Below, in pieces: positions 1 through 63,719 of a stretch of 63,719 nt of DNA. Position 1 is the stretch's first letter. Every line of letters begins with the position of its first letter. The notes below the pieces were generated by a model, which saw nothing but the letters and a program-made list of their open reading frames with translations, searched no databases and was not told the origin of the DNA. The stretch covers positions 1 to 63,719 of the IMG/VR virus record IMGVR_UViG_3300036851_000548, one strand, 5' to 3'. This stretch comes from a virus. Lineage: Duplodnaviria; Caudoviricetes. The translations under genes were made by a program, and so were the position numbers.

Positions 1-9
1 GGTGCCCAT
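1..9 (-). CDS. 5' start of a gene running off the left edge (MGT...), product unknown
   Basis: ATG at 9-7 preceded by GAGGAGG RBS (17-23) and a consensus promoter. Confidence 0.6.
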
Positions 10-48
10 ATCGTTTCCTCCTCGTTCGGTTACGGCGAACATGTCCAT

Positions 49-77
49 ATATTAGACGGAGGCGGTGCGGCTGTCAA
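49..77 (-). promoter_or_regulatory. sigma70/SigA-type consensus promoter
   Basis: TTGACA (77-72), 17 nt spacer, TAATAT (54-49) in an AT-rich gap. Confidence 0.85.
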
Positions 78-106
78 GTTTTTGGACGGCGGGATTTTCC
101 CCCCTA

Positions 107-769
107 TCAGGGGCCGACCTCCCAGTCGATCGTGAGGGGGTCGCAGTCGGGGTGGATCATGCAGGCCGCGACGCGCGAGCGGTCGGTGCCGCCTCGGGCG
201 CGGCGGCCGATCAGCGACGGGACGACGTCCTCGTGCTCGACGAGGGACGGCACGGACGCGAGTGGCCGGATCTTCTCGCGGCGGAGCCAGCGGCCGGCGA
301 TCTCGTCGTCGGCGCGGAACGTGTCGGGCCAGTTCTGCGCGTCGACGTAGCCGAGGAACGGCTCGATGTACGCGACCGGCCAGCAGGTCGCGATGACGGG
401 GCACCAGCGCATGTGGTCGAGTTCGGCCCACGACCAGTCCCGTTCGCAGGCGCGGTAGACGGCGCGGGCGTGTTCGGCGGGGAGGCCGCCGACGAAGAAC
501 ACGGTCAGCCAGTCGGGGCGGGCGGCGACGGCGGCGCGGACGACCTTGTCGAAGTCGCGGCAGAGGGTGACGTCGTCCTGCAGCACCAGCCGGTTGGTCG
601 CGCCGGGCGGCGTCTGCTCCAGGGCGCGGCGGTAGGTCCGCCACGGCGACCGGATCCCGCCCGGGTCGGGGTCGACGATGAGGTCGGGGGCGGTCAGCTG
701 CGCGGCGAGCGCGGCCGCCATGCCTGCTCGGATCGGGTGCGTCTGGATGGCGATGCTTACCTGCGTCAT
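107..769 (-). CDS. glycosyltransferase-like protein (GT-A fold)
   Basis: LVLQDD acidic motif and PSLVEH C-terminal motif typical of phage GT-A enzymes; ATGA overlap with upstream gene. Confidence 0.65.
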   Translation of the reverse strand: MTQVSIAIQTHPIRAGMAAALAAQLTAPDLIVDPDPGGIRSPWRTYRRALEQTPPGATNRLVLQDDVTLCRDFDKVVRAAVAARPDWLTVFFVGGLPAEHARAVYRACERDWSWAELDHMRWCPVIATCWPVAYIEPFLGYVDAQNWPDTFRADDEIAGRWLRREKIRPLASVPSLVEHEDVVPSLIGRRARGGTDRSRVAACMIHPDCDPLTIDWEVGP

Positions 770-1650
770 AGGAGTCCGAGCGTGCGGAGTATCGCGATCT
801 CGTCGTCCTCGCGCGGCGGCGGGGCGGCGTGCGCGAGCAGTCCGTGCAGGCGCTTCGCCTCCGCGACGACCCCTGCCGTCACCACCGCCGTGGTCGCTGG
901 CTTCGCGACCGAGGGCGGCGCGTAGTCGAACTCCCCGGCGACCCCGGTCTCGACGACGAGGGGGTCCGCGTTCCGGAGCGCCTCGTCCAGTTCGGCGGGG
1001 ATCCCCGTGAACCGCCGCTTGGCCGCGGTCTGCGGGAGCGCCGCGTTGGCCTCCTCCGCGTAGGACCCGCCGACGGCCTTCGCGGCGCGGGCGGCCAGCG
1101 GCGCGTCGAGGTCGAGCGCGACGCCCGTACGCGCAACCTTCGCGCCGGTCGAGGCGAGGGCGGCGTCCGCCTCCCCCGACGCTGCCGTCGTGGAGGCGTG
1201 GGCCGCAGCCGACGCGGGCGCGCCGTCGGTCTCGCCGGGGATGCCGGTGGTGACACGCTTGGGGAGCACGGCCGCGAGCGCGGAGTCCTGTTCCTCCGCG
1301 AACCCGGTCGCGGCGAGCTTGGCGGCGCTGGCGGCGGGTGCCATGTCGGTCTCGGCTGCGATCCCCGTGCGGACGGCGCGGCTTCCAAGCGGCGCATCCG
1401 TCTCGGCTGCGATCCCCGTCTGCCTTGCGTGGGCGACTGACGAGGCGGGTGCGGCGTCGCTCTCCTGCGCGACCCCGGTCGAGAGGCGCCGCGCCGCACT
1501 TGAAGTTAGGGCGGCGGCGGTCTCGGAGCCGATGCCGGTCTGACGGGCGTGCTGCGCGCGGGAGACGAGAGCGCTATCGGTCTCGGCTGCGATGCCGGTC
1601 ACGACAGTCTGGCCGCCACCGGCCTGCGGCCAGAAGAAGAGCACGCTCAC
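766..1650 (-). CDS. Ala/Thr-rich repeat protein, probable virion fibre or decoration
   Basis: about 12 copies of a ~21-aa TGxAxE(T/S)DxAL/P repeat; located after the head genes. Confidence 0.65.
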   Translation of the reverse strand: MSVLFFWPQAGGGQTVVTGIAAETDSALVSRAQHARQTGIGSETAAALTSSAARRLSTGVAQESDAAPASSVAHARQTGIAAETDAPLGSRAVRTGIAAETDMAPAASAAKLAATGFAEEQDSALAAVLPKRVTTGIPGETDGAPASAAAHASTTAASGEADAALASTGAKVARTGVALDLDAPLAARAAKAVGGSYAEEANAALPQTAAKRRFTGIPAELDEALRNADPLVVETGVAGEFDYAPPSVAKPATTAVVTAGVVAEAKRLHGLLAHAAPPPREDDEIAILRTLGLL

Positions 1651-1653
1651 GGA

Positions 1654-2097
1654 CTACCCCTCGACGTTCGCCTTGGCGAGATCGAGATGGTGGCGCGCGT
1701 CGGCGGGGCCTCGGGCGTAGGTCTCGACCCGGCGCCTCGCATCGTCGACGAGGCGCTCCTGCCTCGCGATCATATGCTGTTCCTCGTCGCCGCCGCGAAG
1801 TCGTTCGGCCTCGCCCTCTGCCGCGGCGAGCGCGATCTCGGCGTTCCTGAGCAGGGTGTCGGCGCGCTCGACCTCGCGCTCGGCTGCCGCGACCTGTTCG
1901 ATCCGGAACGTCTCCCACTCCTCGTCGAGCTGCTCCCGCAAGCAGGAGGCGTGGTTATCGGCTGCAAGGATCGCCGCGGAGCGCGGCGTCTTCGCGCGAT
2001 TCCACGGCACGGCCTCGTCGACCACGCCGTGCTCGGGGCACTCGATGGTGACCCACCACTGGCCTTCGGCCTGGTCCAGGTGGACGCGATCGCTCAT
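1654..2097 (-). CDS. hypothetical coiled-coil protein
   Basis: ATGA overlap; Glu/Ala/Arg helical C-terminus. Confidence 0.6.
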   Translation of the reverse strand: MSDRVHLDQAEGQWWVTIECPEHGVVDEAVPWNRAKTPRSAAILAADNHASCLREQLDEEWETFRIEQVAAAEREVERADTLLRNAEIALAAAEGEAERLRGGDEEQHMIARQERLVDDARRRVETYARGPADARHHLDLAKANVEG

Positions 2098-2825
2098 TCG
2101 AGGGTCACCACCAGCAGGACGCCCCACACACCGACGGTGCTCGCCGTGATCTGGATCATCCTCACGCCGTCGCCCTCCGGCAGGACGATCTCCTGGATGC
2201 TCGGGCCTTCAGGAACCCAGTTGATCATCGCCATCAGCGCCGCGCCGGGACGCGTCTCCTCCGGGTCGACCGCGACCCCGAACAGGGTGAAGTCCTTCGT
2301 GGCCCCGCCCGTCGCGGCGTGGCGGCACGTGATCTGCGCCGGGATCGCTGCGTTCGCCGGGTCCGCTGGTCGGCCGGTGACCGCTGTGCCCCCGGTCCCG
2401 ACGGCGGAGGTGAGGTCGACGTCGAAGAGGTGCCCGACCCCCGTGATCGCGGCCATGTTGTGCTGCAGGAACAGCCTCTTGACGCGGACTGTCTTGCCGC
2501 TACCGGCGCCGTTGAACAGGTCGATGACGATCTCGTTCTGCGCCCCGGCGTCGTACGGCGACCAGTAGTAGTACGTCGGAAGCGTGTCGTAGATGTGGCC
2601 CGACGAGGCCGCGAGCATCACGACCTGGTGTTCCTTGCCGTTCGCGAGCTGAGTCGCGACGGTCGCGCCGGAGCCGGGGGTGACGAGGACGCTGTCGTTC
2701 GCGAAGCTGCCGACCAGGCCCGGCGCCTGCTCGGCCATCCTGATCAGGTCCCGGACGTGCTCTTCTTCCTCGGCGCGTTCCGCTTCCGGCCTGCCGGTCT
2801 TCGGGTCGAGGAGGACGCCGCGCAC
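2094..2825 (-). CDS. putative virion structural protein (beta-rich)
   Basis: Gly/Thr/Val-rich, high GC3, lies among structural genes; start codon estimated. Confidence 0.55.
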   Translation of the reverse strand: MRGVLLDPKTGRPEAERAEEEEHVRDLIRMAEQAPGLVGSFANDSVLVTPGSGATVATQLANGKEHQVVMLAASSGHIYDTLPTYYYWSPYDAGAQNEIVIDLFNGAGSGKTVRVKRLFLQHNMAAITGVGHLFDVDLTSAVGTGGTAVTGRPADPANAAIPAQITCRHAATGGATKDFTLFGVAVDPEETRPGAALMAMINWVPEGPSIQEIVLPEGDGVRMIQITASTVGVWGVLLVVTLE

Positions 2826-2833
2826 GCGTGCGC

Positions 2834-3316
2834 CTAGCTGGCTGTCGCTCGGAAGAACCCGGACGCGTTCAGCTGCCAGATGATGTCGGTGCCGTCCGGG
2901 GTCACCGCGAAGTCGAGGCCGACGAGCGGGACGATCGTCGCGTCGGTTCCGACCGTGGTGTCCGGGTCGTAGCAGACGAGCAGCTTCCCCCACGCGCCCC
3001 CGGCGGCCGCGACGGCCGCCCAAGTCTGGTCTGGCATGTCGACCTCTGACTTGTCCGATCCGTCGGTGACGGTGATCACGATCCCGCCTGCCTGGTCGAT
3101 CACCTTGCGGGCGTAGCCGGTGTTCGTCGCCTCGTCGTTGGCTGCGGCGAGCAGGTCTGCGAGCGTGTCGTAGTCGCGGAGCGTCGCGTCGGGTTCGATC
3201 CCGGCGGCCTTGAGGATCACGATGACGAGCGCGGAGTTCGCCGGGTCGTTCGCGTTCACGCGTGCAGCGAGTTCGGAGACCCGGCCGGTCGCGATCGTGA
3301 AGACGAAGTCAGACAT
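2834..3316 (-). CDS. putative virion structural protein
   Basis: ATNTGYARK...VTPDGTDI sequence typical of actinophage minor structural proteins. Confidence 0.6.
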   Translation of the reverse strand: MSDFVFTIATGRVSELAARVNANDPANSALVIVILKAAGIEPDATLRDYDTLADLLAAANDEATNTGYARKVIDQAGGIVITVTDGSDKSEVDMPDQTWAAVAAAGGAWGKLLVCYDPDTTVGTDATIVPLVGLDFAVTPDGTDIIWQLNASGFFRATAS

Positions 3317-5321
3317 CGGTCACGTCCTCCTGCGTGTAGAGCGTCGACCCGTCCTCTAGCTTCTCTACGCGGACGACGCGCGGCTTCGGTGCCTCGATCG
3401 AGGCCGTGACGTGGACGGGGGCGGGCGGCTGCGCTGGCACCTCGTTGCGGACGATGACCTGCGCCTCTGACGGCGCGACCGTTATGGCCGGTGGCGGCTG
3501 CGCCGGTACGTTGACCGAAATCTGCGCGGGCGCCTGCGCGGGCACGTCGATCAGCGGCTCGACGCGGATCGCGCCGTCCGCGAGCGTGATGGGCGCGTCG
3601 ACGACGAGCGTGTCCGGCCCCTGACGCGCGACCGTGATGCCGGGCAGGTGGACGTTGAACGTCGGCGCGGGGTCGGCGGGCCTGCGTGCGAACTGTTCGA
3701 TCACGTCGAGCGCGCGGTGCGCGAACGCCGCGTCCTGCGACACAGGCTGCGCCGAGGCGGGCGGATCCGGGTCGGCCGGGATCTCGCCGAGCGGCTCCGC
3801 GGCGAGGGCGAGCACCTCGGCGAGCGCGGCGGCCTCGTCGGGGTCCCCGAGCGCGGCCGACCTGTAGACGACCTCCCACTCGTCGCCCTCGGGGAGCGCG
3901 GCCTCAGCCGAGGCTTCGACCCACTCGACGCCGTCGATGGCGAGGAACGCGGCGACGGCCGCGTCGTACTCGTCGTCGGTCGTCCAGTCGGCGGAGACCC
4001 AGGCGACGACGCCCTCGTCGGCGTTCCAGGCGGTGTCGCCGTAGCCGCCGTCCGGGGCGTGCATGGCGGCGACCTCGCCGATCTCGCGTCCCTTCGCGGT
4101 CTCCGCGACGACCGCCCCGGCGGTCAGCGACGCCGCCAGGTCTCGGGCGTCCTCCGGCTCGGGGTCGTCGGGCTGGTCGCGCTCGGGGAGCGGGTCCTCC
4201 TGGTCGCCCCGGAGCGCGTACATCTCCGCGACCGTCATCGGCACCTCGACGTCGCGGCCGAGCCACGCGGACGCCTCGTCCGGATCGAACGGCCCGAACG
4301 TCAGCTGCGACGCGCACCGGCCGGGGCGGCGGACAGCGGGCGTCAGCTCGCCGAGCTCGTCGTTCGTGGTGACGAGGCAGAGGACGCGGAGGCCCTGCCC
4401 GATCATCCCGTCGACGACGTTCAGGAGCCGGGAGAGGCCCTGCCCGTACTTCTCCTTCGCGTTCACGCTGAGGAGCTCGCCGGTGTCCTCCAGGATCAGC
4501 ACCCGCCACTTCCCCTCGGCGGCCTGCTCCTGGTAGACGTCGCCGGTCGTTGGCTCCATCACGTCGTAGGAGTCCGCGAGCAGCACGTCGATCATGTACG
4601 ACGGGTTGTCGACGAAGAACGAGTCCGGGTCTGTGATGTAGTGGAACTCCGCCCACGGCGCCCACTCGGACGCGAGCGCACGCAGCGCCCACGTCTTCCC
4701 CGTCCCCGGCGGGCCCTGCCAGAGCATCAGCTGCCCGTCGGCGCCGGGGCCGTCGTGCCACGCCATCACGCCGTCGAGTTCGCCGCGCACCTCAGCGGTG
4801 TAGTTCGAGGCGATCGGCTCCCACGGGGACGCGTCGATGCGGCGCAGCCGCGACTGCGGCCCGAACGGACCCATCGACCAGAAGGTGATCGCGACCCGCT
4901 CGTCCTCGATGTCGGAGAGGTACGAGGCGGGGTACCCGGCCCGGAACGCGGAGCAGGCGGCGTACGCGGCGGCGAGGTCGCGCGACGCGGCCTGGACGCT
5001 GAACCAGCCGCCGTGCAGGGACGCGTACGCGATCGTGCCGTCGTCGAGCCGCCAGATGGCGCAGTGGGAGCCGTCGTGGAACTCGGCCCCCGCCCCGTCG
5101 AGCGCGGCGACCTCGCACGGCCACTGCTCGGAGGCGAACTCCGTCAGCCCGGCGGCCAGCGCGGACTCGTAGAAGTGGCGCAGCGCGGGCGGCCCCTGCG
5201 TCATCTCGTAGGTGGCGAGGAGCGGGGCCGCGGCGGCGGTCAGCGACGACCGGAGTCCGCGGCGGCGGTCGGCCTCGCTGCGCGGGCGCCTGCGCGTCCC
5301 GGCGGTGACGGCGTGCCGCAC
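3309..5321 (-). CDS. AAA+ ATPase with acidic and Pro-rich C-terminal extension
   Basis: Walker A GPPGTGKT, Walker B LILED, sensor TTN, arginine finger RPGR; GTG start 2 nt after the protease stop. Confidence 0.8.
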   Translation of the reverse strand: MRHAVTAGTRRRPRSEADRRRGLRSSLTAAAAPLLATYEMTQGPPALRHFYESALAAGLTEFASEQWPCEVAALDGAGAEFHDGSHCAIWRLDDGTIAYASLHGGWFSVQAASRDLAAAYAACSAFRAGYPASYLSDIEDERVAITFWSMGPFGPQSRLRRIDASPWEPIASNYTAEVRGELDGVMAWHDGPGADGQLMLWQGPPGTGKTWALRALASEWAPWAEFHYITDPDSFFVDNPSYMIDVLLADSYDVMEPTTGDVYQEQAAEGKWRVLILEDTGELLSVNAKEKYGQGLSRLLNVVDGMIGQGLRVLCLVTTNDELGELTPAVRRPGRCASQLTFGPFDPDEASAWLGRDVEVPMTVAEMYALRGDQEDPLPERDQPDDPEPEDARDLAASLTAGAVVAETAKGREIGEVAAMHAPDGGYGDTAWNADEGVVAWVSADWTTDDEYDAAVAAFLAIDGVEWVEASAEAALPEGDEWEVVYRSAALGDPDEAAALAEVLALAAEPLGEIPADPDPPASAQPVSQDAAFAHRALDVIEQFARRPADPAPTFNVHLPGITVARQGPDTLVVDAPITLADGAIRVEPLIDVPAQAPAQISVNVPAQPPPAITVAPSEAQVIVRNEVPAQPPAPVHVTASIEAPKPRVVRVEKLEDGSTLYTQEDVTDV

Positions 5322-5323
5322 GG

Positions 5324-7780
5324 CTAACCGGCCACCCGGGCGGCGAGCGCCGCGACCCGCCCGTCGGCGGCGGCGCGAAGCGCGTCGATCCGGACGAGGT
5401 CTTCCTCGCTCAGGTGCTGCTCCTCGACGTGGATCCCGGCGGCGACGAGCGCGAGCACCTCCGCGCCCTCGTCCCCGGCCGCGACGAGCGCGCGGGCGCG
5501 CGGGACGGGGAACCCGGGGACGTTGACGGCGAGCAGCGCGACGAGCTCCAGGTTGCCGTCGACGTTCCGCCAGTCGCCGGAGAGGACGGCTCCGCGCAGG
5601 TCGCGGGCCTTCTCCGCGTCGATGTCGGGGCGGAGCGCCCCGGCGACCCAGATGCCGTGCTCGTCCTCGCCCACGGTCACGTCCGCGGCTGCGGTGCCGG
5701 TGTGGTCGTAGTGGGCGGTCGCGGCCTCGCTGCGGAGCCGCCGGTCGGCGTGCCCGGTGTCGAGCGTGATCGTGCCGCAGGGAACGGACTCGCCGCCCTC
5801 GCACTCGACCGCCTTCAGGAGGAAGTACGCGTAGTCGGTCTCGGACGTCGGCGCGGTCGTGCACACGTCGGGGATCCCGATGTGGCAGGTGTCCCAGGCG
5901 GCGGCGTGTCCGAACACCCGGCCGTCCTCGGTGACCGTCAGCGGCGACAGCCCCTCGAACGCGGGGTCCGCGAACCACTCGGCGGGGGGCCTGACCGGCG
6001 CGAGACCGGCGACGGACGCCGTCAGCGGCCCCGGATCCCCGGCGCGAGCGGCGACGCACGTGAACCCGGCCTGCTGCGTGACCGTGCAGATGGCCGGGCT
6101 GGCGGCGGAGACGAGCGACGCGGCCAGCTCGATCGTCGCGTCCGCGAACGCCTGGAACGGGCACACCGTGGTCGCGCCGATGACCGCCTCCGTGATGACG
6201 AAGATGGTGTCGTCGGCCTCGCCGCCGAAGAGGATGTCGAGCAGCGTCGGCTCCTCCTCGTCGGCGGACATCTCGCGGGGCGCCCAGTTGCCGTCCTCGT
6301 CGAACCAGTCGGCGCGCGGGCCGACCTCGTACTTGTGGATGGCGAGGTCGACGCTGACGCCGCGGAGGGTGCCCTCGCCGACCATGCGGGCGATCTCCCG
6401 GCCGTACTCGGCGTCGTCGAAGATCCCGGACGCGCGGACCATGTTCCCCTCCCGCCAGATCTCGTCGATGCGCCCGGCGACGAGCGCGCCGTTGTGGCCG
6501 CCCTCGGTCGTCTCGACCATCGCCATCAGCGTCAGCGGCAGCTCGCGCCACGTCAGCGCGCCCGGCGCGATGGCGCGTCCGTCGTCGGTCAGCGCCGCCT
6601 CGGGCACGATCGACGCGGTCCAGCGGACGGCCGCGAGGTCGGCGCCGGTGCGCTGCGCGGGCACGGGGACGTCGGGGGACGGGTTCGGGGAGGGCAGCGT
6701 CTCGCCGGGCGCGAGCTCGTCGGGCAGCACGACCTCGAACGTCTCGGGGACCCGGGGCAGTTCGATCGTGGAGGTGTCGACCTCGATCGTGAAGTCCTGG
6801 AGGCTCGCGCGGATCGCGGCCGCCAGCACCCCGCCGTCGGTGGTGTCGACCGGCGCGCCGCCGAGGGTGACCCCGGCGAGGAACTCCTCGACGCTCGCGG
6901 GGGCGATCGTGAACGTCAGCCTCTCCGGCGGGGCGAGCGTGAGTTCGACGCGCGGGTCGGCGGGCGTCGAGTCCTCGGTCGCCATCTCGGAGTAGCCGCC
7001 GCAGGAGCAGGTGCCGCGGCCGTCCTCGTGGCTGCACGGCCCGTCGGCGCCGGTGTGCTCGTCGAGGCTGTGCCCGCAGGAGCACTTCGGGTTGTGGAGC
7101 AGCGCTTCGGTGACCGCCGCGAGCGCGGCCCTCTCAGAGGTCGCGAACCCGTCCGCGAACGCCTCCCCGACCGCTTCCCCGGCCAGCGTGGCCTCGATCT
7201 CCTTGGCGCGGCGGGCGAACTCGGCCTGCTCCGCGCCGATCTCGTGGTCGGTCTCCCCGATGCCGGGTCCGAGTTCGGCCCGAGCGAGGAGCACGGCCGC
7301 GGCGCTGAGACCGATGGCCGCGGCGGCGGCCTCGTCCTCGGCGGACGCCTCCCACGGCGGCTTGATGCCGTCGTCGCCGTACTTCTTCGCGGCCTTGCGG
7401 TAGTAGGAGGCGATCCTCGACTTGACCCCGGAGACGTCGGCGGAGGGGATGCTGACCCCGCCGCGAGCGCCCTGCACGGCACCGGCCGCGGCGGTGACGC
7501 CCTTCCAGACGGCGGTGAGCGTCCCCCCGCTGTTCGAGGCGAACGGGAGCTTGTACGACGACAGCGCGTCCGCGTCTCCGTCCGGGTCGCGCCAGAAGTG
7601 CGCCTTTCCGTACTGGCCCTCCGACAGGCTCTTCTTGGCGGCCGACGCGTCCCATGACGCGTCGCGGTCCGACAGCGGCAGGCTAGTGGATCCCGAGGCT
7701 GCGGCGGTGAGGGTGTCGCCCTTCTCCAGGGCCTCGCGCTCTGCCCGGCGGCGGGCGAGGCGGCGGTCGCGTGCGTTCAT
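5324..7780 (-). CDS. capsid maturation protease / scaffold fusion
   Basis: GRIDEIWREG, GVSVD, GRVFGH, HYD, SGDWR and LAVNVPGFP motifs of actinophage prohead proteases; GAAGGAG RBS; follows portal and MuF. Confidence 0.75.
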   Translation of the reverse strand: MNARDRRLARRRAEREALEKGDTLTAAASGSTSLPLSDRDASWDASAAKKSLSEGQYGKAHFWRDPDGDADALSSYKLPFASNSGGTLTAVWKGVTAAAGAVQGARGGVSIPSADVSGVKSRIASYYRKAAKKYGDDGIKPPWEASAEDEAAAAAIGLSAAAVLLARAELGPGIGETDHEIGAEQAEFARRAKEIEATLAGEAVGEAFADGFATSERAALAAVTEALLHNPKCSCGHSLDEHTGADGPCSHEDGRGTCSCGGYSEMATEDSTPADPRVELTLAPPERLTFTIAPASVEEFLAGVTLGGAPVDTTDGGVLAAAIRASLQDFTIEVDTSTIELPRVPETFEVVLPDELAPGETLPSPNPSPDVPVPAQRTGADLAAVRWTASIVPEAALTDDGRAIAPGALTWRELPLTLMAMVETTEGGHNGALVAGRIDEIWREGNMVRASGIFDDAEYGREIARMVGEGTLRGVSVDLAIHKYEVGPRADWFDEDGNWAPREMSADEEEPTLLDILFGGEADDTIFVITEAVIGATTVCPFQAFADATIELAASLVSAASPAICTVTQQAGFTCVAARAGDPGPLTASVAGLAPVRPPAEWFADPAFEGLSPLTVTEDGRVFGHAAAWDTCHIGIPDVCTTAPTSETDYAYFLLKAVECEGGESVPCGTITLDTGHADRRLRSEAATAHYDHTGTAAADVTVGEDEHGIWVAGALRPDIDAEKARDLRGAVLSGDWRNVDGNLELVALLAVNVPGFPVPRARALVAAGDEGAEVLALVAAGIHVEEQHLSEEDLVRIDALRAAADGRVAALAARVAG

Positions 7781-7839
7781 GGTGCTCCTTCTGCAGGAGG
7801 GGGGAACGTATCGAGGCGGAACGCTAGCGCGGGGGGCGG

Positions 7840-10215
7840 CTAACCCTGGGCGATGCGTCTCCGGAGTGCGGCGATCCTGTCCTGCGCGGCATCGACCTCG
7901 GCTGTGGCACGCTTGACCGCGCGGTCGTCTTTTGCGCGTCTCGCCCTTGTCCGCTTCGCCCTCACTTCCGTGCTGTGTCCGAGGACGCGAGGGAGTTCCT
8001 TCCGCGCGTCCTCGGCCGACATGTCGGTGACGGGCGTCCGCGCGTAGTCGGGAAGGAGGTCGTCCGCGGCAGGGGGCGGCACGGCTCGCGACTCGGGGGC
8101 CGAGCGTACCGTCGGCTCCGGCACGGCTAGCCTTTCGAGCGGGTCTCGGTCGGCGGACGCGGCCCGCGGGGCCTTCTCGTCCAGCACGCGTGCCGCGCGG
8201 GGGTTCAGGATCACGACGACGCTCGGGTTGCCCTGCCACGTCGTCTCTATCGCGTCGTACCCGTCCTTCACCATGAGTTCCCTTGCGCGCTTGAGCGCGC
8301 CGTCGCGATCGAAAACGTCCTCCATCTCCCACGCCTTTTGGTCGTATCGGTTCAGGAAGTTGAGCAGCTTCTTGGAGTCGTCCTCGGCCTTGAACACCTT
8401 CCGGGCGTTCACCGCGATCTCCAGGTTCTCGCTGCCGTATCTGTCCTTGCGCGCTTTCTGCGGCGTCGTGTAGAGGCCGTGGCCGAGCCTGATGTTGACG
8501 GACTTAGAGGGGTCGAACCCGCTTGTTTTGATGCCGCGCGCCCCGGCGAGGTTCGTCTGGTGGAAGACGGTCGGGGTGTCCCCGTATGCGCTGCCCGCCG
8601 TCCAGTCCGCGACGTCGTCCGGGTGGATCACGGTCGCGGACGGCAGGTCGATAGTGCGGGCGGCGGAGGTGGTGCAGGAGACGTTGAGCATCTCGTCTGG
8701 GTCGGGGGCGCTCCACCCGGCCGGTCCAGCCGCGGTCAGGGACGCAGCGATCCCGACGAGTGCGGCTTCGACGCGCTGCGTGTCCTCGTGCCCGGCGGCG
8801 CACGGGTGGTTCCCTCCCGCGGACGCGGTGACGGCCTCGGGGTCCTGCGTGTACCCCATCGCGCAGCGGCAGTTGCAGACCTCGGCCGGTGGCCCGGACG
8901 GGTCGCCGGGGTGCTCCAGGGAGGCGCCACCGACGTCGAAGTAGCCGTCGAGGGCGCGCGTCTGGCCGTCCAGGCCCGCGTAGGTCGCGTGCCGCGGGTA
9001 CTTGGCGCCGCGGGCGGTCATCCACGTCTTGAAGAACGCCTCGCCGGTCGCCTCCGCGACGATCCGGGTCGCAGCGAGGCTGCCGCCGTTGACGGCCCCG
9101 GCCAGTTCGGTGCGGGCGATCAGGCGCGCGCGGGCGGGTGCGGCCTCCCTCATCTTCGCGCGGATCGCGGCGGCGGTGTCGTCGATCGAGAGGCCCTCCT
9201 CGTGCGCGGCCCGGATGACGCGCATCACGTCCAGCTGCGTCGTCAGGGAGATGTGCCCGATCTGGCTGGCGGACTGCGCGAGCACCCGCTGCGCGACCGG
9301 GTGCGTGACGTCGAAGGAGAGGCCGACCCCCTCCAGGCTGGCGCGCATCATCGTCCGGACGACCTCCTGCCGGACGGGGTCGGTGCGCGTCCGCAGCTGC
9401 GCCGGGAGGCAGTAGCGCTCCTCCCCAGCCGCCGCGAGCGACGCGGTCGCGGCGGGGCGCCCGACGAGCGGGACGGGGACGATCTCGGTGTCGCCGCGGA
9501 CGACGAGCAGGTCGTCGAAGTGGAGCGGCGACCCGGACAGCGGCAGCATCTTCTCCAGCTCGCCGGGTTCGGGGTCGCCGTCGACGGTGATGTGCGCCTC
9601 GAAGCCGTGGTCGCGGCTGTAGCCGACCCCGGCGTCGACGAGCGCCTCGGTGACGGCGACGCGGAGCTCGACCAGGCCGGGCACGTCGGGGAGCAGGATC
9701 CCGACGCTGGAACCGTCGGGCATCCCGAACTGGCCGTATCCGCCGACCTGCCCGGCGAGCGGGGCGTGCTCGGCCGCCACGGCGGCGAGCGCGTCCGCGA
9801 CGGGGCGGAGGTCGCCGTCGACCTCGCCGAGGTAGCAGAGCGTGACGTGGAGGTTCTCGGCGGGGCCGCCGTCAGGGTCGGCGATGGCGGCGGCCTCGTC
9901 GGGACGCGGCTTCACGGCGACCATCGTGGAGTTCGCCTTCACGTCGACGGCGGCGGTCAGCGACATCGAGGCGAGGAGCCGCCTCGCCTCCCGCATCCCC
10001 ATCTTCTCGGCGGCGCGGACGTCGGCGGCGCGCAGGCGGGCGGCGGCGGCGAGGTGGTCGACCGCGAGCGCGGAGAACGCGCGGGCGGCCTCGTCCCCGG
10101 CGCGTTCGAGCACCGGCTCCAGGATCCGGGCGAACTTCTCCTCCATCTCGCGCGCACGCCGCTCGCCCTGCCGGAGCACGGCGTTGTGGCGGGCGGCGGA
10201 GGGCGCGTCCGGCAT
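7840..10215 (-). CDS. MuF-like minor head protein fused to a 2H phosphoesterase and a C-terminal ADP-ribosyltransferase-like domain
   Basis: HVTL and HITV (two HxT motifs); RARLIARTE...KTW...HPGDPSGPPAEVCNCRC (MuF); FHQT...GHGLYTT...GYDAI (ART-like); TGATG overlap with portal. Confidence 0.75.
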   Translation of the reverse strand: MPDAPSAARHNAVLRQGERRAREMEEKFARILEPVLERAGDEAARAFSALAVDHLAAAARLRAADVRAAEKMGMREARRLLASMSLTAAVDVKANSTMVAVKPRPDEAAAIADPDGGPAENLHVTLCYLGEVDGDLRPVADALAAVAAEHAPLAGQVGGYGQFGMPDGSSVGILLPDVPGLVELRVAVTEALVDAGVGYSRDHGFEAHITVDGDPEPGELEKMLPLSGSPLHFDDLLVVRGDTEIVPVPLVGRPAATASLAAAGEERYCLPAQLRTRTDPVRQEVVRTMMRASLEGVGLSFDVTHPVAQRVLAQSASQIGHISLTTQLDVMRVIRAAHEEGLSIDDTAAAIRAKMREAAPARARLIARTELAGAVNGGSLAATRIVAEATGEAFFKTWMTARGAKYPRHATYAGLDGQTRALDGYFDVGGASLEHPGDPSGPPAEVCNCRCAMGYTQDPEAVTASAGGNHPCAAGHEDTQRVEAALVGIAASLTAAGPAGWSAPDPDEMLNVSCTTSAARTIDLPSATVIHPDDVADWTAGSAYGDTPTVFHQTNLAGARGIKTSGFDPSKSVNIRLGHGLYTTPQKARKDRYGSENLEIAVNARKVFKAEDDSKKLLNFLNRYDQKAWEMEDVFDRDGALKRARELMVKDGYDAIETTWQGNPSVVVILNPRAARVLDEKAPRAASADRDPLERLAVPEPTVRSAPESRAVPPPAADDLLPDYARTPVTDMSAEDARKELPRVLGHSTEVRAKRTRARRAKDDRAVKRATAEVDAAQDRIAALRRRIAQG

Positions 10216-12113
10216 CAGCCCAGGAGACCGGCGACGTAGTTCGTGAACGTCGAAGGAAGCGGGCCGGGCCGCTCCTGGTAGAGCGTGCGGACGGCGTGCT
10301 GCTCGACGGCCTGGACGACGCGCTCGACGAGGTCCTCGTCCGCGATGCCGTAGACGCGGAGCGCGTCCGCGATCAGGTCGCGGCACCCGGCCACGAGCGC
10401 GGCCTCGCTGCCGTTCAGGGAGCGGACGCGGTCGCGGCCGAGGATGGCGGCGACCTGGCCGGGCCGGACGCCGTCGATCGCCTCCAGCATCTTCGGGTCG
10501 CGCTTCGCGAGCGACCGGATCCGGTTTCCGGCGGCCTCGCGGGCGCGGAGCAGCGACAGGTCGGCGGCGCCGAGGACGCGCGCGACCGTCGCCGCGGAGA
10601 CGAGCGACGAGTCGTCGCGCTCGCCGGGCGGCTCGGGCGGCTCCTTCACGGCCTCCGCCGAGGAGGTGCCCGCGTCGATCGTGTCGTCGGCCGCGGTGGC
10701 GCGGCTCAGGTCCTCCTTGTCGCTGACGTGGCCGGTGACGGCGAGGACGCCGTCGTTGACGGCGACCCCGATCCGCCGCGTCATCTCGTCGGGGTCGGTG
10801 ATCGCGTCGCTGTCGTCGAACCCGGCGGCGTCGCGGAGGCTGGCGTCGCTGATCGCGAGCGACTTGTGCAGGTCCTTCGCGTCCTTCGTCCGGTCGGGGT
10901 GGTTGATGATCGCGGCGGCGTCGTAGCCGATGTAGAAGTCGCCCCAGTTCGTGACGCCGTCGGCCTTCAGCTGCGGCCGGAAGTACGCGGCGGAGAGGTC
11001 ATCGACGAGCTGCTGCGCCTTCGGCTGCAGGTGCCCCTTCCACGTCTGCTCGTCCACCTGCCACGCCGACCAGTGGTTCGCGTCGCCGAGGCCCATCAGG
11101 ATCTCGACGGGCATGTCGAGACCGATCGCGATCCGCTTGATGCACTCGTAGCGGAGGCCGGTCTCGGGGTACAGCTGCATCGGGTCGACGATCTGCAGGT
11201 GGTAGACGAGGTCCTTGACGGGGCGCGTCTCGTCGGTGGGCATCCGGACGACGAGGGGCACGACCGATGACGCGGCGCCCTCGTCGACGATCGGGGTCGT
11301 CATCGCGTCCACGAGGTCCTTCACGAACGGGTCGGCCTCAGGGTCCTCGTCGCCGACCGGCTCCGGCGGCGGCGGGCTGACTCGGTCGTCGATGAAGAGG
11401 ACGCCTGACCCGGCGAGCCTCGACTTCGCGCGCGCCCGCACCGACTGCGTCAGCAGGACGAGCTCCTCGCAGAGGTCGAGGACGCCCTGCATGGTCGAGT
11501 CCGCGAGCTGGGAGTAGCGCGGGTGCCGCTGCCAGAGCCTGTACGCGACCGCGTCGGTGTCGCCGACCGGCTCGAAGTCGGCCTCGCCGAGGTCCTTGTA
11601 GTTCTCGGCCTGCAGCGACGGCGCCTTCACGCGCAGGTACGTACCGCCCTGGATCCTCAGCTCGTCCGACGACAGCATCTCCCACTGCTCCATGTCGGTC
11701 TCGGGGTTCTTGGAGACGAACAGGATCGACTCGCCGGTCAGGAACATCAGCCGCCCGTAGGCGGAGAGGAGCGCGGTGCGGCCGCCGCCGGGGTCCTGCA
11801 CCCGCGCGAGCGCGTCGACGGCCTGCGGGTCGTCGGTCTCGACCAGCTCGCCGTCCTTCATCACGGCGGGGAAGAGCCGCAGCTGCGAGAGGCCGCGCGA
11901 GTAGAACTGCGCCGCGTACTTGATCTCGCCGAGCATGTCGTAGTAGGCGAACGCGCGCGACTGCCACGGCTGCACGAGGCGGCGGACGTCGTCGCCCTGC
12001 TTCTTCGCGTTGACGCGGGCGCCGGACGCCGTGAGCGCGTTCGCGCTCCTGTAGGCGGACGCGCCCGGGTTCAGGATCCGGGAGGCGGGCGGCCGTCGGC
12101 GGAGGATCGCCAC
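10215..12113 (-). CDS. portal protein
   Basis: WQSRAFAYYDMLGEIKY, RIAIGLDMPVEILMG and NHWSAW motifs of actinophage portals; 632 aa; upstream of MuF. Confidence 0.85.
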   Translation of the reverse strand: MAILRRRPPASRILNPGASAYRSANALTASGARVNAKKQGDDVRRLVQPWQSRAFAYYDMLGEIKYAAQFYSRGLSQLRLFPAVMKDGELVETDDPQAVDALARVQDPGGGRTALLSAYGRLMFLTGESILFVSKNPETDMEQWEMLSSDELRIQGGTYLRVKAPSLQAENYKDLGEADFEPVGDTDAVAYRLWQRHPRYSQLADSTMQGVLDLCEELVLLTQSVRARAKSRLAGSGVLFIDDRVSPPPPEPVGDEDPEADPFVKDLVDAMTTPIVDEGAASSVVPLVVRMPTDETRPVKDLVYHLQIVDPMQLYPETGLRYECIKRIAIGLDMPVEILMGLGDANHWSAWQVDEQTWKGHLQPKAQQLVDDLSAAYFRPQLKADGVTNWGDFYIGYDAAAIINHPDRTKDAKDLHKSLAISDASLRDAAGFDDSDAITDPDEMTRRIGVAVNDGVLAVTGHVSDKEDLSRATAADDTIDAGTSSAEAVKEPPEPPGERDDSSLVSAATVARVLGAADLSLLRAREAAGNRIRSLAKRDPKMLEAIDGVRPGQVAAILGRDRVRSLNGSEAALVAGCRDLIADALRVYGIADEDLVERVVQAVEQHAVRTLYQERPGPLPSTFTNYVAGLLG

Positions 12114-12119
12114 CCCGGT

Positions 12120-12302
12120 CTACTCGGCCGGAGCGGGGGAGGGCTGCCGCGGCGGCCGCTGCTGCGGCCCGTTCCAGGTGTAGCCGGGCTGGCCGGGGCC
12201 GCCCGGGCGGCGCACCTGCTGCTGCCGGTCGCGGGCGCGGCCTCCGCCAGCCTCCCTGGTCGCCGCCTGCCTCGCCGTCGAGCCAGCGCATCCACATGCC
12301 AT
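12120..12302 (-). CDS. small MACGC-start hypothetical protein
   Basis: GAGGAGG RBS; fills the gap before portal. Confidence 0.6.
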   Translation of the reverse strand: MACGCAGSTARQAATREAGGGRARDRQQQVRRPGGPGQPGYTWNGPQQRPPRQPSPAPAE

Positions 12303-12365
12303 CGTCGCGTTCCCTCCTCGCTCGGTTTGCCGTGCCCGCCCCGCCTAGTTTCGCACGGGCGGCGG

Positions 12366-12803
12366 CTACGCCGTGCCCGGCGGGTCCTTCAGACCGAGTC
12401 GGGGGGCGGGGCGCTCCCCGACCGTGAGCGTCCCCTGCAGCGCCCGCGCCCCGGCGGCTGCGGCTCCGACGATCGCGGCCGTCAGGAGCGCGCGGACGGC
12501 GGCGAGGTCGGGGGCCTCCAGCGCACCGGGAAGCGTGATCAGGAGCGAACTCAGGAAGCCGTGCAGGTACGAGTCGGCCCATTCGCCGTAAGGGTCGACG
12601 ATCCAGTGGCGGACGGAGAGCTGCGGGACGAACACCTGGACGGCGCGGATCCCGGCGGCGGTGGACGCGAGCAGCGCGGCCAGGCCGAGCGACCGCATCG
12701 CTTGCAGGTCGGGGGCGGCGAGGACGCCGGGGGCGAAGACGACGAGGGCGCCGACGAACACGCGCAGGAACGCGCGGCCGGTGGCGGAGAGCAGGGAGCG
12801 CAT
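12366..12803 (-). CDS. holin-like membrane protein with an internal duplication
   Basis: four hydrophobic helices in two similar halves (APDLQAMRSL / APDLAAVRAL); GGAGG RBS. Confidence 0.55.
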   Translation of the reverse strand: MRSLLSATGRAFLRVFVGALVVFAPGVLAAPDLQAMRSLGLAALLASTAAGIRAVQVFVPQLSVRHWIVDPYGEWADSYLHGFLSSLLITLPGALEAPDLAAVRALLTAAIVGAAAAGARALQGTLTVGERPAPRLGLKDPPGTA

Positions 12804-12986
12804 GACGTGGCCTCCAGGTTCGGTGTCGCCTCGAACGGTAACGCGGCTGGCGGCTGGTGTTGCGGCGGGTTCCCTCGGCGCAGGGCCGTCCCGCCGTCTT
12901 TCAGCGATGGTCTTACGCCCTCGCCGTGCTCCCCGAGCGCCGTCCGGGAGGCGGGTCGACGGACCGCCTTGGGGTCATCTATCGGA

Positions 12987-13062
12987 TAGCACCGGCGGGA
13001 TTCGAACCCGCGACCTCCGCGTTATGAGCGCGGCGAGATGGGCCTGGCTTCTCCACGGTGCG
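12987..13062 (-). tRNA. tRNA-Met(CAT), initiator-like
   Basis: full cloverleaf: acceptor CGCACCG/CGGTGCT with C1xU72 mismatch, D stem GAGA/TCTC, anticodon arm CCGCG-CTCATAA-CGCGG, T arm GCGGG-TTCGAAT-CCCGC; CCA not encoded. Confidence 0.92.
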
Positions 13063-13067
13063 GGCGC

Positions 13068-13090
13068 ATCGTAGCGCGGCGGGCGGACGG
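13068..13090 (-). promoter_or_regulatory. CCGTCCG-N10-TACGAT promoter motif for the tRNA
   Basis: -10-like hexamer ends 5 nt before tRNA base 1. Confidence 0.7.
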
Positions 13091-13136
13091 TGGCCGGGCT
13101 GGGCGGTCCCCCGGCCGCCGTCCTGGGCGCCGCCCG

Positions 13137-13304
13137 CTACTCGGCGTCCGGCTCGGCCTCGTCGCCGTCGCCCGGCTCGCCGTCCGCGGCGGGGTCGTCC
13201 GCGCCCGCCCCGGCTTCGTCGTCGGCGGTCGTCTCGGGGTCGGCGCCGGTGCCGCCGTCGCCGTCGCCGCCGGACTGCGTCTCGTACATGATGTCGCTCT
13301 TCAA
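13137..13304 (-). CDS. small acidic low-complexity protein
   Basis: AAAGGAG RBS before TTG; D/G/E-rich. Confidence 0.5.
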   Translation of the reverse strand: MKSDIMYETQSGGDGDGGTGADPETTADDEAGAGADDPAADGEPGDGDEAEPDAE

Positions 13305-13363
13305 GGCGACTCCTTTCGGTTGGGTGGCGCCGAGCCTATACCCGCCCGAGGGGGAAGGGAAGC

Positions 13364-13843
13364 CTACGGGTCGAGGTTCCGGGCGAGGAGTCCGACGGCT
13401 CCGGAGAGCGCGAACGGCGCGATCAGCCAGAGCGTCCACGCTGGCGTGAGGTTCCAGCTCGCGTAGGCGGCGAGGCTGACCCACCAGCCGAGGCAGAACG
13501 GGCAGTGGACGAGGTGCGCGAGCGTCGGCCGGTCGTACGCCGGACGCACGTCGCTCACCTCAGACGGCGGCTGCTTCCCCGGCAGGCCGAGGTCGGGAGC
13601 TTCGGCCGGGAGGTCGTCCTGCGTGATCCCAGTGCGCTCAAGCCGCGCCTCGGTCAGCTCGGAGAACTCGCGCTCGACGAACTCGACCTGCACCGGCTGA
13701 GTCGTGACCCAGCGCTCGCCGATCGCCCACTGGCGGACGCGGAGGATCGGGGGCCAGTCGTCCCAGCCGAGGAAGCGGGTGATGCGGTAGCAGCCGAACG
13801 CGAGGACGATCGCGTGCCACGGGTCGGGGATCGCGACGTCCAC
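13364..13843 (-). CDS. DUF1360-like membrane protein
   Basis: YRITRF...DD and LVHCPFCLGWW motifs; commonly found near actinophage portal genes. Confidence 0.75.
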   Translation of the reverse strand: MDVAIPDPWHAIVLAFGCYRITRFLGWDDWPPILRVRQWAIGERWVTTQPVQVEFVEREFSELTEARLERTGITQDDLPAEAPDLGLPGKQPPSEVSDVRPAYDRPTLAHLVHCPFCLGWWVSLAAYASWNLTPAWTLWLIAPFALSGAVGLLARNLDP

Positions 13844-13845
13844 GG

Positions 13846-14064
13846 CTATCGGTCCTCGACCGGCACGCCGAGGTAGACGCCGAGGCAGCGGGCGACGTCG
13901 CGGGCTTCCTGCTCGTACGCGTTGCTGAACAGGATGCGCTCGCACCAGCCGTAGTCGGCGACCACGCCGAAGAGCGGCGTCGCGTGGCCCTCGGGCGTGA
14001 AGTCGCACACGATGAACTTCTCCGGAGCCTTGCCTTCGTGCTCTAGCGGGTTGGGTCGCGCCAT
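13846..14064 (-). CDS. hypothetical protein
   Basis: GAGGAG RBS; tight gene packing. Confidence 0.55.
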   Translation of the reverse strand: MARPNPLEHEGKAPEKFIVCDFTPEGHATPLFGVVADYGWCERILFSNAYEQEARDVARCLGVYLGVPVEDR

Positions 14065-14075
14065 GGTTGCTCCTC

Positions 14076-14288
14076 TCAGGTGATGTCGGCCGCGTTCGGG
14101 TCGTCGCGGGCTATCGCGATCAGCCAGCCTGCCGCCCACAGGAGCAGGGGGACGGCGATCCAGAGCTCGGCTGGCCCTTCGATCGCCAGGAACGTGAACA
14201 CGAGCGCCGCCAGCGCCGCGACGAGTCCGGCGACGAACAAGCGCCTGCTGTAGACGGTGATGCTGAGGACTGTGCTGGTCTCGATCAT
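14076..14288 (-). CDS. small membrane protein
   Basis: two TM segments; ATGA overlap. Confidence 0.55.
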   Translation of the reverse strand: MIETSTVLSITVYSRRLFVAGLVAALAALVFTFLAIEGPAELWIAVPLLLWAAGWLIAIARDDPNAADIT

Positions 14289-15181
14289 GTTGCCTCCTTC
14301 TCGTTGAACCACTCGGCCGTCATGGCCAGACCTTCCTCGATCGTCGTCGCCGGTGCCCAGCCGAGCGCGGCGATCCTGTCGATGTTCGCGAGCAGGAACG
14401 GCGGCTCTCCCCCGCGTCCGTGTTCGAAGCGCACCGGCGCGCCCAGCATGTCGGCGACCTCGCGGGGGCTGCGCGCGGAGCCGGAGCCGACGTTGAGGAC
14501 GTGGATCCCGTCGAGCGCGAGCAGGTGCGCGTGCGCGGCGGCGAGGTCGCCCACGTAGACGAGGTCGCGCCTCTGCTCGCCCCGATTGTAGAGCGGCGCT
14601 GGCTCGCCCGTCGCGGCCGCCCGGATCAGCGCGGGCACGAGGTGCGTCTCAGGCCTGTGGTTCTCGCGGGGTCCGTACGGGTTGAAGTAGCGGAGCGAGC
14701 AGGCGTCCCACCCATAGGTGCGAGCCCACCCGAGGATCAGGTCCTCGGCAGCGAGCTTCGTCGCGGCGTACGGGGACGCCGGGGCCGCCGGGGCGTCCTC
14801 GGGGATCGGCCCGTCCGCAGACGCGAACCCGTACACGGCAGCGGTCGAGCTGTAGATGATCCGGCCGCACCCGGCCTCGCACATCGCGGCGAGGAGCGCC
14901 GCCGTGCCTCGCACGTTGGTCTCGAAGTACCCGCCGGGGTGCGCGCAGCTCTCCGGCACCGACGTCCTCGCGGCGAGGTGGACGACCGCGTCGACGTCGC
15001 AGTAGGCGGGAGCGAGGTCGGCGAGCGCGACCTGCGAGAAGGCGTCGATGTCCGCCCAGGCGTCCTCAAGCCGCGACGCGCTCAGGTCATCGACGACCTT
15101 CACCGAGTGGCCGTCGGCTTTCAGCGCAGCCGCGACGTGCTGGCCGACGAACCCCATGCCGCCCGTGACGAGGACCCTCAT
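14285..15181 (-). CDS. NAD-dependent epimerase/dehydratase (UDP-glucose 4-epimerase-like)
   Basis: TGGMGFVG Rossmann motif, SSTAAVYG, YAATK catalytic motif, LRYFNPYG. Confidence 0.9.
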   Translation of the reverse strand: MRVLVTGGMGFVGQHVAAALKADGHSVKVVDDLSASRLEDAWADIDAFSQVALADLAPAYCDVDAVVHLAARTSVPESCAHPGGYFETNVRGTAALLAAMCEAGCGRIIYSSTAAVYGFASADGPIPEDAPAAPASPYAATKLAAEDLILGWARTYGWDACSLRYFNPYGPRENHRPETHLVPALIRAAATGEPAPLYNRGEQRRDLVYVGDLAAAHAHLLALDGIHVLNVGSGSARSPREVADMLGAPVRFEHGRGGEPPFLLANIDRIAALGWAPATTIEEGLAMTAEWFNEKEAT

Positions 15182-15945
15182 GCGCCGGGGGCGGGGTCGT
15201 AGATCAGCGTCTCGTCGGCGGCGGGGTCCTCGCGCCAGAACCACGTCCGGAAGTGCTCCAGGACGGCCTCGTCGGTGGCTCCCTGGAACATGCGCCAGTG
15301 CGCGCCGACGCTCGGATCCATGCCGGTGGCGGCGTAGGCGCGCTCGCCGTTCCGGATCTTGCGGAGGTACTGCTCCGGGCTGCGCCAGCTGTAGTGGCGG
15401 ATGACGAGGCCGGACGAGGTCACCCCGGTGCCTGGCGCCCAAGCGGAGTGGTTGCCCATCCGGATCTCCAGGCCGGGGCGGGCGCGGCAGCAGACCTTGC
15501 CGAGCGCGCCGTGCTCGCGCTGCCTCCACCCGATCCGCAGGAACGGCGACGGCTCGTCGGCGGGATCGAGCGCGGACGGTATGTGGTTGTAGAGGTCGGC
15601 GGTAACGAACGCGACGTCGGGAGCGAGTCCGGCGAGGAACGCGGCGAGGGTGCGGCCGTCGGGGGCGTACCAGTACTCGTCGGCGTCGCAGGGGATGACC
15701 CAGTCGAAGCCGCGGGCAAGCGCGTGCGCCGCGAGGTCGCTCGTCTTGCGGTCCTGGTAGTAGCCGACCTCGGGGTCGTCGATGACCTGCAGCGGCCCGC
15801 CGATAGCGCGGAGGACGTCGCGGGTGCCGTCGGTCGAGCCGTTGTCCGAGACGATCACGTAGTCGACCTGCCCGAGCAGGTGCCGGACGGTGTGCCCGAT
15901 GATGTCGGCCTCGTCCTTGACCAGCATGACCGCGCAGACGCTCAT
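15178..15945 (-). CDS. glycosyltransferase family 2
   Basis: VKDEAD, DNGSTDGT, CDADE. Confidence 0.88.
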   Translation of the reverse strand: MSVCAVMLVKDEADIIGHTVRHLLGQVDYVIVSDNGSTDGTRDVLRAIGGPLQVIDDPEVGYYQDRKTSDLAAHALARGFDWVIPCDADEYWYAPDGRTLAAFLAGLAPDVAFVTADLYNHIPSALDPADEPSPFLRIGWRQREHGALGKVCCRARPGLEIRMGNHSAWAPGTGVTSSGLVIRHYSWRSPEQYLRKIRNGERAYAATGMDPSVGAHWRMFQGATDEAVLEHFRTWFWREDPAADETLIYDPAPGA

Positions 15946-16629
15946 TCTCCGTGCCTCGGGTCGTGCGGCTCCGGCTCGACCAGTGAGTACCTCCGCAGGA
16001 GCCAGTCGCCGAGGCGCCCCGTCCACGGCTGGTCTCCGAGCCAGACGAGCGGGTCGCTGAGAGGCCGGATACCGGCAGCCTTGAAGGCGAGGAGCATGCG
16101 AGCGATCGCGAGACCGAGCGTCGTGCCGAAGATCGCGGCGACGAGCGCGTCCTCTCGCCGTACGGCGATCACGACGAGGGCGACCACCAAGATCACGTTG
16201 AGCGCGCAGACCGACAGCGTCAGGCGGTGATAGGCGCTCACCCGTGCACCGTATCGCGCAGGGGGCGGAGGCGTCCGCCGGGGTCGTGCGTCGCCCTGTC
16301 CCATGTCGAGTTGCAGAGGCAGACGTACTGGCGGATCTCGCCGCCGTGGTTGCGCCTGTTGGACGGGTGCCACGGGCAGTTCGGCTTGTGCTCTGGTTCC
16401 TTCGGCTGGCTAGCGGCGCGGCGCGGCCGGGCTCCGGCGCGGCTCACGGTCGTCCCTCGGTGACCTTGCTGGAGTGGATCGCCATCGAGTGCAGGCCGTC
16501 GGCGTCGTGCCACTCGATTCCGAGACAGTCGCCCTCCCGGCCCCAGATGCGGACGGTCGTGCCCGCCTTCAGCACCGACCCGGATTCAAGCTGCACGTCC
16601 CGGCGGACGATTGCCGTCTCGGGGGTCAC
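15942..16629 (-). CDS. three small coupled hypothetical genes (15942-16241 membrane; 16238-16447; 16444-16629)
   Basis: GTGA overlaps between consecutive ORFs. Confidence 0.5.
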
Positions 16630-17306
16630 GGGCGCTCCGCGATGATCGCGAGCATGGCACGCCGGTCTTTCTTCGCGGCGAGGTACCGCTGCCCGAGCAC
16701 CATGTTTCTGCTGTGGTTCGCGTTCGCGCCGATCATCTCCTCCCACGTCCCCGTCGGGTGCCACAGGTGGTAGGCGTCGCCGCGGACGCGGACGGGGACC
16801 CCAGCGAGCGCCTCGCACGAAGCCATGAACGCGAGGTCGTCCCAGCCCCAGTCGACGAACCGCTCGTCGAAGCCTCCGACGGCGTCCCAGAGGGGGCGGG
16901 CGACGGCGAGCGCCTGACTCCACGTGTTCGGGTGCCTCGTCAGGCCGATGCCAGCGTCGTACGGCGAGAGGCGCCCTGCGAGCACGCCTTCCGTCCCCGG
17001 CTCGTCCAGCATCGTCAGGTGGTCGTGCGCGTACGTGAGCCTTCCGGTCGCGAGCGCGAGGGTGGCCGCCTCGCGCGCCTGCGCGGCGTCTGCGAGGACG
17101 ATGTCGGCGTCCGCTATCACGGCGACGTCCCAGGCGCCAGCGAGTCCTGCGGCGGCGTTGAGCGCCAGGCCGCGGTTGAAAGGACCGTCGTCGGAGAAGC
17201 CCTCGAAGACGCCGAACCCGGCGGCCTCCCACAGCGGCCGTGTGAACGCCCAGAGACGGTCGCGGGGACCGCGGTCGAGCCGCCGGGGGACGAGGAGCGG
17301 TATCAC
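16626..17306 (-). CDS. glycosyltransferase (GT2/GT7-like)
   Basis: FNRGLALN, DAD, GGFDERFVDWGWDD, HLWH. Confidence 0.88.
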   Translation of the reverse strand: MIPLLVPRRLDRGPRDRLWAFTRPLWEAAGFGVFEGFSDDGPFNRGLALNAAAGLAGAWDVAVIADADIVLADAAQAREAATLALATGRLTYAHDHLTMLDEPGTEGVLAGRLSPYDAGIGLTRHPNTWSQALAVARPLWDAVGGFDERFVDWGWDDLAFMASCEALAGVPVRVRGDAYHLWHPTGTWEEMIGANANHSRNMVLGQRYLAAKKDRRAMLAIIAERP

Positions 17307-17986
17307 GGACGCGCCGCCAGCATCGCAGCTGCGATGCGCGGATGGACGACCGGGAGGGGCTCGCTGAACGCGTGCGGACCAAACCATTCGTACCCAGCGA
17401 CGTTCCGCACGTCCTCGTCGAGGCGGTCGGTGCGCGTCATCGCGACGAGGAGGTTCTGCGAGTACCAGGGATCGACCCGCTGGTCGCTCCAGAAGCTCCA
17501 GCGCAGCGCGCCGGACACGTCGAAGGCGTTCGCCTCAAACCGATCGGCCCAGTAGTCGGGCCACTGCTCGTTGATGTGGCCCTCGCCCCCCTGCCCCGGC
17601 GTGGCGGCCGAGAACAGGACGGTCGGCGCGAGCGAGCAGAGCCAGTCGACGAGGCCGGGCGCGCATTCCTCCGGGAGGTGCTCGCCGACCTCTAGGCAGA
17701 GCGCGAGATCGAAGCTCCCGAGACTGGGCCCCGGCGCGTGTGCGAGCTGGGAGAGGTCGAACCCGACAGGCTCGACGCCCGGCGATGTGACCGTCGCCGC
17801 GTCGCGCTCGACCCCGACGACGTTGCAGCCGAGCGAGGCGAGCGCGGCTCCCCAGGCTCCTCGGCCGCAGCCGACGTCGATCGCGCTTTCCGGGGCGACG
17901 AGCTCGTAGACGACGGGAAGCACGACGCTCGCGGAACGCCGGGCGCCGAGGTCGATCAGGTCGTGCCAGTCGTCGGTGTAGGCCAT
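17303..17986 (-). CDS. class I SAM-dependent methyltransferase
   Basis: DVGCGRG, CLEVGEHL, GQGGEGHINEQ. Confidence 0.88.
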   Translation of the reverse strand: MAYTDDWHDLIDLGARRSASVVLPVVYELVAPESAIDVGCGRGAWGAALASLGCNVVGVERDAATVTSPGVEPVGFDLSQLAHAPGPSLGSFDLALCLEVGEHLPEECAPGLVDWLCSLAPTVLFSAATPGQGGEGHINEQWPDYWADRFEANAFDVSGALRWSFWSDQRVDPWYSQNLLVAMTRTDRLDEDVRNVAGYEWFGPHAFSEPLPVVHPRIAAAMLAARP

Positions 17987-17987
17987 G

Positions 17988-18656
17988 TCAGTAGCCCCTC
18001 GCGCCCAAGGCGCGCTCGACCCCGATGTGCGCCACCTGGATCTCGCCGCCGCCCCAGATCCCGAAGTGGGCACCGCCGGGGGTGCCATCGATCATGCGGG
18101 GGCCGATCTCGGTCTCGCAGCCCGGCTCAGGCGACCACGGGAACGCCCGCGCGGTCTCGGTGCGAAACAGGGACGGCGCGCACGACCAGTTGCGGGCCGT
18201 CTCGAACCAGCGGGCTCCGTGGAGGTTCTGCTTCGCGATGTACCAGCCTGGGGTCTGCTGGACGTAGCCGCCGTGCTCGACCTCGGCGCCCCAGGGCGTC
18301 CGCATCAGCGCCATCTGCTTCAGATGCGGCTCGGCGCCAAGGACGGCCTCCAAGTCGGTCAGGTCAATGGGGCAGAGGATCCGCATGTCGTCCTCCAAGT
18401 GGAACGCCCAGCCGAGGTCGGATCGGGCGGCGGCGTCCCAGCAGCTCGCGTGCGCGCGGCACATGCCCGAGACGTACGGCGAACCCTCGATCCTGGCGTC
18501 CTCCCACCCGGCGAATGCCTCGGGGGGCGTGCGGAGGCCGTCGTCGAAGATGTAGACGTCGGACGGCTGCGGCGTGACGAGGTCTTGGAACGCGACTAGC
18601 GTCGTCCGCAGGTAGTCGGGGCGGCCGTTCGTCAGGACGGTGAGCAGGTACCTCAC
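17988..18656 (-). CDS. glycosyltransferase (GT-A), paralog of 20612-21310
   Basis: IFDDG, FHLEDD, QMALMR, VAHIG. Confidence 0.75.
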   Translation of the reverse strand: MRYLLTVLTNGRPDYLRTTLVAFQDLVTPQPSDVYIFDDGLRTPPEAFAGWEDARIEGSPYVSGMCRAHASCWDAAARSDLGWAFHLEDDMRILCPIDLTDLEAVLGAEPHLKQMALMRTPWGAEVEHGGYVQQTPGWYIAKQNLHGARWFETARNWSCAPSLFRTETARAFPWSPEPGCETEIGPRMIDGTPGGAHFGIWGGGEIQVAHIGVERALGARGY

Positions 18657-18817
18657 GGGTGCCGCCTTGCGAACTCCTCCAGCCGGTTCAGCGGTCCGGC
18701 ATCGCGGGTTGCGAGCATCCACGACCGGGCCGCGATCCACGCGAACGGGTAGAGCACGATGACGACGAAAACGACCGGTAGAAGCACGACCCCAGCGAGC
18801 ATCTTCAGCGGGATCAC
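18653..18817 (-). CDS. small membrane protein
   Basis: single TM segment; GTGA overlaps. Confidence 0.45.
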   Translation of the reverse strand: MIPLKMLAGVVLLPVVFVVIVLYPFAWIAARSWMLATRDAGPLNRLEEFARRHP

Positions 18818-19353
18818 AACGCCACCGTCCAGATCGACGTGCCCGGCGCGAGGCGGACACGGTCGCCGAACGCCTCGTCGACGGCGCGCTTCACGCCCTC
18901 GTATCCGCCCGACTCGGGCGTGTAGTCGGCGGGGTCGCTGTAGTCGTGCCCGCAGATCAGCTTGCGCGTCTTCGGGAGCCACACCTCGATGTCGGCACGG
19001 ACGGACTCGTACGCGTGGTCGGCGTCGATGAAGACCATGTCGACCTTCGGCACGCGGCTGGCGGCCGCCGGAGACAGTCCCCTGACCGCGAAGAGGTTCG
19101 GGAAGTGACCGCACGACTCCATGAAGCCGCGGTAGGCGTGGTCGCCTGGGTCGGACCACGGGTCGAGGCAGTAGACGGGGCCGGGGCAGCCGGTCAGGAG
19201 CGCGAACGCGCTGCGGCCCCGGAGGACGCCGACCTCGGCGACGCTCCGCATCTCGGCGGCCGTGGCCCGGAGCCACTCCAGTTCGGCGGGACTCATCCAG
19301 CCCCAGATGTGCATGCCGGGGGTGGGGTGGCCGGGAACCGGGTCCGGTTTCAC
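18814..19353 (-). CDS. class I SAM-dependent methyltransferase (Methyltransf_24-like)
   Basis: EVGVLRGRS, DMVFIDADHAYE, GHDY. Confidence 0.88.
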   Translation of the reverse strand: MKPDPVPGHPTPGMHIWGWMSPAELEWLRATAAEMRSVAEVGVLRGRSAFALLTGCPGPVYCLDPWSDPGDHAYRGFMESCGHFPNLFAVRGLSPAAASRVPKVDMVFIDADHAYESVRADIEVWLPKTRKLICGHDYSDPADYTPESGGYEGVKRAVDEAFGDRVRLAPGTSIWTVAL

Positions 19354-19601
19354 GGCTCGATCTTCTCCAGCACGTTCTGCATCGCGTAGACGGCGTAGCG
19401 GCCGTCCTCGCGGAGCACCTCGTAGCGGTACGAGGGCACCGTCCGCGCAGCTTCGAGGGCGCGGCGGCGGCGCTCGGCGCGCCAGCGGAACCGCGTGACC
19501 AGCTCGGGCTCAGACAGCACCTTTTCGTCGGTCTCGGCGACGCGGTAGCCCCACGGGACGCCCGCAACACTGAGCACGCGATCGGCTCCCCCTATCGCCA
19601 T
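19350..19601 (-). CDS. hypothetical protein
   Basis: overlaps both neighbours; high GC3. Confidence 0.45.
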   Translation of the reverse strand: MAIGGADRVLSVAGVPWGYRVAETDEKVLSEPELVTRFRWRAERRRRALEAARTVPSYRYEVLREDGRYAVYAMQNVLEKIEP

Positions 19602-20257
19602 GCGTACACGGCCTGCGGGTGCGGGAGAAGGTGGCAGGCGCGGAGGCCGAGCCGTTCGAGCGCGGTGATCGCGCCTACGAGCAGCGCGGGACTGCCTCCT
19701 GCGCCGTGGAGTTCGACGAGCAGGTGCCGGACGAGCGGCGCCCATGTGTCGCCGACCTCGAACAGCGCCCACTCCTCGCCCTCGACGTCCATCTTCACGA
19801 AGTCGACGCCGCCCTCCCCGAACTCGCGGAGGATGACCTGCTGGAGCGTGTGCGAGTGGACGCGCCTCCCCTCGGCGGCCTCGGGGTCCTGTCCGATGCG
19901 CCGCGTGAACGCGTACGCCTCGGCGCGGACGGCGGGGTCGTAGGTGCCCCAGCCGCCCTCGCCGCTGACGGCGTGCCGTCGCACCGTGGTGTCTGGCGCG
20001 TTCATCTCGGCGAGGTCGGCGCACGCCTCGTCCATCTCGACGGCGACGACCGCCGCGAACGGCCACATCTCGGAGTAGTGCGCTGCGGTCAGGCCGATGT
20101 TCGCCCCGAGGTCGAGCACGGTCTCGGGCTTCGGCATGTCCGCCGGGGGGACGTGGTAGAGGCCGGTGAATGTGTCGGCCCACACCTGCCGGTCGCTCGT
20201 GCCGGGGCGCAGCAGGACGTGGCGGCCGAGCGCGGGCGTGAACTGCCTGTCCATCAC
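19592..20257 (-). CDS. FkbM-family methyltransferase
   Basis: LRPGTSD, LDLGANIG, KMDVEGEE, VELH. Confidence 0.88.
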   Translation of the reverse strand: MMDRQFTPALGRHVLLRPGTSDRQVWADTFTGLYHVPPADMPKPETVLDLGANIGLTAAHYSEMWPFAAVVAVEMDEACADLAEMNAPDTTVRRHAVSGEGGWGTYDPAVRAEAYAFTRRIGQDPEAAEGRRVHSHTLQQVILREFGEGGVDFVKMDVEGEEWALFEVGDTWAPLVRHLLVELHGAGGSPALLVGAITALERLGLRACHLLPHPQAVYAWR

Positions 20258-20612
20258 GGCGTCCTCAGCCGCGTGCACCCGAAGTGGATCGCGAGCAGCG
20301 CGACGGCGAGCGCGGCGACCCACCAGCGGCCGGTCAGCAGGTAGGCGATGCACGTCAGCGAGCCCGAGACGAGTCCGTGGACGGCGTCGCCGTTCATCCG
20401 AGCCACAGGGCGACGATGAAGCCGACCGCGCCGAGGGCGAGGAACCACTGCCACTCGGCGCCCGCGAGGAAGAGGATCGCGACGCAGCCGATCACCGCGG
20501 CCAGGAAGACGCGGTCGACCGCCTCCGGCGACGCGTAGTGCCACCGCTCGGGCAGCACCCTGGCGACGACGGCCCGGACGCGGAGGAAGAGGCGCTGCAT
20601 CGCCGTGACCAT
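20254..20612 (-). CDS. two small membrane proteins (20254-20397; 20394-20612)
   Basis: hydrophobic ORFs with coupled start/stop codons. Confidence 0.5.
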
Positions 20613-21310
20613 CAGTAGCCGAACCCGTCGCGCTGGCCGATGTGCTCGCACCACGGGCTGCCGTCGCCCCAGACGCCGAACGTGTAGCCCTCCTTGACGA
20701 GGTCGATCCCGAAGCGGCCCTCGCACTCGCGGTCGTAGCCAGGCCAGGGGTTCGCGAGCATGAAGTCGGCTGGCATAAGGCACGGGTTTGTCGTCATGTA
20801 CGAGCGGTGCTCCAGCCACGGCGCGTTCCACCAGTCGCCCGGGTCCGTCGAGTCGGCGGCAACGGTCGTGCGCGGCTCGTACTGGCCGGGGCGGGACTCG
20901 TAGAGGCCCCCTGCGGCCCGCTCCTCGGCGTTGACGGCGCCGCGCATCAGCTGCATCTGCGCAAGCCTCGGCCAGCGATCGTCGAGGACGTAGGCGAGTT
21001 CGCTGAGGTCGACGGGGCGCGTGAGCACGAAATCGTTCTCCAGCCAGAACACGTAGTCGGCCGTGGCCTCGACGTTCGGCTCGGACGCGAGCCGCCAGAG
21101 CTCTCGGGAGGCGAAGCAGAACCCGGACTGCTGCGGGAGCACGAGGCCGCGCCACTGCCCAAACGGCTCGACCGGCGGGGTGCGGCCGGGGCCGTCGACG
21201 ACGCAGACGAGGTCGGCGGGGGCGGGAGACGCGTGCTCCGCGAACGATTCGATCGCTCGGTCGAGATGGGGGGCGTCCCCGTGCGTGAGGACTGCGAGCC
21301 GGTACCTCAC
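20612..21310 (-). CDS. glycosyltransferase (GT-A), paralog of 17988-18656
   Basis: VVDG, FWLEND, QMQLMR, CEHIG; the two paralogs start MRY and end GY. Confidence 0.75.
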   Translation of the reverse strand: MRYRLAVLTHGDAPHLDRAIESFAEHASPAPADLVCVVDGPGRTPPVEPFGQWRGLVLPQQSGFCFASRELWRLASEPNVEATADYVFWLENDFVLTRPVDLSELAYVLDDRWPRLAQMQLMRGAVNAEERAAGGLYESRPGQYEPRTTVAADSTDPGDWWNAPWLEHRSYMTTNPCLMPADFMLANPWPGYDRECEGRFGIDLVKEGYTFGVWGDGSPWCEHIGQRDGFGY

Positions 21311-21741
21311 CAGCGCTCTCCTCCGTCCTCGACGGTCTGGTAGTCGACGCGGGGGCCTCCGTACGCCCACCCGACGAGCTGCGCGACGAGCAGCGTCGGT
21401 ACGTTCGTGCCGAGGTAGCCGTGCGGCTCGTAGAAGTCGTCGAGGTCGCTGAACAGCGCGGCCATGGTGACGCCCCGCCCGACGGCCAGCGCGTGCGCGG
21501 CCTCCAGAAGGTGCGACGCGTGCCCCTCCCGGCGGTGGGCGGGGTCCGTGCAGACGGCGCCGATCCCGGCGACGGGGACCTCGATGTCGCGGAACCGGAG
21601 GGTGCGCCAGTAGAGGCCGACGTGGGAGATGACGTCGGGGGCGTGGCCGTTGTTCGCGCCAACCTCGATCTGGAGCGAGAGGTCGGGCGGCTTGATCTCC
21701 GCGCCGGGGAAGCACTCCCGGATCAGCGCCAGTTGGTTCAC
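21307..21741 (-). CDS. GNAT-family acetyltransferase
   Basis: GIGAVCTDPAHRREGHAS acetyl-CoA motif A; FYEPHGY. Confidence 0.8.
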   Translation of the reverse strand: MNQLALIRECFPGAEIKPPDLSLQIEVGANNGHAPDVISHVGLYWRTLRFRDIEVPVAGIGAVCTDPAHRREGHASHLLEAAHALAVGRGVTMAALFSDLDDFYEPHGYLGTNVPTLLVAQLVGWAYGGPRVDYQTVEDGGERW

Positions 21742-22240
21742 GCGGCGACTCTGTTTGGGACGAGGGCGCCGAACACGTCGTCGACGCGGTCGCACTCGTA
21801 GTGGGGCGCGTTCGGGTCGGCGTCCTTGTAGAGCAGCTGGTTGATCGCGGCGGAGTGCTTCGCGCTCGACGTGGTGAAGCCGGGCGTCTCGTCGTAGGAC
21901 GGGAACTCCATGACAACGAAGTCCGCGCGGCCGTCGTCGCGGTCGATCCAGCCGTACACGGTCAACATCTCGTACTGGGAGTCGCCACCGACGGGGACGC
22001 GAAGGCAGCGGTCCCACCTGACGAACGGGAGCCGGTTCAGCCACTCCGCGATGGGTTCGGGATCGAGGTTCACCGCAGCCTCTCGTCAGTCGCGATCCGG
22101 TACAGAAGCCGCGTTCCTACCGCCGCGAGCGCGGGGGGCACGGCGGCCGCGTACTCGCCGTAGAAGACGGCCAGGACGGCCGCGGTGGCGGAGAGCAGGA
22201 ACGCCACGCCGAAGAAGAGCATGGTCAGCACGCGCCTCAC
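21738..22240 (-). CDS. two hypothetical genes (21738-22073; membrane 22070-22240)
   Basis: GTGA overlaps. Confidence 0.5.
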
Positions 22241-22914
22241 GGCTGCACCTTCGCGGTCCGCCACCAGCCTGGATCGATGTCGGCGTGCTCGGCCCGGATC
22301 GCCGCGTAGGTGCGGGCGCGGACGCCGCGGTCCTGCAGGTTGCGTCCGGCGGGGTTCACGCTGGCACGATAGACCGCTTCGGGCACCGGGAGCAAGTACG
22401 CCCCGGCGCGGACGCAGCGGAGCCAGAGGTCCCAGTCCTCGTAGACGGGCCACTCGCGGAACCCGCCGACGGCGAGGAACAGGTCGCGGCGGACGAGCGT
22501 GCCGATGACGGCGCAGTTGAGGTCGACCAGCAGCCTGTCCCAGTCGGGGATCGCGGCGGGGCCGCCTCCGCGCTGCAGGGCGGGGACGAACAGCCACGAC
22601 GCGGTGGCGTCGGGGTCGAGCGGCTCCGTGTCCTGCTCCTCCTCCGGCGGGGGCCAGTCGCGCTCGTAGGCGGCCTGCATCGCGGCGAGGTAGCCGGGCG
22701 CGAGTTCGTCGTCGGCGTCGAGGAAGCAGAGCCAGTCGCTGGTCGCGGCCGCCGCGGCGGCGTTCCGGGCCTCGGCGAGGGTGCCCCCGTCGAGGTGGAG
22801 CAGGATCGTCTCGCGGGGCGCCGGGTGCTGGGCCTCGGCGCTGCGCGCGGCCTCAGCGGCGCGGTCGGCCCAGGCCCGGTCGCTGTAGGTCGCGACGATC
22901 ACGGAGACGTTCAC
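22237..22914 (-). CDS. glycosyltransferase family 2
   Basis: VSVIVATY, ARN, FLDADD, GGF, EDWDLW. Confidence 0.9.
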   Translation of the reverse strand: MNVSVIVATYSDRAWADRAAEAARSAEAQHPAPRETILLHLDGGTLAEARNAAAAAATSDWLCFLDADDELAPGYLAAMQAAYERDWPPPEEEQDTEPLDPDATASWLFVPALQRGGGPAAIPDWDRLLVDLNCAVIGTLVRRDLFLAVGGFREWPVYEDWDLWLRCVRAGAYLLPVPEAVYRASVNPAGRNLQDRGVRARTYAAIRAEHADIDPGWWRTAKVQP

Positions 22915-23105
22915 GCGCCGCCCTCGCCGTCGAGCAAGGCGGTCTCGCGGAGGTCTACGAAGCCGATCCGGAGGTGGCCTCCGTGCTGGCAGGTCGGACA
23001 CAGCTCGTCCTTCATCTGCTCGGCGCGGCCGGTCGCGTCGTCCACGAACACGTCGTAGACCGCGCCGCAGTCGCCGCACCGCCACCGCTGCAGCACGGTC
23101 GCCAT
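22911..23105 (-). CDS. small Zn-ribbon protein
   Basis: CGDC...CPTC. Confidence 0.55.
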   Translation of the reverse strand: MATVLQRWRCGDCGAVYDVFVDDATGRAEQMKDELCPTCQHGGHLRIGFVDLRETALLDGEGGA

Positions 23106-23467
23106 CAGCGGCGGACCATCCCGGCCCGGATCTTCTTCGCCTCGTGGTCGACGCCGTCGAGGGCGACCAGGAGCGTCGTCACGACCAGCGTGCGGGCGCG
23201 GGCGCCGCTCTCCTTGACCGCCCAGCAGCGGGTGCCGTCGGCGTCCCAGACGTAGTGGCCCTCGGTGGCGACGCCGCGCCGGTGAGGCTCGCGGACCCAG
23301 TTCGGTTTTCGGTCGGCGACGCGACCGGCGAGGATGCCGATCCTGACCTCGGCGCGGATCCGGGCGGCCGCCTCGGCCTCGTCCCTCCAGCCGAGCCGTT
23401 CGCGGGCGCGGTCGACGGCGTGACCGGATGCGACGATGTGCGCGAACGCGTCCGGGCCGTCGTTCAC
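23105..23467 (-). CDS. hypothetical protein, possibly RelE/BECR-like RNase fold
   Basis: SGHAVDRARER N-terminus and LVVTT C-terminal strand. Confidence 0.4.
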   Translation of the reverse strand: MNDGPDAFAHIVASGHAVDRARERLGWRDEAEAAARIRAEVRIGILAGRVADRKPNWVREPHRRGVATEGHYVWDADGTRCWAVKESGARARTLVVTTLLVALDGVDHEAKKIRAGMVRR

Positions 23468-23910
23468 GCGAGCAGCCACCCGCCGAGGACGGCGACCTGC
23501 AGGACGTGGAGGGTCTGGTCGAGCGCGAGCGGCGTCGCGGGCCACGGGTTCGGGGGCGGCCACCTGTGCCACGCCTCGGAGTCGTCGATCGGCGTCCGGC
23601 CGGTCAGGGCGCGCCATTCGCGCTGCCGTTCCGGGGTCGTCCTGGTCCGCCACTCCGCGAGGTCGCCGAGCGTGACCCGGAAGCGGCGGCTGTCGGTCAG
23701 AAAGTGCAGCCCGGCGAGCAGGCCAAGGAACGTGACCACCTCCTGCCAGGGTGCGCCGGAGACGGCCGCGACGGGAACGAACGCGAGCGTGTAGGTGAGG
23801 ACGTGCATGCTCCGGATCCGCGGGTCGTCGAGCTTCTGCTCGGCCTGCCAGCGGTTCTGGAGCGCGAAGTCGCCGACCATGTGCGCAGCGAGGAGGTAGA
23901 GCGGCAGCAT
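23464..23910 (-). CDS. DUF3307-like membrane protein
   Basis: AHMVGDFALQ, HFLTD, DQTLH. Confidence 0.8.
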   Translation of the reverse strand: MLPLYLLAAHMVGDFALQNRWQAEQKLDDPRIRSMHVLTYTLAFVPVAAVSGAPWQEVVTFLGLLAGLHFLTDSRRFRVTLGDLAEWRTRTTPERQREWRALTGRTPIDDSEAWHRWPPPNPWPATPLALDQTLHVLQVAVLGGWLLA

Positions 23911-24792
23911 CAGGGATCCTCCGGCGCGAGCGCATCGATCCGTCGCCTCATCTGCTCGATCGCTTCGCTGTCGGTCGGCTGCTCGTCGAGTTCGTCGGCC
24001 GCGTCCTTGGCGATCAGGTACAGGGCGCGGTACCTGCCGAGGAGCACGTTCGCGCGGCCGGTCGGCCGGAGCCGGTCTCCGCCCGGGGTCCGCTCGGGCA
24101 CGTTGAGCGCGTCGAACATGTCCTCGCATCCCTTCACGTCCTGGCGGGCGAGGACGAGGTCGGCCTCCTGCGAGGCGACGCGGCGCTCCAGCTCGGCGCG
24201 GCTGAGGTGGGAGAGGTTCATAGGACGGCCTGCAGTTCCTCGATCGTGACGACGCCGAGCGACGACAGCAGCACGGCGGACCCCTTCTCGGTGAGCACAG
24301 GCCACGTCTCCCCGGTCTCGTCGCTGCCGTGCTGGATCAGGCCGCCGTCGTACAGGCTGTCCCAGACGTCCTGCGGGATCGCGGCGGCGGCGTTGCCCTC
24401 CCAGTTGCCGTCGAGGAGCGCGAGCGCCGTGACGGGGTGCACGACGCTCATCAGGTCGGCCATCGCCTCCCGCGCGAGGTCGTAGTTCGCGGTCGCCCGG
24501 CGTGCGTGTCGGATCGCGAGGAACATCGTGGCGAGGCTGACCGGGACGCACAGGGCGGCGGCGGCCAGGAAGGCCGCGTCGGCGGCGGTCATAGCGGTTC
24601 CACGACGCCGGTGAACGAGTCGGCGTCGCCGCGGTCTCGGGCGCGCCGGTTCAGTTCGGCCTCCGCGATGGCGCGGACTTTGGGCAGGTCGGACTGCTTC
24701 CACTGCTCCAGCACGGACGGCCGTTCGGTCAGGGCGCGGTCGCTCAGTTCGAGCGACGTCAGTCCTTCGAGCGCCCGCAGCGTTTCGTTCAT
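23910..24792 (-). CDS. three hypothetical genes (23910-24221; 24218-24592; 24589-24792)
   Basis: ATGA overlaps. Confidence 0.5.
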
Positions 24793-25472
24793 CTCCGTCG
24801 TCTCCTTTCGGTGGCGCGCCAGAGGCGGGCGCGGGTGTTGAAGAGGGCGCGGTCGGCGTCGAAGTGCAGCTGCCCCTTCTCGTAGGTGGCGTCCATGTCG
24901 GCCTTCCGCCAGTGCGGGTGGAGGTGCTCGACCAGCGCGGCTGCCGCGTGCGCGTACGTGCGCCGGTGCAGCGCGGTCTGCACGAACTCGTCGTCCACGA
25001 AGTTGTGCCAGTACCCCTCGTGCAGCAGCAGCCCGGGGTCGTCGGCGGTGCCGCACTCGCCGTAGTCGCGGTGGACGAGCGAGTGGGTCGAGTGGCGGCC
25101 GGAGACGACGCGGCGGTTGCCGAGGTCGTTCGTGCCGACCACGCACGCCCCGGTCCGCGCGTGGACGGCGAGCGCAGCCTCCAGCCAGCCCTGGTGGAAG
25201 ACGAGGTCGTCGGCACCGAGGAGGACCCAGTCGTGATCGGTGTGCCGCCACGCGAGGTTGATCTTCCGAGCGTAGTCGCCCCGGCCGGGCTCCCAGTCCG
25301 CGATCAGCGGTTCGGCCCCGGCGTCGAGGACCGCGTCGATCTCCTCCATGTCGCCGGGGCTGCAGACGAACACGGGGTCGGCGCGGCGCGCGGTCTCGCG
25401 GAGCGAGTCGACGATCGGCCGGACGCGGTGCGGCCGATCGAGGACGGGGACGAGGACGGCGGCGCGGGTCAC
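24789..25472 (-). CDS. glycosyltransferase family 2-like
   Basis: VLVPVLDRP, LGADD, YWHNFVDDE, VEHLH. Confidence 0.82.
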   Translation of the reverse strand: MTRAAVLVPVLDRPHRVRPIVDSLRETARRADPVFVCSPGDMEEIDAVLDAGAEPLIADWEPGRGDYARKINLAWRHTDHDWVLLGADDLVFHQGWLEAALAVHARTGACVVGTNDLGNRRVVSGRHSTHSLVHRDYGECGTADDPGLLLHEGYWHNFVDDEFVQTALHRRTYAHAAAALVEHLHPHWRKADMDATYEKGQLHFDADRALFNTRARLWRATERRRRR

Positions 25473-25597
25473 GCGGAGCCGGAGTCCGTGTCGGCGAGCA
25501 GTTCGAGCCGCCGCCGGTCGCGCCAGTCGAGGGCGAGGCAGACCGCGAGGGGGAGCAGCGCGGCGTACAGGAGGGTGATCGGCAGGAGCGTCGTCAC
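25469..25597 (-). CDS. small membrane peptide
   Basis: TM segment; GTG 8 nt after a promoter motif. Confidence 0.45.
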   Translation of the reverse strand: MTTLLPITLLYAALLPLAVCLALDWRDRRRLELLADTDSGSA

Positions 25598-25605
25598 GCC
25601 GTAGC

Positions 25606-25628
25606 AGGATACGTCGGGGGGCGGACGG
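25606..25628 (-). promoter_or_regulatory. CCGTCCG-N10-TATCCT promoter heading the glycan cluster
   Basis: match to the recurring motif. Confidence 0.7.
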
Positions 25629-25632
25629 AGGT

Positions 25633-26349
25633 CTAGGCCGCCGCGGGCGCGGACCGCAGGAGCGGGATGCACGCCTCGCCCTGCTCGTGCAGGAGCCGGT
25701 CGAGGTCCGCGAACGTGATCCAGCAGGTGCCGTGCCATCCCCAGTCGGCGCCCCACGAGTTCGTCAGCTTGACGCGGCCGCCGAAGTTCTCGACGTCGAC
25801 AGCGTTCGCGACGATCGCATGGCCGCCCGTGACGCCACCGGCGACGTTGACGTGCGCGTACCCGTCTGTGTTCTCCATCCCCTCATACCAGGGGATGCCG
25901 AGGACGGCGGGACCTTTCCAGGAGAGAGCGAGGATCAGGTCGTCGAGGCCGAACGCCCATCGGTACTCGCGGTACCAGCCGAGCTCGACCCCGGCCTTGA
26001 CGGCCGCGAGGACGCTGGAGCCGCTGTAGTCCTCGCCGGGCCACTCGTCGAGTTGCTGCGCGCGCCGGTAGACGGAGCGGGCGACCTCGTCGTCGAGGCC
26101 CGGGACGGGGTCGGGTTCGGCGGCGGCCTCGTGCGTGACCGCGAACCCCGTGCAGGCGCCCTCCCGCCCCTGGTTGAGGCGGATCCCGAGCGGCCACTCG
26201 TGCGTGCGCGGCTTCGCCTCGTGGTCGTCCAGCGCGGCGCGGATCGGGAAGGAGCGGCTGCGGTCGTCGAACGAGACGAGCCGGTCGAGGCGCGGGTCCC
26301 GGGTGACGGTGCCGTCAGGGAGGGGCGTCTCGTCCACGGGCGGGATCAT
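25633..26349 (-). CDS. papain-like (C1) cysteine peptidase
   Basis: NQGREGACTGF (Q, catalytic C), GGHA (H), NSWGADWG (N); the start may be GTG 26337. Confidence 0.85.
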   Translation of the reverse strand: MIPPVDETPLPDGTVTRDPRLDRLVSFDDRSRSFPIRAALDDHEAKPRTHEWPLGIRLNQGREGACTGFAVTHEAAAEPDPVPGLDDEVARSVYRRAQQLDEWPGEDYSGSSVLAAVKAGVELGWYREYRWAFGLDDLILALSWKGPAVLGIPWYEGMENTDGYAHVNVAGGVTGGHAIVANAVDVENFGGRVKLTNSWGADWGWHGTCWITFADLDRLLHEQGEACIPLLRSAPAAA

Positions 26350-27323
26350 ACAGCGGGGAGCGGCGCAGGCAAGAGGTCGCGTTCGATCTCCCAGGCGCGG
26401 CGGTCGGCGGCGGTCGGCCCGGACGCGCGGCGGAGGGGACGCGCCCTCGCCCCGGCGAGCATCTCGGCCTCCCCCTCGGGACCCGACTCGATCATCATCT
26501 TCAGCGAGAGCGCGACGTCCTCGTCCGGGATCCAGTCGTCCGGGTGGATGCAGAGCGAGACGACCGGCTCGTGCGTAACCGGGTCGACGATCGAGGCGCC
26601 GTTGCCGACGGAGATCCGGTAGAGCCAGTTGATCGTGCCGCGCACGTGGAAGCCGCCCTCGCAGACGAACTCGATCAGCTGCAGCGGGGAGAGGTGCTCG
26701 CGAAGGAGCGCCTCGGCCTTCCGGTTCGCGGCCTGGTACGGCATCTCCGCTTCAAGCGCCGCCGCGTTCAGCCCTTCGACGTGCGCGACGTAGGCGCGGT
26801 GCATCCGCTTTCTGGCGTTCTTCGGCAGCCTGAACCTGCGCTCTCCGGGTTCGAGCGTGAGCGGCGGCAGGCGCCCGTACCTGCGCTTCAACTCGACGCA
26901 CTGCTCCACGATGAACGCGTCGCCCTGGTCCTGGAGGTCGGCGCTCGCCATGTGCACGTCGTGGAGGCCGCGCCGGTATTCGAGCTCCTGCTGCGACCCC
27001 ATCCGCTCGGTGACGGCGACCTTCAGCGTGTAGATGCACGGCCGCCACGACCACACCGCGTCGGGGTCGTCGTGGAGCGCGGTGAGACCCGAGGGGGCGC
27101 GGAGCGTCGCCATCATGTACGAGTGCGGCATCAGGAGCGGCGCGCCCGAGTCGGCCCTGCCGAAGAACGCGACGAGCGTCTCCATGACGAGCAGCGCCCC
27201 GGTCTCGGACTCGTAGGCGGGCATCCCGGCGTGGGGGACGCAGGGGGCCGGTCGCCCGCCCTTCGAGACGGTGCGCGGCCCCGGCTCGGCAGCGAAGACG
27301 TCGAGGTGGGGAAGGCCGCTCAC
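26346..27323 (-). CDS. hypothetical protein with a C-terminal CxH domain
   Basis: KAEALLREHL...SLCIHP...DVALSLKMMIE; GTGA overlap. Confidence 0.6.
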   Translation of the reverse strand: MSGLPHLDVFAAEPGPRTVSKGGRPAPCVPHAGMPAYESETGALLVMETLVAFFGRADSGAPLLMPHSYMMATLRAPSGLTALHDDPDAVWSWRPCIYTLKVAVTERMGSQQELEYRRGLHDVHMASADLQDQGDAFIVEQCVELKRRYGRLPPLTLEPGERRFRLPKNARKRMHRAYVAHVEGLNAAALEAEMPYQAANRKAEALLREHLSPLQLIEFVCEGGFHVRGTINWLYRISVGNGASIVDPVTHEPVVSLCIHPDDWIPDEDVALSLKMMIESGPEGEAEMLAGARARPLRRASGPTAADRRAWEIERDLLPAPLPAV

Positions 27324-28538
27324 TGCGGCGTGTACGTGTGCAGGACGTAGTCGGAGCCGCAGCCAGGGCAGACGCAGAGCCAGTCCTCGCAGGGCTGCTG
27401 ATGGGAGAGGCCGACCCACTCCCATCCGTCGCGGAGCAGCCGCGTGCGCGGCGAGAGGAGCGGTGCGCACACCCTGTAGCAACCGGGGCACTTCACCTTC
27501 ACCTTCGCCCGCGAGAACGTCTCGCGCTCATCGTCGATCGCCTCCTCGTTGTCAAAGAGGACGGGGCGGTGTACGACGCGCATCTCGCGGCGACGGTCCT
27601 CGGCATCCGCCCTCGGGATCGGGCGAGGACGCATCCCGGCCAGTTCGTCCAGGTCTATCACGTGTCCGAGTCCGTGTCGCTGACCTCGACCGTGACCGAG
27701 CGCGCGCCCGGGTCGCGGAGGAGTTCGGCGACGTCGTCGGCAGCCTGTTCGGGCGTCATGGCGTCCGTGTAGCGCGTCCCGGCGACGGAGCGCCTCTCGT
27801 CGCCTTCGCCCTCCCACCGGCAGAAGGACAGCGTGTAGCGGGTCATGCGATCACGTCGAGTCGTCCGCAGCGGATCCCGACGCGGACGGACATCTCGCGG
27901 CCGTCGATGTCGAACGCGAGCACCATCTCCTTCGCGTCCGACTCGACCCGCGCCGACGCCAGCGGATGGCCGAGCGCCTCGGTCAGCATGAGCGCGATCC
28001 GGAGGCCCCGGTCGGCCACGGACTCGGCGGGCACGAGCGCGCGCATCTCGCCGCCGCAGGACGGGCAGGCGCCCGTCGAGGTCGCCTCGCTCTGCCGTGC
28101 GATGCGCTGGCACCCGAGGCAGGAGTAGCGGGGGTCCCACCGATCGATCAGCGCCTGCGTCTCCTCGATCCGCTCCTCCGTGTTCGCGGCCGTCACGATC
28201 ATGTGGAACCTGTGCGGGCACGGCTGCACCTCGCCGCCGTGCTGCACAGCCGGGTGCAGCTGCGGGTCCGGGGAGTCGCAGCGGGGGCAGCGGGCGATCC
28301 GGACGAGGCCGTTCACTCCGTCCGCGCGGTCGGTGACGAGGCCCTCCTCCTCCAGGTGCCGGACGGCGTCGCGGACGCCGCGGACGAGCGGCATCTTCAC
28401 CTGGTCGCGGGGGATGCCCTTCAGTCGTGCGCCGATCGCCGACCACGCGAGGCTGCCGGGGGCGTGGTCGGCGACGAGACGCAGCACCTCGTCGGGGTCG
28501 ACGTGGTCGATCTTGTCCTTCGCGGCGAGGAGTCCCAT
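27320..28538 (-). CDS. three hypothetical genes (27320-27661 Zn-binding; 27658-27846; 27843-28538 wHTH plus Zn ribbons)
   Basis: CxxC pairs; coupled start/stop codons. Confidence 0.5.
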
Positions 28539-28828
28539 CAGCGGGTCACCGCGGCCGACGCGACGGGGCCTCCGGCGCTCGCGCGCGGGCGCGTCCCCTC
28601 GGCCTTGTCCTTCGCGGACCGCGCGCCAGGCGCGGCGAGCAGCTTGCCGTGCTTCTTCGAGAACCGCTGCACGGGCTTGCCGCGCGCCTCGGCGACCTCG
28701 TAGAACAGGTAGCCGTCCTTCTTCAGCCGGTCGAACTCCTCCTTCGCCTTCTTCACGCTCCCAGCGTCGTCGGGGTCCCATTCGACCTTCACGTCGCCGT
28801 GCTCATTCAGTACCACGATCTCGCCCAC
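28538..28828 (-). CDS. small conserved-looking phage protein (GDVKVEWDP family)
   Basis: AGGAG RBS; own promoter motif at 28863-28884. Confidence 0.7.
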   Translation of the reverse strand: MGEIVVLNEHGDVKVEWDPDDAGSVKKAKEEFDRLKKDGYLFYEVAEARGKPVQRFSKKHGKLLAAPGARSAKDKAEGTRPRASAGGPVASAAVTR

Positions 28829-28910
28829 GGGGGATCTCCTGTCTGGTCGGGGGTCGCGTATCAGGATAGACGGGCGGGCGGACGATTGCCACCCGCCCGT
28901 CGGCCCCGGG

Positions 28911-29393
28911 CTACTCCGGGCGCGCGTTCGCCTCGTCCGCGAACGCCCCGACCGGGACGTCGTCGACGAGTTCGCCGCTCTCAGTGAAGTGCAGCTCCGG
29001 GCCGTACCGCTTCGCGACGACGTTCGTGTTCGGGTGCCCCTCGTACGCCGTCTCCCCCTCCTCGGGCGGCTCGACCAGGCTGCAGCGGCCGAAGACGGTC
29101 AGGCCGGTATTGCAGACGAGGACGATCTCCTCGTAGGGGACGTCCTCGTAGACGACCTCGCCGCCCTCCCTGACGATCTCGCCGTCGGCGCGCTTCGGCT
29201 GGTGGCGGACGTACCGGCGGCGCTGGATCCGCGAGCCGGGCGGGATCACGAGCCGCGTCTCCTTCGCCCCGCCGATCGTGAAGGTGACGTCGTCGCCCTG
29301 CTTCGCCGGGACGCTCGCCCGGGTGGCGGCGGGGTCGTTCAGGGTCGACGTGAGCGGGCGGGCGCCGCTGACGTCGAGGATGTGCGTGGACAT
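28911..29393 (-). CDS. hypothetical protein
   Basis: AGGAGGAG RBS; high GC3. Confidence 0.7.
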   Translation of the reverse strand: MSTHILDVSGARPLTSTLNDPAATRASVPAKQGDDVTFTIGGAKETRLVIPPGSRIQRRRYVRHQPKRADGEIVREGGEVVYEDVPYEEIVLVCNTGLTVFGRCSLVEPPEEGETAYEGHPNTNVVAKRYGPELHFTESGELVDDVPVGAFADEANARPE

Positions 29394-29544
29394 GCGCTCC
29401 TCCTGTGTCGGTTTTTCCGGTGCAGTCGCGCCTCGGCGGGTCGCGTTCGGGTGGTGCGGTCGGCGGCTCGGCGGCCTGCCGTCTCAGGTGGGCGCCCTCG
29501 GTGCGGCGCGTCCGGGTAAGAGTAGCGGCCAGGGCCGGGTGGCG

Positions 29545-30177
29545 CTAGGTGAGGACGCCTGCCCGGAGAAATCCGTGGTAGCCGGGCGAGGCGATCGAGC
29601 CCGCGCCTGCGGCGCAGGTCTCGCCGTCCTTGCCGACGGTGACCATCGGCGGCTCGCCGTTCCGGATCCAGCACTTGTGGGCGCGGTCTCCCTTGCGGGT
29701 GCAGTTCGTCGCCTCGGCGTCGACGGTCCACTGGTGCCCATCGGGGAGCTTCACGACGAGGGTGCGGCCGTCGGGTCCGTGCGCCCATTCGCCCATCCAG
29801 TCGGCGTACCACATCGCGCCGGGCGGCGCGTCCTCGATCGTGGCGAAGTCGCCGACGGAGGCCGCCGCGCCGGGGACGGCCGAGGCGACCCTGTAGATGC
29901 GCCTGACCAGCACTTGGCGGTGGTCGTCTGGAGCGAATGACCGGCCGCACCCGTCGCAGCCGGTCGGCCAGCGGGGATCGCCTGCGAACGCGTCGGGGTC
30001 CGGGCTGCGGTGCAGGCCGTCATCGGTGATCAGGGCGTGGCCGTTCTCGATCGCGGCGAGGGCCTCGTGCCAGCCTCCCGCGCAGGTGTAGTCGCCGCCC
30101 TCGTGGTCTCGAACGTAACGGCGAAGCCAGCGCTTCTCGTCCTCGGTCGGCTCCAGCAGGTAGCAGGGGGTCGGCAC
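29545..30177 (-). CDS. Cys/His-rich hypothetical protein (C-terminus resembles DUF6527)
   Basis: NC...HKCW...GSI...YHGFL. Confidence 0.55.
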   Translation of the reverse strand: MPTPCYLLEPTEDEKRWLRRYVRDHEGGDYTCAGGWHEALAAIENGHALITDDGLHRSPDPDAFAGDPRWPTGCDGCGRSFAPDDHRQVLVRRIYRVASAVPGAAASVGDFATIEDAPPGAMWYADWMGEWAHGPDGRTLVVKLPDGHQWTVDAEATNCTRKGDRAHKCWIRNGEPPMVTVGKDGETCAAGAGSIASPGYHGFLRAGVLT

Positions 30178-30181
30178 GGGG

Positions 30182-30856
30182 CTACGCCGCGGCCGACTGT
30201 TCGGAGTCGGCGCGCTGGCGGGCGAGGGCGCGCATCGCGGTCTCGATCAGCCGGAGCGCGGTCTTGCACTGCTCGTGGGTGAGGCTCTGCCCGTACCGTT
30301 CGTCCGACTCGCGCAGCTTCCGGATCACGTCGGCGGGGGACGACCCGGCGAGCGGGCGGCCGATCACGGTCTCGCCCCGCAGCCTGCGCTCGCGGACGTC
30401 GGCGAGCTCGGCGCGACGCGTCTCCTCGCCGCGGAGCAGCAGCAGCGTCTGCCCGACGTGCGACTGCGACTTCCCGACCAGCTCGCCGATCTGCCGGTTG
30501 TTCAGGCCGAACTCGTCGCGGAGCCGCAGGTACAGCGCGGCCCGCTCGTCCTTGGTCAGGTTCTCGCGGTGGACGTTCTCGACAATCATCGCGGCGAGCC
30601 GCTCCTGCTCGGAGCCGAACTCGCGGAGCACGGCGGGGACAGCCGGGAGGCCCGCCTCGCGCGCGGCGGCGTGGCGGCGGTGGCCCGCGACGATCAGGTA
30701 GCGGCCGTCCGGCTTCGGCGTCAGCACGAGCGGCTGCAGCACCCCGAACCGGCCGATCGTGTCCGCGAGCTCCGAGATGTCGCCGACGCTGGCGCGGGGG
30801 TTGTCGGCGGCCGGGTCGATCAGGCCGACCGGCACCTGGACGGTCATGGCTTCCAC
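30182..30856 (-). CDS. ParB/Spo0J-like protein with HTH
   Basis: NPR, GVLQPL, IVAGHRR, ENVHRENL, GKSQSHV. Confidence 0.88.
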   Translation of the reverse strand: MEAMTVQVPVGLIDPAADNPRASVGDISELADTIGRFGVLQPLVLTPKPDGRYLIVAGHRRHAAAREAGLPAVPAVLREFGSEQERLAAMIVENVHRENLTKDERAALYLRLRDEFGLNNRQIGELVGKSQSHVGQTLLLLRGEETRRAELADVRERRLRGETVIGRPLAGSSPADVIRKLRESDERYGQSLTHEQCKTALRLIETAMRALARQRADSEQSAAA

Positions 30857-30886
30857 GCTCCGAACGTATCAGGATGCCCGGACGGG

Positions 30887-31087
30887 TCAGCCGTCAGGGG
30901 GGTGCATCCGGAGCGCGTCGATGTAGCCCCGGCCGTACGCGGCCCGCACGTGGGGGCCGACGAGCGCCTCGACGGGGTCGGCGTCGATGGTCGCCCACGC
31001 CTTCGGGAGGTCCGCGAGCAGCGACTGCATCTCCGGGTCCGCGTCGAACATCGCGTCGAGCTGCTCCCTGGTCGGCGCCTCGGCCAC
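30887..31087 (-). CDS. hypothetical protein
   Basis: leaderless GTG after TAGGAT; RAAYGRGY. Confidence 0.55.
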   Translation of the reverse strand: MAEAPTREQLDAMFDADPEMQSLLADLPKAWATIDADPVEALVGPHVRAAYGRGYIDALRMHPPDG

Positions 31088-31097
31088 GGCGGGGATC

Positions 31098-32513
31098 CTA
31101 TCGCCTCGTCCGGATCGTCTCCAGGCGGTCGCCGACGCGCGGGATCCGGCCCTGCGGGACGCTGGAGGTGCCGCGGCGACCGGCGGCGCGGCCGGTGATC
31201 GCGTTGTGCGCGCCGGAGAGCGCGTCGACGCAGTCGTCCTTCGCGCCGTTCGGGAAGATCGAGACCTCGTCGAGGAACTCCAGCAGGTTCGGACACGTCT
31301 CCATGATCTGCACCAGCCCGTTGCCGACGGCGGCGGCGACGGGGCGCGCCCTGACCTCCTTCGCTGCGTTGGCGCCCTGGATCCTCGTCAGCCCCTCGTG
31401 GCACGCGAACCCCTGCAGCACCCGGCGCTTGTAGTTCGCGAGCTGCGCCTTCCCCGCCTGCCCGGGGTCCCTCTCGACGTAGACGGGGACGGCGCGGCCG
31501 TCCTCCTCGGCGGTGCGGCGGACGGTCTGCTCGACCCTGTCGTCCTGCCAGCGGCCCCGGACGATGTGGCGGACGGTGAAGGTGCCGTTTGCGTCGACCT
31601 CGTAGCGGAGCCCGACGGTCCAGTCGGGGTCGGGGTAGGCGGCGGACACCTCGCTCCCGGCGAGGTCCCAGTAGCGGAGCGACGACACGGCCGGGGCGAC
31701 CTCGTCGGGTGCGACGATCCGGAAGTCGTCCCGCTTGAACTTGCCGCCCTCCTCGGTCACGTCCCAGTCGCCGTCGATCAGCCGCTGCCGGTCGATCGGC
31801 GAGAGGTGCGCGAGCGATAGCAGGTAGGCGTCATAGTCGAGGTGCGGGTTGTCGTGGATCGTGGCGGGCACGAATACCGCCTGCGGGTCGCGGGTCGCGC
31901 GCTCGATGAAACGGCTCTTCACCCACTGGTGCCCGATGTCGCCCGGGTTGGACGCGGACCGCATCCGCAGAGGGATCTCGTCGAGGTAGCCGCCCTTCGC
32001 CTGCCGCAGGACGCGGAACATGGCGCGGTAGAGGCCCTCGGGGAACGACGTCAGCTCGTCGAAGCCGCAGAACGAGTACGACGGCCCCTTGTAGATCTTC
32101 ACGTCGGCGGGGGTGGCGAGGTACCCGAACCGGATGCTCGCGCCAGACGGGAACGTCCAGGAGCGCTTGGTGCCGTTCCAGTAGGCGTCGCTCGTGTCGA
32201 GCCAGTCGTGCGACGCCTCGATCAGGCCGCCGGGCTGCTCGAACTCGCCGAGGCTGGGGCGGAGCAGCAGCCCGTGGTAGCCGGGCACGTCGACGTACTG
32301 AAGCGAGGCCATCAGCAGCCCGTACGACTTGCCCGGCCCCGCTGCGCCTCCGAAGAACGCCTCCAGTTCGTCGCGGCGGAGGTACCACTCCTGCTTCGGC
32401 GTCGGCTCCAGCGGGCAGTAGGCGCGGGGAAGGCGGAGCGGTCCGAGCGCCTCCTCCAGCGTCTCCCAGGCGACGTCGTCGAGGTCGGCGGCGGCGAGGT
32501 CGAGGACGGTCAC
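31098..32513 (-). CDS. terL: terminase large subunit
   Basis: FGGAAGPGKS Walker A, FDE Walker B, SASNP motif C, YWDLA and DDCVDALSGA nuclease motifs. Confidence 0.92.
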   Translation of the reverse strand: MTVLDLAAADLDDVAWETLEEALGPLRLPRAYCPLEPTPKQEWYLRRDELEAFFGGAAGPGKSYGLLMASLQYVDVPGYHGLLLRPSLGEFEQPGGLIEASHDWLDTSDAYWNGTKRSWTFPSGASIRFGYLATPADVKIYKGPSYSFCGFDELTSFPEGLYRAMFRVLRQAKGGYLDEIPLRMRSASNPGDIGHQWVKSRFIERATRDPQAVFVPATIHDNPHLDYDAYLLSLAHLSPIDRQRLIDGDWDVTEEGGKFKRDDFRIVAPDEVAPAVSSLRYWDLAGSEVSAAYPDPDWTVGLRYEVDANGTFTVRHIVRGRWQDDRVEQTVRRTAEEDGRAVPVYVERDPGQAGKAQLANYKRRVLQGFACHEGLTRIQGANAAKEVRARPVAAAVGNGLVQIMETCPNLLEFLDEVSIFPNGAKDDCVDALSGAHNAITGRAAGRRGTSSVPQGRIPRVGDRLETIRTRR

Positions 32514-32770
32514 AGCGGCCTCCGGCCGCCGCGGCGGACCCACCCGGTGATCCCGCGCGAGCGCGGCGTGCGCCGCACCGTCCGGGGCGCGGACGCGTAG
32601 ACGGCCCGCAGGACGCGCACGGGCGTCCCTGTGGGACGGATGGCGCGCGCGAGGTGCCAGCGGTCGCGCTCGATGTTGTCGGGGAAGAACGGCCCCTGGC
32701 GCCACAGGGCGGCAAACGACAGGTTGAAGAGGGTCGCATCGACCGTGGCGACAGGCAGCGTGCCGGTCAT
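32510..32770 (-). CDS. hypothetical protein
   Basis: coupled to both neighbours. Confidence 0.45.
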   Translation of the reverse strand: MTGTLPVATVDATLFNLSFAALWRQGPFFPDNIERDRWHLARAIRPTGTPVRVLRAVYASAPRTVRRTPRSRGITGWVRRGGRRPL

Positions 32771-34521
32771 GCCGCGCCCCTCCTGCGCCTGCGCTCCCAG
32801 ACGTCGCGGGCGAGTTCGCGGATCCGGTCGCGGACGTCGGGGGCGGGTTCGAACAGCGGCGCGTCGGGGTCGAGGATCGGGTCGGCCTGCTGCCGCTTCA
32901 GCTGCAGCACCTCCGCCATGACGGGGTCGCTGCCGTGGTCGGACAGGAGGAAGTACGCGACGACCGGCTCCTCGGGGACGGTCCCGTCGGCGTGGTCGCG
33001 CTGGAGCCTGCCGATGCACTGCGTGTGGATCGCGGGGGCCCAGTCGATTTCCCCGAACACCGCGATCCGGGCGGCCTCCTGCAGCCCGTCGAGGCCCGCC
33101 CCGGCGCGGAGGCTCATCAGCAGCACGCGGCTGGCGCCGGACAGGAACGCGTCCGCGTTCCGCTGCTTCTGCGTTGGGGACTCGGTGCCGGTGTAGAGGA
33201 CGGGGTTCGCGTCCGCGAGCCTGTCCAGCCAGATGTCGTAGACGGCGCGGTGCCAGCCGAAGAGGACGACCTGCTCGTCGGTCTCCAGCAGCATCTTCAC
33301 GAACTCGGCGACGTACGGGGCCTTCGCGATCCCGGTCGCCTGCCGCATCCGCCAGTCGAACTCGCCGGACGCCTGGAACAGCTGCTGCCTCGGCGCGGTG
33401 CGGTGCACGAGGATCTCCGCGAGGTCGAGGGCGTCCTCGATGAGCGACTCGAACAGGTCGGCGTCGGCGTCGATCGCGTGCGGCACCCGGATCACCGGCG
33501 GCAGCTCGCGGCCGACGTCCTTGCGCGACCGGCGCAGCATCAGCCCCTGGTCGCGGAGGTAGAGGCCGAGCGCGGCGGGGTCGCGGACGGTCGCGTGCCT
33601 GCCCTCGAAGCCGACCTCGGAGCGGCCACCCCACTCGCGCAGGAACTCCTCGCGGCTGCCGAGGCGGCCGGGGGCAAGCACCTCCATGATCGTGTGCACC
33701 TCGTCGCCGTAGTTGTAGACGGGGGTCGCGGTCAGCCCGACCCGATACTCGGCCTGGAACGCGACCCGCGACGCGGCCTGCCACTTCTGGCTGTCCATGC
33801 GGCGGAGCTCCTGCACCTCGTCGAAAATCACCGTGCGGACGTTCCCGGCGAGGTGGTCGCCCCAGCCGCGCAGCTTTGAGTACTGCATGATCAGCACGTC
33901 CGGCTCGTGCCCGTTGCGGTCGCGGAGGTCGTGGGGCTGCATCCGCTTGGCGACGTGGTAGCGGAGCAGCGGAAGCGTCTTCAGCAGTTCATCGACCCAC
34001 TGCGCCGGGAGGTGCGTCAGCGTCACGATCAGGGCGGGCAGCGCGTTCGGCTCCCGCAGCAGCAGCAGGCCGCTCATCGACTTGCCGAGACCGACGTCGT
34101 CGGCGAGCAGCAGCGACCCGGTCGTCAGTGCGAGGTCGGCGGCGACGAGCTGGTACTCGCGGGCGGGGCGGGCTGGCTCCGCGAACGGCAGGTGCGGGCG
34201 CTCGCCGGTCAGGATCGCATGGACGGCCTGCTCCGTCCGCCGGTGCTCGTCGGCATCCCCGGCGAGGCGCGCGGCGGTCTCCGCGTCCATCTCCATCGGG
34301 TACCGCTCCAGCAGCCACTGCAGGTCGCGGCCGACCTCGGGGGTGGCGTGCAGGACGATGCCGCCGTCGAGGTACGGGTAGGCGCGCGGAAACAGCCGCT
34401 TCGCCTTGATCAGCACGTACGGCGCGGCCTTCAGCGCCCACATCGGGCGCGGGCCGCCGTTCCGCCACCCGACGCGGGCGGCCGGGTTCGGGTCGTAGCG
34501 GAGGACGCCGTGCGTTTTCAA
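32767..34521 (-). CDS. SNF2/SF2-type helicase
   Basis: LADDVGLGKS, DEVQ, LTATP, GLDGLQ, QCIGRLQR. Confidence 0.88.
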   Translation of the reverse strand: MKTHGVLRYDPNPAARVGWRNGGPRPMWALKAAPYVLIKAKRLFPRAYPYLDGGIVLHATPEVGRDLQWLLERYPMEMDAETAARLAGDADEHRRTEQAVHAILTGERPHLPFAEPARPAREYQLVAADLALTTGSLLLADDVGLGKSMSGLLLLREPNALPALIVTLTHLPAQWVDELLKTLPLLRYHVAKRMQPHDLRDRNGHEPDVLIMQYSKLRGWGDHLAGNVRTVIFDEVQELRRMDSQKWQAASRVAFQAEYRVGLTATPVYNYGDEVHTIMEVLAPGRLGSREEFLREWGGRSEVGFEGRHATVRDPAALGLYLRDQGLMLRRSRKDVGRELPPVIRVPHAIDADADLFESLIEDALDLAEILVHRTAPRQQLFQASGEFDWRMRQATGIAKAPYVAEFVKMLLETDEQVVLFGWHRAVYDIWLDRLADANPVLYTGTESPTQKQRNADAFLSGASRVLLMSLRAGAGLDGLQEAARIAVFGEIDWAPAIHTQCIGRLQRDHADGTVPEEPVVAYFLLSDHGSDPVMAEVLQLKRQQADPILDPDAPLFEPAPDVRDRIRELARDVWERRRRRGAA

Positions 34522-34877
34522 AGGTCGGCCCCGGGGAGCGCGATCACGGCGAGCCGCTTGTCCGCGATGGCCCGCTGCAGGCGGAGGTGGCTGACGCGGG
34601 TCGTGACGAGCACTATCCCGTCGATCTTGCCCGTGTCGAGGTAGCGGCGCAACTGGCGGGCGACCTCCCCGGCGCTCCCGCTCGTCTTCACCTCGACCGC
34701 GACCCGGTCGACGAGGACGTCGGGGCGGCAGCCCTTCGCGATCGTGACCTCGCGGCGGGGGCTGAACCCGGCGTGGAAGAGCGCCGCCGCGACCCCGGCC
34801 TGCAGCGCGTCCTCGCTGGCGTACGCGAACCTGTAGGCGCGGATGGCGTGCTCGACCTGCCGGAGGGCGTCGGTCAC
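34518..34877 (-). CDS. PD-(D/E)XK nuclease-like protein
   Basis: RPDVLVDRVAVEVK...QLRRY. Confidence 0.7.
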   Translation of the reverse strand: MTDALRQVEHAIRAYRFAYASEDALQAGVAAALFHAGFSPRREVTIAKGCRPDVLVDRVAVEVKTSGSAGEVARQLRRYLDTGKIDGIVLVTTRVSHLRLQRAIADKRLAVIALPGADL

Positions 34878-36412
34878 GCGTCCGCCAGGAGGTCGAGCTG
34901 CCCGGACGCGGCGACCTGCTCGCGCGCGGCGTCGGCGCGCTCACGGGCGCGAACGTAGTCGAGGGCGCCCTCGCCGTGCTCCGCCCAAAACCGGATCCGC
35001 GCCTCCGCGATCCGCATGTAGCCCGGCTCTCGCTCGACCCCGACGAACCGATGGCCGTCGATCGCGGCGGCACAGCCGGTGGTGCCCGAGCCGAGGAACG
35101 GGTCCAGCACGACTCCTCCCGGCGGGGTCACGAGCCGGATCAACCAGCGCATGAGCGCGATCGGCTTCACGGTTGGGTGGCCGTTGCGGGAGGTCCGGTC
35201 GGTGCCTTCGGCCTGGAATGTGCCGGGGCTGGCGTCGCCGCTCGACCAGTTCAGCGGCTGCGCGTCGAAGCCCTCCAGCCCGGCGTTCCGCTCGGCACGG
35301 CTGACCTTGGCGCAGTAGAAGAAGCGGGACGCGCCGCCGGAGTCGCCGTAACTGGGTGGCATCTCGTCTTCGCCTTCCATCCCGTAAACCTGATGTGGCT
35401 GCCAGCGGCGCGGCGTTCCGCCCTTGTTTCCGGCCGCGTGAAGGTGCTCGGTCTGCTCGTCGAGCGCCTCGGCGGCGTCCTCGTCGAGCAGCACGTTCGC
35501 GGGCCAGCGCCCCACCTGCCCGTCCTCGGCCGCGACGGCCTGCGACCTGAACTCCTCCCGCCCCGGCGACGCATTGAAGCGGACGGGTTCGTCGGGATCG
35601 CGGCCTGCGTTCGACGTGCCCCAGACGCCGTCGCCCTTCGGCCCCGCGACGCGGCAGGCGTCCACGTTCAGCGCCCCGGTCCCGTGCGCCAGCACGTTCG
35701 CCGCCACCGTCCCGTCGAGGGGCTTCCTCGCCAGCACGATCGGCTCGAACGCGGGCTTCAGCGCGGTCCCCCATCCCTGGACGGCACGAGCCTCCTCGGT
35801 CTCCGGCTCGTACACGTGGCGGAGACCGTCGGGGTTCTCTGGGCTGGCGTGGAACGTCTGCCCGATCCTCGGCCCCTCCTTCTCCTCCTGCCGCCGGACG
35901 CCGCCGCGAATGAAGTGGTCCTCGCGTCGCCAGCCGCCCTCCGCGCCGAGCACCTTGTCGACGGCACGGGCGACGTCGTGGCTTTTCGGGAACCCGCTGC
36001 CGTACATCCAGGCGAGCGTGTCGCGGATCTCGAACCCGGCGTCCTCGACCCCGGAGACCATCCGGTGGTAGGTGCGCGTCCCCGCGAAGCAGAGCAGGTG
36101 GCCGCCGGGCTTCAGGACTCGGTACGCCTCCTGCGCCCACGCCTCCGTCCACATCTGGAAGGCGCGGTTCCCCGTCGCGCTCACGTCGTAGATCCCCGCC
36201 GACTGCGCGCCGTTGCCGAAGTCCCCGCCGTCAGCGTCCCGGCCGAGGGAGCGGCGACGCTCGACCTCCCGTTCTATGTCGGCGCCGTCCCACGACTTCC
36301 CCATGAAGCGGATCCCGTACGGCGGGTCGGTCACGACGGCGTCCACGCTCTCGGCTGACAGTCCGCGCATGGCCTCGACGCAGTCGCCGAGGATCAGGGT
36401 CGGCTCGCTCAC
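34874..36412 (-). CDS. amino-DNA methyltransferase (N6A/N4C, beta class)
   Basis: TDPPY, HPTVKP, VLDPFLGSGTT. Confidence 0.92.
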   Translation of the reverse strand: MSEPTLILGDCVEAMRGLSAESVDAVVTDPPYGIRFMGKSWDGADIEREVERRRSLGRDADGGDFGNGAQSAGIYDVSATGNRAFQMWTEAWAQEAYRVLKPGGHLLCFAGTRTYHRMVSGVEDAGFEIRDTLAWMYGSGFPKSHDVARAVDKVLGAEGGWRREDHFIRGGVRRQEEKEGPRIGQTFHASPENPDGLRHVYEPETEEARAVQGWGTALKPAFEPIVLARKPLDGTVAANVLAHGTGALNVDACRVAGPKGDGVWGTSNAGRDPDEPVRFNASPGREEFRSQAVAAEDGQVGRWPANVLLDEDAAEALDEQTEHLHAAGNKGGTPRRWQPHQVYGMEGEDEMPPSYGDSGGASRFFYCAKVSRAERNAGLEGFDAQPLNWSSGDASPGTFQAEGTDRTSRNGHPTVKPIALMRWLIRLVTPPGGVVLDPFLGSGTTGCAAAIDGHRFVGVEREPGYMRIAEARIRFWAEHGEGALDYVRARERADAAREQVAASGQLDLLADA

Positions 36413-38286
36413 GCAGCGTGAGGCCCGTCGAACAGGGACGGCTGCGCGTCGTCGCGGGGCCGCGCGCGGGCGGGTTCCTTCCACCACCGCGCGACTCTGG
36501 CCTCGCACAGCGCGGCGTACTCGGGGTTCAGTTCGACGCCGACGGCGCGGCGGCCGAGGCGGAGCGCGGCGACCGCCGCCGTGCCGCTGCCGATGAACGG
36601 GTCGAGGACGGTGCACGGCTCGACCGCGACCTCGGGAGGCGGGGGCACGTGGACGCGCTCCAGCAGGCCGCGCTCGATCCACGACTCCAGCAGCAGGTGC
36701 GGCACCGGCCGGGCACCGGAGCGGTCGGCGCGGACGTAGTGGGCGAACGCCTCCCTCCCGGCCTCGGACTCCAGCACGTCGACGAGTTCGACTTCCTCTA
36801 TCGCACGCAGCTGCGCCGCGTACGCCTGCTGCTCGTAGCGGGTGATGGTGCGGACGCCCTCGTCCTCGGCCCGCTCGCGCTCGAATCCGGCCCGGCCGAC
36901 CTCCAGCGTCGGGTCGGCGGCGGGGGACTCCCCGAGGGGCGTCTCGATCGGGGTCCGGTCGACGCCGTCACACGCGCACGTCGGCTGCCACCCGATCGTG
37001 CGGTTTGCGCGGACGTGCTTCAAGGTGGAGCCGCCGTCGAGTCCGCGCTCCTCGCGGCCGCCGATGCCGATCTCGTACTGGCTGGCGCCCTTGGCGCTCC
37101 ATGTGCCCTCGGGCAGCTCCGGCTCGCCCTTCTCGATGATCCGCGCCCACGGCGCGCCGCAGCCGGTGCAGCAGCCCTTCTCGCTCGTCCCGGCCCTGAT
37201 CGCGCGGGCGGCGAGCTCGACGGGGAAGGTGGCGAAGTGGGCGGACGGGTACGGCTGCGTGGCGATGTCCCAAACGGTGGTCGCGAGCGACTCGTCTCCG
37301 ACGCGCATCGCGTCCGCGAACACGTCGGCGAGCCACGCGGCCTCGTCCTCGGCCTCCTGCGCGATCTGCCAGACGCCGCGCATGTTGCGGGTGGCGACGC
37401 CCTCCATAACCCCGCCGGGGCTGTGCCTGACGGTGTGGCCGTTTGCGCCGCCAACTCGGTCGGATCGGACGCGGTCGGGCTGGACGCTCGGCTCCTTCAC
37501 GGCCTCGGCGTCGTAGAAGTACATAGGGCGCTTCGAGAGCAGGAAAACGTACTCGTGCGCGGTCGTCGGCCTGTCGGCGACGCTGGCGGGCATCGCGTTC
37601 CTCTTCCACCAGATGATGTCGGCGCGAAGCCACCAGCCGTCGGCGCGAAGCGCGGATGCGACCGACCACGGGATTCCCGCGAGGTCCTTCGGCTTCAGTC
37701 CCTCGACGGCCGGGGGCCGGACGTTCGTGCCCTCCCCGACCCCGCCGCGCTTCCGGTCTACCGTCTGCGGCGTACGGCGCGCGGTCACATTCGGCCGGTG
37801 CGGGCCGTCCTGCTTCCAGCCGCGCTCGGTCGCGATCGACTGCGACGTGTTGTAGGTGCTGCTCGACGCGTAGCTGTCGCCGAGGTTCAGCCAGACCGTG
37901 CCGTCATCGCGGAGGACTCGGCGCACCTCCCGGAACACGTCGACCATCGCTGCCACGTACTCGTCGGGGGTCGGCTCCAGCCCGATCTGCTGGTCGACAC
38001 GGGAGGCGCCGCATTTCGAGCACGTCTGTCCCATCGGTTCGCGGTCCTCAGCGTTCTTCACGTCGGCGTAGCCCTCGCCCCAGTTCTGATTCAACTTCGA
38101 CTTCGTACGAAACGGTGCACCGAGGTGGTCGCAGTCGGGACTGCCTCCTTCCCATGTGCCTGTGCCGTAGTCGCGGAGGCCGAAGTAGGGCGGGCTGGTG
38201 ACGACGCAGTGGACGCTGGCCTCGGGGAGGGTGCGCAGTTGCTCGCGTACGTCGCCCACCAGGAGCGTGAATCCCTCGGTCGTCAT
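36409..38286 (-). CDS. amino-DNA methyltransferase (likely N4C, beta class)
   Basis: TSPPY, HFATFP, VLDPFIGSGT. Confidence 0.92.
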   Translation of the reverse strand: MTTEGFTLLVGDVREQLRTLPEASVHCVVTSPPYFGLRDYGTGTWEGGSPDCDHLGAPFRTKSKLNQNWGEGYADVKNAEDREPMGQTCSKCGASRVDQQIGLEPTPDEYVAAMVDVFREVRRVLRDDGTVWLNLGDSYASSSTYNTSQSIATERGWKQDGPHRPNVTARRTPQTVDRKRGGVGEGTNVRPPAVEGLKPKDLAGIPWSVASALRADGWWLRADIIWWKRNAMPASVADRPTTAHEYVFLLSKRPMYFYDAEAVKEPSVQPDRVRSDRVGGANGHTVRHSPGGVMEGVATRNMRGVWQIAQEAEDEAAWLADVFADAMRVGDESLATTVWDIATQPYPSAHFATFPVELAARAIRAGTSEKGCCTGCGAPWARIIEKGEPELPEGTWSAKGASQYEIGIGGREERGLDGGSTLKHVRANRTIGWQPTCACDGVDRTPIETPLGESPAADPTLEVGRAGFERERAEDEGVRTITRYEQQAYAAQLRAIEEVELVDVLESEAGREAFAHYVRADRSGARPVPHLLLESWIERGLLERVHVPPPPEVAVEPCTVLDPFIGSGTAAVAALRLGRRAVGVELNPEYAALCEARVARWWKEPARARPRDDAQPSLFDGPHAA

Positions 38287-38293
38287 CCGCGTA

Positions 38294-38920
38294 TCAGGCT
38301 ACGGCAGGGGTCGGACGTACGGTACGGAGTCGCTTCCGGAACTTGTGCTTCGGGAACGAGCCGATGCACTCGGCGCCGAGCGCCAGCATGTCGGCGTGCG
38401 TGCGGGTGTTCGGACCCGCCTTGCGTGCGACCATGACGCCGTCGCGCACGTAGACGCGCTCGGCCTTCGTCATCCCGACATACTCCCATCCGGCCGCGAG
38501 GTAGATCGCCTCGGTGTGCCCCTGCCACTCGTCGGCGTAGGTGACGAGCAGCGACCAGCGCGGGTCAGCGCGGATCAGCCTGACCGATCGGCCGAGCAGG
38601 AAGCTCGCCGCGTTCGTTGGCACGTCCGGCTCGATCGCAAGACGCGAGAGAGCGAGTACGCCCTGCCAGGTGCTGTCGTCCATGCCTGCCTCGCGGAGCG
38701 ACGCCTCGGCAGCGGTCCGTGTCGGTGGCATCCAGAGTGCGCACCCGACGACATCGAGCGGCCACGCTTCTCGGCGGTATAGGCCGTGCCGGAACGTCGC
38801 GGTGTTCGCGGCACCAGCGGCGTAGTGGAGCCGCTCGATCAGTGCCACGGCTTGGTTGAGGGAGCAGGTGTCCACGATCCAGTCGGCACGGTGGAGCGGG
38901 TTCGCGGGGCGGTGTCTCAT
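38294..38920 (-). CDS. Mom-like adenine-modification enzyme (GNAT fold)
   Basis: HY...LSRL...NAASFLLGRS...LVTYAD...GH...IY.A.GW.YVG pattern of the Mu Mom family. Confidence 0.75.
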   Translation of the reverse strand: MRHRPANPLHRADWIVDTCSLNQAVALIERLHYAAGAANTATFRHGLYRREAWPLDVVGCALWMPPTRTAAEASLREAGMDDSTWQGVLALSRLAIEPDVPTNAASFLLGRSVRLIRADPRWSLLVTYADEWQGHTEAIYLAAGWEYVGMTKAERVYVRDGVMVARKAGPNTRTHADMLALGAECIGSFPKHKFRKRLRTVRPTPAVA

Positions 38921-40897
38921 CCGAGCAGACGAGCGAGGCAGGCGCGGGCAAGCAAGGGCGGGACGGCGTTCCCGATCTGCTCAAACTGCTTCGTGCGTGA
39001 TCCCTGCCACGGATAGTTCGGCGGGAACGACTGAAGTACGCTCGCCTCAGCAACCGAGATCCTGACCGCGTTCGTCTGGTGCGAGGGTGGCGTATCGCCA
39101 GCTACATACTCAGGGTTCCTGCCTACTCGGGTCGTCGCTGGAATGCGGGCGTCGCCAGCGACCGTCGGTGAGGGCCTCTGTTCGACCCACTCTTCCTTCG
39201 GCTTCGGGCCTGTCTGCGACGGCTGGTCGGACTCGGACCACACGGGGACGCCTTGCGCGAGTCCGGCCGCGAGCATCGTCGGGGCTGGTTCCTCGATCGG
39301 CCGCGGCTTCGCGCCGACCTGCCGCACATCCATGTGTGTCGGGTGCCCCTTCTTCCACGACTGCGGCGCGTCAGTGTGCTCGCCCTCGGGCGCGATCTTC
39401 CAGGCACCGGCGGCCTTCGGGGACGAGCGTCGGCGCGGGTTCGTCGACGGAGCGTTCGTACGGTTCCATGTCCTCGGGGTCGCGGGACACGCTCATCGTG
39501 TTGTCGCCAGTGCGAAGCACCAGCGGCGGTGACTCTTCGCCCTCGACCTGCCACTGGCGGGCAGTGCTGCCGACCGTCGGCGCAGGCTGTTCCTCGGGAT
39601 CGACGGGGCCACGATTGAACTCGTCGCTGCGGCCGTCGTGAACGGTCCAGCTTCGCGCCTTTGAGGTCAGCGCCTGCGCTGGCATCTCGTCCGGCGCGAA
39701 CCCTTCCTCGGAGCGGTCACCCGAACGTTCCCGCTGTACCCACTGGACGTCGTTCATGCGGTGCCCGAAAAACATCGTCCCCGCCGGTTCGTCAAGACCG
39801 CGTACGGCAACGTTTTCCTGGTTGCCGTTCCGGAGCGCCACGTCCTCGACATCCTCGACGGGCAGGCCGTCGCCGTCGCCGACGACCCAACTGTCGGTCT
39901 TGCCGGTGACGACCCGGCTCGGCGCGTCGTTCGCGTCGAACACGTCGGTGGGGCGGCTGCCGTCCTCGCCGCGGGTTCGGATCGGGATCTGCTGGTCGTA
40001 GCTCCAGCGTGGTGTGTGGTGGCCGCAGAGGACACGGGCTGGTCTGTCCTCGGACGGCACCCAGCCGAGCGCCTCCGCCATGCTGATCCACGGCAGCAGA
40101 GCCTCGTCGCCAGCCACGATGATCCGCTGCCGTGGGCCAGGGTCGAAGAGCGTGGCGTGCCCGTTCTCCTTCGGCATCGGCACATACCGCTGGTGCGTCG
40201 GCTCAGGCGGACCGACCAGCCGCTCGCGATCAGCGAGCAGGATCGCCCGCTGCCGTGTCTGCGGCACCCCGAACTGCTCACTCGACAGGCAGCCCGTCCA
40301 CACGTTCCAGCCCGCGATCCTGAGTGCCTCGGCCATCTTCTCCCAGATCGGGAGGACGGGCGGCACCTGCTCCAGCGCGATCCACCGAGGCTTCAGCGCG
40401 AGCGACCACCGGAGCGGCTCCACAACGAGGATACTCATCTCTGCCTCACGGCGGGCCTTCACGGCTGCCTTCGCGAGGTCGGGTTCGCGACCTTTCCTTG
40501 TGGCCTTCTGGCGTTCCTCCTCTTGGGCGCGGGGGAGCAGTTCCGCGTAGGCACGGTCGCGTGACTCGGCACGGGTGTCCTGGCCGTTCAGGAGCGCGTC
40601 GATGCACTCGATGATGATGTCGATGACGACGTGGCCCGACCCTCCCCCTGCGTTTGAGAACGTCGGGCAAGGAGGCGACCCGATCAGGAGACGGCACGGC
40701 GCGAACTCCAGCGGGTCGAGCTCGAACACGTCCGCCTGCATGGTGCGGAGTCCAGCGGTGTTGCGTGTCGCGCAGGCCGCGTCGTCCCACTCGATGCCGA
40801 GCGGCTCGACGCCGAGTGCGAGTGCGCCGACATCCCAGCCTCCAGGCCCAGCGAAGAGGTCGAGTGCGTCCTCCATCACCTCCACGGTAGCCGTCAA
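38917..40897 (-). pseudogene. C5-cytosine DNA methyltransferase split by a 1-nt frameshift near 39420
   Basis: LFAGPGG, GSPPC, EQV and PQTR in 39371-40897; LQSFP and QIGNAV (motifs IX-X) in 38917-39333 in another frame. Confidence 0.8.
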
Positions 40898-41361
40898 GCG
40901 ACGAGTGCTCCGCGCTTCGCCGCGTCGTAGCGGGCTTGCCGCTCACGGTGGCAGGTCAGGCAACGGCGGCGGCCGCTCGCCAGGTTGCCGAGGTTCGCGC
41001 CGGAGAGCGGATGCCTGTTCACGCACTCCTCCTTGCGGGCGTTGATCCCGGCGGGGCTGTTGCTGATCCGAATGTGCGGGCCTCGCGCGATCTCTTCCAG
41101 GTGGTGCGGGTTCGCGCAGGCGCGGTCCTCACAGCGATGGTGCAGTTCCAGTCCAGGGGTCGGGTCGGCGACCAGCACGCGGTAGAGCAACCGATAGACG
41201 CGGAGCACCTTACCCCCGACGTGGATCTGGCCGTAGCCGGTGCGGACGTTCAGGCTGCCCGGCCAGATCCAGCACGGAGTGTCGAGTGGACCCGATGCCG
41301 GGACGAGGCGGAGGAGGGCACGGCCTGCGGCGGCGGCCTCGATGGCATAGCGTTCGTCCAT
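40894..41361 (-). CDS. HNH homing-type endonuclease
   Basis: CWIWPGS...GYG...HHRCEDRACANPHHL plus C-terminal C.NRH...RRCLTC. Confidence 0.85.
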   Translation of the reverse strand: MDERYAIEAAAAGRALLRLVPASGPLDTPCWIWPGSLNVRTGYGQIHVGGKVLRVYRLLYRVLVADPTPGLELHHRCEDRACANPHHLEEIARGPHIRISNSPAGINARKEECVNRHPLSGANLGNLASGRRRCLTCHRERQARYDAAKRGALVA

Positions 41362-41394
41362 TGACGTATCAGGCTACGCGGCGGATCGGACGGC

Positions 41395-42234
41395 CTAACG
41401 GCGCGCCGGGCCGAACTGAAGCCAGACGGGGCAGGATCGGACGCACGCGCCGACCTTGCAGTCGCGGGCGTGGACGTGCCGGTGGCCGGTGTCGAAGAAC
41501 CCGAGCGCGGCCTGCCGCGACTGGACGCGACGCATCCCCTTCCGGATCCGGTGGTGGTCGTGTTCGAGCGGCGTCGCGTTCACCGGCAGGTTGCGGAGGC
41601 CACCCCGCGCCTCAGCCCCAGCGATCGAGTGTGCGCGCTTATGCACGGGGTCGCGGACGCCCCGGCCGAGCAGGTCGATACCGACGTTCATGTTCAGCCG
41701 CCGCAGCTGTGCGGCCAGGGCGTCCCAGTACTTCCGGTCACGGTTCGACCCGCACGCGTTGCCGAGCATCGTCGCCGTGGCCGCGCTCGATCAGGGCGTC
41801 GCGGAGCCGCCGGTACTCGGAGGCGGTCACTCGGCGGGGACGACGTCGAAGTCGTACCGCTCGAAGATCGCTGAGAAGTGCTCGCGTGCTGCGGCGAGCG
41901 CCGCGTCGAAGTCGAGCACCTCGTCGAAGACGTAGGTCGAGTGCGAGCCGGGACGGTCGTCGACCGAGTAGTCGGGGAAGGTGAGCGCCGTCCAGCCGCC
42001 GAGATGGTGCACGGTCGCACGTCCCTGGACGTGCGACCGCAGGAGGCCGCCGTCGACGCGGTAGCCCCACGGGATCGCGGGGCCGCCCGGTGGGTCGGCC
42101 TGGGTCGTGTGGGGATACCCGCCCGCCATCGCGATCAGCTCGTCGCGGTCCGGGCGGTACGGATGGCCGTCGCTGCCGGGGAGCCAAAAGTGGTGGCCCG
42201 GCACGCGCCAGCAGCCGAAGTAGTAGGCCCTCAC
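41395..42234 (-). CDS. hypothetical genes (41395-41769; 41738-41830; 41827-42234)
   Basis: ORF packing; the 41827 ORF has YYFGCW...GH and DYSVDDRPGSHS. Confidence 0.5.
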
Positions 42235-42674
42235 GCGCCGACCGCCGCCTGGAGGGACCGGGCGCGGGCCGAGGCGGCGAGGGCGTCCGCGCGCTCGTTC
42301 TCCGGCGTCCCGGCGTGCCCCTTCGTCCACCTGAACGTGACCGACCCGTGCCGCGCCACGGCCTGCTGCAGCCTGCGCCAGTGCGCCTGGTTCGCAACCG
42401 GCCCCGTCCTCGTGCGCCACCCGCGTTCGATCCACCCGGGCAACCAGCCCCACCCTCGAACGACGTACTGGCTGTCGCTGACGACGAGCACGTGGTCGGC
42501 GGGGCCGAGCTGGTCGAGGGCATAGGCGGCGGCGAGGATCTCCGCCTGCTGGTTCGTCGCGGCGGGGAGCTCCAGCGCGCCCTCGACGGTCGCGTCGCCG
42601 ATCAGGGCGACGTAGCCGACCCCGGCGGGGCCGCCGGTCGCGAGTCCGCTCCCGTCGACGTACGCGACGATCAC
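42231..42674 (-). CDS. rnhA: ribonuclease HI
   Basis: YVDGS, TNQQAE, SDSQYV, WTKGHAG, NERADALA. Confidence 0.9.
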   Translation of the reverse strand: MIVAYVDGSGLATGGPAGVGYVALIGDATVEGALELPAATNQQAEILAAAYALDQLGPADHVLVVSDSQYVVRGWGWLPGWIERGWRTRTGPVANQAHWRRLQQAVARHGSVTFRWTKGHAGTPENERADALAASARARSLQAAVGA

Positions 42675-43141
42675 CGGAATGGCTCCGGGTGGAGTCGGCC
42701 GGGGAGGTAGAGCGGGTGGCGCGGCTCGCTGTCGAGGGTGAGTCCGAGGTGGTGGAGCTTGGCGGCGGGCAGCAGCGCTGTGACCTCGTCGCTGCGGCCG
42801 CGGAGGGCGCCGTGCGTGCCCCACGCGCACACGATCAGGTCGGCGCGGTCGGCGAGTGCGAGCAGGTGCCGGTCGTTCTCGGGGTCGTCGTCGACGAGCA
42901 GCGCGGCCGGGTCGGTCGATCGGAGCGCGAAGAGGTTTCCGACGAGGAGGCGCGTGTGGCCCCAGGCGCGGGCGAACGCGACGCAGCGGCGGATCGTGGC
43001 GTCGTCGACGCGCGCGTCGGCCGTGGACGGGTTCAGCATGACGAACAGCACGGCCTCGGGCCCGGCGGCGAAGAGGTTGGGGGCGAGGTCACGCTCCAGG
43101 GTGTAGCGGTACCGGCCGCACTCGGAGAGGACGGCGGTCAC
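42671..43141 (-). CDS. DUF1643-family protein
   Basis: YRY, MLNPSTADA, DDATIRRC, NLFA, AWG, PRHPLY. Confidence 0.88.
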   Translation of the reverse strand: MTAVLSECGRYRYTLERDLAPNLFAAGPEAVLFVMLNPSTADARVDDATIRRCVAFARAWGHTRLLVGNLFALRSTDPAALLVDDDPENDRHLLALADRADLIVCAWGTHGALRGRSDEVTALLPAAKLHHLGLTLDSEPRHPLYLPGRLHPEPFR

Positions 43142-43554
43142 GGCCTCAGCGGGGTCGGCGGGGGCGGGGACTTCCGGAGGCCGCGGAAGGGGCGGACGAC
43201 CCGGCTGCCATCGAGTCGGCGGATCAGGACGTTGCGGGGGCCGCCGTGCGTCGCCTCGCCCTGCTTCTTCGTGCCCCACTGCGCGAGGATCCTGACCGGC
43301 TGGCCGCGCTCCCAGTAGACGCGCCCGCGGAGGCTGTTGCGGGACGTCTGCGGCGGTGCCCACGCGATCCCCGTCATCGCCTCCGCGTACAGCCTCCGCT
43401 CCGCCGTCCGGTCGTCCTCGCCGTCGCGGGCGTGGCGGCGCAGCGGCGGATGGCCGGAGTACCCCGCCGGGAGGCCGTGCCAGCGGCAGTCCGGATCCGC
43501 GCGGACGACGAGCGCTCGGCCGCCGACCTGCGTCTTCTCGCAGGCGCAGCTCAC
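43138..43554 (-). CDS. hypothetical protein
   Basis: ends GPRNVLIRR.DG..VVRPFRGLR; coupled. Confidence 0.5.
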   Translation of the reverse strand: MSCACEKTQVGGRALVVRADPDCRWHGLPAGYSGHPPLRRHARDGEDDRTAERRLYAEAMTGIAWAPPQTSRNSLRGRVYWERGQPVRILAQWGTKKQGEATHGGPRNVLIRRLDGSRVVRPFRGLRKSPPPPTPLRP

Positions 43555-44117
43555 CCGCCCGGCCCGAGCTCGCCCTGCTGCTCCTGCGGCTCAAGCTCGC
43601 CCGCGATCCGGACGAGTTCCAGGATCCGTTCCCGCGTCGGCCTCCGGTTCACCTCGATCTCGATCGGGCCGTCGCCCGGCCCCACGTGGCGGTGGTCGAC
43701 GCGCTCTCGGTAGACCTCCGGCCGGTGCGCCTTCAGCAGCAGCGTCAGCATCGCGTCCGAGACCCGTACGGACTCCTCGACCCACTCCGTCCGCTCGACC
43801 ACCTGCCCGTCGACCGTCCGCGTGATCGTCCGGAGCACGCGGCGCGCCTCGCCGGTCGTCGCCCTCGTGTGCGCCACCTGCTCCAGCAGGTCGACGCCGA
43901 CGTCGACGGCCTCGTCCCACGCGGCCCGGAACTCGGGGTTCTCCTTCCGCTCCAGGTAGACCATGGCGCGGCTGATCCCGGCGGTCCGGGCGGCGCTGCT
44001 CACGTTCGGCATCAGGGAGAGCGCTTCGAGGAAGCGCGGGATCCAGTCGCGGTCGCCCCAGTCGCGCGGCTCAATCGCTGTGCGGGGCCTGTCGTCGGGT
44101 TCGGGGCGGGTGCTCAT
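43551..44117 (-). CDS. terS: terminase small subunit
   Basis: FLEAL...NVSSAARTAGISR HTH, FRAAWDEA, SDAMLTLLLKAHRPEVYRER. Confidence 0.8.
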   Translation of the reverse strand: MSTRPEPDDRPRTAIEPRDWGDRDWIPRFLEALSLMPNVSSAARTAGISRAMVYLERKENPEFRAAWDEAVDVGVDLLEQVAHTRATTGEARRVLRTITRTVDGQVVERTEWVEESVRVSDAMLTLLLKAHRPEVYRERVDHRHVGPGDGPIEIEVNRRPTRERILELVRIAGELEPQEQQGELGPGG

Positions 44118-44151
44118 GGGGTGTGTCTAGGTGTCTAGGTTATAGCGCGTA

Positions 44152-44388
44152 TCAGGATGCAGCGGCGGGCGGGTTCGCGGTGGCCGGGTTCTCGTCCTGG
44201 AGGCGGCGCATCCAGGCGCCGATGTCTTCCGCGAGTTCGGGCCTGTAGGCGTCCAGCGGTGCGGCTGCGACCATGTCTGTGATCCGCTGGCAGGGGCGGC
44301 ACATGGCGTAGGTGCCCCCGGCGCCGTCGGACTCGTGGACGAGGACGCCGTTCGTCCGTTCGCAGACGGGGCAGGCGGCGTCGCTCAC
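44152..44388 (-). CDS. small Zn-binding protein
   Basis: CPVC...CRPC. Confidence 0.5.
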   Translation of the reverse strand: MSDAACPVCERTNGVLVHESDGAGGTYAMCRPCQRITDMVAAAPLDAYRPELAEDIGAWMRRLQDENPATANPPAAAS

Positions 44389-44618
44389 GCGGCGTGAGGT
44401 CCTATCTCCTCGGCGGGGAGCCAGCCCCCGTTTTCGGCCCTCGGGTGCCTCCGGGCGAGTCCGAGCTGCTCCAGGGCGTAGAGGTGGTGGTGGGTGGTGG
44501 AGGGGGACGCGTGCCCGCAGATCGCGCCGACGTCGCGGACGCGGGCGGGCCAGCCGTCGACGGTGGCTTGCCTGAGCGCGTCGAGGACCTGCCGCTGCGC
44601 CGGGGTAATCCTCTCCAC
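44385..44618 (-). CDS. LexA-type winged-HTH DNA-binding protein (no peptidase domain)
   Basis: TPAQRQVL...WPARVRDVG...SPST.HHHL..LE..G. Confidence 0.75.
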   Translation of the reverse strand: MERITPAQRQVLDALRQATVDGWPARVRDVGAICGHASPSTTHHHLYALEQLGLARRHPRAENGGWLPAEEIGPHAA

Positions 44619-44628
44619 GCGTATCAGG

Positions 44629-47600
44629 CTACGCCGTGGATCGGACGCGGGGGAACGGATTGACGATCCACTCCCGTTCTACTGCGTCGAGGATCCCGAT
44701 CTGGCCGAGGTCCCCGAGGGTGCCCCCGTGCTCGCGCTGGTCGGCGTGCAGCTGCGCGATGGCCGCGCCGACGCCCTCCGGGTCCGGGGCGCATGCCAGC
44801 ACCGTCAGCGCGTCCCCGTCGCGCCCGTAGAGGCGGTAGCGGTGCGCCTCGTCGCGCGGGTAGACGGCGTCGGGGTCGATCCGGTTCACCGGTCGGCAGC
44901 CAGCGGTTCCACGATGACGTGCCTTCTGCCCGACGGCGCGAGCGCGTACCTGCCCCGCAGGGCCTCCAGCCTCCGGTCAGCGAGGCCGACGGCGATCACG
45001 ACGCCTTCCCACGGGTACACGGCCGTGTCGATCGGCGCGTAGACGGGCAGGCCGAGCCGCACGGCCTCCCGCATGACCTCGTCGGTGCGGTCGGTCACGC
45101 CGCCCTCCGCCGCGCTCGCCTCGGCCCGAGGGTCAGTCGCCGAAGCGCCCGCAGGTACGCGTCCCGGGTCATCCGGCCCTTCACGTACGCCTCGCGGAGC
45201 CGACCGGCGGGGCCGCTCCACTTCCCCGGCGTGAACCGGTCGAGGTCGCCGTAGGGGTCGCGGACGTTCACGCGAACCGCTTCAGATCAGTGAGCGAGTA
45301 GGCGAGCCTGACACCGCCGAAGTCGCTGATCTCTGCTTCGAGGAGCGCGTCGTCGCCCTTGGCGAGGCGCGTGATGACGGCCTGATCGACGCGGATGCTT
45401 CCGCCGTCACGGGTGCGCTGCGTCCACGTCTCCTGCCCGTCCCCGCGGCCGGTGCGTCGCCAGCCGCCGCGCCGGAGGACTCGGTGCCAGCGGCGCAGTT
45501 CGAACGCCTGCCGGAGGCGCCTCACCGCGCCACGACCTTGACACCCTCGGTGTCCTGCTCGGCCTGCTGCGCGAGCCGGGTTCGGTTCCCGATCCGCCAG
45601 TGCGTCTGGTAGGTGGCGTCGAGCCAGCGTGCGGGGCGACCGGCGAGGCCGTCCGTGTAGCCCTGCTCCCGGAACTGCCGGTCGCGGAGGGCTCGCTGCC
45701 TCGCGTTCACCTGGGCACCTCGGGCGCGCGGTCGCTGCGGCGTGCCAGTTCGTCCTTCAGATCGGCGTAGAACGCGCCGACGATGGCGACGAAGTCAGCG
45801 AGCGTCGCCGTGTCGATACCGCCGAGCGTCCCGGTTGTGCTGTGGTCTTCGGCGACCTGGCGGATCGCTCGGGACATAGTCGCCATCGGGCTAGCCATCA
45901 TGCGGACGTCCGCCACGACGTCCGTCCTGAGCGGTCACGTAGACGGCGCCGTCGCGGCCGTCGTAGCCGGGCGCGAACGCGTAGCGGCGCTCGGCCCCGT
46001 CGTCCTGCTGGATCTCGCCGAGCCACACCTCGTGGTTCAGGTCGCTGCCCTCCCGGCGGACAGCGGCCTTGCGGGTGCTGCCGCACTCGGTCTCCATGAC
46101 GACGGCGCGGTAGGCGCGGCCCGGCCCCGACGGGACGACGGTGACCCATTCCCCGCGCCTGAGGTCCATCGCGCGCCTAGTCATCGGCGTGCCCGCTCAT
46201 GACGTCGTGGTGGTCGGGGTGCTTCGGGTCCGCGATCTCGTACGCCTCGCGCGGGTCGACGTGCGCGGCCCGCTCGCGGCGGACCGCCTCGCCCTCGGCG
46301 CGGTGCTCCAGCGCCGCCTGCACCTGCCGCGAGTCGAGGAACTCGTACAGCACCTCCTCCGGAACCGAGAACACGAGGTCGGCGAGCGCGATGGGGAGGT
46401 CGTGGTCGCCTGAGACGAGCAGCGTGTAGCCACTCTCGTCGTAGTCGAGCGCGATCCTGTCGATCATGTCCCGCTCGCCTCCCAGTCATAGACGGTCGCG
46501 CCGCTGACCACGCGTCCCGAGAAGAGGTGTTCGTCCTCGTCGAGCCGCAGGATACGGCGGAGGCCCTGCTCCGGGGCGGCCGTGATCGCAGCGTCGCGGA
46601 CGGTCAGGCCCGGCAGGTCGGGGCTCGGGCGGGCCGCGAGCCATATCCGCAGCGACTGCTCGTACCGCTCCGCGTCGGCGGGGTCGTCGAACTCCGCCCG
46701 CTCGCGGATGTGCTCGACGGGGATGCCGGTCGCGGAGTCCTGCGCCACGATCAGGGTGATGTGCACCGCCTCGGGGCGGATCAGGCCAGGGGCGTGTTCG
46801 GTCATCCGTCTCCTCCTTGCTTTCGCGGGTCGTGGGGACTGTCCTTGCCAAAGTGCGAGTCCCACCAGTCTGTGATCTGCCCGTCGGCGTCGAAGGACGC
46901 GGTCGCGGCGATCGGCGAGACGGTCGTGAGGCCGCCGCCGTCGATGGGGTCCTGCGGCCACCCCTCCGAGCGAGCGCGGTCCCACTGCTCGAACGTGATC
47001 GGGCGAAGCGACCCGACGTCGTGCGAGGACAGTTCACCGGCGGCGCACATGACGGAGTGCCAGCAGCCGTACTCCCTGCCGCGCTCCCTGCCCGAGAGCG
47101 TCAGCGGCCAGTCCTCCGGATAGCGGGTCCGCGTGAACGCGTCCGTGGTGTGCCCGTATACCGTCAGCTCGGGGTAGACGACGATGTAGAACGCCTCCGC
47201 GCCTCCGCCGTCGGGCGGATCGCATCCCATGAAGCAGGCGCAGCGGTCGGCGAGTTCGCTCACGCGGCGGCCTCGAACGCGGGGCAGGGGCAGTCGTCGC
47301 AGCGGCCCTCGAAGCGGTCGCCGTGGTGCGCCTCGTGGTGGTGGCCGCACTCGCAGTAGTCGTCCGGGTTCGGGTCGCGCTCGTGGTCGGGGCGGTACCC
47401 GTAGGCGAGCGCGGCCTCCGCCATCACGGTGTTCGCGACCTTCAGGTCGATCGAGTCGAGGGGGCGGTCAGGCATCGGTCACCTGCGTGCCCGGGGGAGG
47501 CCCCGCCGTAACCGGGACCTCCCCGAGGCGCGCCCTGAACTCCCACCGCTCCGGGTCGAAGACGTAGCCGGTCAGGTCGAACGCGTCGGGGTGCCGGTAG

Positions 47601-48228
47601 CGGCCTCCCTGTTCGCGGACGACGATGCGGAGGCCGTCGCACGGGCCTCCGACCACGCGGGCCTCACGGCCCCGCAGGTTGTCCGAGTCCGTCCAGCGCA
47701 CCTCAGGCGACCGCCTTCCGGTAGAGCGCGTCGTGCTCCCCCTTCTTCATCTCGACCAGCCCCTCCGCGATCAGGTTGGCGAGCGCCGCCTCGATCTGCC
47801 GGTGCGACGGCCGGTTCCGGGCCTCGGGGTGCCGCTCCCTGTAGAGCCTGTCGATCCGCTTCGACAGAGAAGCGCCGTCGCCTGTGTGGTAGCCGTCCAG
47901 GTACCGCGACAGCCAGACGCCGGGGCGCGCCGCCTCCTCGGCGTGCGCCTCGATCGCGTCGAGGACCACCTGCTCCACCTTGCCGCGCGATCGGTCAGTC
48001 ATCGTTGCTCTCGGCCTCGATGCGGATCAGGTGGCCGTGGTGCTCCACGAAATCCGTGTCGCGGTCTAGCTGACGCTGCTCGGTCTCGGTGACTTCGCGC
48101 GAGCAGACAGCGCAGGTGCTCCTCGGCGCCGGTTTGCTGTCAGCGATCAACTGCGACAGGGAGGGGTGGGTGCCGTCGCGGAGCGCGGCGATCTCCTCGG
48201 CGTGGTCGCGGAACTTGCGTGGCGTCAT
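44629..48228 (-). CDS. run of about 15 small hypothetical genes
   Basis: contiguous minus-strand ORFs with overlapping start/stop codons (e.g. 44629-44889, 45268-45525, 46177-46467, 46464-46805, 46802-47263, 47703-48002). Confidence 0.55.
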
Positions 48229-50003
48229 CGCACGTACTCCATGACCAGTTCGCCCTCTTCGGTGACGACGACGACCCGCTGGAAACTACTGCGGCGGTAG
48301 ACGGCCCAGGCGGTCTCGATCGCGACCTTCGAGTCGGTGTGCACGCCGAGCAGGATGTTGTCGGCGTGGAGGTTGAACACGCCGGGGCGTCCTGCGACGT
48401 CCTCCGCGACCGTGGCCTGCGGGGTTCGGGGCGATGCGGCGTTCCCGTCGATGGAGACGTGGTCGGCCGTGCCGCGCTGCGCGATCTCGATCGTCGCGGC
48501 GTCTGCCTCGACCTCGAACGTGGTGCCCATGCCGTCGGTGGCGACGAGCACGCCCGCCTGCAACCCGAAGAACTCGCTGGCGGCGGTGAGGTCCAGCGCG
48601 AGCCGGGCGCGGGTGACCGCGACGTACATCAGCCGGAGCTCTTCGCCGCTCGGCTCGTCGGGGAAGTCGTCCGCGATCTTCACGCTGTCCCACTCGCGAC
48701 CCTTCGCCTTGTGCGCGGTCGAGATCACGATGTCGGCGTCCTCTTCGCGAGGCATCCGCTCCAGCGCGTCGAGAATGGTCTGGACGCCGAACTCGTCGAT
48801 CAGGTTGACCATCAGGCGGAGGTCGCCGCCCTGCTCGTCCTGCTCGACGTACTCCTGAACCTCGCCCCAGGACTTGAAGCAGGCGAGTTCGGGGTGCGAC
48901 GTCCAGCCCTGCGTCATCAGGTCGTTCGCGGCCTTCGCGAAGTCAGCGACCTCGCGGCCTCCGCCGACGAGGTGCGGGCGGCGCCCGCGCTTCAACTCGT
49001 CCAGCAGGATCGTGATCGTCGTCGCGTTCGTGCGGCACAGGTACGCGTCCGGTTCGGCGAGCGCGCCGACGGTGCTCGGGATCGACTCGGTGCCGGTCAG
49101 CGTCAGCTCGGCGTCCAGGAGGCGGAGGCAGTGGTTCGCCTTCTCCGCGACGGCGGGGCCGAACCGGAAGGACTGCGACAGGTACGCCTTCTGCTCGGCC
49201 TGCACCTTCTGCAGCGCGTTGACCGCGCCCGTGAACGTGTAGATCTGCTGCTGGCTGTCGCCGACCCAGACGATCTGCGCGTGCGTCTGCGCCTCGATGA
49301 TCGCGACGAGGACGGGGTTGGCGTCCTGCGCCTCGTCGAAGAGGATGAACTCGGTGTCGATGCGCGGGCTGCTGAGGTGCCACATCTTCAAGTAGTGGTC
49401 GTGGCGGAACGGGAGGATCCCCCGCTCGTTCACGATGTCCGCCCATGCCTTCCGCATGTACGGGACGTGCGTGCGGGCGACCTCGTTGTTGTTGACGTAG
49501 GAGCCGGGTGGGAGGTCGATCCCGTCGATGTACGGGACGTGCCGCGCCTCGGGCTGCAGGTCGGCGGACTGGCAGAACCCGATGACGCCGCGCATCGTCA
49601 GCCCGGCGAGGAAAGCGGGGCCGAGCCGCTTGTGCGTGCCGTCGGGGAGCGTCAGGTGGATCGGCTCGCGGATGCCGAGGTGCTTCGCGAGGTCGGTCGA
49701 CTTCATCCGCGCGCTGTTCTTCAGGCGGGCGGCGTAGCGGGTGCCCGGCACGACCGCGCGGTAGGCGAGCGAGTGGGCGGTCGAGCAGGCGACGTTGCGG
49801 GGCATCTTCGCCTTCGACTCTTCGACGATCGCCCTGTTGAAGGCGACGTACTGGCCGCGCCGCGTGGTGCTCTCGGCGAGCAGGCGGAGCGTCGATGTCT
49901 TCCCGGCTCCTGCGCCCGCCTCGATGACGAGCGACTTGCCGGTTCCGAACAGCGCGAGCGCTTTCTGCTGCTCGGCGGTCGGGGTGATAGTAGTGCTGGA
50001 CAT
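48225..50003 (-). CDS. UvrD-like (SF1) helicase
   Basis: AGAGAGKT, DEAQD, VGDSQQQIY, SFRF, STAHKAKGREW, YVAVTRAR. Confidence 0.92.
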   Translation of the reverse strand: MSSTTITPTAEQQKALALFGTGKSLVIEAGAGAGKTSTLRLLAESTTRRGQYVAFNRAIVEESKAKMPRNVACSTAHSLAYRAVVPGTRYAARLKNSARMKSTDLAKHLGIREPIHLTLPDGTHKRLGPAFLAGLTMRGVIGFCQSADLQPEARHVPYIDGIDLPPGSYVNNNEVARTHVPYMRKAWADIVNERGILPFRHDHYLKMWHLSSPRIDTEFILFDEAQDANPVLVAIIEAQTHAQIVWVGDSQQQIYTFTGAVNALQKVQAEQKAYLSQSFRFGPAVAEKANHCLRLLDAELTLTGTESIPSTVGALAEPDAYLCRTNATTITILLDELKRGRRPHLVGGGREVADFAKAANDLMTQGWTSHPELACFKSWGEVQEYVEQDEQGGDLRLMVNLIDEFGVQTILDALERMPREEDADIVISTAHKAKGREWDSVKIADDFPDEPSGEELRLMYVAVTRARLALDLTAASEFFGLQAGVLVATDGMGTTFEVEADAATIEIAQRGTADHVSIDGNAASPRTPQATVAEDVAGRPGVFNLHADNILLGVHTDSKVAIETAWAVYRRSSFQRVVVVTEEGELVMEYVR

Positions 50004-50043
50004 GCGGGCCTCCCGGTTACGGCGGGTGGACGTGGACGGCCTT

Positions 50044-50066
50044 ACTGTATCAGGATAATCGGACGG
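50044..50066 (-). promoter_or_regulatory. CCGTCCG-N10-TACAGT promoter with an embedded TATCCTGATA palindrome
   Basis: seen in the intergenic gap before the helicase. Confidence 0.7.
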
Positions 50067-50089
50067 GAAGCAAGCACCGGAAGGGGGAT

Positions 50090-50455
50090 CTACGCGGCGA
50101 CGGTCTCGCGTTCGCGCTGCCGCGCCAGCCGCGCCTCGCAGATCCGGCGCGCCTCAGCCGAGCGGTGCGAGTGCGGGCACGCAACCGGGCGCCGCTCGTC
50201 GAGGCCGAGCAGCTTGCGGACGAGCAGGCGGCGGAGCGCCTCCCACTGCGGGTGGTGCGCCGCGCAGGTCGTGCCGACGTTGTCCAGTTCGAACGGTGCG
50301 CCGCCCTCGCCGACGGGGACGATGTGGTGCGCGTGGAGAGGCCCCGGCGCGCAGGCGCCGCCCAGGAGCCTAGAGACGGTGCAGCGGCCCTCGTCGCGCT
50401 CGATCGCGCGTCGACGGGTCATCCGCCAGCGGAGTGTGCTGTAGATGTTCTCCAC
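50090..50455 (-). CDS. HNH endonuclease
   Basis: W...R...RD..RC...HHIVP...N...C..HH. Confidence 0.75.
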   Translation of the reverse strand: MENIYSTLRWRMTRRRAIERDEGRCTVSRLLGGACAPGPLHAHHIVPVGEGGAPFELDNVGTTCAAHHPQWEALRRLLVRKLLGLDERRPVACPHSHRSAEARRICEARLARQRERETVAA

Positions 50456-50519
50456 GGGGCATCGGGATACATCGTTCCCGACGCGTCGGACGGACAAACC
50501 TCACGCCGCGTGAACGAGA

Positions 50520-50554
50520 TGGGGGGCGGGGTCCCTTCCGGCACCCCGCCCCCC
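50520..50554. terminator. GC-rich hairpin, possible terminator
   Basis: GGGGGGCGGGGT...ACCCCGCCCCCC inverted repeat; no clear U-tract. Confidence 0.45.
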
Positions 50555-50580
50555 TCGCCCTACCCCCCTCCTCGGGGAGG

Positions 50581-51222
50581 CTACTTCGTCTTCGCGCCCG
50601 GCTTCGGGTGCGGGCGCGCCGGGCGGTCGCCGGCCGCTGCGGCCCCGACCTGGTCGACAGTCGCCTCGGCGGTCGCGGACTCGGGCGGCTTGGCCTTCGG
50701 CGTCTCGTCCTTCTTCGGGGCCGTGGCCTCCTTGACCGCAGCCTTCAGCGCCTCGACCAGTTCGGCCGGGCTCTCGGGTGCGTCGGACTTCAGGTCGAAC
50801 CGGGACGGCTTCGTGCTGCCGACCCGCTTGAAGACCTCGCCCTTCTTCGCGCCGCTCGTGATCTGCGCCGACAGGGTCGCCTTCGGCGTCTTCCCCTTCA
50901 GCGTCGGGACGACCCCGGACGCGATCACCGCGGTGGCGATCTCGTTCGCGGTCAGCGGCTTCCCCGCGGCCCGGATCGCGGCGATGCACGCCTCGCGTCC
51001 GGACACCTTCGTCTTCGTGCTGCCTGCCATGCTGTCCTCCGTTCCGTTCCCCGACTGTTGAGGGCGCGGGCGCGTCGGGGATGCCGCGCGCGCGCCGTGG
51101 TTGAGATGGTGTTCCCGCCGCTTCGCGTCGGGCCACTCCCAGCGGAAGCCGCGGACGTCGCAGCCCTCCTCGATGCAGACGACCCGGATGCCGAGGTCGT
51201 CGAAGCCGTAGCGGTCAGGCAC
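50581..51222 (-). CDS. winged-HTH (HARE-HTH-like) protein with a Lys/Ala-rich tail
   Basis: GKPLTANEI...GKTPKATLSAQI...F.R. Confidence 0.65.
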   Translation of the reverse strand: MPDRYGFDDLGIRVVCIEEGCDVRGFRWEWPDAKRREHHLNHGARAASPTRPRPQQSGNGTEDSMAGSTKTKVSGREACIAAIRAAGKPLTANEIATAVIASGVVPTLKGKTPKATLSAQITSGAKKGEVFKRVGSTKPSRFDLKSDAPESPAELVEALKAAVKEATAPKKDETPKAKPPESATAEATVDQVGAAAAGDRPARPHPKPGAKTK

Positions 51223-51232
51223 CTGCGGCCTC

Positions 51233-51797
51233 CTACCCGTCGTGGAACGCCGCGAATATCTCGGACGCGGCCTCGCGGTGCTCGATCGGCACGTCCGAGG
51301 GGTCCTCGAACGCGACCTCTGACGCAGCCTGGAGCGCGTCGTACACGTCGGGGCTGACTACGAGGATCGCGTACGGCGTCCGCTCGTCGATCGCGACCTG
51401 GTACGGGCGCGGCGATTCGTCGGTGACGACCATCTTCTTGAGCATCAGGCCACCGCCTCGGCCTCGACCCGCTGGAAGTCGACGTTCCACCGGTCGAGGA
51501 CGCGGCCGACGATCTCCACAGCCTCGTCCTCGGACGCGGCCTCGACGGTCACCCCTCGGAGGGCGCGCATGTCTCGCGACTCGCGGTCTCCGCTGCTCGT
51601 CCAGGCGACGTTCTTGAACGGCACGAAATACTCCATCAGGCCACCGCCTTTGCGCACGTGCACTCGGGGCGGCCGCAGTCGTCCGCGTGGCCGCACGCGA
51701 TGGCGTTGCTGGCGTAGTGGACGTGCAGGTCGTGCTCCCGTTCGGTCAGCGGAGCGGCGGGCTGCTCGTAGGTGGTGGTGCGGGCGTCGACGATCAC
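51233..51797 (-). CDS. three small hypothetical genes (51233-51445; 51445-51636; 51636-51797)
   Basis: TGATG overlaps; AGGAGG RBS for the first-transcribed gene. Confidence 0.5.
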
Positions 51798-51887
51798 GGT
51801 GCCTCCTCCTGCGGCGCGTCCCCGTTTATCGGGATACGCGGCGCTCACCACATGTAGCGGACGGCTGCTGGAGAAGTCAAGCGCCCG

Positions 51888-53294
51888 CTACGAGGAGGCG
51901 GGTCGGGCGCGGCCGTGTGCGAACGCGTAGTCCGAGATCCGCGCCAGCGACGTCTCGTGGCTCGCAGGGTCGTTCTCGATCCCGACGAACCGGAACCCCT
52001 CCATCATCGCCGCACAGCCGGTCGTGCCGCTCCCGAGGAACGGGTCGAGCACCAAGCCGCCCGGCGGGGTGACGAGCCTGACGAGGTGCCGCATCAGTTC
52101 GATCGGCTTCACGGTCGGGTGGAGATTCCTGGTCGTGCCGCCGATCCGTTCGCGGCGGCGCGGCTTCGCGATGTAGAAGAACCTGGCGGCTCCGCCGTCG
52201 TCCGCGTCCGCCTCGTTCAGTTCCGCGACGGGACAGCCTGGCGCGCACAGCGTGGCCGTGTGCCGGGCGCCGTTGCCCTCGCAGTCGGGGAGGTGCGCGA
52301 GCAGCACGTTCGCGGGCCAGCGCCCGGCGTCGACGGCCTCCCTGACGGTCGCGCTCGGCGGGAAGTCGGTCGCGCCGTCCGTCTTCCCCTTGGGCCGCTC
52401 GACGGCGTGCGAACCCGGCTCCCCGCCGGGGCGGGCGGCGTCGATGTTGAGCGCGCCGGTTCCGTACGCGAGCACGGTCTCGGTGACGGTCCCCGCGAGC
52501 GGCTTCCGGGCCATGACGATCGGCTCGTGCGCGGGCTTCAGCGCGGTGCCCCAGCCGTCCCACTGCTGCGCCTCTGGCGTCACGGGGGTGCCCTTCGCGA
52601 TCGGCGCCTTCGTCGGAGAGAACACCTCGTTGCCGCCGTAGTCGGACACGACCCGGTCGGGCCGTTCGGCACCGGCGCTCTTATCGATCTGCTTCGACAC
52701 GTCGAGGCTCTTCGGGAACCCCGACCCGTAGATCCAGTGGAGGCTGTCGCGGATCTCGAACCCGGCGTCCTCGACCCCGGCGGCGAGCCGGTGGTACATG
52801 CGGGTCGCGCCGAACGCGAGGAGGTGGCCGCCGGGCTTCAGGACGCGGTACGCCTCGGCCGCCCACGCCTTCGAGAACTGCTCGAACGCGAGCACGTCCG
52901 GACTCGCCCCGGCGTAGGAGGGGACCGCGCGCCAGTCGGCCTTGTCGCCGCACTTGTGCGGGTTCCGGAACGCGTCCCGCTTCCCGCACGTCTGGCACTG
53001 GTAGGAGGTGCGGCGCCCGCCGAACGACGGCAGCTTGCCGTGCTTCGCGTCGCCGGGGTCGCCCCAGTTCGACTTCGACGGGTCGGCGCGCTCGGCGTTC
53101 GCCCAGCGCGGGTGCATCTCGACCTCGTCGTGGGGGATGAACCTGTCCCAGTCGCGGCCCATGAACTCGATGCCGTAGGGCGGATCGGTCACGACCGCGT
53201 CGACGGACTCGTCGGGGAGCGTGGCCATCACGGCGATGCAGTCGCCGAGCAGGATCCGCGCGTCGGGAGGGGCGGCGCGGCGGGGCCTAGCCAT
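51888..53294 (-). CDS. amino-DNA methyltransferase, paralog of 34874-36412
   Basis: TDPPY, YGSGFPKS, HPTVKP, VLDPFLGSGTT. Confidence 0.92.
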   Translation of the reverse strand: MARPRRAAPPDARILLGDCIAVMATLPDESVDAVVTDPPYGIEFMGRDWDRFIPHDEVEMHPRWANAERADPSKSNWGDPGDAKHGKLPSFGGRRTSYQCQTCGKRDAFRNPHKCGDKADWRAVPSYAGASPDVLAFEQFSKAWAAEAYRVLKPGGHLLAFGATRMYHRLAAGVEDAGFEIRDSLHWIYGSGFPKSLDVSKQIDKSAGAERPDRVVSDYGGNEVFSPTKAPIAKGTPVTPEAQQWDGWGTALKPAHEPIVMARKPLAGTVTETVLAYGTGALNIDAARPGGEPGSHAVERPKGKTDGATDFPPSATVREAVDAGRWPANVLLAHLPDCEGNGARHTATLCAPGCPVAELNEADADDGGAARFFYIAKPRRRERIGGTTRNLHPTVKPIELMRHLVRLVTPPGGLVLDPFLGSGTTGCAAMMEGFRFVGIENDPASHETSLARISDYAFAHGRARPASS

Positions 53295-53931
53295 GCAGCG
53301 TCCGGGCGGCGACGTCCAGCGCGGCGTAGACGGTCTCGCTCGGCCCGGCGGTGCCCTTCTCCTTCGCGACGACCGTCAGCCACGCCTCGACCTGGTCGCG
53401 CTGGTCGGCGCTGTAGAGCAGCACCAGTTCGCTCATGCCCGGCGGCGGCGGCTCGGGGCCGGGCGGCGCGGCAGGCGTCTCTCGGTTCAGCTGCCGCAGC
53501 TTCGCGAGCCGGTCGTCGAGGTCGTCGCGGGTGTAACCGGTCCCCTCCAGCGCGTCGAGCTCGGCGAGCGCGTTCAGGTGCGTGACGAGCGCGTCGAGGC
53601 TGTAGGTGCCGAGCTCGGGGATCCGGTTGTCGGCGAGGAGGTAGGCGCGGGCCTCGTCCTCGTCAGCGAAGTCGTTCTCGATCCCCGCGACGTGCGTCCA
53701 CCCCTCGGCCTTCGCAGCGAGCCGAACGTGGTGACCGGCGACGATCCGCGGCCCGTCGACGAGGATCGGCCTGACCTGCCCGAACCGCCTGAGCGAGGCG
53801 CGGACGGCGTCGACGTCGCCGACCCTGGGGTTGCCGGGGAACGGCTCCAGCTCGTCGATCGGGATCAGGAAGCGGCGGAGCGTCTTCGCCCCCCTCCAGA
53901 CGGTCCTCTGCCTCGCCGCGGTCTCGGTCAC
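53287..53931 (-). CDS. ParB-like N-terminal domain protein
   Basis: NPR, SLRRFGQVRPI, IVAGHH, LADNR. Confidence 0.8.
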   Translation of the reverse strand: MTETAARQRTVWRGAKTLRRFLIPIDELEPFPGNPRVGDVDAVRASLRRFGQVRPILVDGPRIVAGHHVRLAAKAEGWTHVAGIENDFADEDEARAYLLADNRIPELGTYSLDALVTHLNALAELDALEGTGYTRDDLDDRLAKLRQLNRETPAAPPGPEPPPPGMSELVLLYSADQRDQVEAWLTVVAKEKGTAGPSETVYAALDVAARTLHG

Positions 53932-54401
53932 TCCGCCTCCAAGTGTAGGTGGTAGACGCGCCGGAGGAAGTCGCGGCCCGGCCCGTCGCCGAGCTTGCGG
54001 AGCACGTAGGCGACCACGTCGGGCCGTTCGCCGGGGAGCCGCTCGCCGATCCGGCGGGCGACCCACTCGCGGTCGCGCCGCTCGGTCCGGTACGCGGCGC
54101 GGAGGGCCGTCCCCCCGCCCTTGGCGGGTTCGGTCCACTCGTGCCCGAGCGTGATCACGTACGGGCTGCCGTGGAACGCGCCGTGGCAGAGCATGGCGCC
54201 CGTCCCGCACAGGCCGACGACGTTCTCGACGACGTCGTCGCCGGACTGGCCCCGGCCGACGGGTAGGACGTGGTGGCCGTTCGAGGCGGGTCCGCCGCAG
54301 GCGAGGCACTCGGGGTGCGCCAGCAGCGCCCTCCTGGTCGCGGTGCGGTCCTCGACCCGGGGCGGGGCCTTCGGGTCGGCGCGGCCGGTCAGAGCTGCCA
54401 C
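53928..54401 (-). CDS. HNH-like nuclease
   Basis: CLAC...HH...N..GLC...CH..FH; start uncertain. Confidence 0.65.
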   Translation of the reverse strand: MAALTGRADPKAPPRVEDRTATRRALLAHPECLACGGPASNGHHVLPVGRGQSGDDVVENVVGLCGTGAMLCHGAFHGSPYVITLGHEWTEPAKGGGTALRAAYRTERRDREWVARRIGERLPGERPDVVAYVLRKLGDGPGRDFLRRVYHLHLEAE

Positions 54402-55513
54402 CCGGCGTCGCGGCTGACCGACAGGTAGGCGGTGCGGGCCTCGCCGGGGACGAGCGCGCGGGCGCAGCAGAGGCAGTCGGGGAGGCCGCTGCCGCCCTCC
54501 CACGCGTGCAGCATGACCTCGGTGTCGGCCTCGTCGCGGCGCTTCGCGACCTCCCACTGCCTCGTCAGCGACCCCATCCCGGTGCCGGAGCCGCCCTGCA
54601 GGCAGTAGTCGCCGCACGGCGCGTCCGCGAACCGGGCGCGTCCGTCGGCGTCCTGCGCCCACCTGTCGAGGCCGACCGTGGCCCCCTCCCACTGGCCGCG
54701 GCCACCGTAGTTCGTCGGCTTCCCGTCGGGGCCGTACGTCGGGACGTCGCTGCCGCGCGCCACGACGTTGAAGTGGTTCGCGCCGTCGTAGAACCGGAGG
54801 CGGCAGCGGCTGTCGAAGCCGACCTGGACGGTGCCGACCGCCGGGTCCTGAAGCTTGGGGTCGTTCCACAAGTCGATCTCGCGGAGACGCGACCCGGCGG
54901 CGTCGAACACCTCAAGGACGCCGGGCGTGTAGGAGTCGCCGCCGACGCCGACCGCGATCTTCGGCTCCTTGACGTACGCCGGGGGGCCGGAGTCGGAGCC
55001 ATCGGGCTGCTGCACGGCGGTCACCCACACCTTCGCCTGCGACGCGTCGACGATGTAGTCATAGCGGACGAGCATGATCCGCTTCCCCTCGGCGGCGGAG
55101 TACCGGTCGACCCAGTCGACGCCGAACGAGGCGCGGATCTCACCGGCAGCGTTGACGTACGGCGCGACGATGACGTTGGCGCCGCTGATCCCGAACGGGT
55201 CGGCCGGGTTCGACGGCGAGCGGTGCGCGAGCATCTCCCACCCCTTGTTCCAGATGTCCGGCTCGCCGGGGATGTCGCGGAAGTGGTGCCAGCCGAAGCC
55301 GCCGAGGCCCTGCCAGCGGGGGTCGTTCATCGAGAGCGCGGGCGGCACGAACCCGTCGATGCGGTCGCCGTTCGTCCTGAACGTCATCCGGCCGATGTAT
55401 CCGGGTCCGACGACGAGGTCACCCGCGGCCGTGACCTGCTTCCAGATCGCGAAGGTGCCGTCGTCGTTGCCGAAGACGTAGCGGTCGCCGAGGTCCTGGA
55501 TCGTCTGCGTCAT
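54389..55513 (-). CDS. hypothetical beta-rich protein
   Basis: ATGA overlap; high GC3; no recognised motif. Confidence 0.65.
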   Translation of the reverse strand: MTQTIQDLGDRYVFGNDDGTFAIWKQVTAAGDLVVGPGYIGRMTFRTNGDRIDGFVPPALSMNDPRWQGLGGFGWHHFRDIPGEPDIWNKGWEMLAHRSPSNPADPFGISGANVIVAPYVNAAGEIRASFGVDWVDRYSAAEGKRIMLVRYDYIVDASQAKVWVTAVQQPDGSDSGPPAYVKEPKIAVGVGGDSYTPGVLEVFDAAGSRLREIDLWNDPKLQDPAVGTVQVGFDSRCRLRFYDGANHFNVVARGSDVPTYGPDGKPTNYGGRGQWEGATVGLDRWAQDADGRARFADAPCGDYCLQGGSGTGMGSLTRQWEVAKRRDEADTEVMLHAWEGGSGLPDCLCCARALVPGEARTAYLSVSRDAGWQL

Positions 55514-57264
55514 GCGAAGAGGTCGTCGCTGGCGCGGACGGTGCCGGTGCCCTCGATCAGGCCGAGGGTGCGCAGCTTTGAGAGGGCGCCGCGGAAGCCG
55601 CCCCCTGCGGCCTCGTAGCCGGTCTGTGCGGCGACCTCGGCCACGTCGATCCAGCCGCCCCCGTTGCTGCTGTGGGCGTCGTAGACGGCCTGCAGGACGG
55701 CGCGCTCGGCTGCGCGGTTCATCTGGCCGAGCCAGTAGTCGAGCAGCGCCCGCCCCTGCGGTAGCGGCTCCCACTGCCCGTCGATCGCGGCGAGGCCCGC
55801 CTCCGTGATCCGGAGGTCGCCCTGCCCGACGATCAGGCCGTGCGTCCGCAGCTTCGAGAGGGCGCCGCGGAAACCGCCGCCGCCCTTCGCGTACCCGGCC
55901 TGGATCGCGACCTGCCGGACGGTGCGCGACTCGGGAGAGTGCTGCGCCAGGACAGCCAGCACGGCCCGCTCCGCCCTCCGGTTCAGCGCCACGCCGGGGT
56001 CGGCCCCGGCGACGTTCGGCACGGCGGGTCGCCTCGGCGGCGGCGGGGGCTTCCGCGCGGGCGGCTGCGGCACCTCCGGCCGGGACGGCACATCGCGGGC
56101 GATGTCGATCGCGAGGTCGTAGTCGGCGTCGAGCATCTTCAGCCTGTACTCGGCGCTCTCGATCAGCGCCTGCCCCTGGCCGCGAAGTCCCTCGTAGTCG
56201 GCGCGGATCGCGTCGCGCAGCGGGGCGGGGAACACGGGCACCTCGACGCTGACCTCAACCGGCTCGGCGGGCTCCGCCTCGGGGCGCTCGGCCAGCTGCC
56301 GCTGCAGGTCGCGGATCTGCCGCCGCAGCTCGTCGGGGTCGTTCGCCTTCGCGCGCTCGACGGTCGCGGCCATCTGCTCCCCGAGCGCGGCGAGGTCGAG
56401 TTCCTTGCGGGCGGTCGGCTCGACCAGCGTCTCGCCCGGCTTCGGCTTCGCGAACGAGTCGAACGTGCGGATCCGCCGGAGGGCGACATTTTCCAGGATG
56501 CCGCGCAGCGGCGACCACACCCACGCGGTGCCGTCGGGGAGGGAGTCGAGCGTGGCGATCACGCCGCGGTCGTCGTCCTCGTGCTTCTCCATGATCCAGC
56601 CGCGCACCGCGTCGCGCGCCCGCGGGGAGAGCATCCGCATGACGATCAGTGTCTCGATCAGATCGAGCACGGCCTTGTTCAGCGACTGCGTCCGCTGCGT
56701 CGTCAAGACGACGCCGAGGCCGCGCGACCGGCCGAGTCCGACGACGTCCTCCATCGCCCCCATCAGCCTCGCGGAGTCGCCCTTGAAGCCGCCGCGCGGC
56801 GTCTGCGGCGCGTAGAAGTGCGCCTCGTCCATGATCAGCAGCGTCGTGGTGCGCGCGCGGGCCTTTCGGTCGTAGAGGCGCTCCAGGAAGTCGGCTGCGA
56901 ACCGCACGGCGCCCGACTTCGACATGTCCGAGAGGTCGAGCACGAACGAGTGCCCGGAGTCGACCGCGAGGTCGGCGATCAGGACACCGGCGTGCGGCTC
57001 CAGCGGCACGTCGCCGTGCGGTCCGCCGAGGACGTAGATCGGCAGGCCCGGCCCGTCGCCCTTCCGGTTCGAGCGGAGGCCCCAGTAGACCCCGGTGCGG
57101 TCGAAGATCACAGACTGCACGCCGATCGGGAAGGACTCCTCGACGATGACGGCGCTTGCGCTCGACTTCCCGGCGCCGCGGGTCGCGACGATCGCGGTCG
57201 CCTCGGTGACGAGGTCGAGCGGCAGCGCGAGGGTGCGGCTGATCTTCAGGGTTGCGGGGGGCAC
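55510..57264 (-). CDS. HerA/FtsK-superfamily ATPase with duplicated C-terminal wHTH
   Basis: ATRGAGKS, MDEAH, GRSRGLG, TQR; GGGFRGALSKLRT occurs twice. Confidence 0.82.
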   Translation of the reverse strand: MPPATLKISRTLALPLDLVTEATAIVATRGAGKSSASAVIVEESFPIGVQSVIFDRTGVYWGLRSNRKGDGPGLPIYVLGGPHGDVPLEPHAGVLIADLAVDSGHSFVLDLSDMSKSGAVRFAADFLERLYDRKARARTTTLLIMDEAHFYAPQTPRGGFKGDSARLMGAMEDVVGLGRSRGLGVVLTTQRTQSLNKAVLDLIETLIVMRMLSPRARDAVRGWIMEKHEDDDRGVIATLDSLPDGTAWVWSPLRGILENVALRRIRTFDSFAKPKPGETLVEPTARKELDLAALGEQMAATVERAKANDPDELRRQIRDLQRQLAERPEAEPAEPVEVSVEVPVFPAPLRDAIRADYEGLRGQGQALIESAEYRLKMLDADYDLAIDIARDVPSRPEVPQPPARKPPPPPRRPAVPNVAGADPGVALNRRAERAVLAVLAQHSPESRTVRQVAIQAGYAKGGGGFRGALSKLRTHGLIVGQGDLRITEAGLAAIDGQWEPLPQGRALLDYWLGQMNRAAERAVLQAVYDAHSSNGGGWIDVAEVAAQTGYEAAGGGFRGALSKLRTLGLIEGTGTVRASDDLFA

Positions 57265-57276
57265 TCGCGTATCAGG

Positions 57277-57795
57277 CTACGCCGTGGGTCGGACGGTGCC
57301 CGCCAGGGCGCGCGTCAGCAGGGCGAGCGCGCCGGGGTCGGGCGTCCACAGTCCGAGCTCGCCCTTCGCGGGGACGGGGTCGGGGAGCCGCACGACGTCC
57401 TCCAGGAACCATGCGTAGCGGTCGCGGCTGTAGTCCCCGAACGCGGCCTCGCGAAGCACGGCCTCGCCGTCGGCGTCGGGCGCGCCGAACAGTCGGCGGG
57501 TGCCGCCGATCTCGTTTGTGGAACAGACATCGGCGAGGTTCGCGACCGCGAGGATCGAGCCGAGCGGCAGCACCTTCTGCGGTGACAGCAGCGCAAGGCC
57601 GCCGAGACCCTCGCGTCGGAGCGCGGCGGCGAACGGCTCGGACGAGCAGAGCGCGCGGGCGTGCGGCGGGAACCCCTTGGCGGCGTGGATCGCGAGCAGG
57701 CCGCGGTACGGCGTCGACCAAGAGCGGGTCTCGATCCGCTTCTCCCCGGCGGCGACGAGCGTCGCCCACGGCTGCGTGAGCGTCAGCGCCCTCAC
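57277..57795 (-). CDS. ASCH-domain protein
   Basis: QPWA...GEKRIETR...YRG.LAIHA...GLW. Confidence 0.88.
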   Translation of the reverse strand: MRALTLTQPWATLVAAGEKRIETRSWSTPYRGLLAIHAAKGFPPHARALCSSEPFAAALRREGLGGLALLSPQKVLPLGSILAVANLADVCSTNEIGGTRRLFGAPDADGEAVLREAAFGDYSRDRYAWFLEDVVRLPDPVPAKGELGLWTPDPGALALLTRALAGTVRPTA

Positions 57796-58316
57796 CCGGT
57801 CGCCGTCAGGTGCGCGTCGAGGATCGCGAGGTCGGCCTCGTGCTTCGCGTGCTCCTCGCTGCCGAGGTCGTGGCTGTGCGCGAACCGCTTGTGCTGCCTG
57901 ATGAGTTCCAGCGGGATGCAGCGCCAGCCGACGGTGTAGGTGGCGAAAACGGCGTCGCGGTCTCGGAAGCGGATGCCGACGGACTCGGCCCGTTCGAAGC
58001 ACTGCCGGACGCTCATCCAGTCGGCGTCGCGGGCCGTCCACTCGTAGAACACGTGCAGCGGCGGGTCGTCCCCGAGGTCCCATGCGAGCAGCGGCGGGTC
58101 CCCGGCGCGGGGGGTCAGGACGGCCGCGCCGGTGCGGCCGAGCAGTTCGCCCCAGACGCGGCGGTTCACGAACACGTCCACGTCCCCCGGCGGCCGCCCG
58201 ACGTCGACGCCGTGCAGGTAGAGCACCGCCGAGCCGAAGAGGACGTACTCCGAGTCGAACGCCCCGGCGAGCGCGAGCACCTGATCGAGCACGCCGAGCG
58301 TCGTGTCCACGCTCAC
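57792..58316 (-). CDS. nucleotidyltransferase-like protein
   Basis: FGSAVL...GDVDVFV (GS...DxD), late K...DL. Confidence 0.6.
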   Translation of the reverse strand: MSVDTTLGVLDQVLALAGAFDSEYVLFGSAVLYLHGVDVGRPPGDVDVFVNRRVWGELLGRTGAAVLTPRAGDPPLLAWDLGDDPPLHVFYEWTARDADWMSVRQCFERAESVGIRFRDRDAVFATYTVGWRCIPLELIRQHKRFAHSHDLGSEEHAKHEADLAILDAHLTATG

Positions 58317-58888
58317 GCGAGCAGCTCGTCGACGAGCGCCTTCAGGTCGGGGTAGAGCGGCTCGACCGCCTCGCGGAACTCGACGCTCTCGCGGAGCACG
58401 GCCGCCCGGGCGCGGAGCCGGTCGAGCCTCTCGCTCGCCTGCTTCAGTTCCCACTTCGTCTTGTGCTGCTTGTCCTGCAGCGCCTTCAGCTGCTTGCCGC
58501 GCTCGCGGAGCCGGTCGACGGCGCGGGGGTTCTCGGCGTCGCCGACCCGCCACGGCTTCATGTACCGGATCTGCCGCAGGCTCGGGAACCGGCCTCGGAA
58601 CCGCCAGCCGCGGTCATCGATGTAGAAGAGGGCGGGCACCTTCTCGGCCGTGACGAGGACGGGGCCGTCGAATCCGTGCTGGCGCAGGTACGCCTCGGCC
58701 GCCTCCGCCCCGCCGTCGTGGCGGGCGCGGATCACGACGTCGTAGTCGGCCGCGGCGAGCTCCCGGAGGAAGTCGATCGCGCCGTCGACGGGCGGGTCGG
58801 GGATCACGTCGGCGCCCTTCCAGCCAGACGTGTAGCTGTGGATGACGCCGTCGAAGTCGACCGCGACCGCGTACCTCTGTTCGCCCAT
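58313..58888 (-). CDS. HAD-superfamily phosphatase
   Basis: VDFDGVI, K...YIDDR. Confidence 0.82.
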   Translation of the reverse strand: MGEQRYAVAVDFDGVIHSYTSGWKGADVIPDPPVDGAIDFLRELAAADYDVVIRARHDGGAEAAEAYLRQHGFDGPVLVTAEKVPALFYIDDRGWRFRGRFPSLRQIRYMKPWRVGDAENPRAVDRLRERGKQLKALQDKQHKTKWELKQASERLDRLRARAAVLRESVEFREAVEPLYPDLKALVDELLA

Positions 58889-59276
58889 CAGTCCTCCTCG
58901 CACTCCTCGTGGATCCATTCCTCATCGTCGTCGAGGACGATGTCGTCGCCCGGCTCGATCCACTCGCCGCAAGCGGCGCACTTCGACCGGAACTCGGCCT
59001 CGTACACGTTCCCGTTGCTCACTGCGGCACCGGCGCGGGGTCGACGACGAGGCCGAGCGCGACGAGGTGGGCGCACAGGGTCGGGGCCGGGCACGAGCAG
59101 GACGACACGCCGCGCCGCCGCCGGAGGCGGTAGACGCCGTGGTCGCCTTCGCAGGTCGCGTTCACGGCGTCGTGGCCGTCGACCTCGCCGCGGCGCTCCA
59201 CCGTCAGCCTGCCCTCGACGAGCAGCCGCTGCGCCTTCTCCAGGACCTCCTCGCTGACCTCTACCGCGTCGGGCAC
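58888..59276 (-). CDS. two small Zn-binding genes (58888-59022; SWIM-like 59019-59276)
   Basis: CAAC...HEEC; CSC....CAH. Confidence 0.6.
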
Positions 59277-59953
59277 TAGGACTCCTCGCCGAGCGCCTCG
59301 CGCAGCTGCATCATCGGCTCCGCAGGGACGAGGTACGCGCCGTCCGGGGTCGGCTGCGCCTGCTGGTGGATGAGCCTGGCGGCGTGCTCGATCCGCTCGC
59401 CGATCGTCAGCATGGCCCCGGGGCCGGGCGGCGGCTCCGGCCCCGGCTCGGGCAGGCCGCCCTTCGCCTCCCGGATCGCGTCGCGCAGTTCGTTCCGCGT
59501 CCAGCCGGAGTCGATCGCCTTCTGCAGCCACTGCGACTGCTCCTCCGGCTCCAAGGGGGAGACCTCGGCGTGGATCCAGAAGCCGAGTTCCTTCCGACGC
59601 CGCGAGCGCGCGACCTTCGCACAGACCGACCTGATGTTCATCAAGGTGCCGTGGTCGAGGCCGGTCGTCCGCGCCGCCTCGTCGTACCGCTCCCGGGTCG
59701 TGCTCTCGACGCCCTGCGCGGCGTCCTCCCCGTAGACGGACTCCCCGAAGATGAGCCAGTCGCCGATGTACCAACGGGCGCGTCGGTCGATCGAGCCGAG
59801 GAACCGGCCGAGCGCCTCCCACGCCTCGATCTTCATGTCGGGGTCGGTCAGGGTGAGGGAGACCTCGTCGGCCTTCCCCTCCGCCTCCAGCGAGAGCAGG
59901 AGCTGGATCGCGCCGTGGCGCTCCTCCTCGTCGTGCCGCACCAGGTCAGTCAT
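59276..59953 (-). CDS. LmbU-like transcriptional regulator
   Basis: W...G..L......RWYIGDWLIFGE..YG; H.EV; WL..A....W...LR. Confidence 0.7.
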   Translation of the reverse strand: MTDLVRHDEEERHGAIQLLLSLEAEGKADEVSLTLTDPDMKIEAWEALGRFLGSIDRRARWYIGDWLIFGESVYGEDAAQGVESTTRERYDEAARTTGLDHGTLMNIRSVCAKVARSRRRKELGFWIHAEVSPLEPEEQSQWLQKAIDSGWTRNELRDAIREAKGGLPEPGPEPPPGPGAMLTIGERIEHAARLIHQQAQPTPDGAYLVPAEPMMQLREALGEES

Positions 59954-60235
59954 CGTCGTCGCCTTCCTCCTCGTCGGCGGTGTCGAGGCAGTCGAAGTGG
60001 GCTCCGCCCCCGCCGAGTCCGGGCTGCCACGGCCTTGTGTCGTCGAGCGGCTTCCCGCACACGTCGCAGGTCACTCGTCCTCGCCCAGGATCAGCTCCAC
60101 CGTGTCTGAGCCGAGGAACGGCTGCACGAACTCGGCCCGTTCGATCTCGATCGGCCTTTGGAACGAGTTGAGCCTGACGAGTACCTCCGCGTCGGGGTGC
60201 AGTTGGAGCAGCGCGAGCAGGTCGCGGGCGGTCAC
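59950..60235 (-). CDS. two small hypothetical genes (59950-60074; 60071-60235)
   Basis: GTGA/ATGA overlaps. Confidence 0.45.
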
Positions 60236-61347
60236 GCGAGCACGGGCCTCTCCGGCATCTCGCGCCAGGTGGTGCCGTCGAGGACGTGCCCCCCGGCGTC
60301 GGGGCCGCTCCCGGCGTAGCGCATCCGGACGGCGCCGTTCATCTCCGAGCCGAGGCCGAGCGCGTCCATGCTCAGGCGGGTCTCGACTCGCCCGTCCGGT
60401 GCGACCCACACGCCGTCGGGGTCGCGGCCGTGCGGGTCCTCGACCCACGCGCCCCACTGCTTGAAGTGGAACACGGGGCGGTCGTCGGGAGGGTGGCAGC
60501 AGCCGTCGCCGCACGGGATCATGTCGCCCCATAGGACGTGGTCGCGGATCTCTCGCGCCCACTGCGGGTGCATCGGCCGGGCCGGAGGGATGTCGCTGCC
60601 ATCGCGGACGCGGCGCGGCCCGGACTCGCCGCCGACGATGACGAGGCCGATGTCATCGAGGTCGAGAGGGGCGGGGGCTGCGCGGCCCCGCGCCCCCCTC
60701 TGCGCGCCGTCTGCGGCAGGGACCCCGCCGGGTGTGCCCGTCGTGACGCGGTCGCGCTCGGACGAGGGGGGCGGGCTGCCGCCCGGGCCATTCAACCCCG
60801 ACTGAGGCTCTGCGCGCGAGCCTGACGGGAGCACCTCGTTTCCCTCGCCCGAGGGGTAGAGCGAGCCGACGAGCGGCTCGCAGGATAGGAACCTGAGCGC
60901 GGCCGGGATCCGGCGCAGCTGGTCGGCGCGATGGTTGAAGCGCGCCGTCTCGATCGAGACGCCGAGCCAGACGTTCGGCCACCCGTCGCCCCAGTCGGCC
61001 GGGAGGCAGCGGTGGATGCGGCCGGGCCGCTTCGTCAGGATCATGTACGTGTGCTGCGGGGAGCGTCGGATCACGTCCCACGCCTCGTCGCGCCACGGGT
61101 CGGCGTCGGCGTGGAACCAGTCGCTCCAGGAGCAGGTGAAGATGACCGACGGGTCCGCGCCCCGCCAGCGCCTGACGGGCGCGTAGAACGTGGGGTCGGC
61201 GGCGCGGACGACGATCTCGGGGTCGCGGCCGTAGCGTCGCTGGTCGCGGAACATGTAGCAGCCGTCGCAGCCGGTGCTGACGCGGGTGCAGCCGCGCCAC
61301 GGGTTCCACGTCTTCTGCGCCCAGGAGATGCTGGTCTCGTCACCCAC
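60232..61347 (-). CDS. DUF5131 (gp37/gp68-like) radical-SAM-like protein
   Basis: TWNPWRGC..VS.GC..CY, LTKRP, NVWLGVS, FLSCEPL, GGESG, FKQWG. Confidence 0.9.
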   Translation of the reverse strand: MGDETSISWAQKTWNPWRGCTRVSTGCDGCYMFRDQRRYGRDPEIVVRAADPTFYAPVRRWRGADPSVIFTCSWSDWFHADADPWRDEAWDVIRRSPQHTYMILTKRPGRIHRCLPADWGDGWPNVWLGVSIETARFNHRADQLRRIPAALRFLSCEPLVGSLYPSGEGNEVLPSGSRAEPQSGLNGPGGSPPPSSERDRVTTGTPGGVPAADGAQRGARGRAAPAPLDLDDIGLVIVGGESGPRRVRDGSDIPPARPMHPQWAREIRDHVLWGDMIPCGDGCCHPPDDRPVFHFKQWGAWVEDPHGRDPDGVWVAPDGRVETRLSMDALGLGSEMNGAVRMRYAGSGPDAGGHVLDGTTWREMPERPVLA

Positions 61348-62298
61348 CGGCCGCGCTCCCGACGGGGCGAGCCCCGGCCGCTAGAGCCGCGCGGCGGTCG
61401 CAGGCGAGGCAGCCGCTGTAGGTGATCGGGCCGTCATCGTCCCACTCGTGGCCGCACCTCGGGCAGATGGCGGTGTCGGGCGAGTCGGGGACGCGTCTCC
61501 AGTCGCCGCCGTATCGGGAGGCGTTCTCGTACTCCCCGACGGCCGCCTCCAGGGGCCAGCGGGAGAGGACGATCCGGAGCACCGTGTCGAGGCCGCGGTA
61601 GAGCTCCTTGTAGCGGTCGAGCAGTTCGTCGGGGAGGTTCCCGCCCGAGTCGTAGGCGTGCGGGTCGCCGCCGAGCAGCTCGTGGATCCGCTTCTCCTGG
61701 AAGCCGCTGACCCCGAGCGGGCGCTTCGCGTCGAAGGCGGGGCCGCCCCAGAGGTCGTCGCCCTGCCAGACGATGTTCGCCGCCTGAAGCAGCGCGATGT
61801 GCTCGGCCGTGACGGTGAACCGTTGCGGGGGACTCACGCCGCTCAACGTATCAGGCTACGCGGACGGAGGCTAGGGCGCGAGCGCCCAGTCGCGGATCAT
61901 CCGGTCGGCGACCTCCAGCGGCGTGACCTCGACGGACGAGGCCAGGTTCGCGCGCCGGTACTCCTCCAGGAACACCTCCCGCGACGGCGGGGACGGCAGG
62001 ACGGCCTCCAGGCGGATCATCGCCTCCTCGAACGCGGCGGCTCGCGCGAGCTGCGACCGGACGGACGCGAGGAACCCGAGCGCCCTCACAGGAACGACCT
62101 GACGAGGTCGGCGTGCTCGCGGCACAGGGCCTCATGCTCGCGAACGAGCCTGGCCGCCGCCGCCCGGAAGATCCCGCCGGGGAGCGCGGAGGCAAGGGAG
62201 AACTTCAGCCGCGTCCACGTGATCCGCAGTTCGAGCCACTCGTCCCACCTGCGTGCGAGCCGTTCGGCCTCGCGGTAGGGGTCGGCGGCCGCGCTCAT
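61340..62298 (-). CDS. three hypothetical genes (61340-61846; 61871-62089; 62086-62298)
   Basis: packing; leaderless TTG 6 nt after TAGCCT for the 61846 gene. Confidence 0.55.
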
Positions 62299-62681
62299 GC
62301 GGCGCGGGCGCGGGTCCGCTGCGGCGGCTCGGGCAGCGCGAGGCCGTAGTGGTCGCAGAGCGCCGCGAGGATCTCCCGCTGCAGCGACCGTCCGTGCACG
62401 TTCGCCTCGGCGCCGATCGCGGTCTTCAGGTCCCAGGGGATCCGGAGGTTTAGTTCCTCGCCGTCGGGGCTGGCAGCGGTCTTGCGGCCGGTCGGCTCGA
62501 ACGGGACGCGGTACCTGGCCGCGAGGATCTCGTTCGCGACGTCGGTCAGGTTCGAGCCGCGCGCCTCGGCATCCGCGACCAGCCTCGGCCTCAGTTCCTC
62601 CGGCGCGAGCCGTTCGCCGCCCGGCCTCGACCTGAGCCGGACGAACGCCTGGAAGTAGCCGTTCCCGTTCGATCCCTCCAT
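62295..62681 (-). CDS. tandem ribbon-helix-helix (Arc-like) regulator
   Basis: LNLRIPWDLKTAIGAEANVHGRSLQREI and a similar upstream EELR..L...A...GSNLTDVANEI. Confidence 0.7.
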   Translation of the reverse strand: MEGSNGNGYFQAFVRLRSRPGGERLAPEELRPRLVADAEARGSNLTDVANEILAARYRVPFEPTGRKTAASPDGEELNLRIPWDLKTAIGAEANVHGRSLQREILAALCDHYGLALPEPPQRTRARAA

Positions 62682-62716
62682 ATCCGGATACACGATAGCG
62701 CGGCTGGCGGCTGACG

Positions 62717-63217
62717 TCACGGCCCGAGGCTCCGCTGCGTCGGCCCGAGCGGGAGCAGGTCGGCGCCGAGCTGCGCCTCCCGGACGGCGCGGGCGCGCAT
62801 GTCGCGGAAGATCCGGAGGAACTGCCCTCGGACGACGCCCGGCTCGTCGGCAGTCCTGAACGCGGCGAAGCCGCCGACCTGCGCGAGCGCGTCGAGAACG
62901 ATCGGGTGGACGGCCGGGGGGTCGCCGTCGCGGTCGGCCTCGTCGACGCGCGCCCACGCGACCCGGGCGTGCACCTGCTCCAGCGCGGCGGCCTCGCCGG
63001 GGAGCGCGAGCGCGCGCTCCGCGACCGCCTCCCGCAGTTCGCGGACGGTCGGGAAGAAGTCCTTGGTGCGGATCATCTCGCGGACGGCGGCCTCCAGCAG
63101 CGCGGGCGGTACGTCGTCGAGCTCGCGCAGGTAGACAGCGAACGTCTCGCGGGGGACGGCCTGGCGGGGGAAGGCGCGGGCAAGGTCGGCGAGTATCTGC
63201 TGCGGCGTCGGCGTCAC
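62717..63217 (-). CDS. replicative helicase loader/inhibitor (G39P-like)
   Basis: L.D.P...L..A........FFPTV.ELR motif; near DnaB. Confidence 0.65.
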   Translation of the reverse strand: MTPTPQQILADLARAFPRQAVPRETFAVYLRELDDVPPALLEAAVREMIRTKDFFPTVRELREAVAERALALPGEAAALEQVHARVAWARVDEADRDGDPPAVHPIVLDALAQVGGFAAFRTADEPGVVRGQFLRIFRDMRARAVREAQLGADLLPLGPTQRSLGP

Positions 63218-63585
63218 CGCACGCCCATGAGAGCATCGCGGATGGCGAACGCCCGCTGCCCCGCTGAGTCACATTGGCACAGTTCGACGGCGAGCACGAC
63301 CTGGTCGCGCTTGATCCTCGTCCACGGCAGGACGACCTCTCCAAACGCCGCCACGTCAGATCGCGCGTAGATCCTCCATGCCCACAGCTCGCGAGGCGGC
63401 TTCCGCATACGGGTCACGCTGCCGATGCGGGTGAGACGCTGGAGTTCGTTGAGAACGGCCGGGCTCTTCTGCGTGATCTGGATCCACGCCGTTACGCGTC
63501 CCCGCGTTATCCCCGCCCCGACGCTGCCCTCGCCGTCGAAGAACCCCGACAGATAGGCGGCGTCGACATCGCGTAACTTCGCCAC
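63214..63585 (-). CDS. single-motif LAGLIDADG homing endonuclease, free-standing
   Basis: AYLSGFFDGEGS, ITQK, LPWTRIKRDQ. Confidence 0.85.
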   Translation of the reverse strand: MAKLRDVDAAYLSGFFDGEGSVGAGITRGRVTAWIQITQKSPAVLNELQRLTRIGSVTRMRKPPRELWAWRIYARSDVAAFGEVVLPWTRIKRDQVVLAVELCQCDSAGQRAFAIRDALMGVR

Positions 63586-63591
63586 GCGGTC

Positions 63592-63614
63592 AGGCTACGC
63601 GGCGGGTCGGACGG
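63592..63614 (-). promoter_or_regulatory. CCGTCCG-N10-TAGCCT promoter motif
   Basis: 6 nt before the GTG; the same motif occurs at 38296-38317, 41371-41393, 44626-44647 and 57274-57296. Confidence 0.75.
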
Positions 63615-63617
63615 GCT

Positions 63618-63719
63618 TTAGCCGGTCAGCCCGGGTGGCGCGGGGTCGCTGAAGCGGGTGTACCGCTTCACGAACGCGAGCTTGACGGTGTTCGTCGGGC
63701 CGTTCCTCTGCTTCGCGAC
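63618..63719 (-). CDS. dnaB: replicative DNA helicase, C-terminal end
   Basis: VAKQRNGPTNTVKLAFVKRYTRF is the canonical DnaB C-terminal motif (translated by hand). Confidence 0.85.
   Translation of the reverse strand, partial: VAKQRNGPTNTVKLAFVKRYTRFSDPAPPGLTG

Follow-up and report, generated by a model that had tools for sequence, protein, structure and literature searches.

What two enzyme-like domains are doing on one minor head protein is the question raised by a gene of an uncultured high-GC phage. The window comprised the whole stretch of DNA analysed, 63,719 nucleotides (Caudoviricetes; IMG/VR record IMGVR_UViG_3300036851_000548), and the viral record was 72% complete. An earlier note, made from the sequence alone, had described the product as a MuF head protein carrying both a 2H phosphoesterase and an ART-like domain. 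The protein was proposed there to be a virion-delivered dual effector, with a 2H domain linked to the anti-CBASS nuclease Acb1 and an ART domain directed at a host target.

Gene assignment and domain architecture

A single gene spans 7840..10215 on the minus strand and encodes 791 amino acids plus a stop codon. The listed open reading frame covered 7840..10386; the start was reassigned to the ATG at 10215 because the stop codon of the portal gene overlaps it (TGATG) and because relatives align from approximately residue 3 to 10. GC3 was 0.93 across the ORF and 0.80 over the final 92 codons, so the entire frame looks coding. The portal gene (10215..12113, minus strand; phrog_776, E 3e-99) lies directly upstream. 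Downstream, 5324..7780 on the minus strand encodes an 818-residue head maturation protease fusion protein (phrog_18402, phrog_859 and phrog_29860). The order portal, MuF, protease recurred in relatives: portal homology preceded the gene at 12 loci, and protease homology followed it at 10.

The gene product is a 'polyvalent' MuF-family minor head protein. Two unrelated effector domains, 2H and ART, are carried on one MuF polypeptide, and the gene adjoins the portal gene within the head module. The domain content described in the earlier note was confirmed by Pfam, PHROGs, alignments and fold matches, and the five motifs that it had named (HVTL, HITV, FHQT, GHGLYTT and GYDAI) were all found in place.

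The N-terminal helical region (residues 1 to 90; 9946..10215, minus strand) is conserved in the family and contains the invariant residues R20, E25, L36, A43 and F47, but did not itself match any known family. The MuF/head-morphogenesis core (residues 281 to 464; 8824..9375, minus strand) is located between the 2H and ART domains and ends in a CNCRC motif at residues 447 to 451. The core matched phrog_2468 at E 2e-35, and BFVD fold matches were also obtained for it; the Pfam MuF model PF04233 scored 23.6 bits, under its cut-off of 29.6. Matches to 732 phage records were returned by tblastn, and those listed were annotated as MuF-like minor capsid or head morphogenesis protein.

The MuF core is separated from the C-terminal cargo by a junction element, SLTAAG...W-SAP-DPDE (residues 492 to 512; 8680..8742, minus strand), which in most relatives sits between 2H and MuF instead. 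Conserved [LVI]TA[AS] linkers were present at every domain boundary (residues 85 to 89, 259 to 264 and 492 to 496). The protein ends in a Pro/Ala-rich linker and a basic, probably helical tail, together 106 residues in length (residues 686 to 791; 7843..8160, minus strand). This tail is missing from the relatives P0006 and P0026, both of which stop just past the ART domain. Searches with the tail, as a stand-alone query or against all collected related proteins and loci, found no relatives, and the idea that it is a fused former immunity gene is therefore unsupported. When the N-terminal 95 and C-terminal 106 residues were compared with PHROGs, nothing was returned below E 0.09.

[quoted passage not shown] Over residues 114 to 222, PF13563 scored 32.7 bits (cut-off 27) and PF02834 scored 27.3 bits (cut-off 23.3); the 2H Pfam score in a six-frame search was 35.1 bits. 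The first H-x-T motif is HVTL (residues 123 to 126; 9838..9849, minus strand) and the second is HITV (residues 208 to 211; 9583..9594, minus strand). All four of H123, T125, H208 and T210 were invariant in the aligned relatives (31/31). The AF2 model of the domain had a pLDDT of 83 and gave a Foldseek match at E 3.3e-5. In VIA, the best match was drCPDase (5h7e; Z 16.6, 2.7 Å over 156 residues), with Z values of 15.6 for 1iuh, 15.5 for 1vdx and about 14 for E. coli LigT. AKAP18, Usb1 and viral 2'-5' phosphodiesterases gave Z values of about 12.5. Judged from the model and these matches, the 2H fold with both catalytic motifs is genuine, and this part of the earlier description stands.

The best structural matches were E. 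coli LigT/ThpR, Deinococcus drCPDase and Thermus TT0787, with 143 to 157 aligned residues at about 20% identity. These proteins are 2',3'-cyclic phosphodiesterases and have the two H-x-T motifs in common with the present domain. LigT/ThpR-type proteins are, however, free-standing cellular enzymes of approximately 180 residues, whereas the present 2H is one domain of a predicted virion protein. The ThpR equivalog model TIGR02258 scored 30.5 bits, far under its cut-off of 65.7, which sets the domain apart from true orthologs of the housekeeping ThpR. The sole name given by JGI to the protein's cluster was '2'-5' RNA ligase'.

These comparisons bear directly on whether the domain is Acb1-like, specifically degrading CBASS-type cyclic oligonucleotides as an anti-CBASS nuclease preloaded in the virion. 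Acb1 of T4 and Erwinia phage FBB1 is described in the text of PMC9117128 as a 2H fold, and the likeness lies in a phage-encoded 2H domain that possibly acts on nucleotide signals. The present model aligned to the Acb1 structures 7t26 (Z 10.1, rank 38) and 7t27 (Z 9.8). In Iyer 2017 (PMC5512222) and Iyer 2022 (PMC9503650), 2H domains packaged in the head and injected were predicted either to act as RNases or to counter nucleotide immune signals. That the catalytic motifs do not vary within the family suggests that catalysis is under selection. However, 37 PDB entries were ranked above Acb1, with LigT/ThpR/CPDase enzymes first (Z 14 to 16.6). The 2H domain and Acb1 share 18% identity over 130 aligned residues. 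Acb1, as described in the same text, is also a compact protein that stands alone and bears a lid at its C terminus, unlike the present MuF-borne domain.

The structure comparison gave the proposed Acb1 link no specific support, and a dedicated anti-CBASS nuclease is considered unlikely. The fold alone leaves the substrate unfixed within the 2H superfamily. Degradation of cyclic nucleotides would be one of several possible activities, since the likeness to Acb1 is generic and LigT/ThpR/CPDase enzymes are closer.

The ART-fold domain

The ART-fold domain occupies residues 525 to 680 (8176..8643, minus strand). Its three motifs, all on the minus strand, are FHQT with H552 (residues 551 to 554; 8554..8565), GHGLYTT with Y582 (residues 578 to 584; 8464..8484) and GYDAI with D654 (residues 652 to 656; 8248..8262). 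Y582 and D654 were invariant in the ART-domain alignment (12/12 sequences). When ART domains were trimmed, the His column was kept in 12 of 14, and the Tyr and Asp columns in 14 of 14. According to the description of H-Y-D ARTs in Iyer 2017 (PMC5512222), the His is on strand 1, the Tyr on strand 2 and the Asp on strand 5. H552, Y582 and D654 fall at predicted strands, and D654 is taken as the probable triad Asp from this published description and the predicted strand order.

An exhaustive phmmer search of 1.84 billion representatives found 13 relatives of the ART domain at E<=1e-3. The relative P0125 matched the domain at E 3.3e-5 through its residues 227 to 347, and these residues were identified as PF18760 (ART-PolyVal) at 40.4 bits (cut-off 31.2). 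PF18760 itself gave no direct match to the present ART domain at E<=10 in either protein or six-frame searches. No match was found by tblastn of the domain against 50,697 phage records, and only the query protein itself came back from a word-indexed search limited to the ART region. A profile built from the ART alignment, run against PDB sequences, gave weak PARP3/10/12/16 rows (E 0.03 to 0.8) amid ribosomal-protein noise, which is suggestive and is not counted as evidence.

The domain was modelled with AF2 from the 12-sequence alignment. The best model had a pLDDT of 79 and a pTM of 0.77, and two of the five models were poor (pLDDT 52.5 and 50.6). In a wide VIA search, rows 1 to 31 and row 33 (all Z >= 5.1) were ART-superfamily chains by title, row 1 excepted. 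Row 1 was 9k3a_B (Z 8.9), whose title mentions only a phage pre-ejectosome; the searchable text of the cyanophage A4 paper (PMC12002296) mentions neither ADP-ribosyl nor an ART domain, so the chain does not appear to have been labelled an ART by its authors. Z values were 7.5 for tankyrase, about 7 for exotoxin A-like and diphtheria-toxin-like chains and 6.5 for AcrIF11 (6kyf), values near 7 to 8 being common in VIA for models without clear relatives. Foldseek returned PARP4 at E 3.9e-5, with modest TM-scores to PARP structures (0.35 to 0.46), and AcrIF11 at E 4.3e-4. ESM Atlas rows for the domain named ART-PolyVal, PARP and AcrIF11.

On its sequence relationships, the domain is a divergent side branch related to ART-PolyVal. 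The ART-like domain of the earlier description is thus borne out by its ART fold, by its H-Y-D triad and by similarity to the PF18760-bearing P0125. It shares with ART-PolyVal/Tox-ART-HYD2 the fold, the triad and occurrence in phage virion-associated multidomain proteins, and differs in its few relatives and in lying beyond direct reach of the Pfam model. AcrIF11 (PF26151, AcrIF11_ADP_ribosyl) is similarly a small phage ART-fold protein, but is stand-alone, unlike the present MuF-borne domain. AcrIF11 ADP-ribosylates a CRISPR subunit. ART domains delivered at infection, either joined to head proteins or packaged alongside them, include T4 Alt, the EFV toxin of an Enterococcus faecalis V583 prophage, which is an ART-active MuF toxin (Jamet 2017), and the Alt/VIP2- and N4-type ARTs fused to MuF that are described in the text of Iyer 2022 (PMC9503650). 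Alt/VIP2 ARTs are placed in the R-S-E clade in the clade descriptions of Iyer 2017 (PMC5512222), whereas the present ART is of the H-Y-D type.

It is very unlikely that catalysis has been lost from either enzyme-like domain, or from both, leaving a structural or binding module of the head. Such a role would be compatible with an ART domain in which the position of the PARP-type catalytic Glu is not conserved, the Gly of the H-G-S/T motif is missing (FHQT instead) and the His is lost from two relatives; pseudo-PARP domains (TASOR and PARP13) were also among the VIA fold matches. However, both H-x-T motifs are invariant in all 31 sequences, no aligned ART relative departs from the Tyr or the Asp, and H-Y-D is the active-site pattern published for polyvalent-protein ARTs (Iyer 2017, PMC5512222, in its account of these domains).

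Family relationships and neighbouring genes

The 2H-MuF protein had 164 relatives at E<=1e-5. PF13563 or PF02834 was found in 118 of the 120 relatives listed. Cargos among these 120 comprised the ART PF03496 (ADPrib_exo_Tox) in 7, zeta toxin (PF06414) in 12, PF12294 in 3, and others. The C-terminal cargo was varied or absent within the family, with 39 of the 120 listed proteins shorter than 560 residues. The present type of ART was found in 3 of the 120. A profile scan of genome contigs with the family alignment gave one weak locus, L002, over 43 matched residues.

As read from these sequences, the 2H-MuF part is the constant base of the family and the H-Y-D ART is one of many interchangeable C-terminal cargos. 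Because this ART type is present in only 3 of the 120 listed relatives, 2H and ART are not a dedicated pair.

The same count weighs against a joint pathway of RNA repair, in which the 2H domain would heal the 2',3'-cyclic phosphate ends that host defence RNases leave on RNA, and the ART domain would act like KptA/Tpt1 on the 2'-phosphate. The nearest structures to the 2H domain, LigT among them, are 2',3'-cyclic phosphodiesterases, a 2H-to-KptA pathway is described in section 3.7.3 of PMC9503650, and a faint match to PF01885 (Tpt1/KptA) was obtained over residues 547 to 610 (E 0.18, 12.3 bits). Tpt1 structures, however, gave Z values of 3.2 to 4.0 against the ART model, compared with 6 to 9 for PARP, toxin-type and phage ARTs, and the rarity of the ART type indicates that the pairing is not obligate. 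RNA ligase (PF09414) and RtcB (PF01139) were not found in the 72% complete record, and 2H versions of this kind are stated in Iyer 2017 (PMC5512222, text on these fusions) never to associate with RNA ligases. Repair of RNA by the two domains together is considered quite unlikely.

The downstream interval was inspected for an immunity gene. The intergenic gap between the MuF and protease genes is 59 bp in length (7781..7839, minus strand), contains no ORF and carries the AAGGAG ribosome-binding site of the protease gene (start at 7780). The statement that no immunity ORF fits in this gap was therefore correct. In relatives, the spacing between MuF and protease genes ranged from less than 100 bp (the window and L012) to more than 1 kb (L005, L008/L009, L010 and L015), and this range was seen alike in short and long MuF forms. 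Small ORFs within these spacers were indistinguishable from chance ORFs, as the DNA is GC-rich.

The gap is also relevant to the MuF polymorphic toxins (Jamet et al. 2017), under which the C-terminal ART would be an antibacterial toxin with which a lysogen attacks its competitors. Their design, in which the MuF part stays constant and the C-terminal toxin-type domain varies, is matched by the present family, zeta toxin and ADPrib_exo_Tox domains occur in relatives, and putative ARTs make up 14% of 191 MuF toxins in that study. The small downstream ORF that accompanies 89.4% of MuF toxin genes (Jamet et al. 2017) is, however, missing here, and neither a Macro nor an ADP-ribosylglycohydrolase (ARH) antidote was found in the 72% complete record. 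The tyrosine integrase PF00589 was likewise not found, which is weak evidence because of the same incompleteness. A toxin of this kind is regarded as highly improbable.

Proposed function

The reading we favour, and consider fairly probable, is that of a virion-delivered MuF head protein with a LigT/ThpR-like 2H module and an ART-PolyVal-related module, acting in the infected cell. The dual-effector interpretation of the earlier note is supported in part, and the idea is not new. Fusions of 2H to MuF and of ART to MuF are already described in the texts of Iyer 2017 (PMC5512222) and Iyer 2022 (PMC9503650), and the present protein is an expected member of the polyvalent/MuF-effector class rather than a novel type of system. 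It shares with the 2H-MuF and 2H-portal fusions, as described there, a 2H domain on MuF, a neighbouring portal gene and the lack of an RNA ligase close by. Beyond the 2H-MuF fusions of those descriptions, it has a third module, the H-Y-D ART, and a basic tail that is unique to it. The predicted role of 2H-MuF proteins has been in print since 2017, and no experimental test of it was found in the literature searched.

SPP1 gp7 and Mu F are homologous to the MuF core, which on this basis would attach to the portal and bring the protein into the capsid interior. The protein would then leave the capsid with the DNA at ejection, and both modules would act in the newly infected cell ahead of any phage gene expression. 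The 2H module may cleave a phosphodiester bond, either within a small nucleotide or at an RNA end; immune second messengers and 2'-5' or 2',3'-cyclic linkages are candidate substrates. With NAD+ as its substrate, the ART module may modify a host macromolecule, by analogy with T4 Alt and AcrIF11. The analysis shows the domain folds, the catalytic motifs with their conservation, the gene order and the modular make-up of the family, and from these we infer packaging, ejection, and the activity and substrate of each module, with ADP-ribosylation and virion delivery drawn from homology. Since the protein would be made late, in a cell about to lyse, an immunity gene would be unneeded.

A more detailed version was also considered. 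The preloaded 2H module would counter immune signals or RNase damage, the ART module would disable a defence or transcription protein, and the [LVI]TA[AS] linkers would be cut by the neighbouring head protease, releasing free enzymes inside the capsid. This combination is put forward tentatively and is doubtful as a whole.

Anti-defence enzymes of the Acb1 type are normally made after infection has started, and an enzyme borne in the capsid would be at work earlier. With at least 164 relatives, the 2H-MuF family is a large one, and its catalytic motifs are strictly conserved. The present protein, with its rare ART cargo, is a compact candidate for both ideas.

Gene start and neighbouring genes

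The MuF ORF was listed as 7840..10386 on the minus strand. The ATG at 10215, which gives a protein of 791 aa, was preferred because it overlaps the stop codon of the portal gene and because 30 relatives align from about residue 3-10. GC3 was 0.93 for the ORF and 0.80 for its last 92 codons and, since it stays high to this point, the entire frame looks coding.

The portal gene (minus strand; phrog_776, E 3e-99) lies directly upstream, its stop overlapping the MuF start (TGATG). Directly downstream, starting at 7780, is the gene for a head maturation protease fusion protein (5327-7780, minus strand). The intervening gap of 59 bp is occupied by the ribosome-binding site of the protease gene and, as the earlier note had stated, has no room for an immunity ORF.

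The window, one IMG/VR virus record (63,719 bases, G+C 72%), has an estimated completeness of 72%. Other phage genes comprised a large terminase (31101-32705, minus strand; ~19 kb upstream of the portal gene), two helicases and two phrog_67 DNA methyltransferases (36412-38286 and 51891-53294, minus strand), the last pair suggesting anti-restriction through self-methylation. The portal-proximal part of the terminase-portal interval (12369-16026) contained a tRNA-Met (12987-13062), a DUF1360 protein, an NAD-dependent sugar epimerase and a family 2 glycosyltransferase. A 631-aa AAA ATPase (PF00004 and PF19347 DUF5925; phrog_33861; 3312-5204, minus strand) directly follows the protease gene; the head module is an unusual location for an AAA protein. 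A 584-aa protein (55513-57264, minus strand), distant from the real terminase, gave a weak second match to terminase large subunits (phrog_2666, E 4e-12). Searches of the record found no gene for Macro, ARH, RNA ligase, RtcB or tyrosine integrase, but the record may lack about a quarter of the genome.

Identification of the 2H phosphoesterase domain and MuF core

HVTL (H123, T125), HITV (H208, T210), FHQT (H552), GHGLYTT (Y582) and GYDAI (D654) were located where the earlier note had placed them; residues are counted from the ATG at 10215. The 2H phosphoesterase domain was confirmed by Pfam at residues 114-222, over both curated cut-offs (PF13563, 32.7 bits, cut-off 27; PF02834, 27.3 bits, cut-off 23.3). 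A six-frame search of the record found a 2H domain in this single place (35.1 bits). H123, T125, H208 and T210 were invariant in 31/31 aligned sequences.

Residues 1-470 were modelled with AlphaFold2 from 31 sequences (mean pLDDT 83). The best VIA-align match of the 2H model was Deinococcus drCPDase (5h7e; Z 16.6, 2.7 Å, 156 residues), followed by Thermus TT0787 (1iuh; Z 15.6), 1vdx (Z 15.5) and E. coli LigT (Z about 14). AKAP18, Usb1 and the rotavirus VP3 2'-5' phosphodiesterase scored about 12.5, and the anti-CBASS nuclease Acb1 scored 10.1 (7t26) and 9.8 (7t27). Foldseek gave E 3.3e-5 for 5h7e and E 6.4e-3 for Acb1. Because both methods favour LigT-type enzymes, the modelled domain is assigned as a LigT/ThpR-type 2H enzyme, its likeness to Acb1 being limited to the common fold. 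The 2H fold and motifs proposed earlier are thus real, whereas the specific link to Acb1 was not upheld (Z ~10 against 14-16.6 for LigT-type enzymes). Orthology to ThpR was ruled out (TIGR02258, 30.5 bits, cut-off 65.7). Substrate is not fixed by fold in the 2H superfamily.

The MuF core (minus strand) was assigned to residues 281-464 by phrog_2468 (E 2e-35); PF04233 scored 23.6 bits, under its cut-off of 29.6. Residues 297-539 matched 732 phage records by tblastn, and the 30 matches listed were annotated mostly as MuF-like minor capsid or head morphogenesis protein. The domain observation in the earlier note is thus confirmed.

Identification of the C-terminal ART-fold domain

Pfam searches of the last 291 aa returned nothing significant, with a faint Tpt1/KptA row only (E 0.18), and PF18760 (ART-PolyVal) did not match the C-terminal domain even at E<=10. 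An exhaustive phmmer search with this domain (1.84 billion representatives) recovered 13 other proteins at E<=1e-3, of which 10 were scanned with Pfam. PARP rows were present in five of the 10 (strong in P0122 and P0131, barely over cut-off in P0124, below it in two) and ART-PolyVal rows in four. Two gave no family match, and one matched only a zeta toxin domain lying outside the matching part. In P0125, one of the 10 scanned, residues 227-347 matched the query domain (E 3.3e-5), and it is this same stretch that PF18760 recognises (40.4 bits, cut-off 31.2).

Of the 14 domains in a trimmed alignment, 12 retained the His and all 14 the Tyr and the GYD Asp; Y582 and D654 were invariant (12/12) in a further ART-domain alignment, A2. 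Polyvalent-protein ARTs, grouped with Tox-ART-HYD2, are described in the available part of Iyer et al. 2017 (PMC5512222) as carrying His on strand 1, Tyr on strand 2 and Asp on strand 5. The predicted strands bearing H552, Y582 and D654 correspond to these positions.

The AlphaFold2 model of the domain had a pLDDT of 79 and a pTM of 0.77, two of five models being poor. Foldseek matched it to PARP4, tankyrases, PARP10/12/15 and AcrIF11 (E 4e-5 to 2e-3). In a wide VIA search, rows 1-31 and 33 (all Z >= 5.1) were titled as ART-superfamily chains, except the top row, a chain of the cyanophage A4 pre-ejectosome (9k3a_B, Z 8.9). Tankyrase (7.5) came next, then chains resembling exotoxin A and diphtheria toxin (about 7) and AcrIF11 (6.5), a Z of 7-8 being common according to the tool's own warning. 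Tpt1 structures reached only 3.2-4.0. ESM Atlas rows were clusters named ART-PolyVal, PARP and AcrIF11_ADP_ribosyl. Individual scores are moderate and no single one carries the call; because sequence, motif and predicted fold agree, the domain is classed as a divergent H-Y-D ART-fold domain.

Family and modular architecture

The whole-protein search returned 164 relatives at E<=1e-5. Among the 120 listed, PF13563 or PF02834 was present in 118, and 39 were <560 aa, stopping after the MuF core. Cargo in the longer ones comprised PF06414 zeta toxin (12), PF03496 ADPrib_exo_Tox (7), PF12294 (3) and single cases of PF00583, PF07737 and PF18796. An HMM of the ART-like domain, built with the window protein and P0006 included, matched three of the 120: those two and P0026. 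P0006 is 49% identical over residues 9-678 and terminates right behind the ART-like domain. In P0017, P0019, P0021 and P0052, CNCRC (the end of the MuF core) is found close to the C-terminus, and additional sequence, accompanied in P0019 by a PF03496 ART, separates the 2H domain from MuF, so cargo can be inserted mid-protein as well as terminally.

Across 18 related viral loci, portal homology was found upstream in 12 and protease homology downstream in 10, with MuF ORF lengths between about 470 and about 2,460 aa. Cultured phages gave weak 2H relatives only (nine records, H31-H39, all <37% identity), the genes concerned being labelled as RNA ligase or capsid maturation protease. BFVD fold matches included large Gordonia phage proteins labelled 'RNA ligase'. 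The 2H part was matched by A0A9E7E548, A0A649VPI5 and A0A7T1KS78 from BFVD together with H31-H39, named Gordonia/Arthrobacter phage 'RNA ligase' (550-1102 aa) or Microbacterium 'capsid maturation protease'. Such annotations probably conceal fusions of a 2H domain to a structural protein.

Linker motif and C-terminal tail

Each domain boundary of the MuF protein carries [LVI]TA[AS] (9949-9963 and 8728-8742; residues 85-89 and 492-496), the copy at one of them being degenerate, SLAAAG (9424-9441; residues 259-264). The protease fusion protein also has the motif, at residues 24, 95 and 586, as does the portal, at residue 27. It was enriched in the MuF protein (3, expected 0.32; reached by 3/1000 shuffles) and the protease fusion protein (3, expected 0.41; 9/1000), and missing from seven of nine other record proteins tested; the second helicase has one copy. 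Two unassigned, possibly structural ORFs had none. Relatives kept the motif at the 2H/MuF boundary in 29/31 cases and at the first boundary in 15/31. A W-x-A-P...E...DV element follows it in relatives; in the window protein and P0006 this element stands behind the MuF core rather than ahead. An attractive explanation is that these motifs may serve as cleavage sites for the head protease.

The C-terminal tail (7843-8160, minus strand; 106 aa) comprises a Pro/Ala-rich linker and a very basic, probably helical end. GC3 falls to 0.80 across it. The tail is absent from both relatives having the ART domain (P0006, P0026), and no relatives were found among small proteins, stored proteins, related loci or PHROGs.

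Proposed mechanism

Judging from its homology to SPP1 gp7 and Mu F, the MuF core would seat the protein at the portal within the head, to leave with the DNA; the available parts of Jamet et al. 2017 and Iyer et al. 2017 (PMC5512222) cite this placement and exit for MuF proteins. Once in the new host, both enzymes would act ahead of phage transcription. Candidate roles of the 2H module are, in tentative ranked order, the breakdown of immune nucleotide signals or of 2'-5' linkages, processing of RNA 2',3'-cyclic ends, and a Usb1-like RNase activity. The ART module would be expected to modify a host macromolecule, NAD+-dependently. The protein would be made late, in a cell bound to lyse, for which reason the lack of an immunity gene would be unproblematic. 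T4 Alt is not known to have one either. The earlier reading as a virion-delivered dual effector is partly supported: both of its domains are real, but the Acb1 link and both activities, ADP-ribosylation included, remain putative.

Relation to described MuF fusions

In the available text of Iyer et al. 2017 (PMC5512222), 2H domains are fused to MuF or portal domains, are never accompanied by RNA ligases, and are proposed to act as RNases or to degrade the nucleotides of nucleotide-activated defence. The proposal is repeated in the accessible part of Iyer et al. 2022 (PMC9503650), which also notes MuF fusions for many ARTs of the Alt/VIP2 and N4 types. MuF polymorphic toxins were defined in Jamet et al. 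2017 (14% of 191 being putative ARTs; a small ORF next in 89.4%), the EFV toxin being the only one then studied, according to the portion available; 'phosphoesterase', 'LigT' and 'RNA ligase' do not occur in its main text. No experimental test of a 2H-MuF role was found in the literature searched. Because these papers describe such fusions, the protein is a further member of an already described class of 2H-MuF and ART-MuF fusions. It is unusual in joining a tail without detected relatives to a rare, Pfam-invisible ART cargo.
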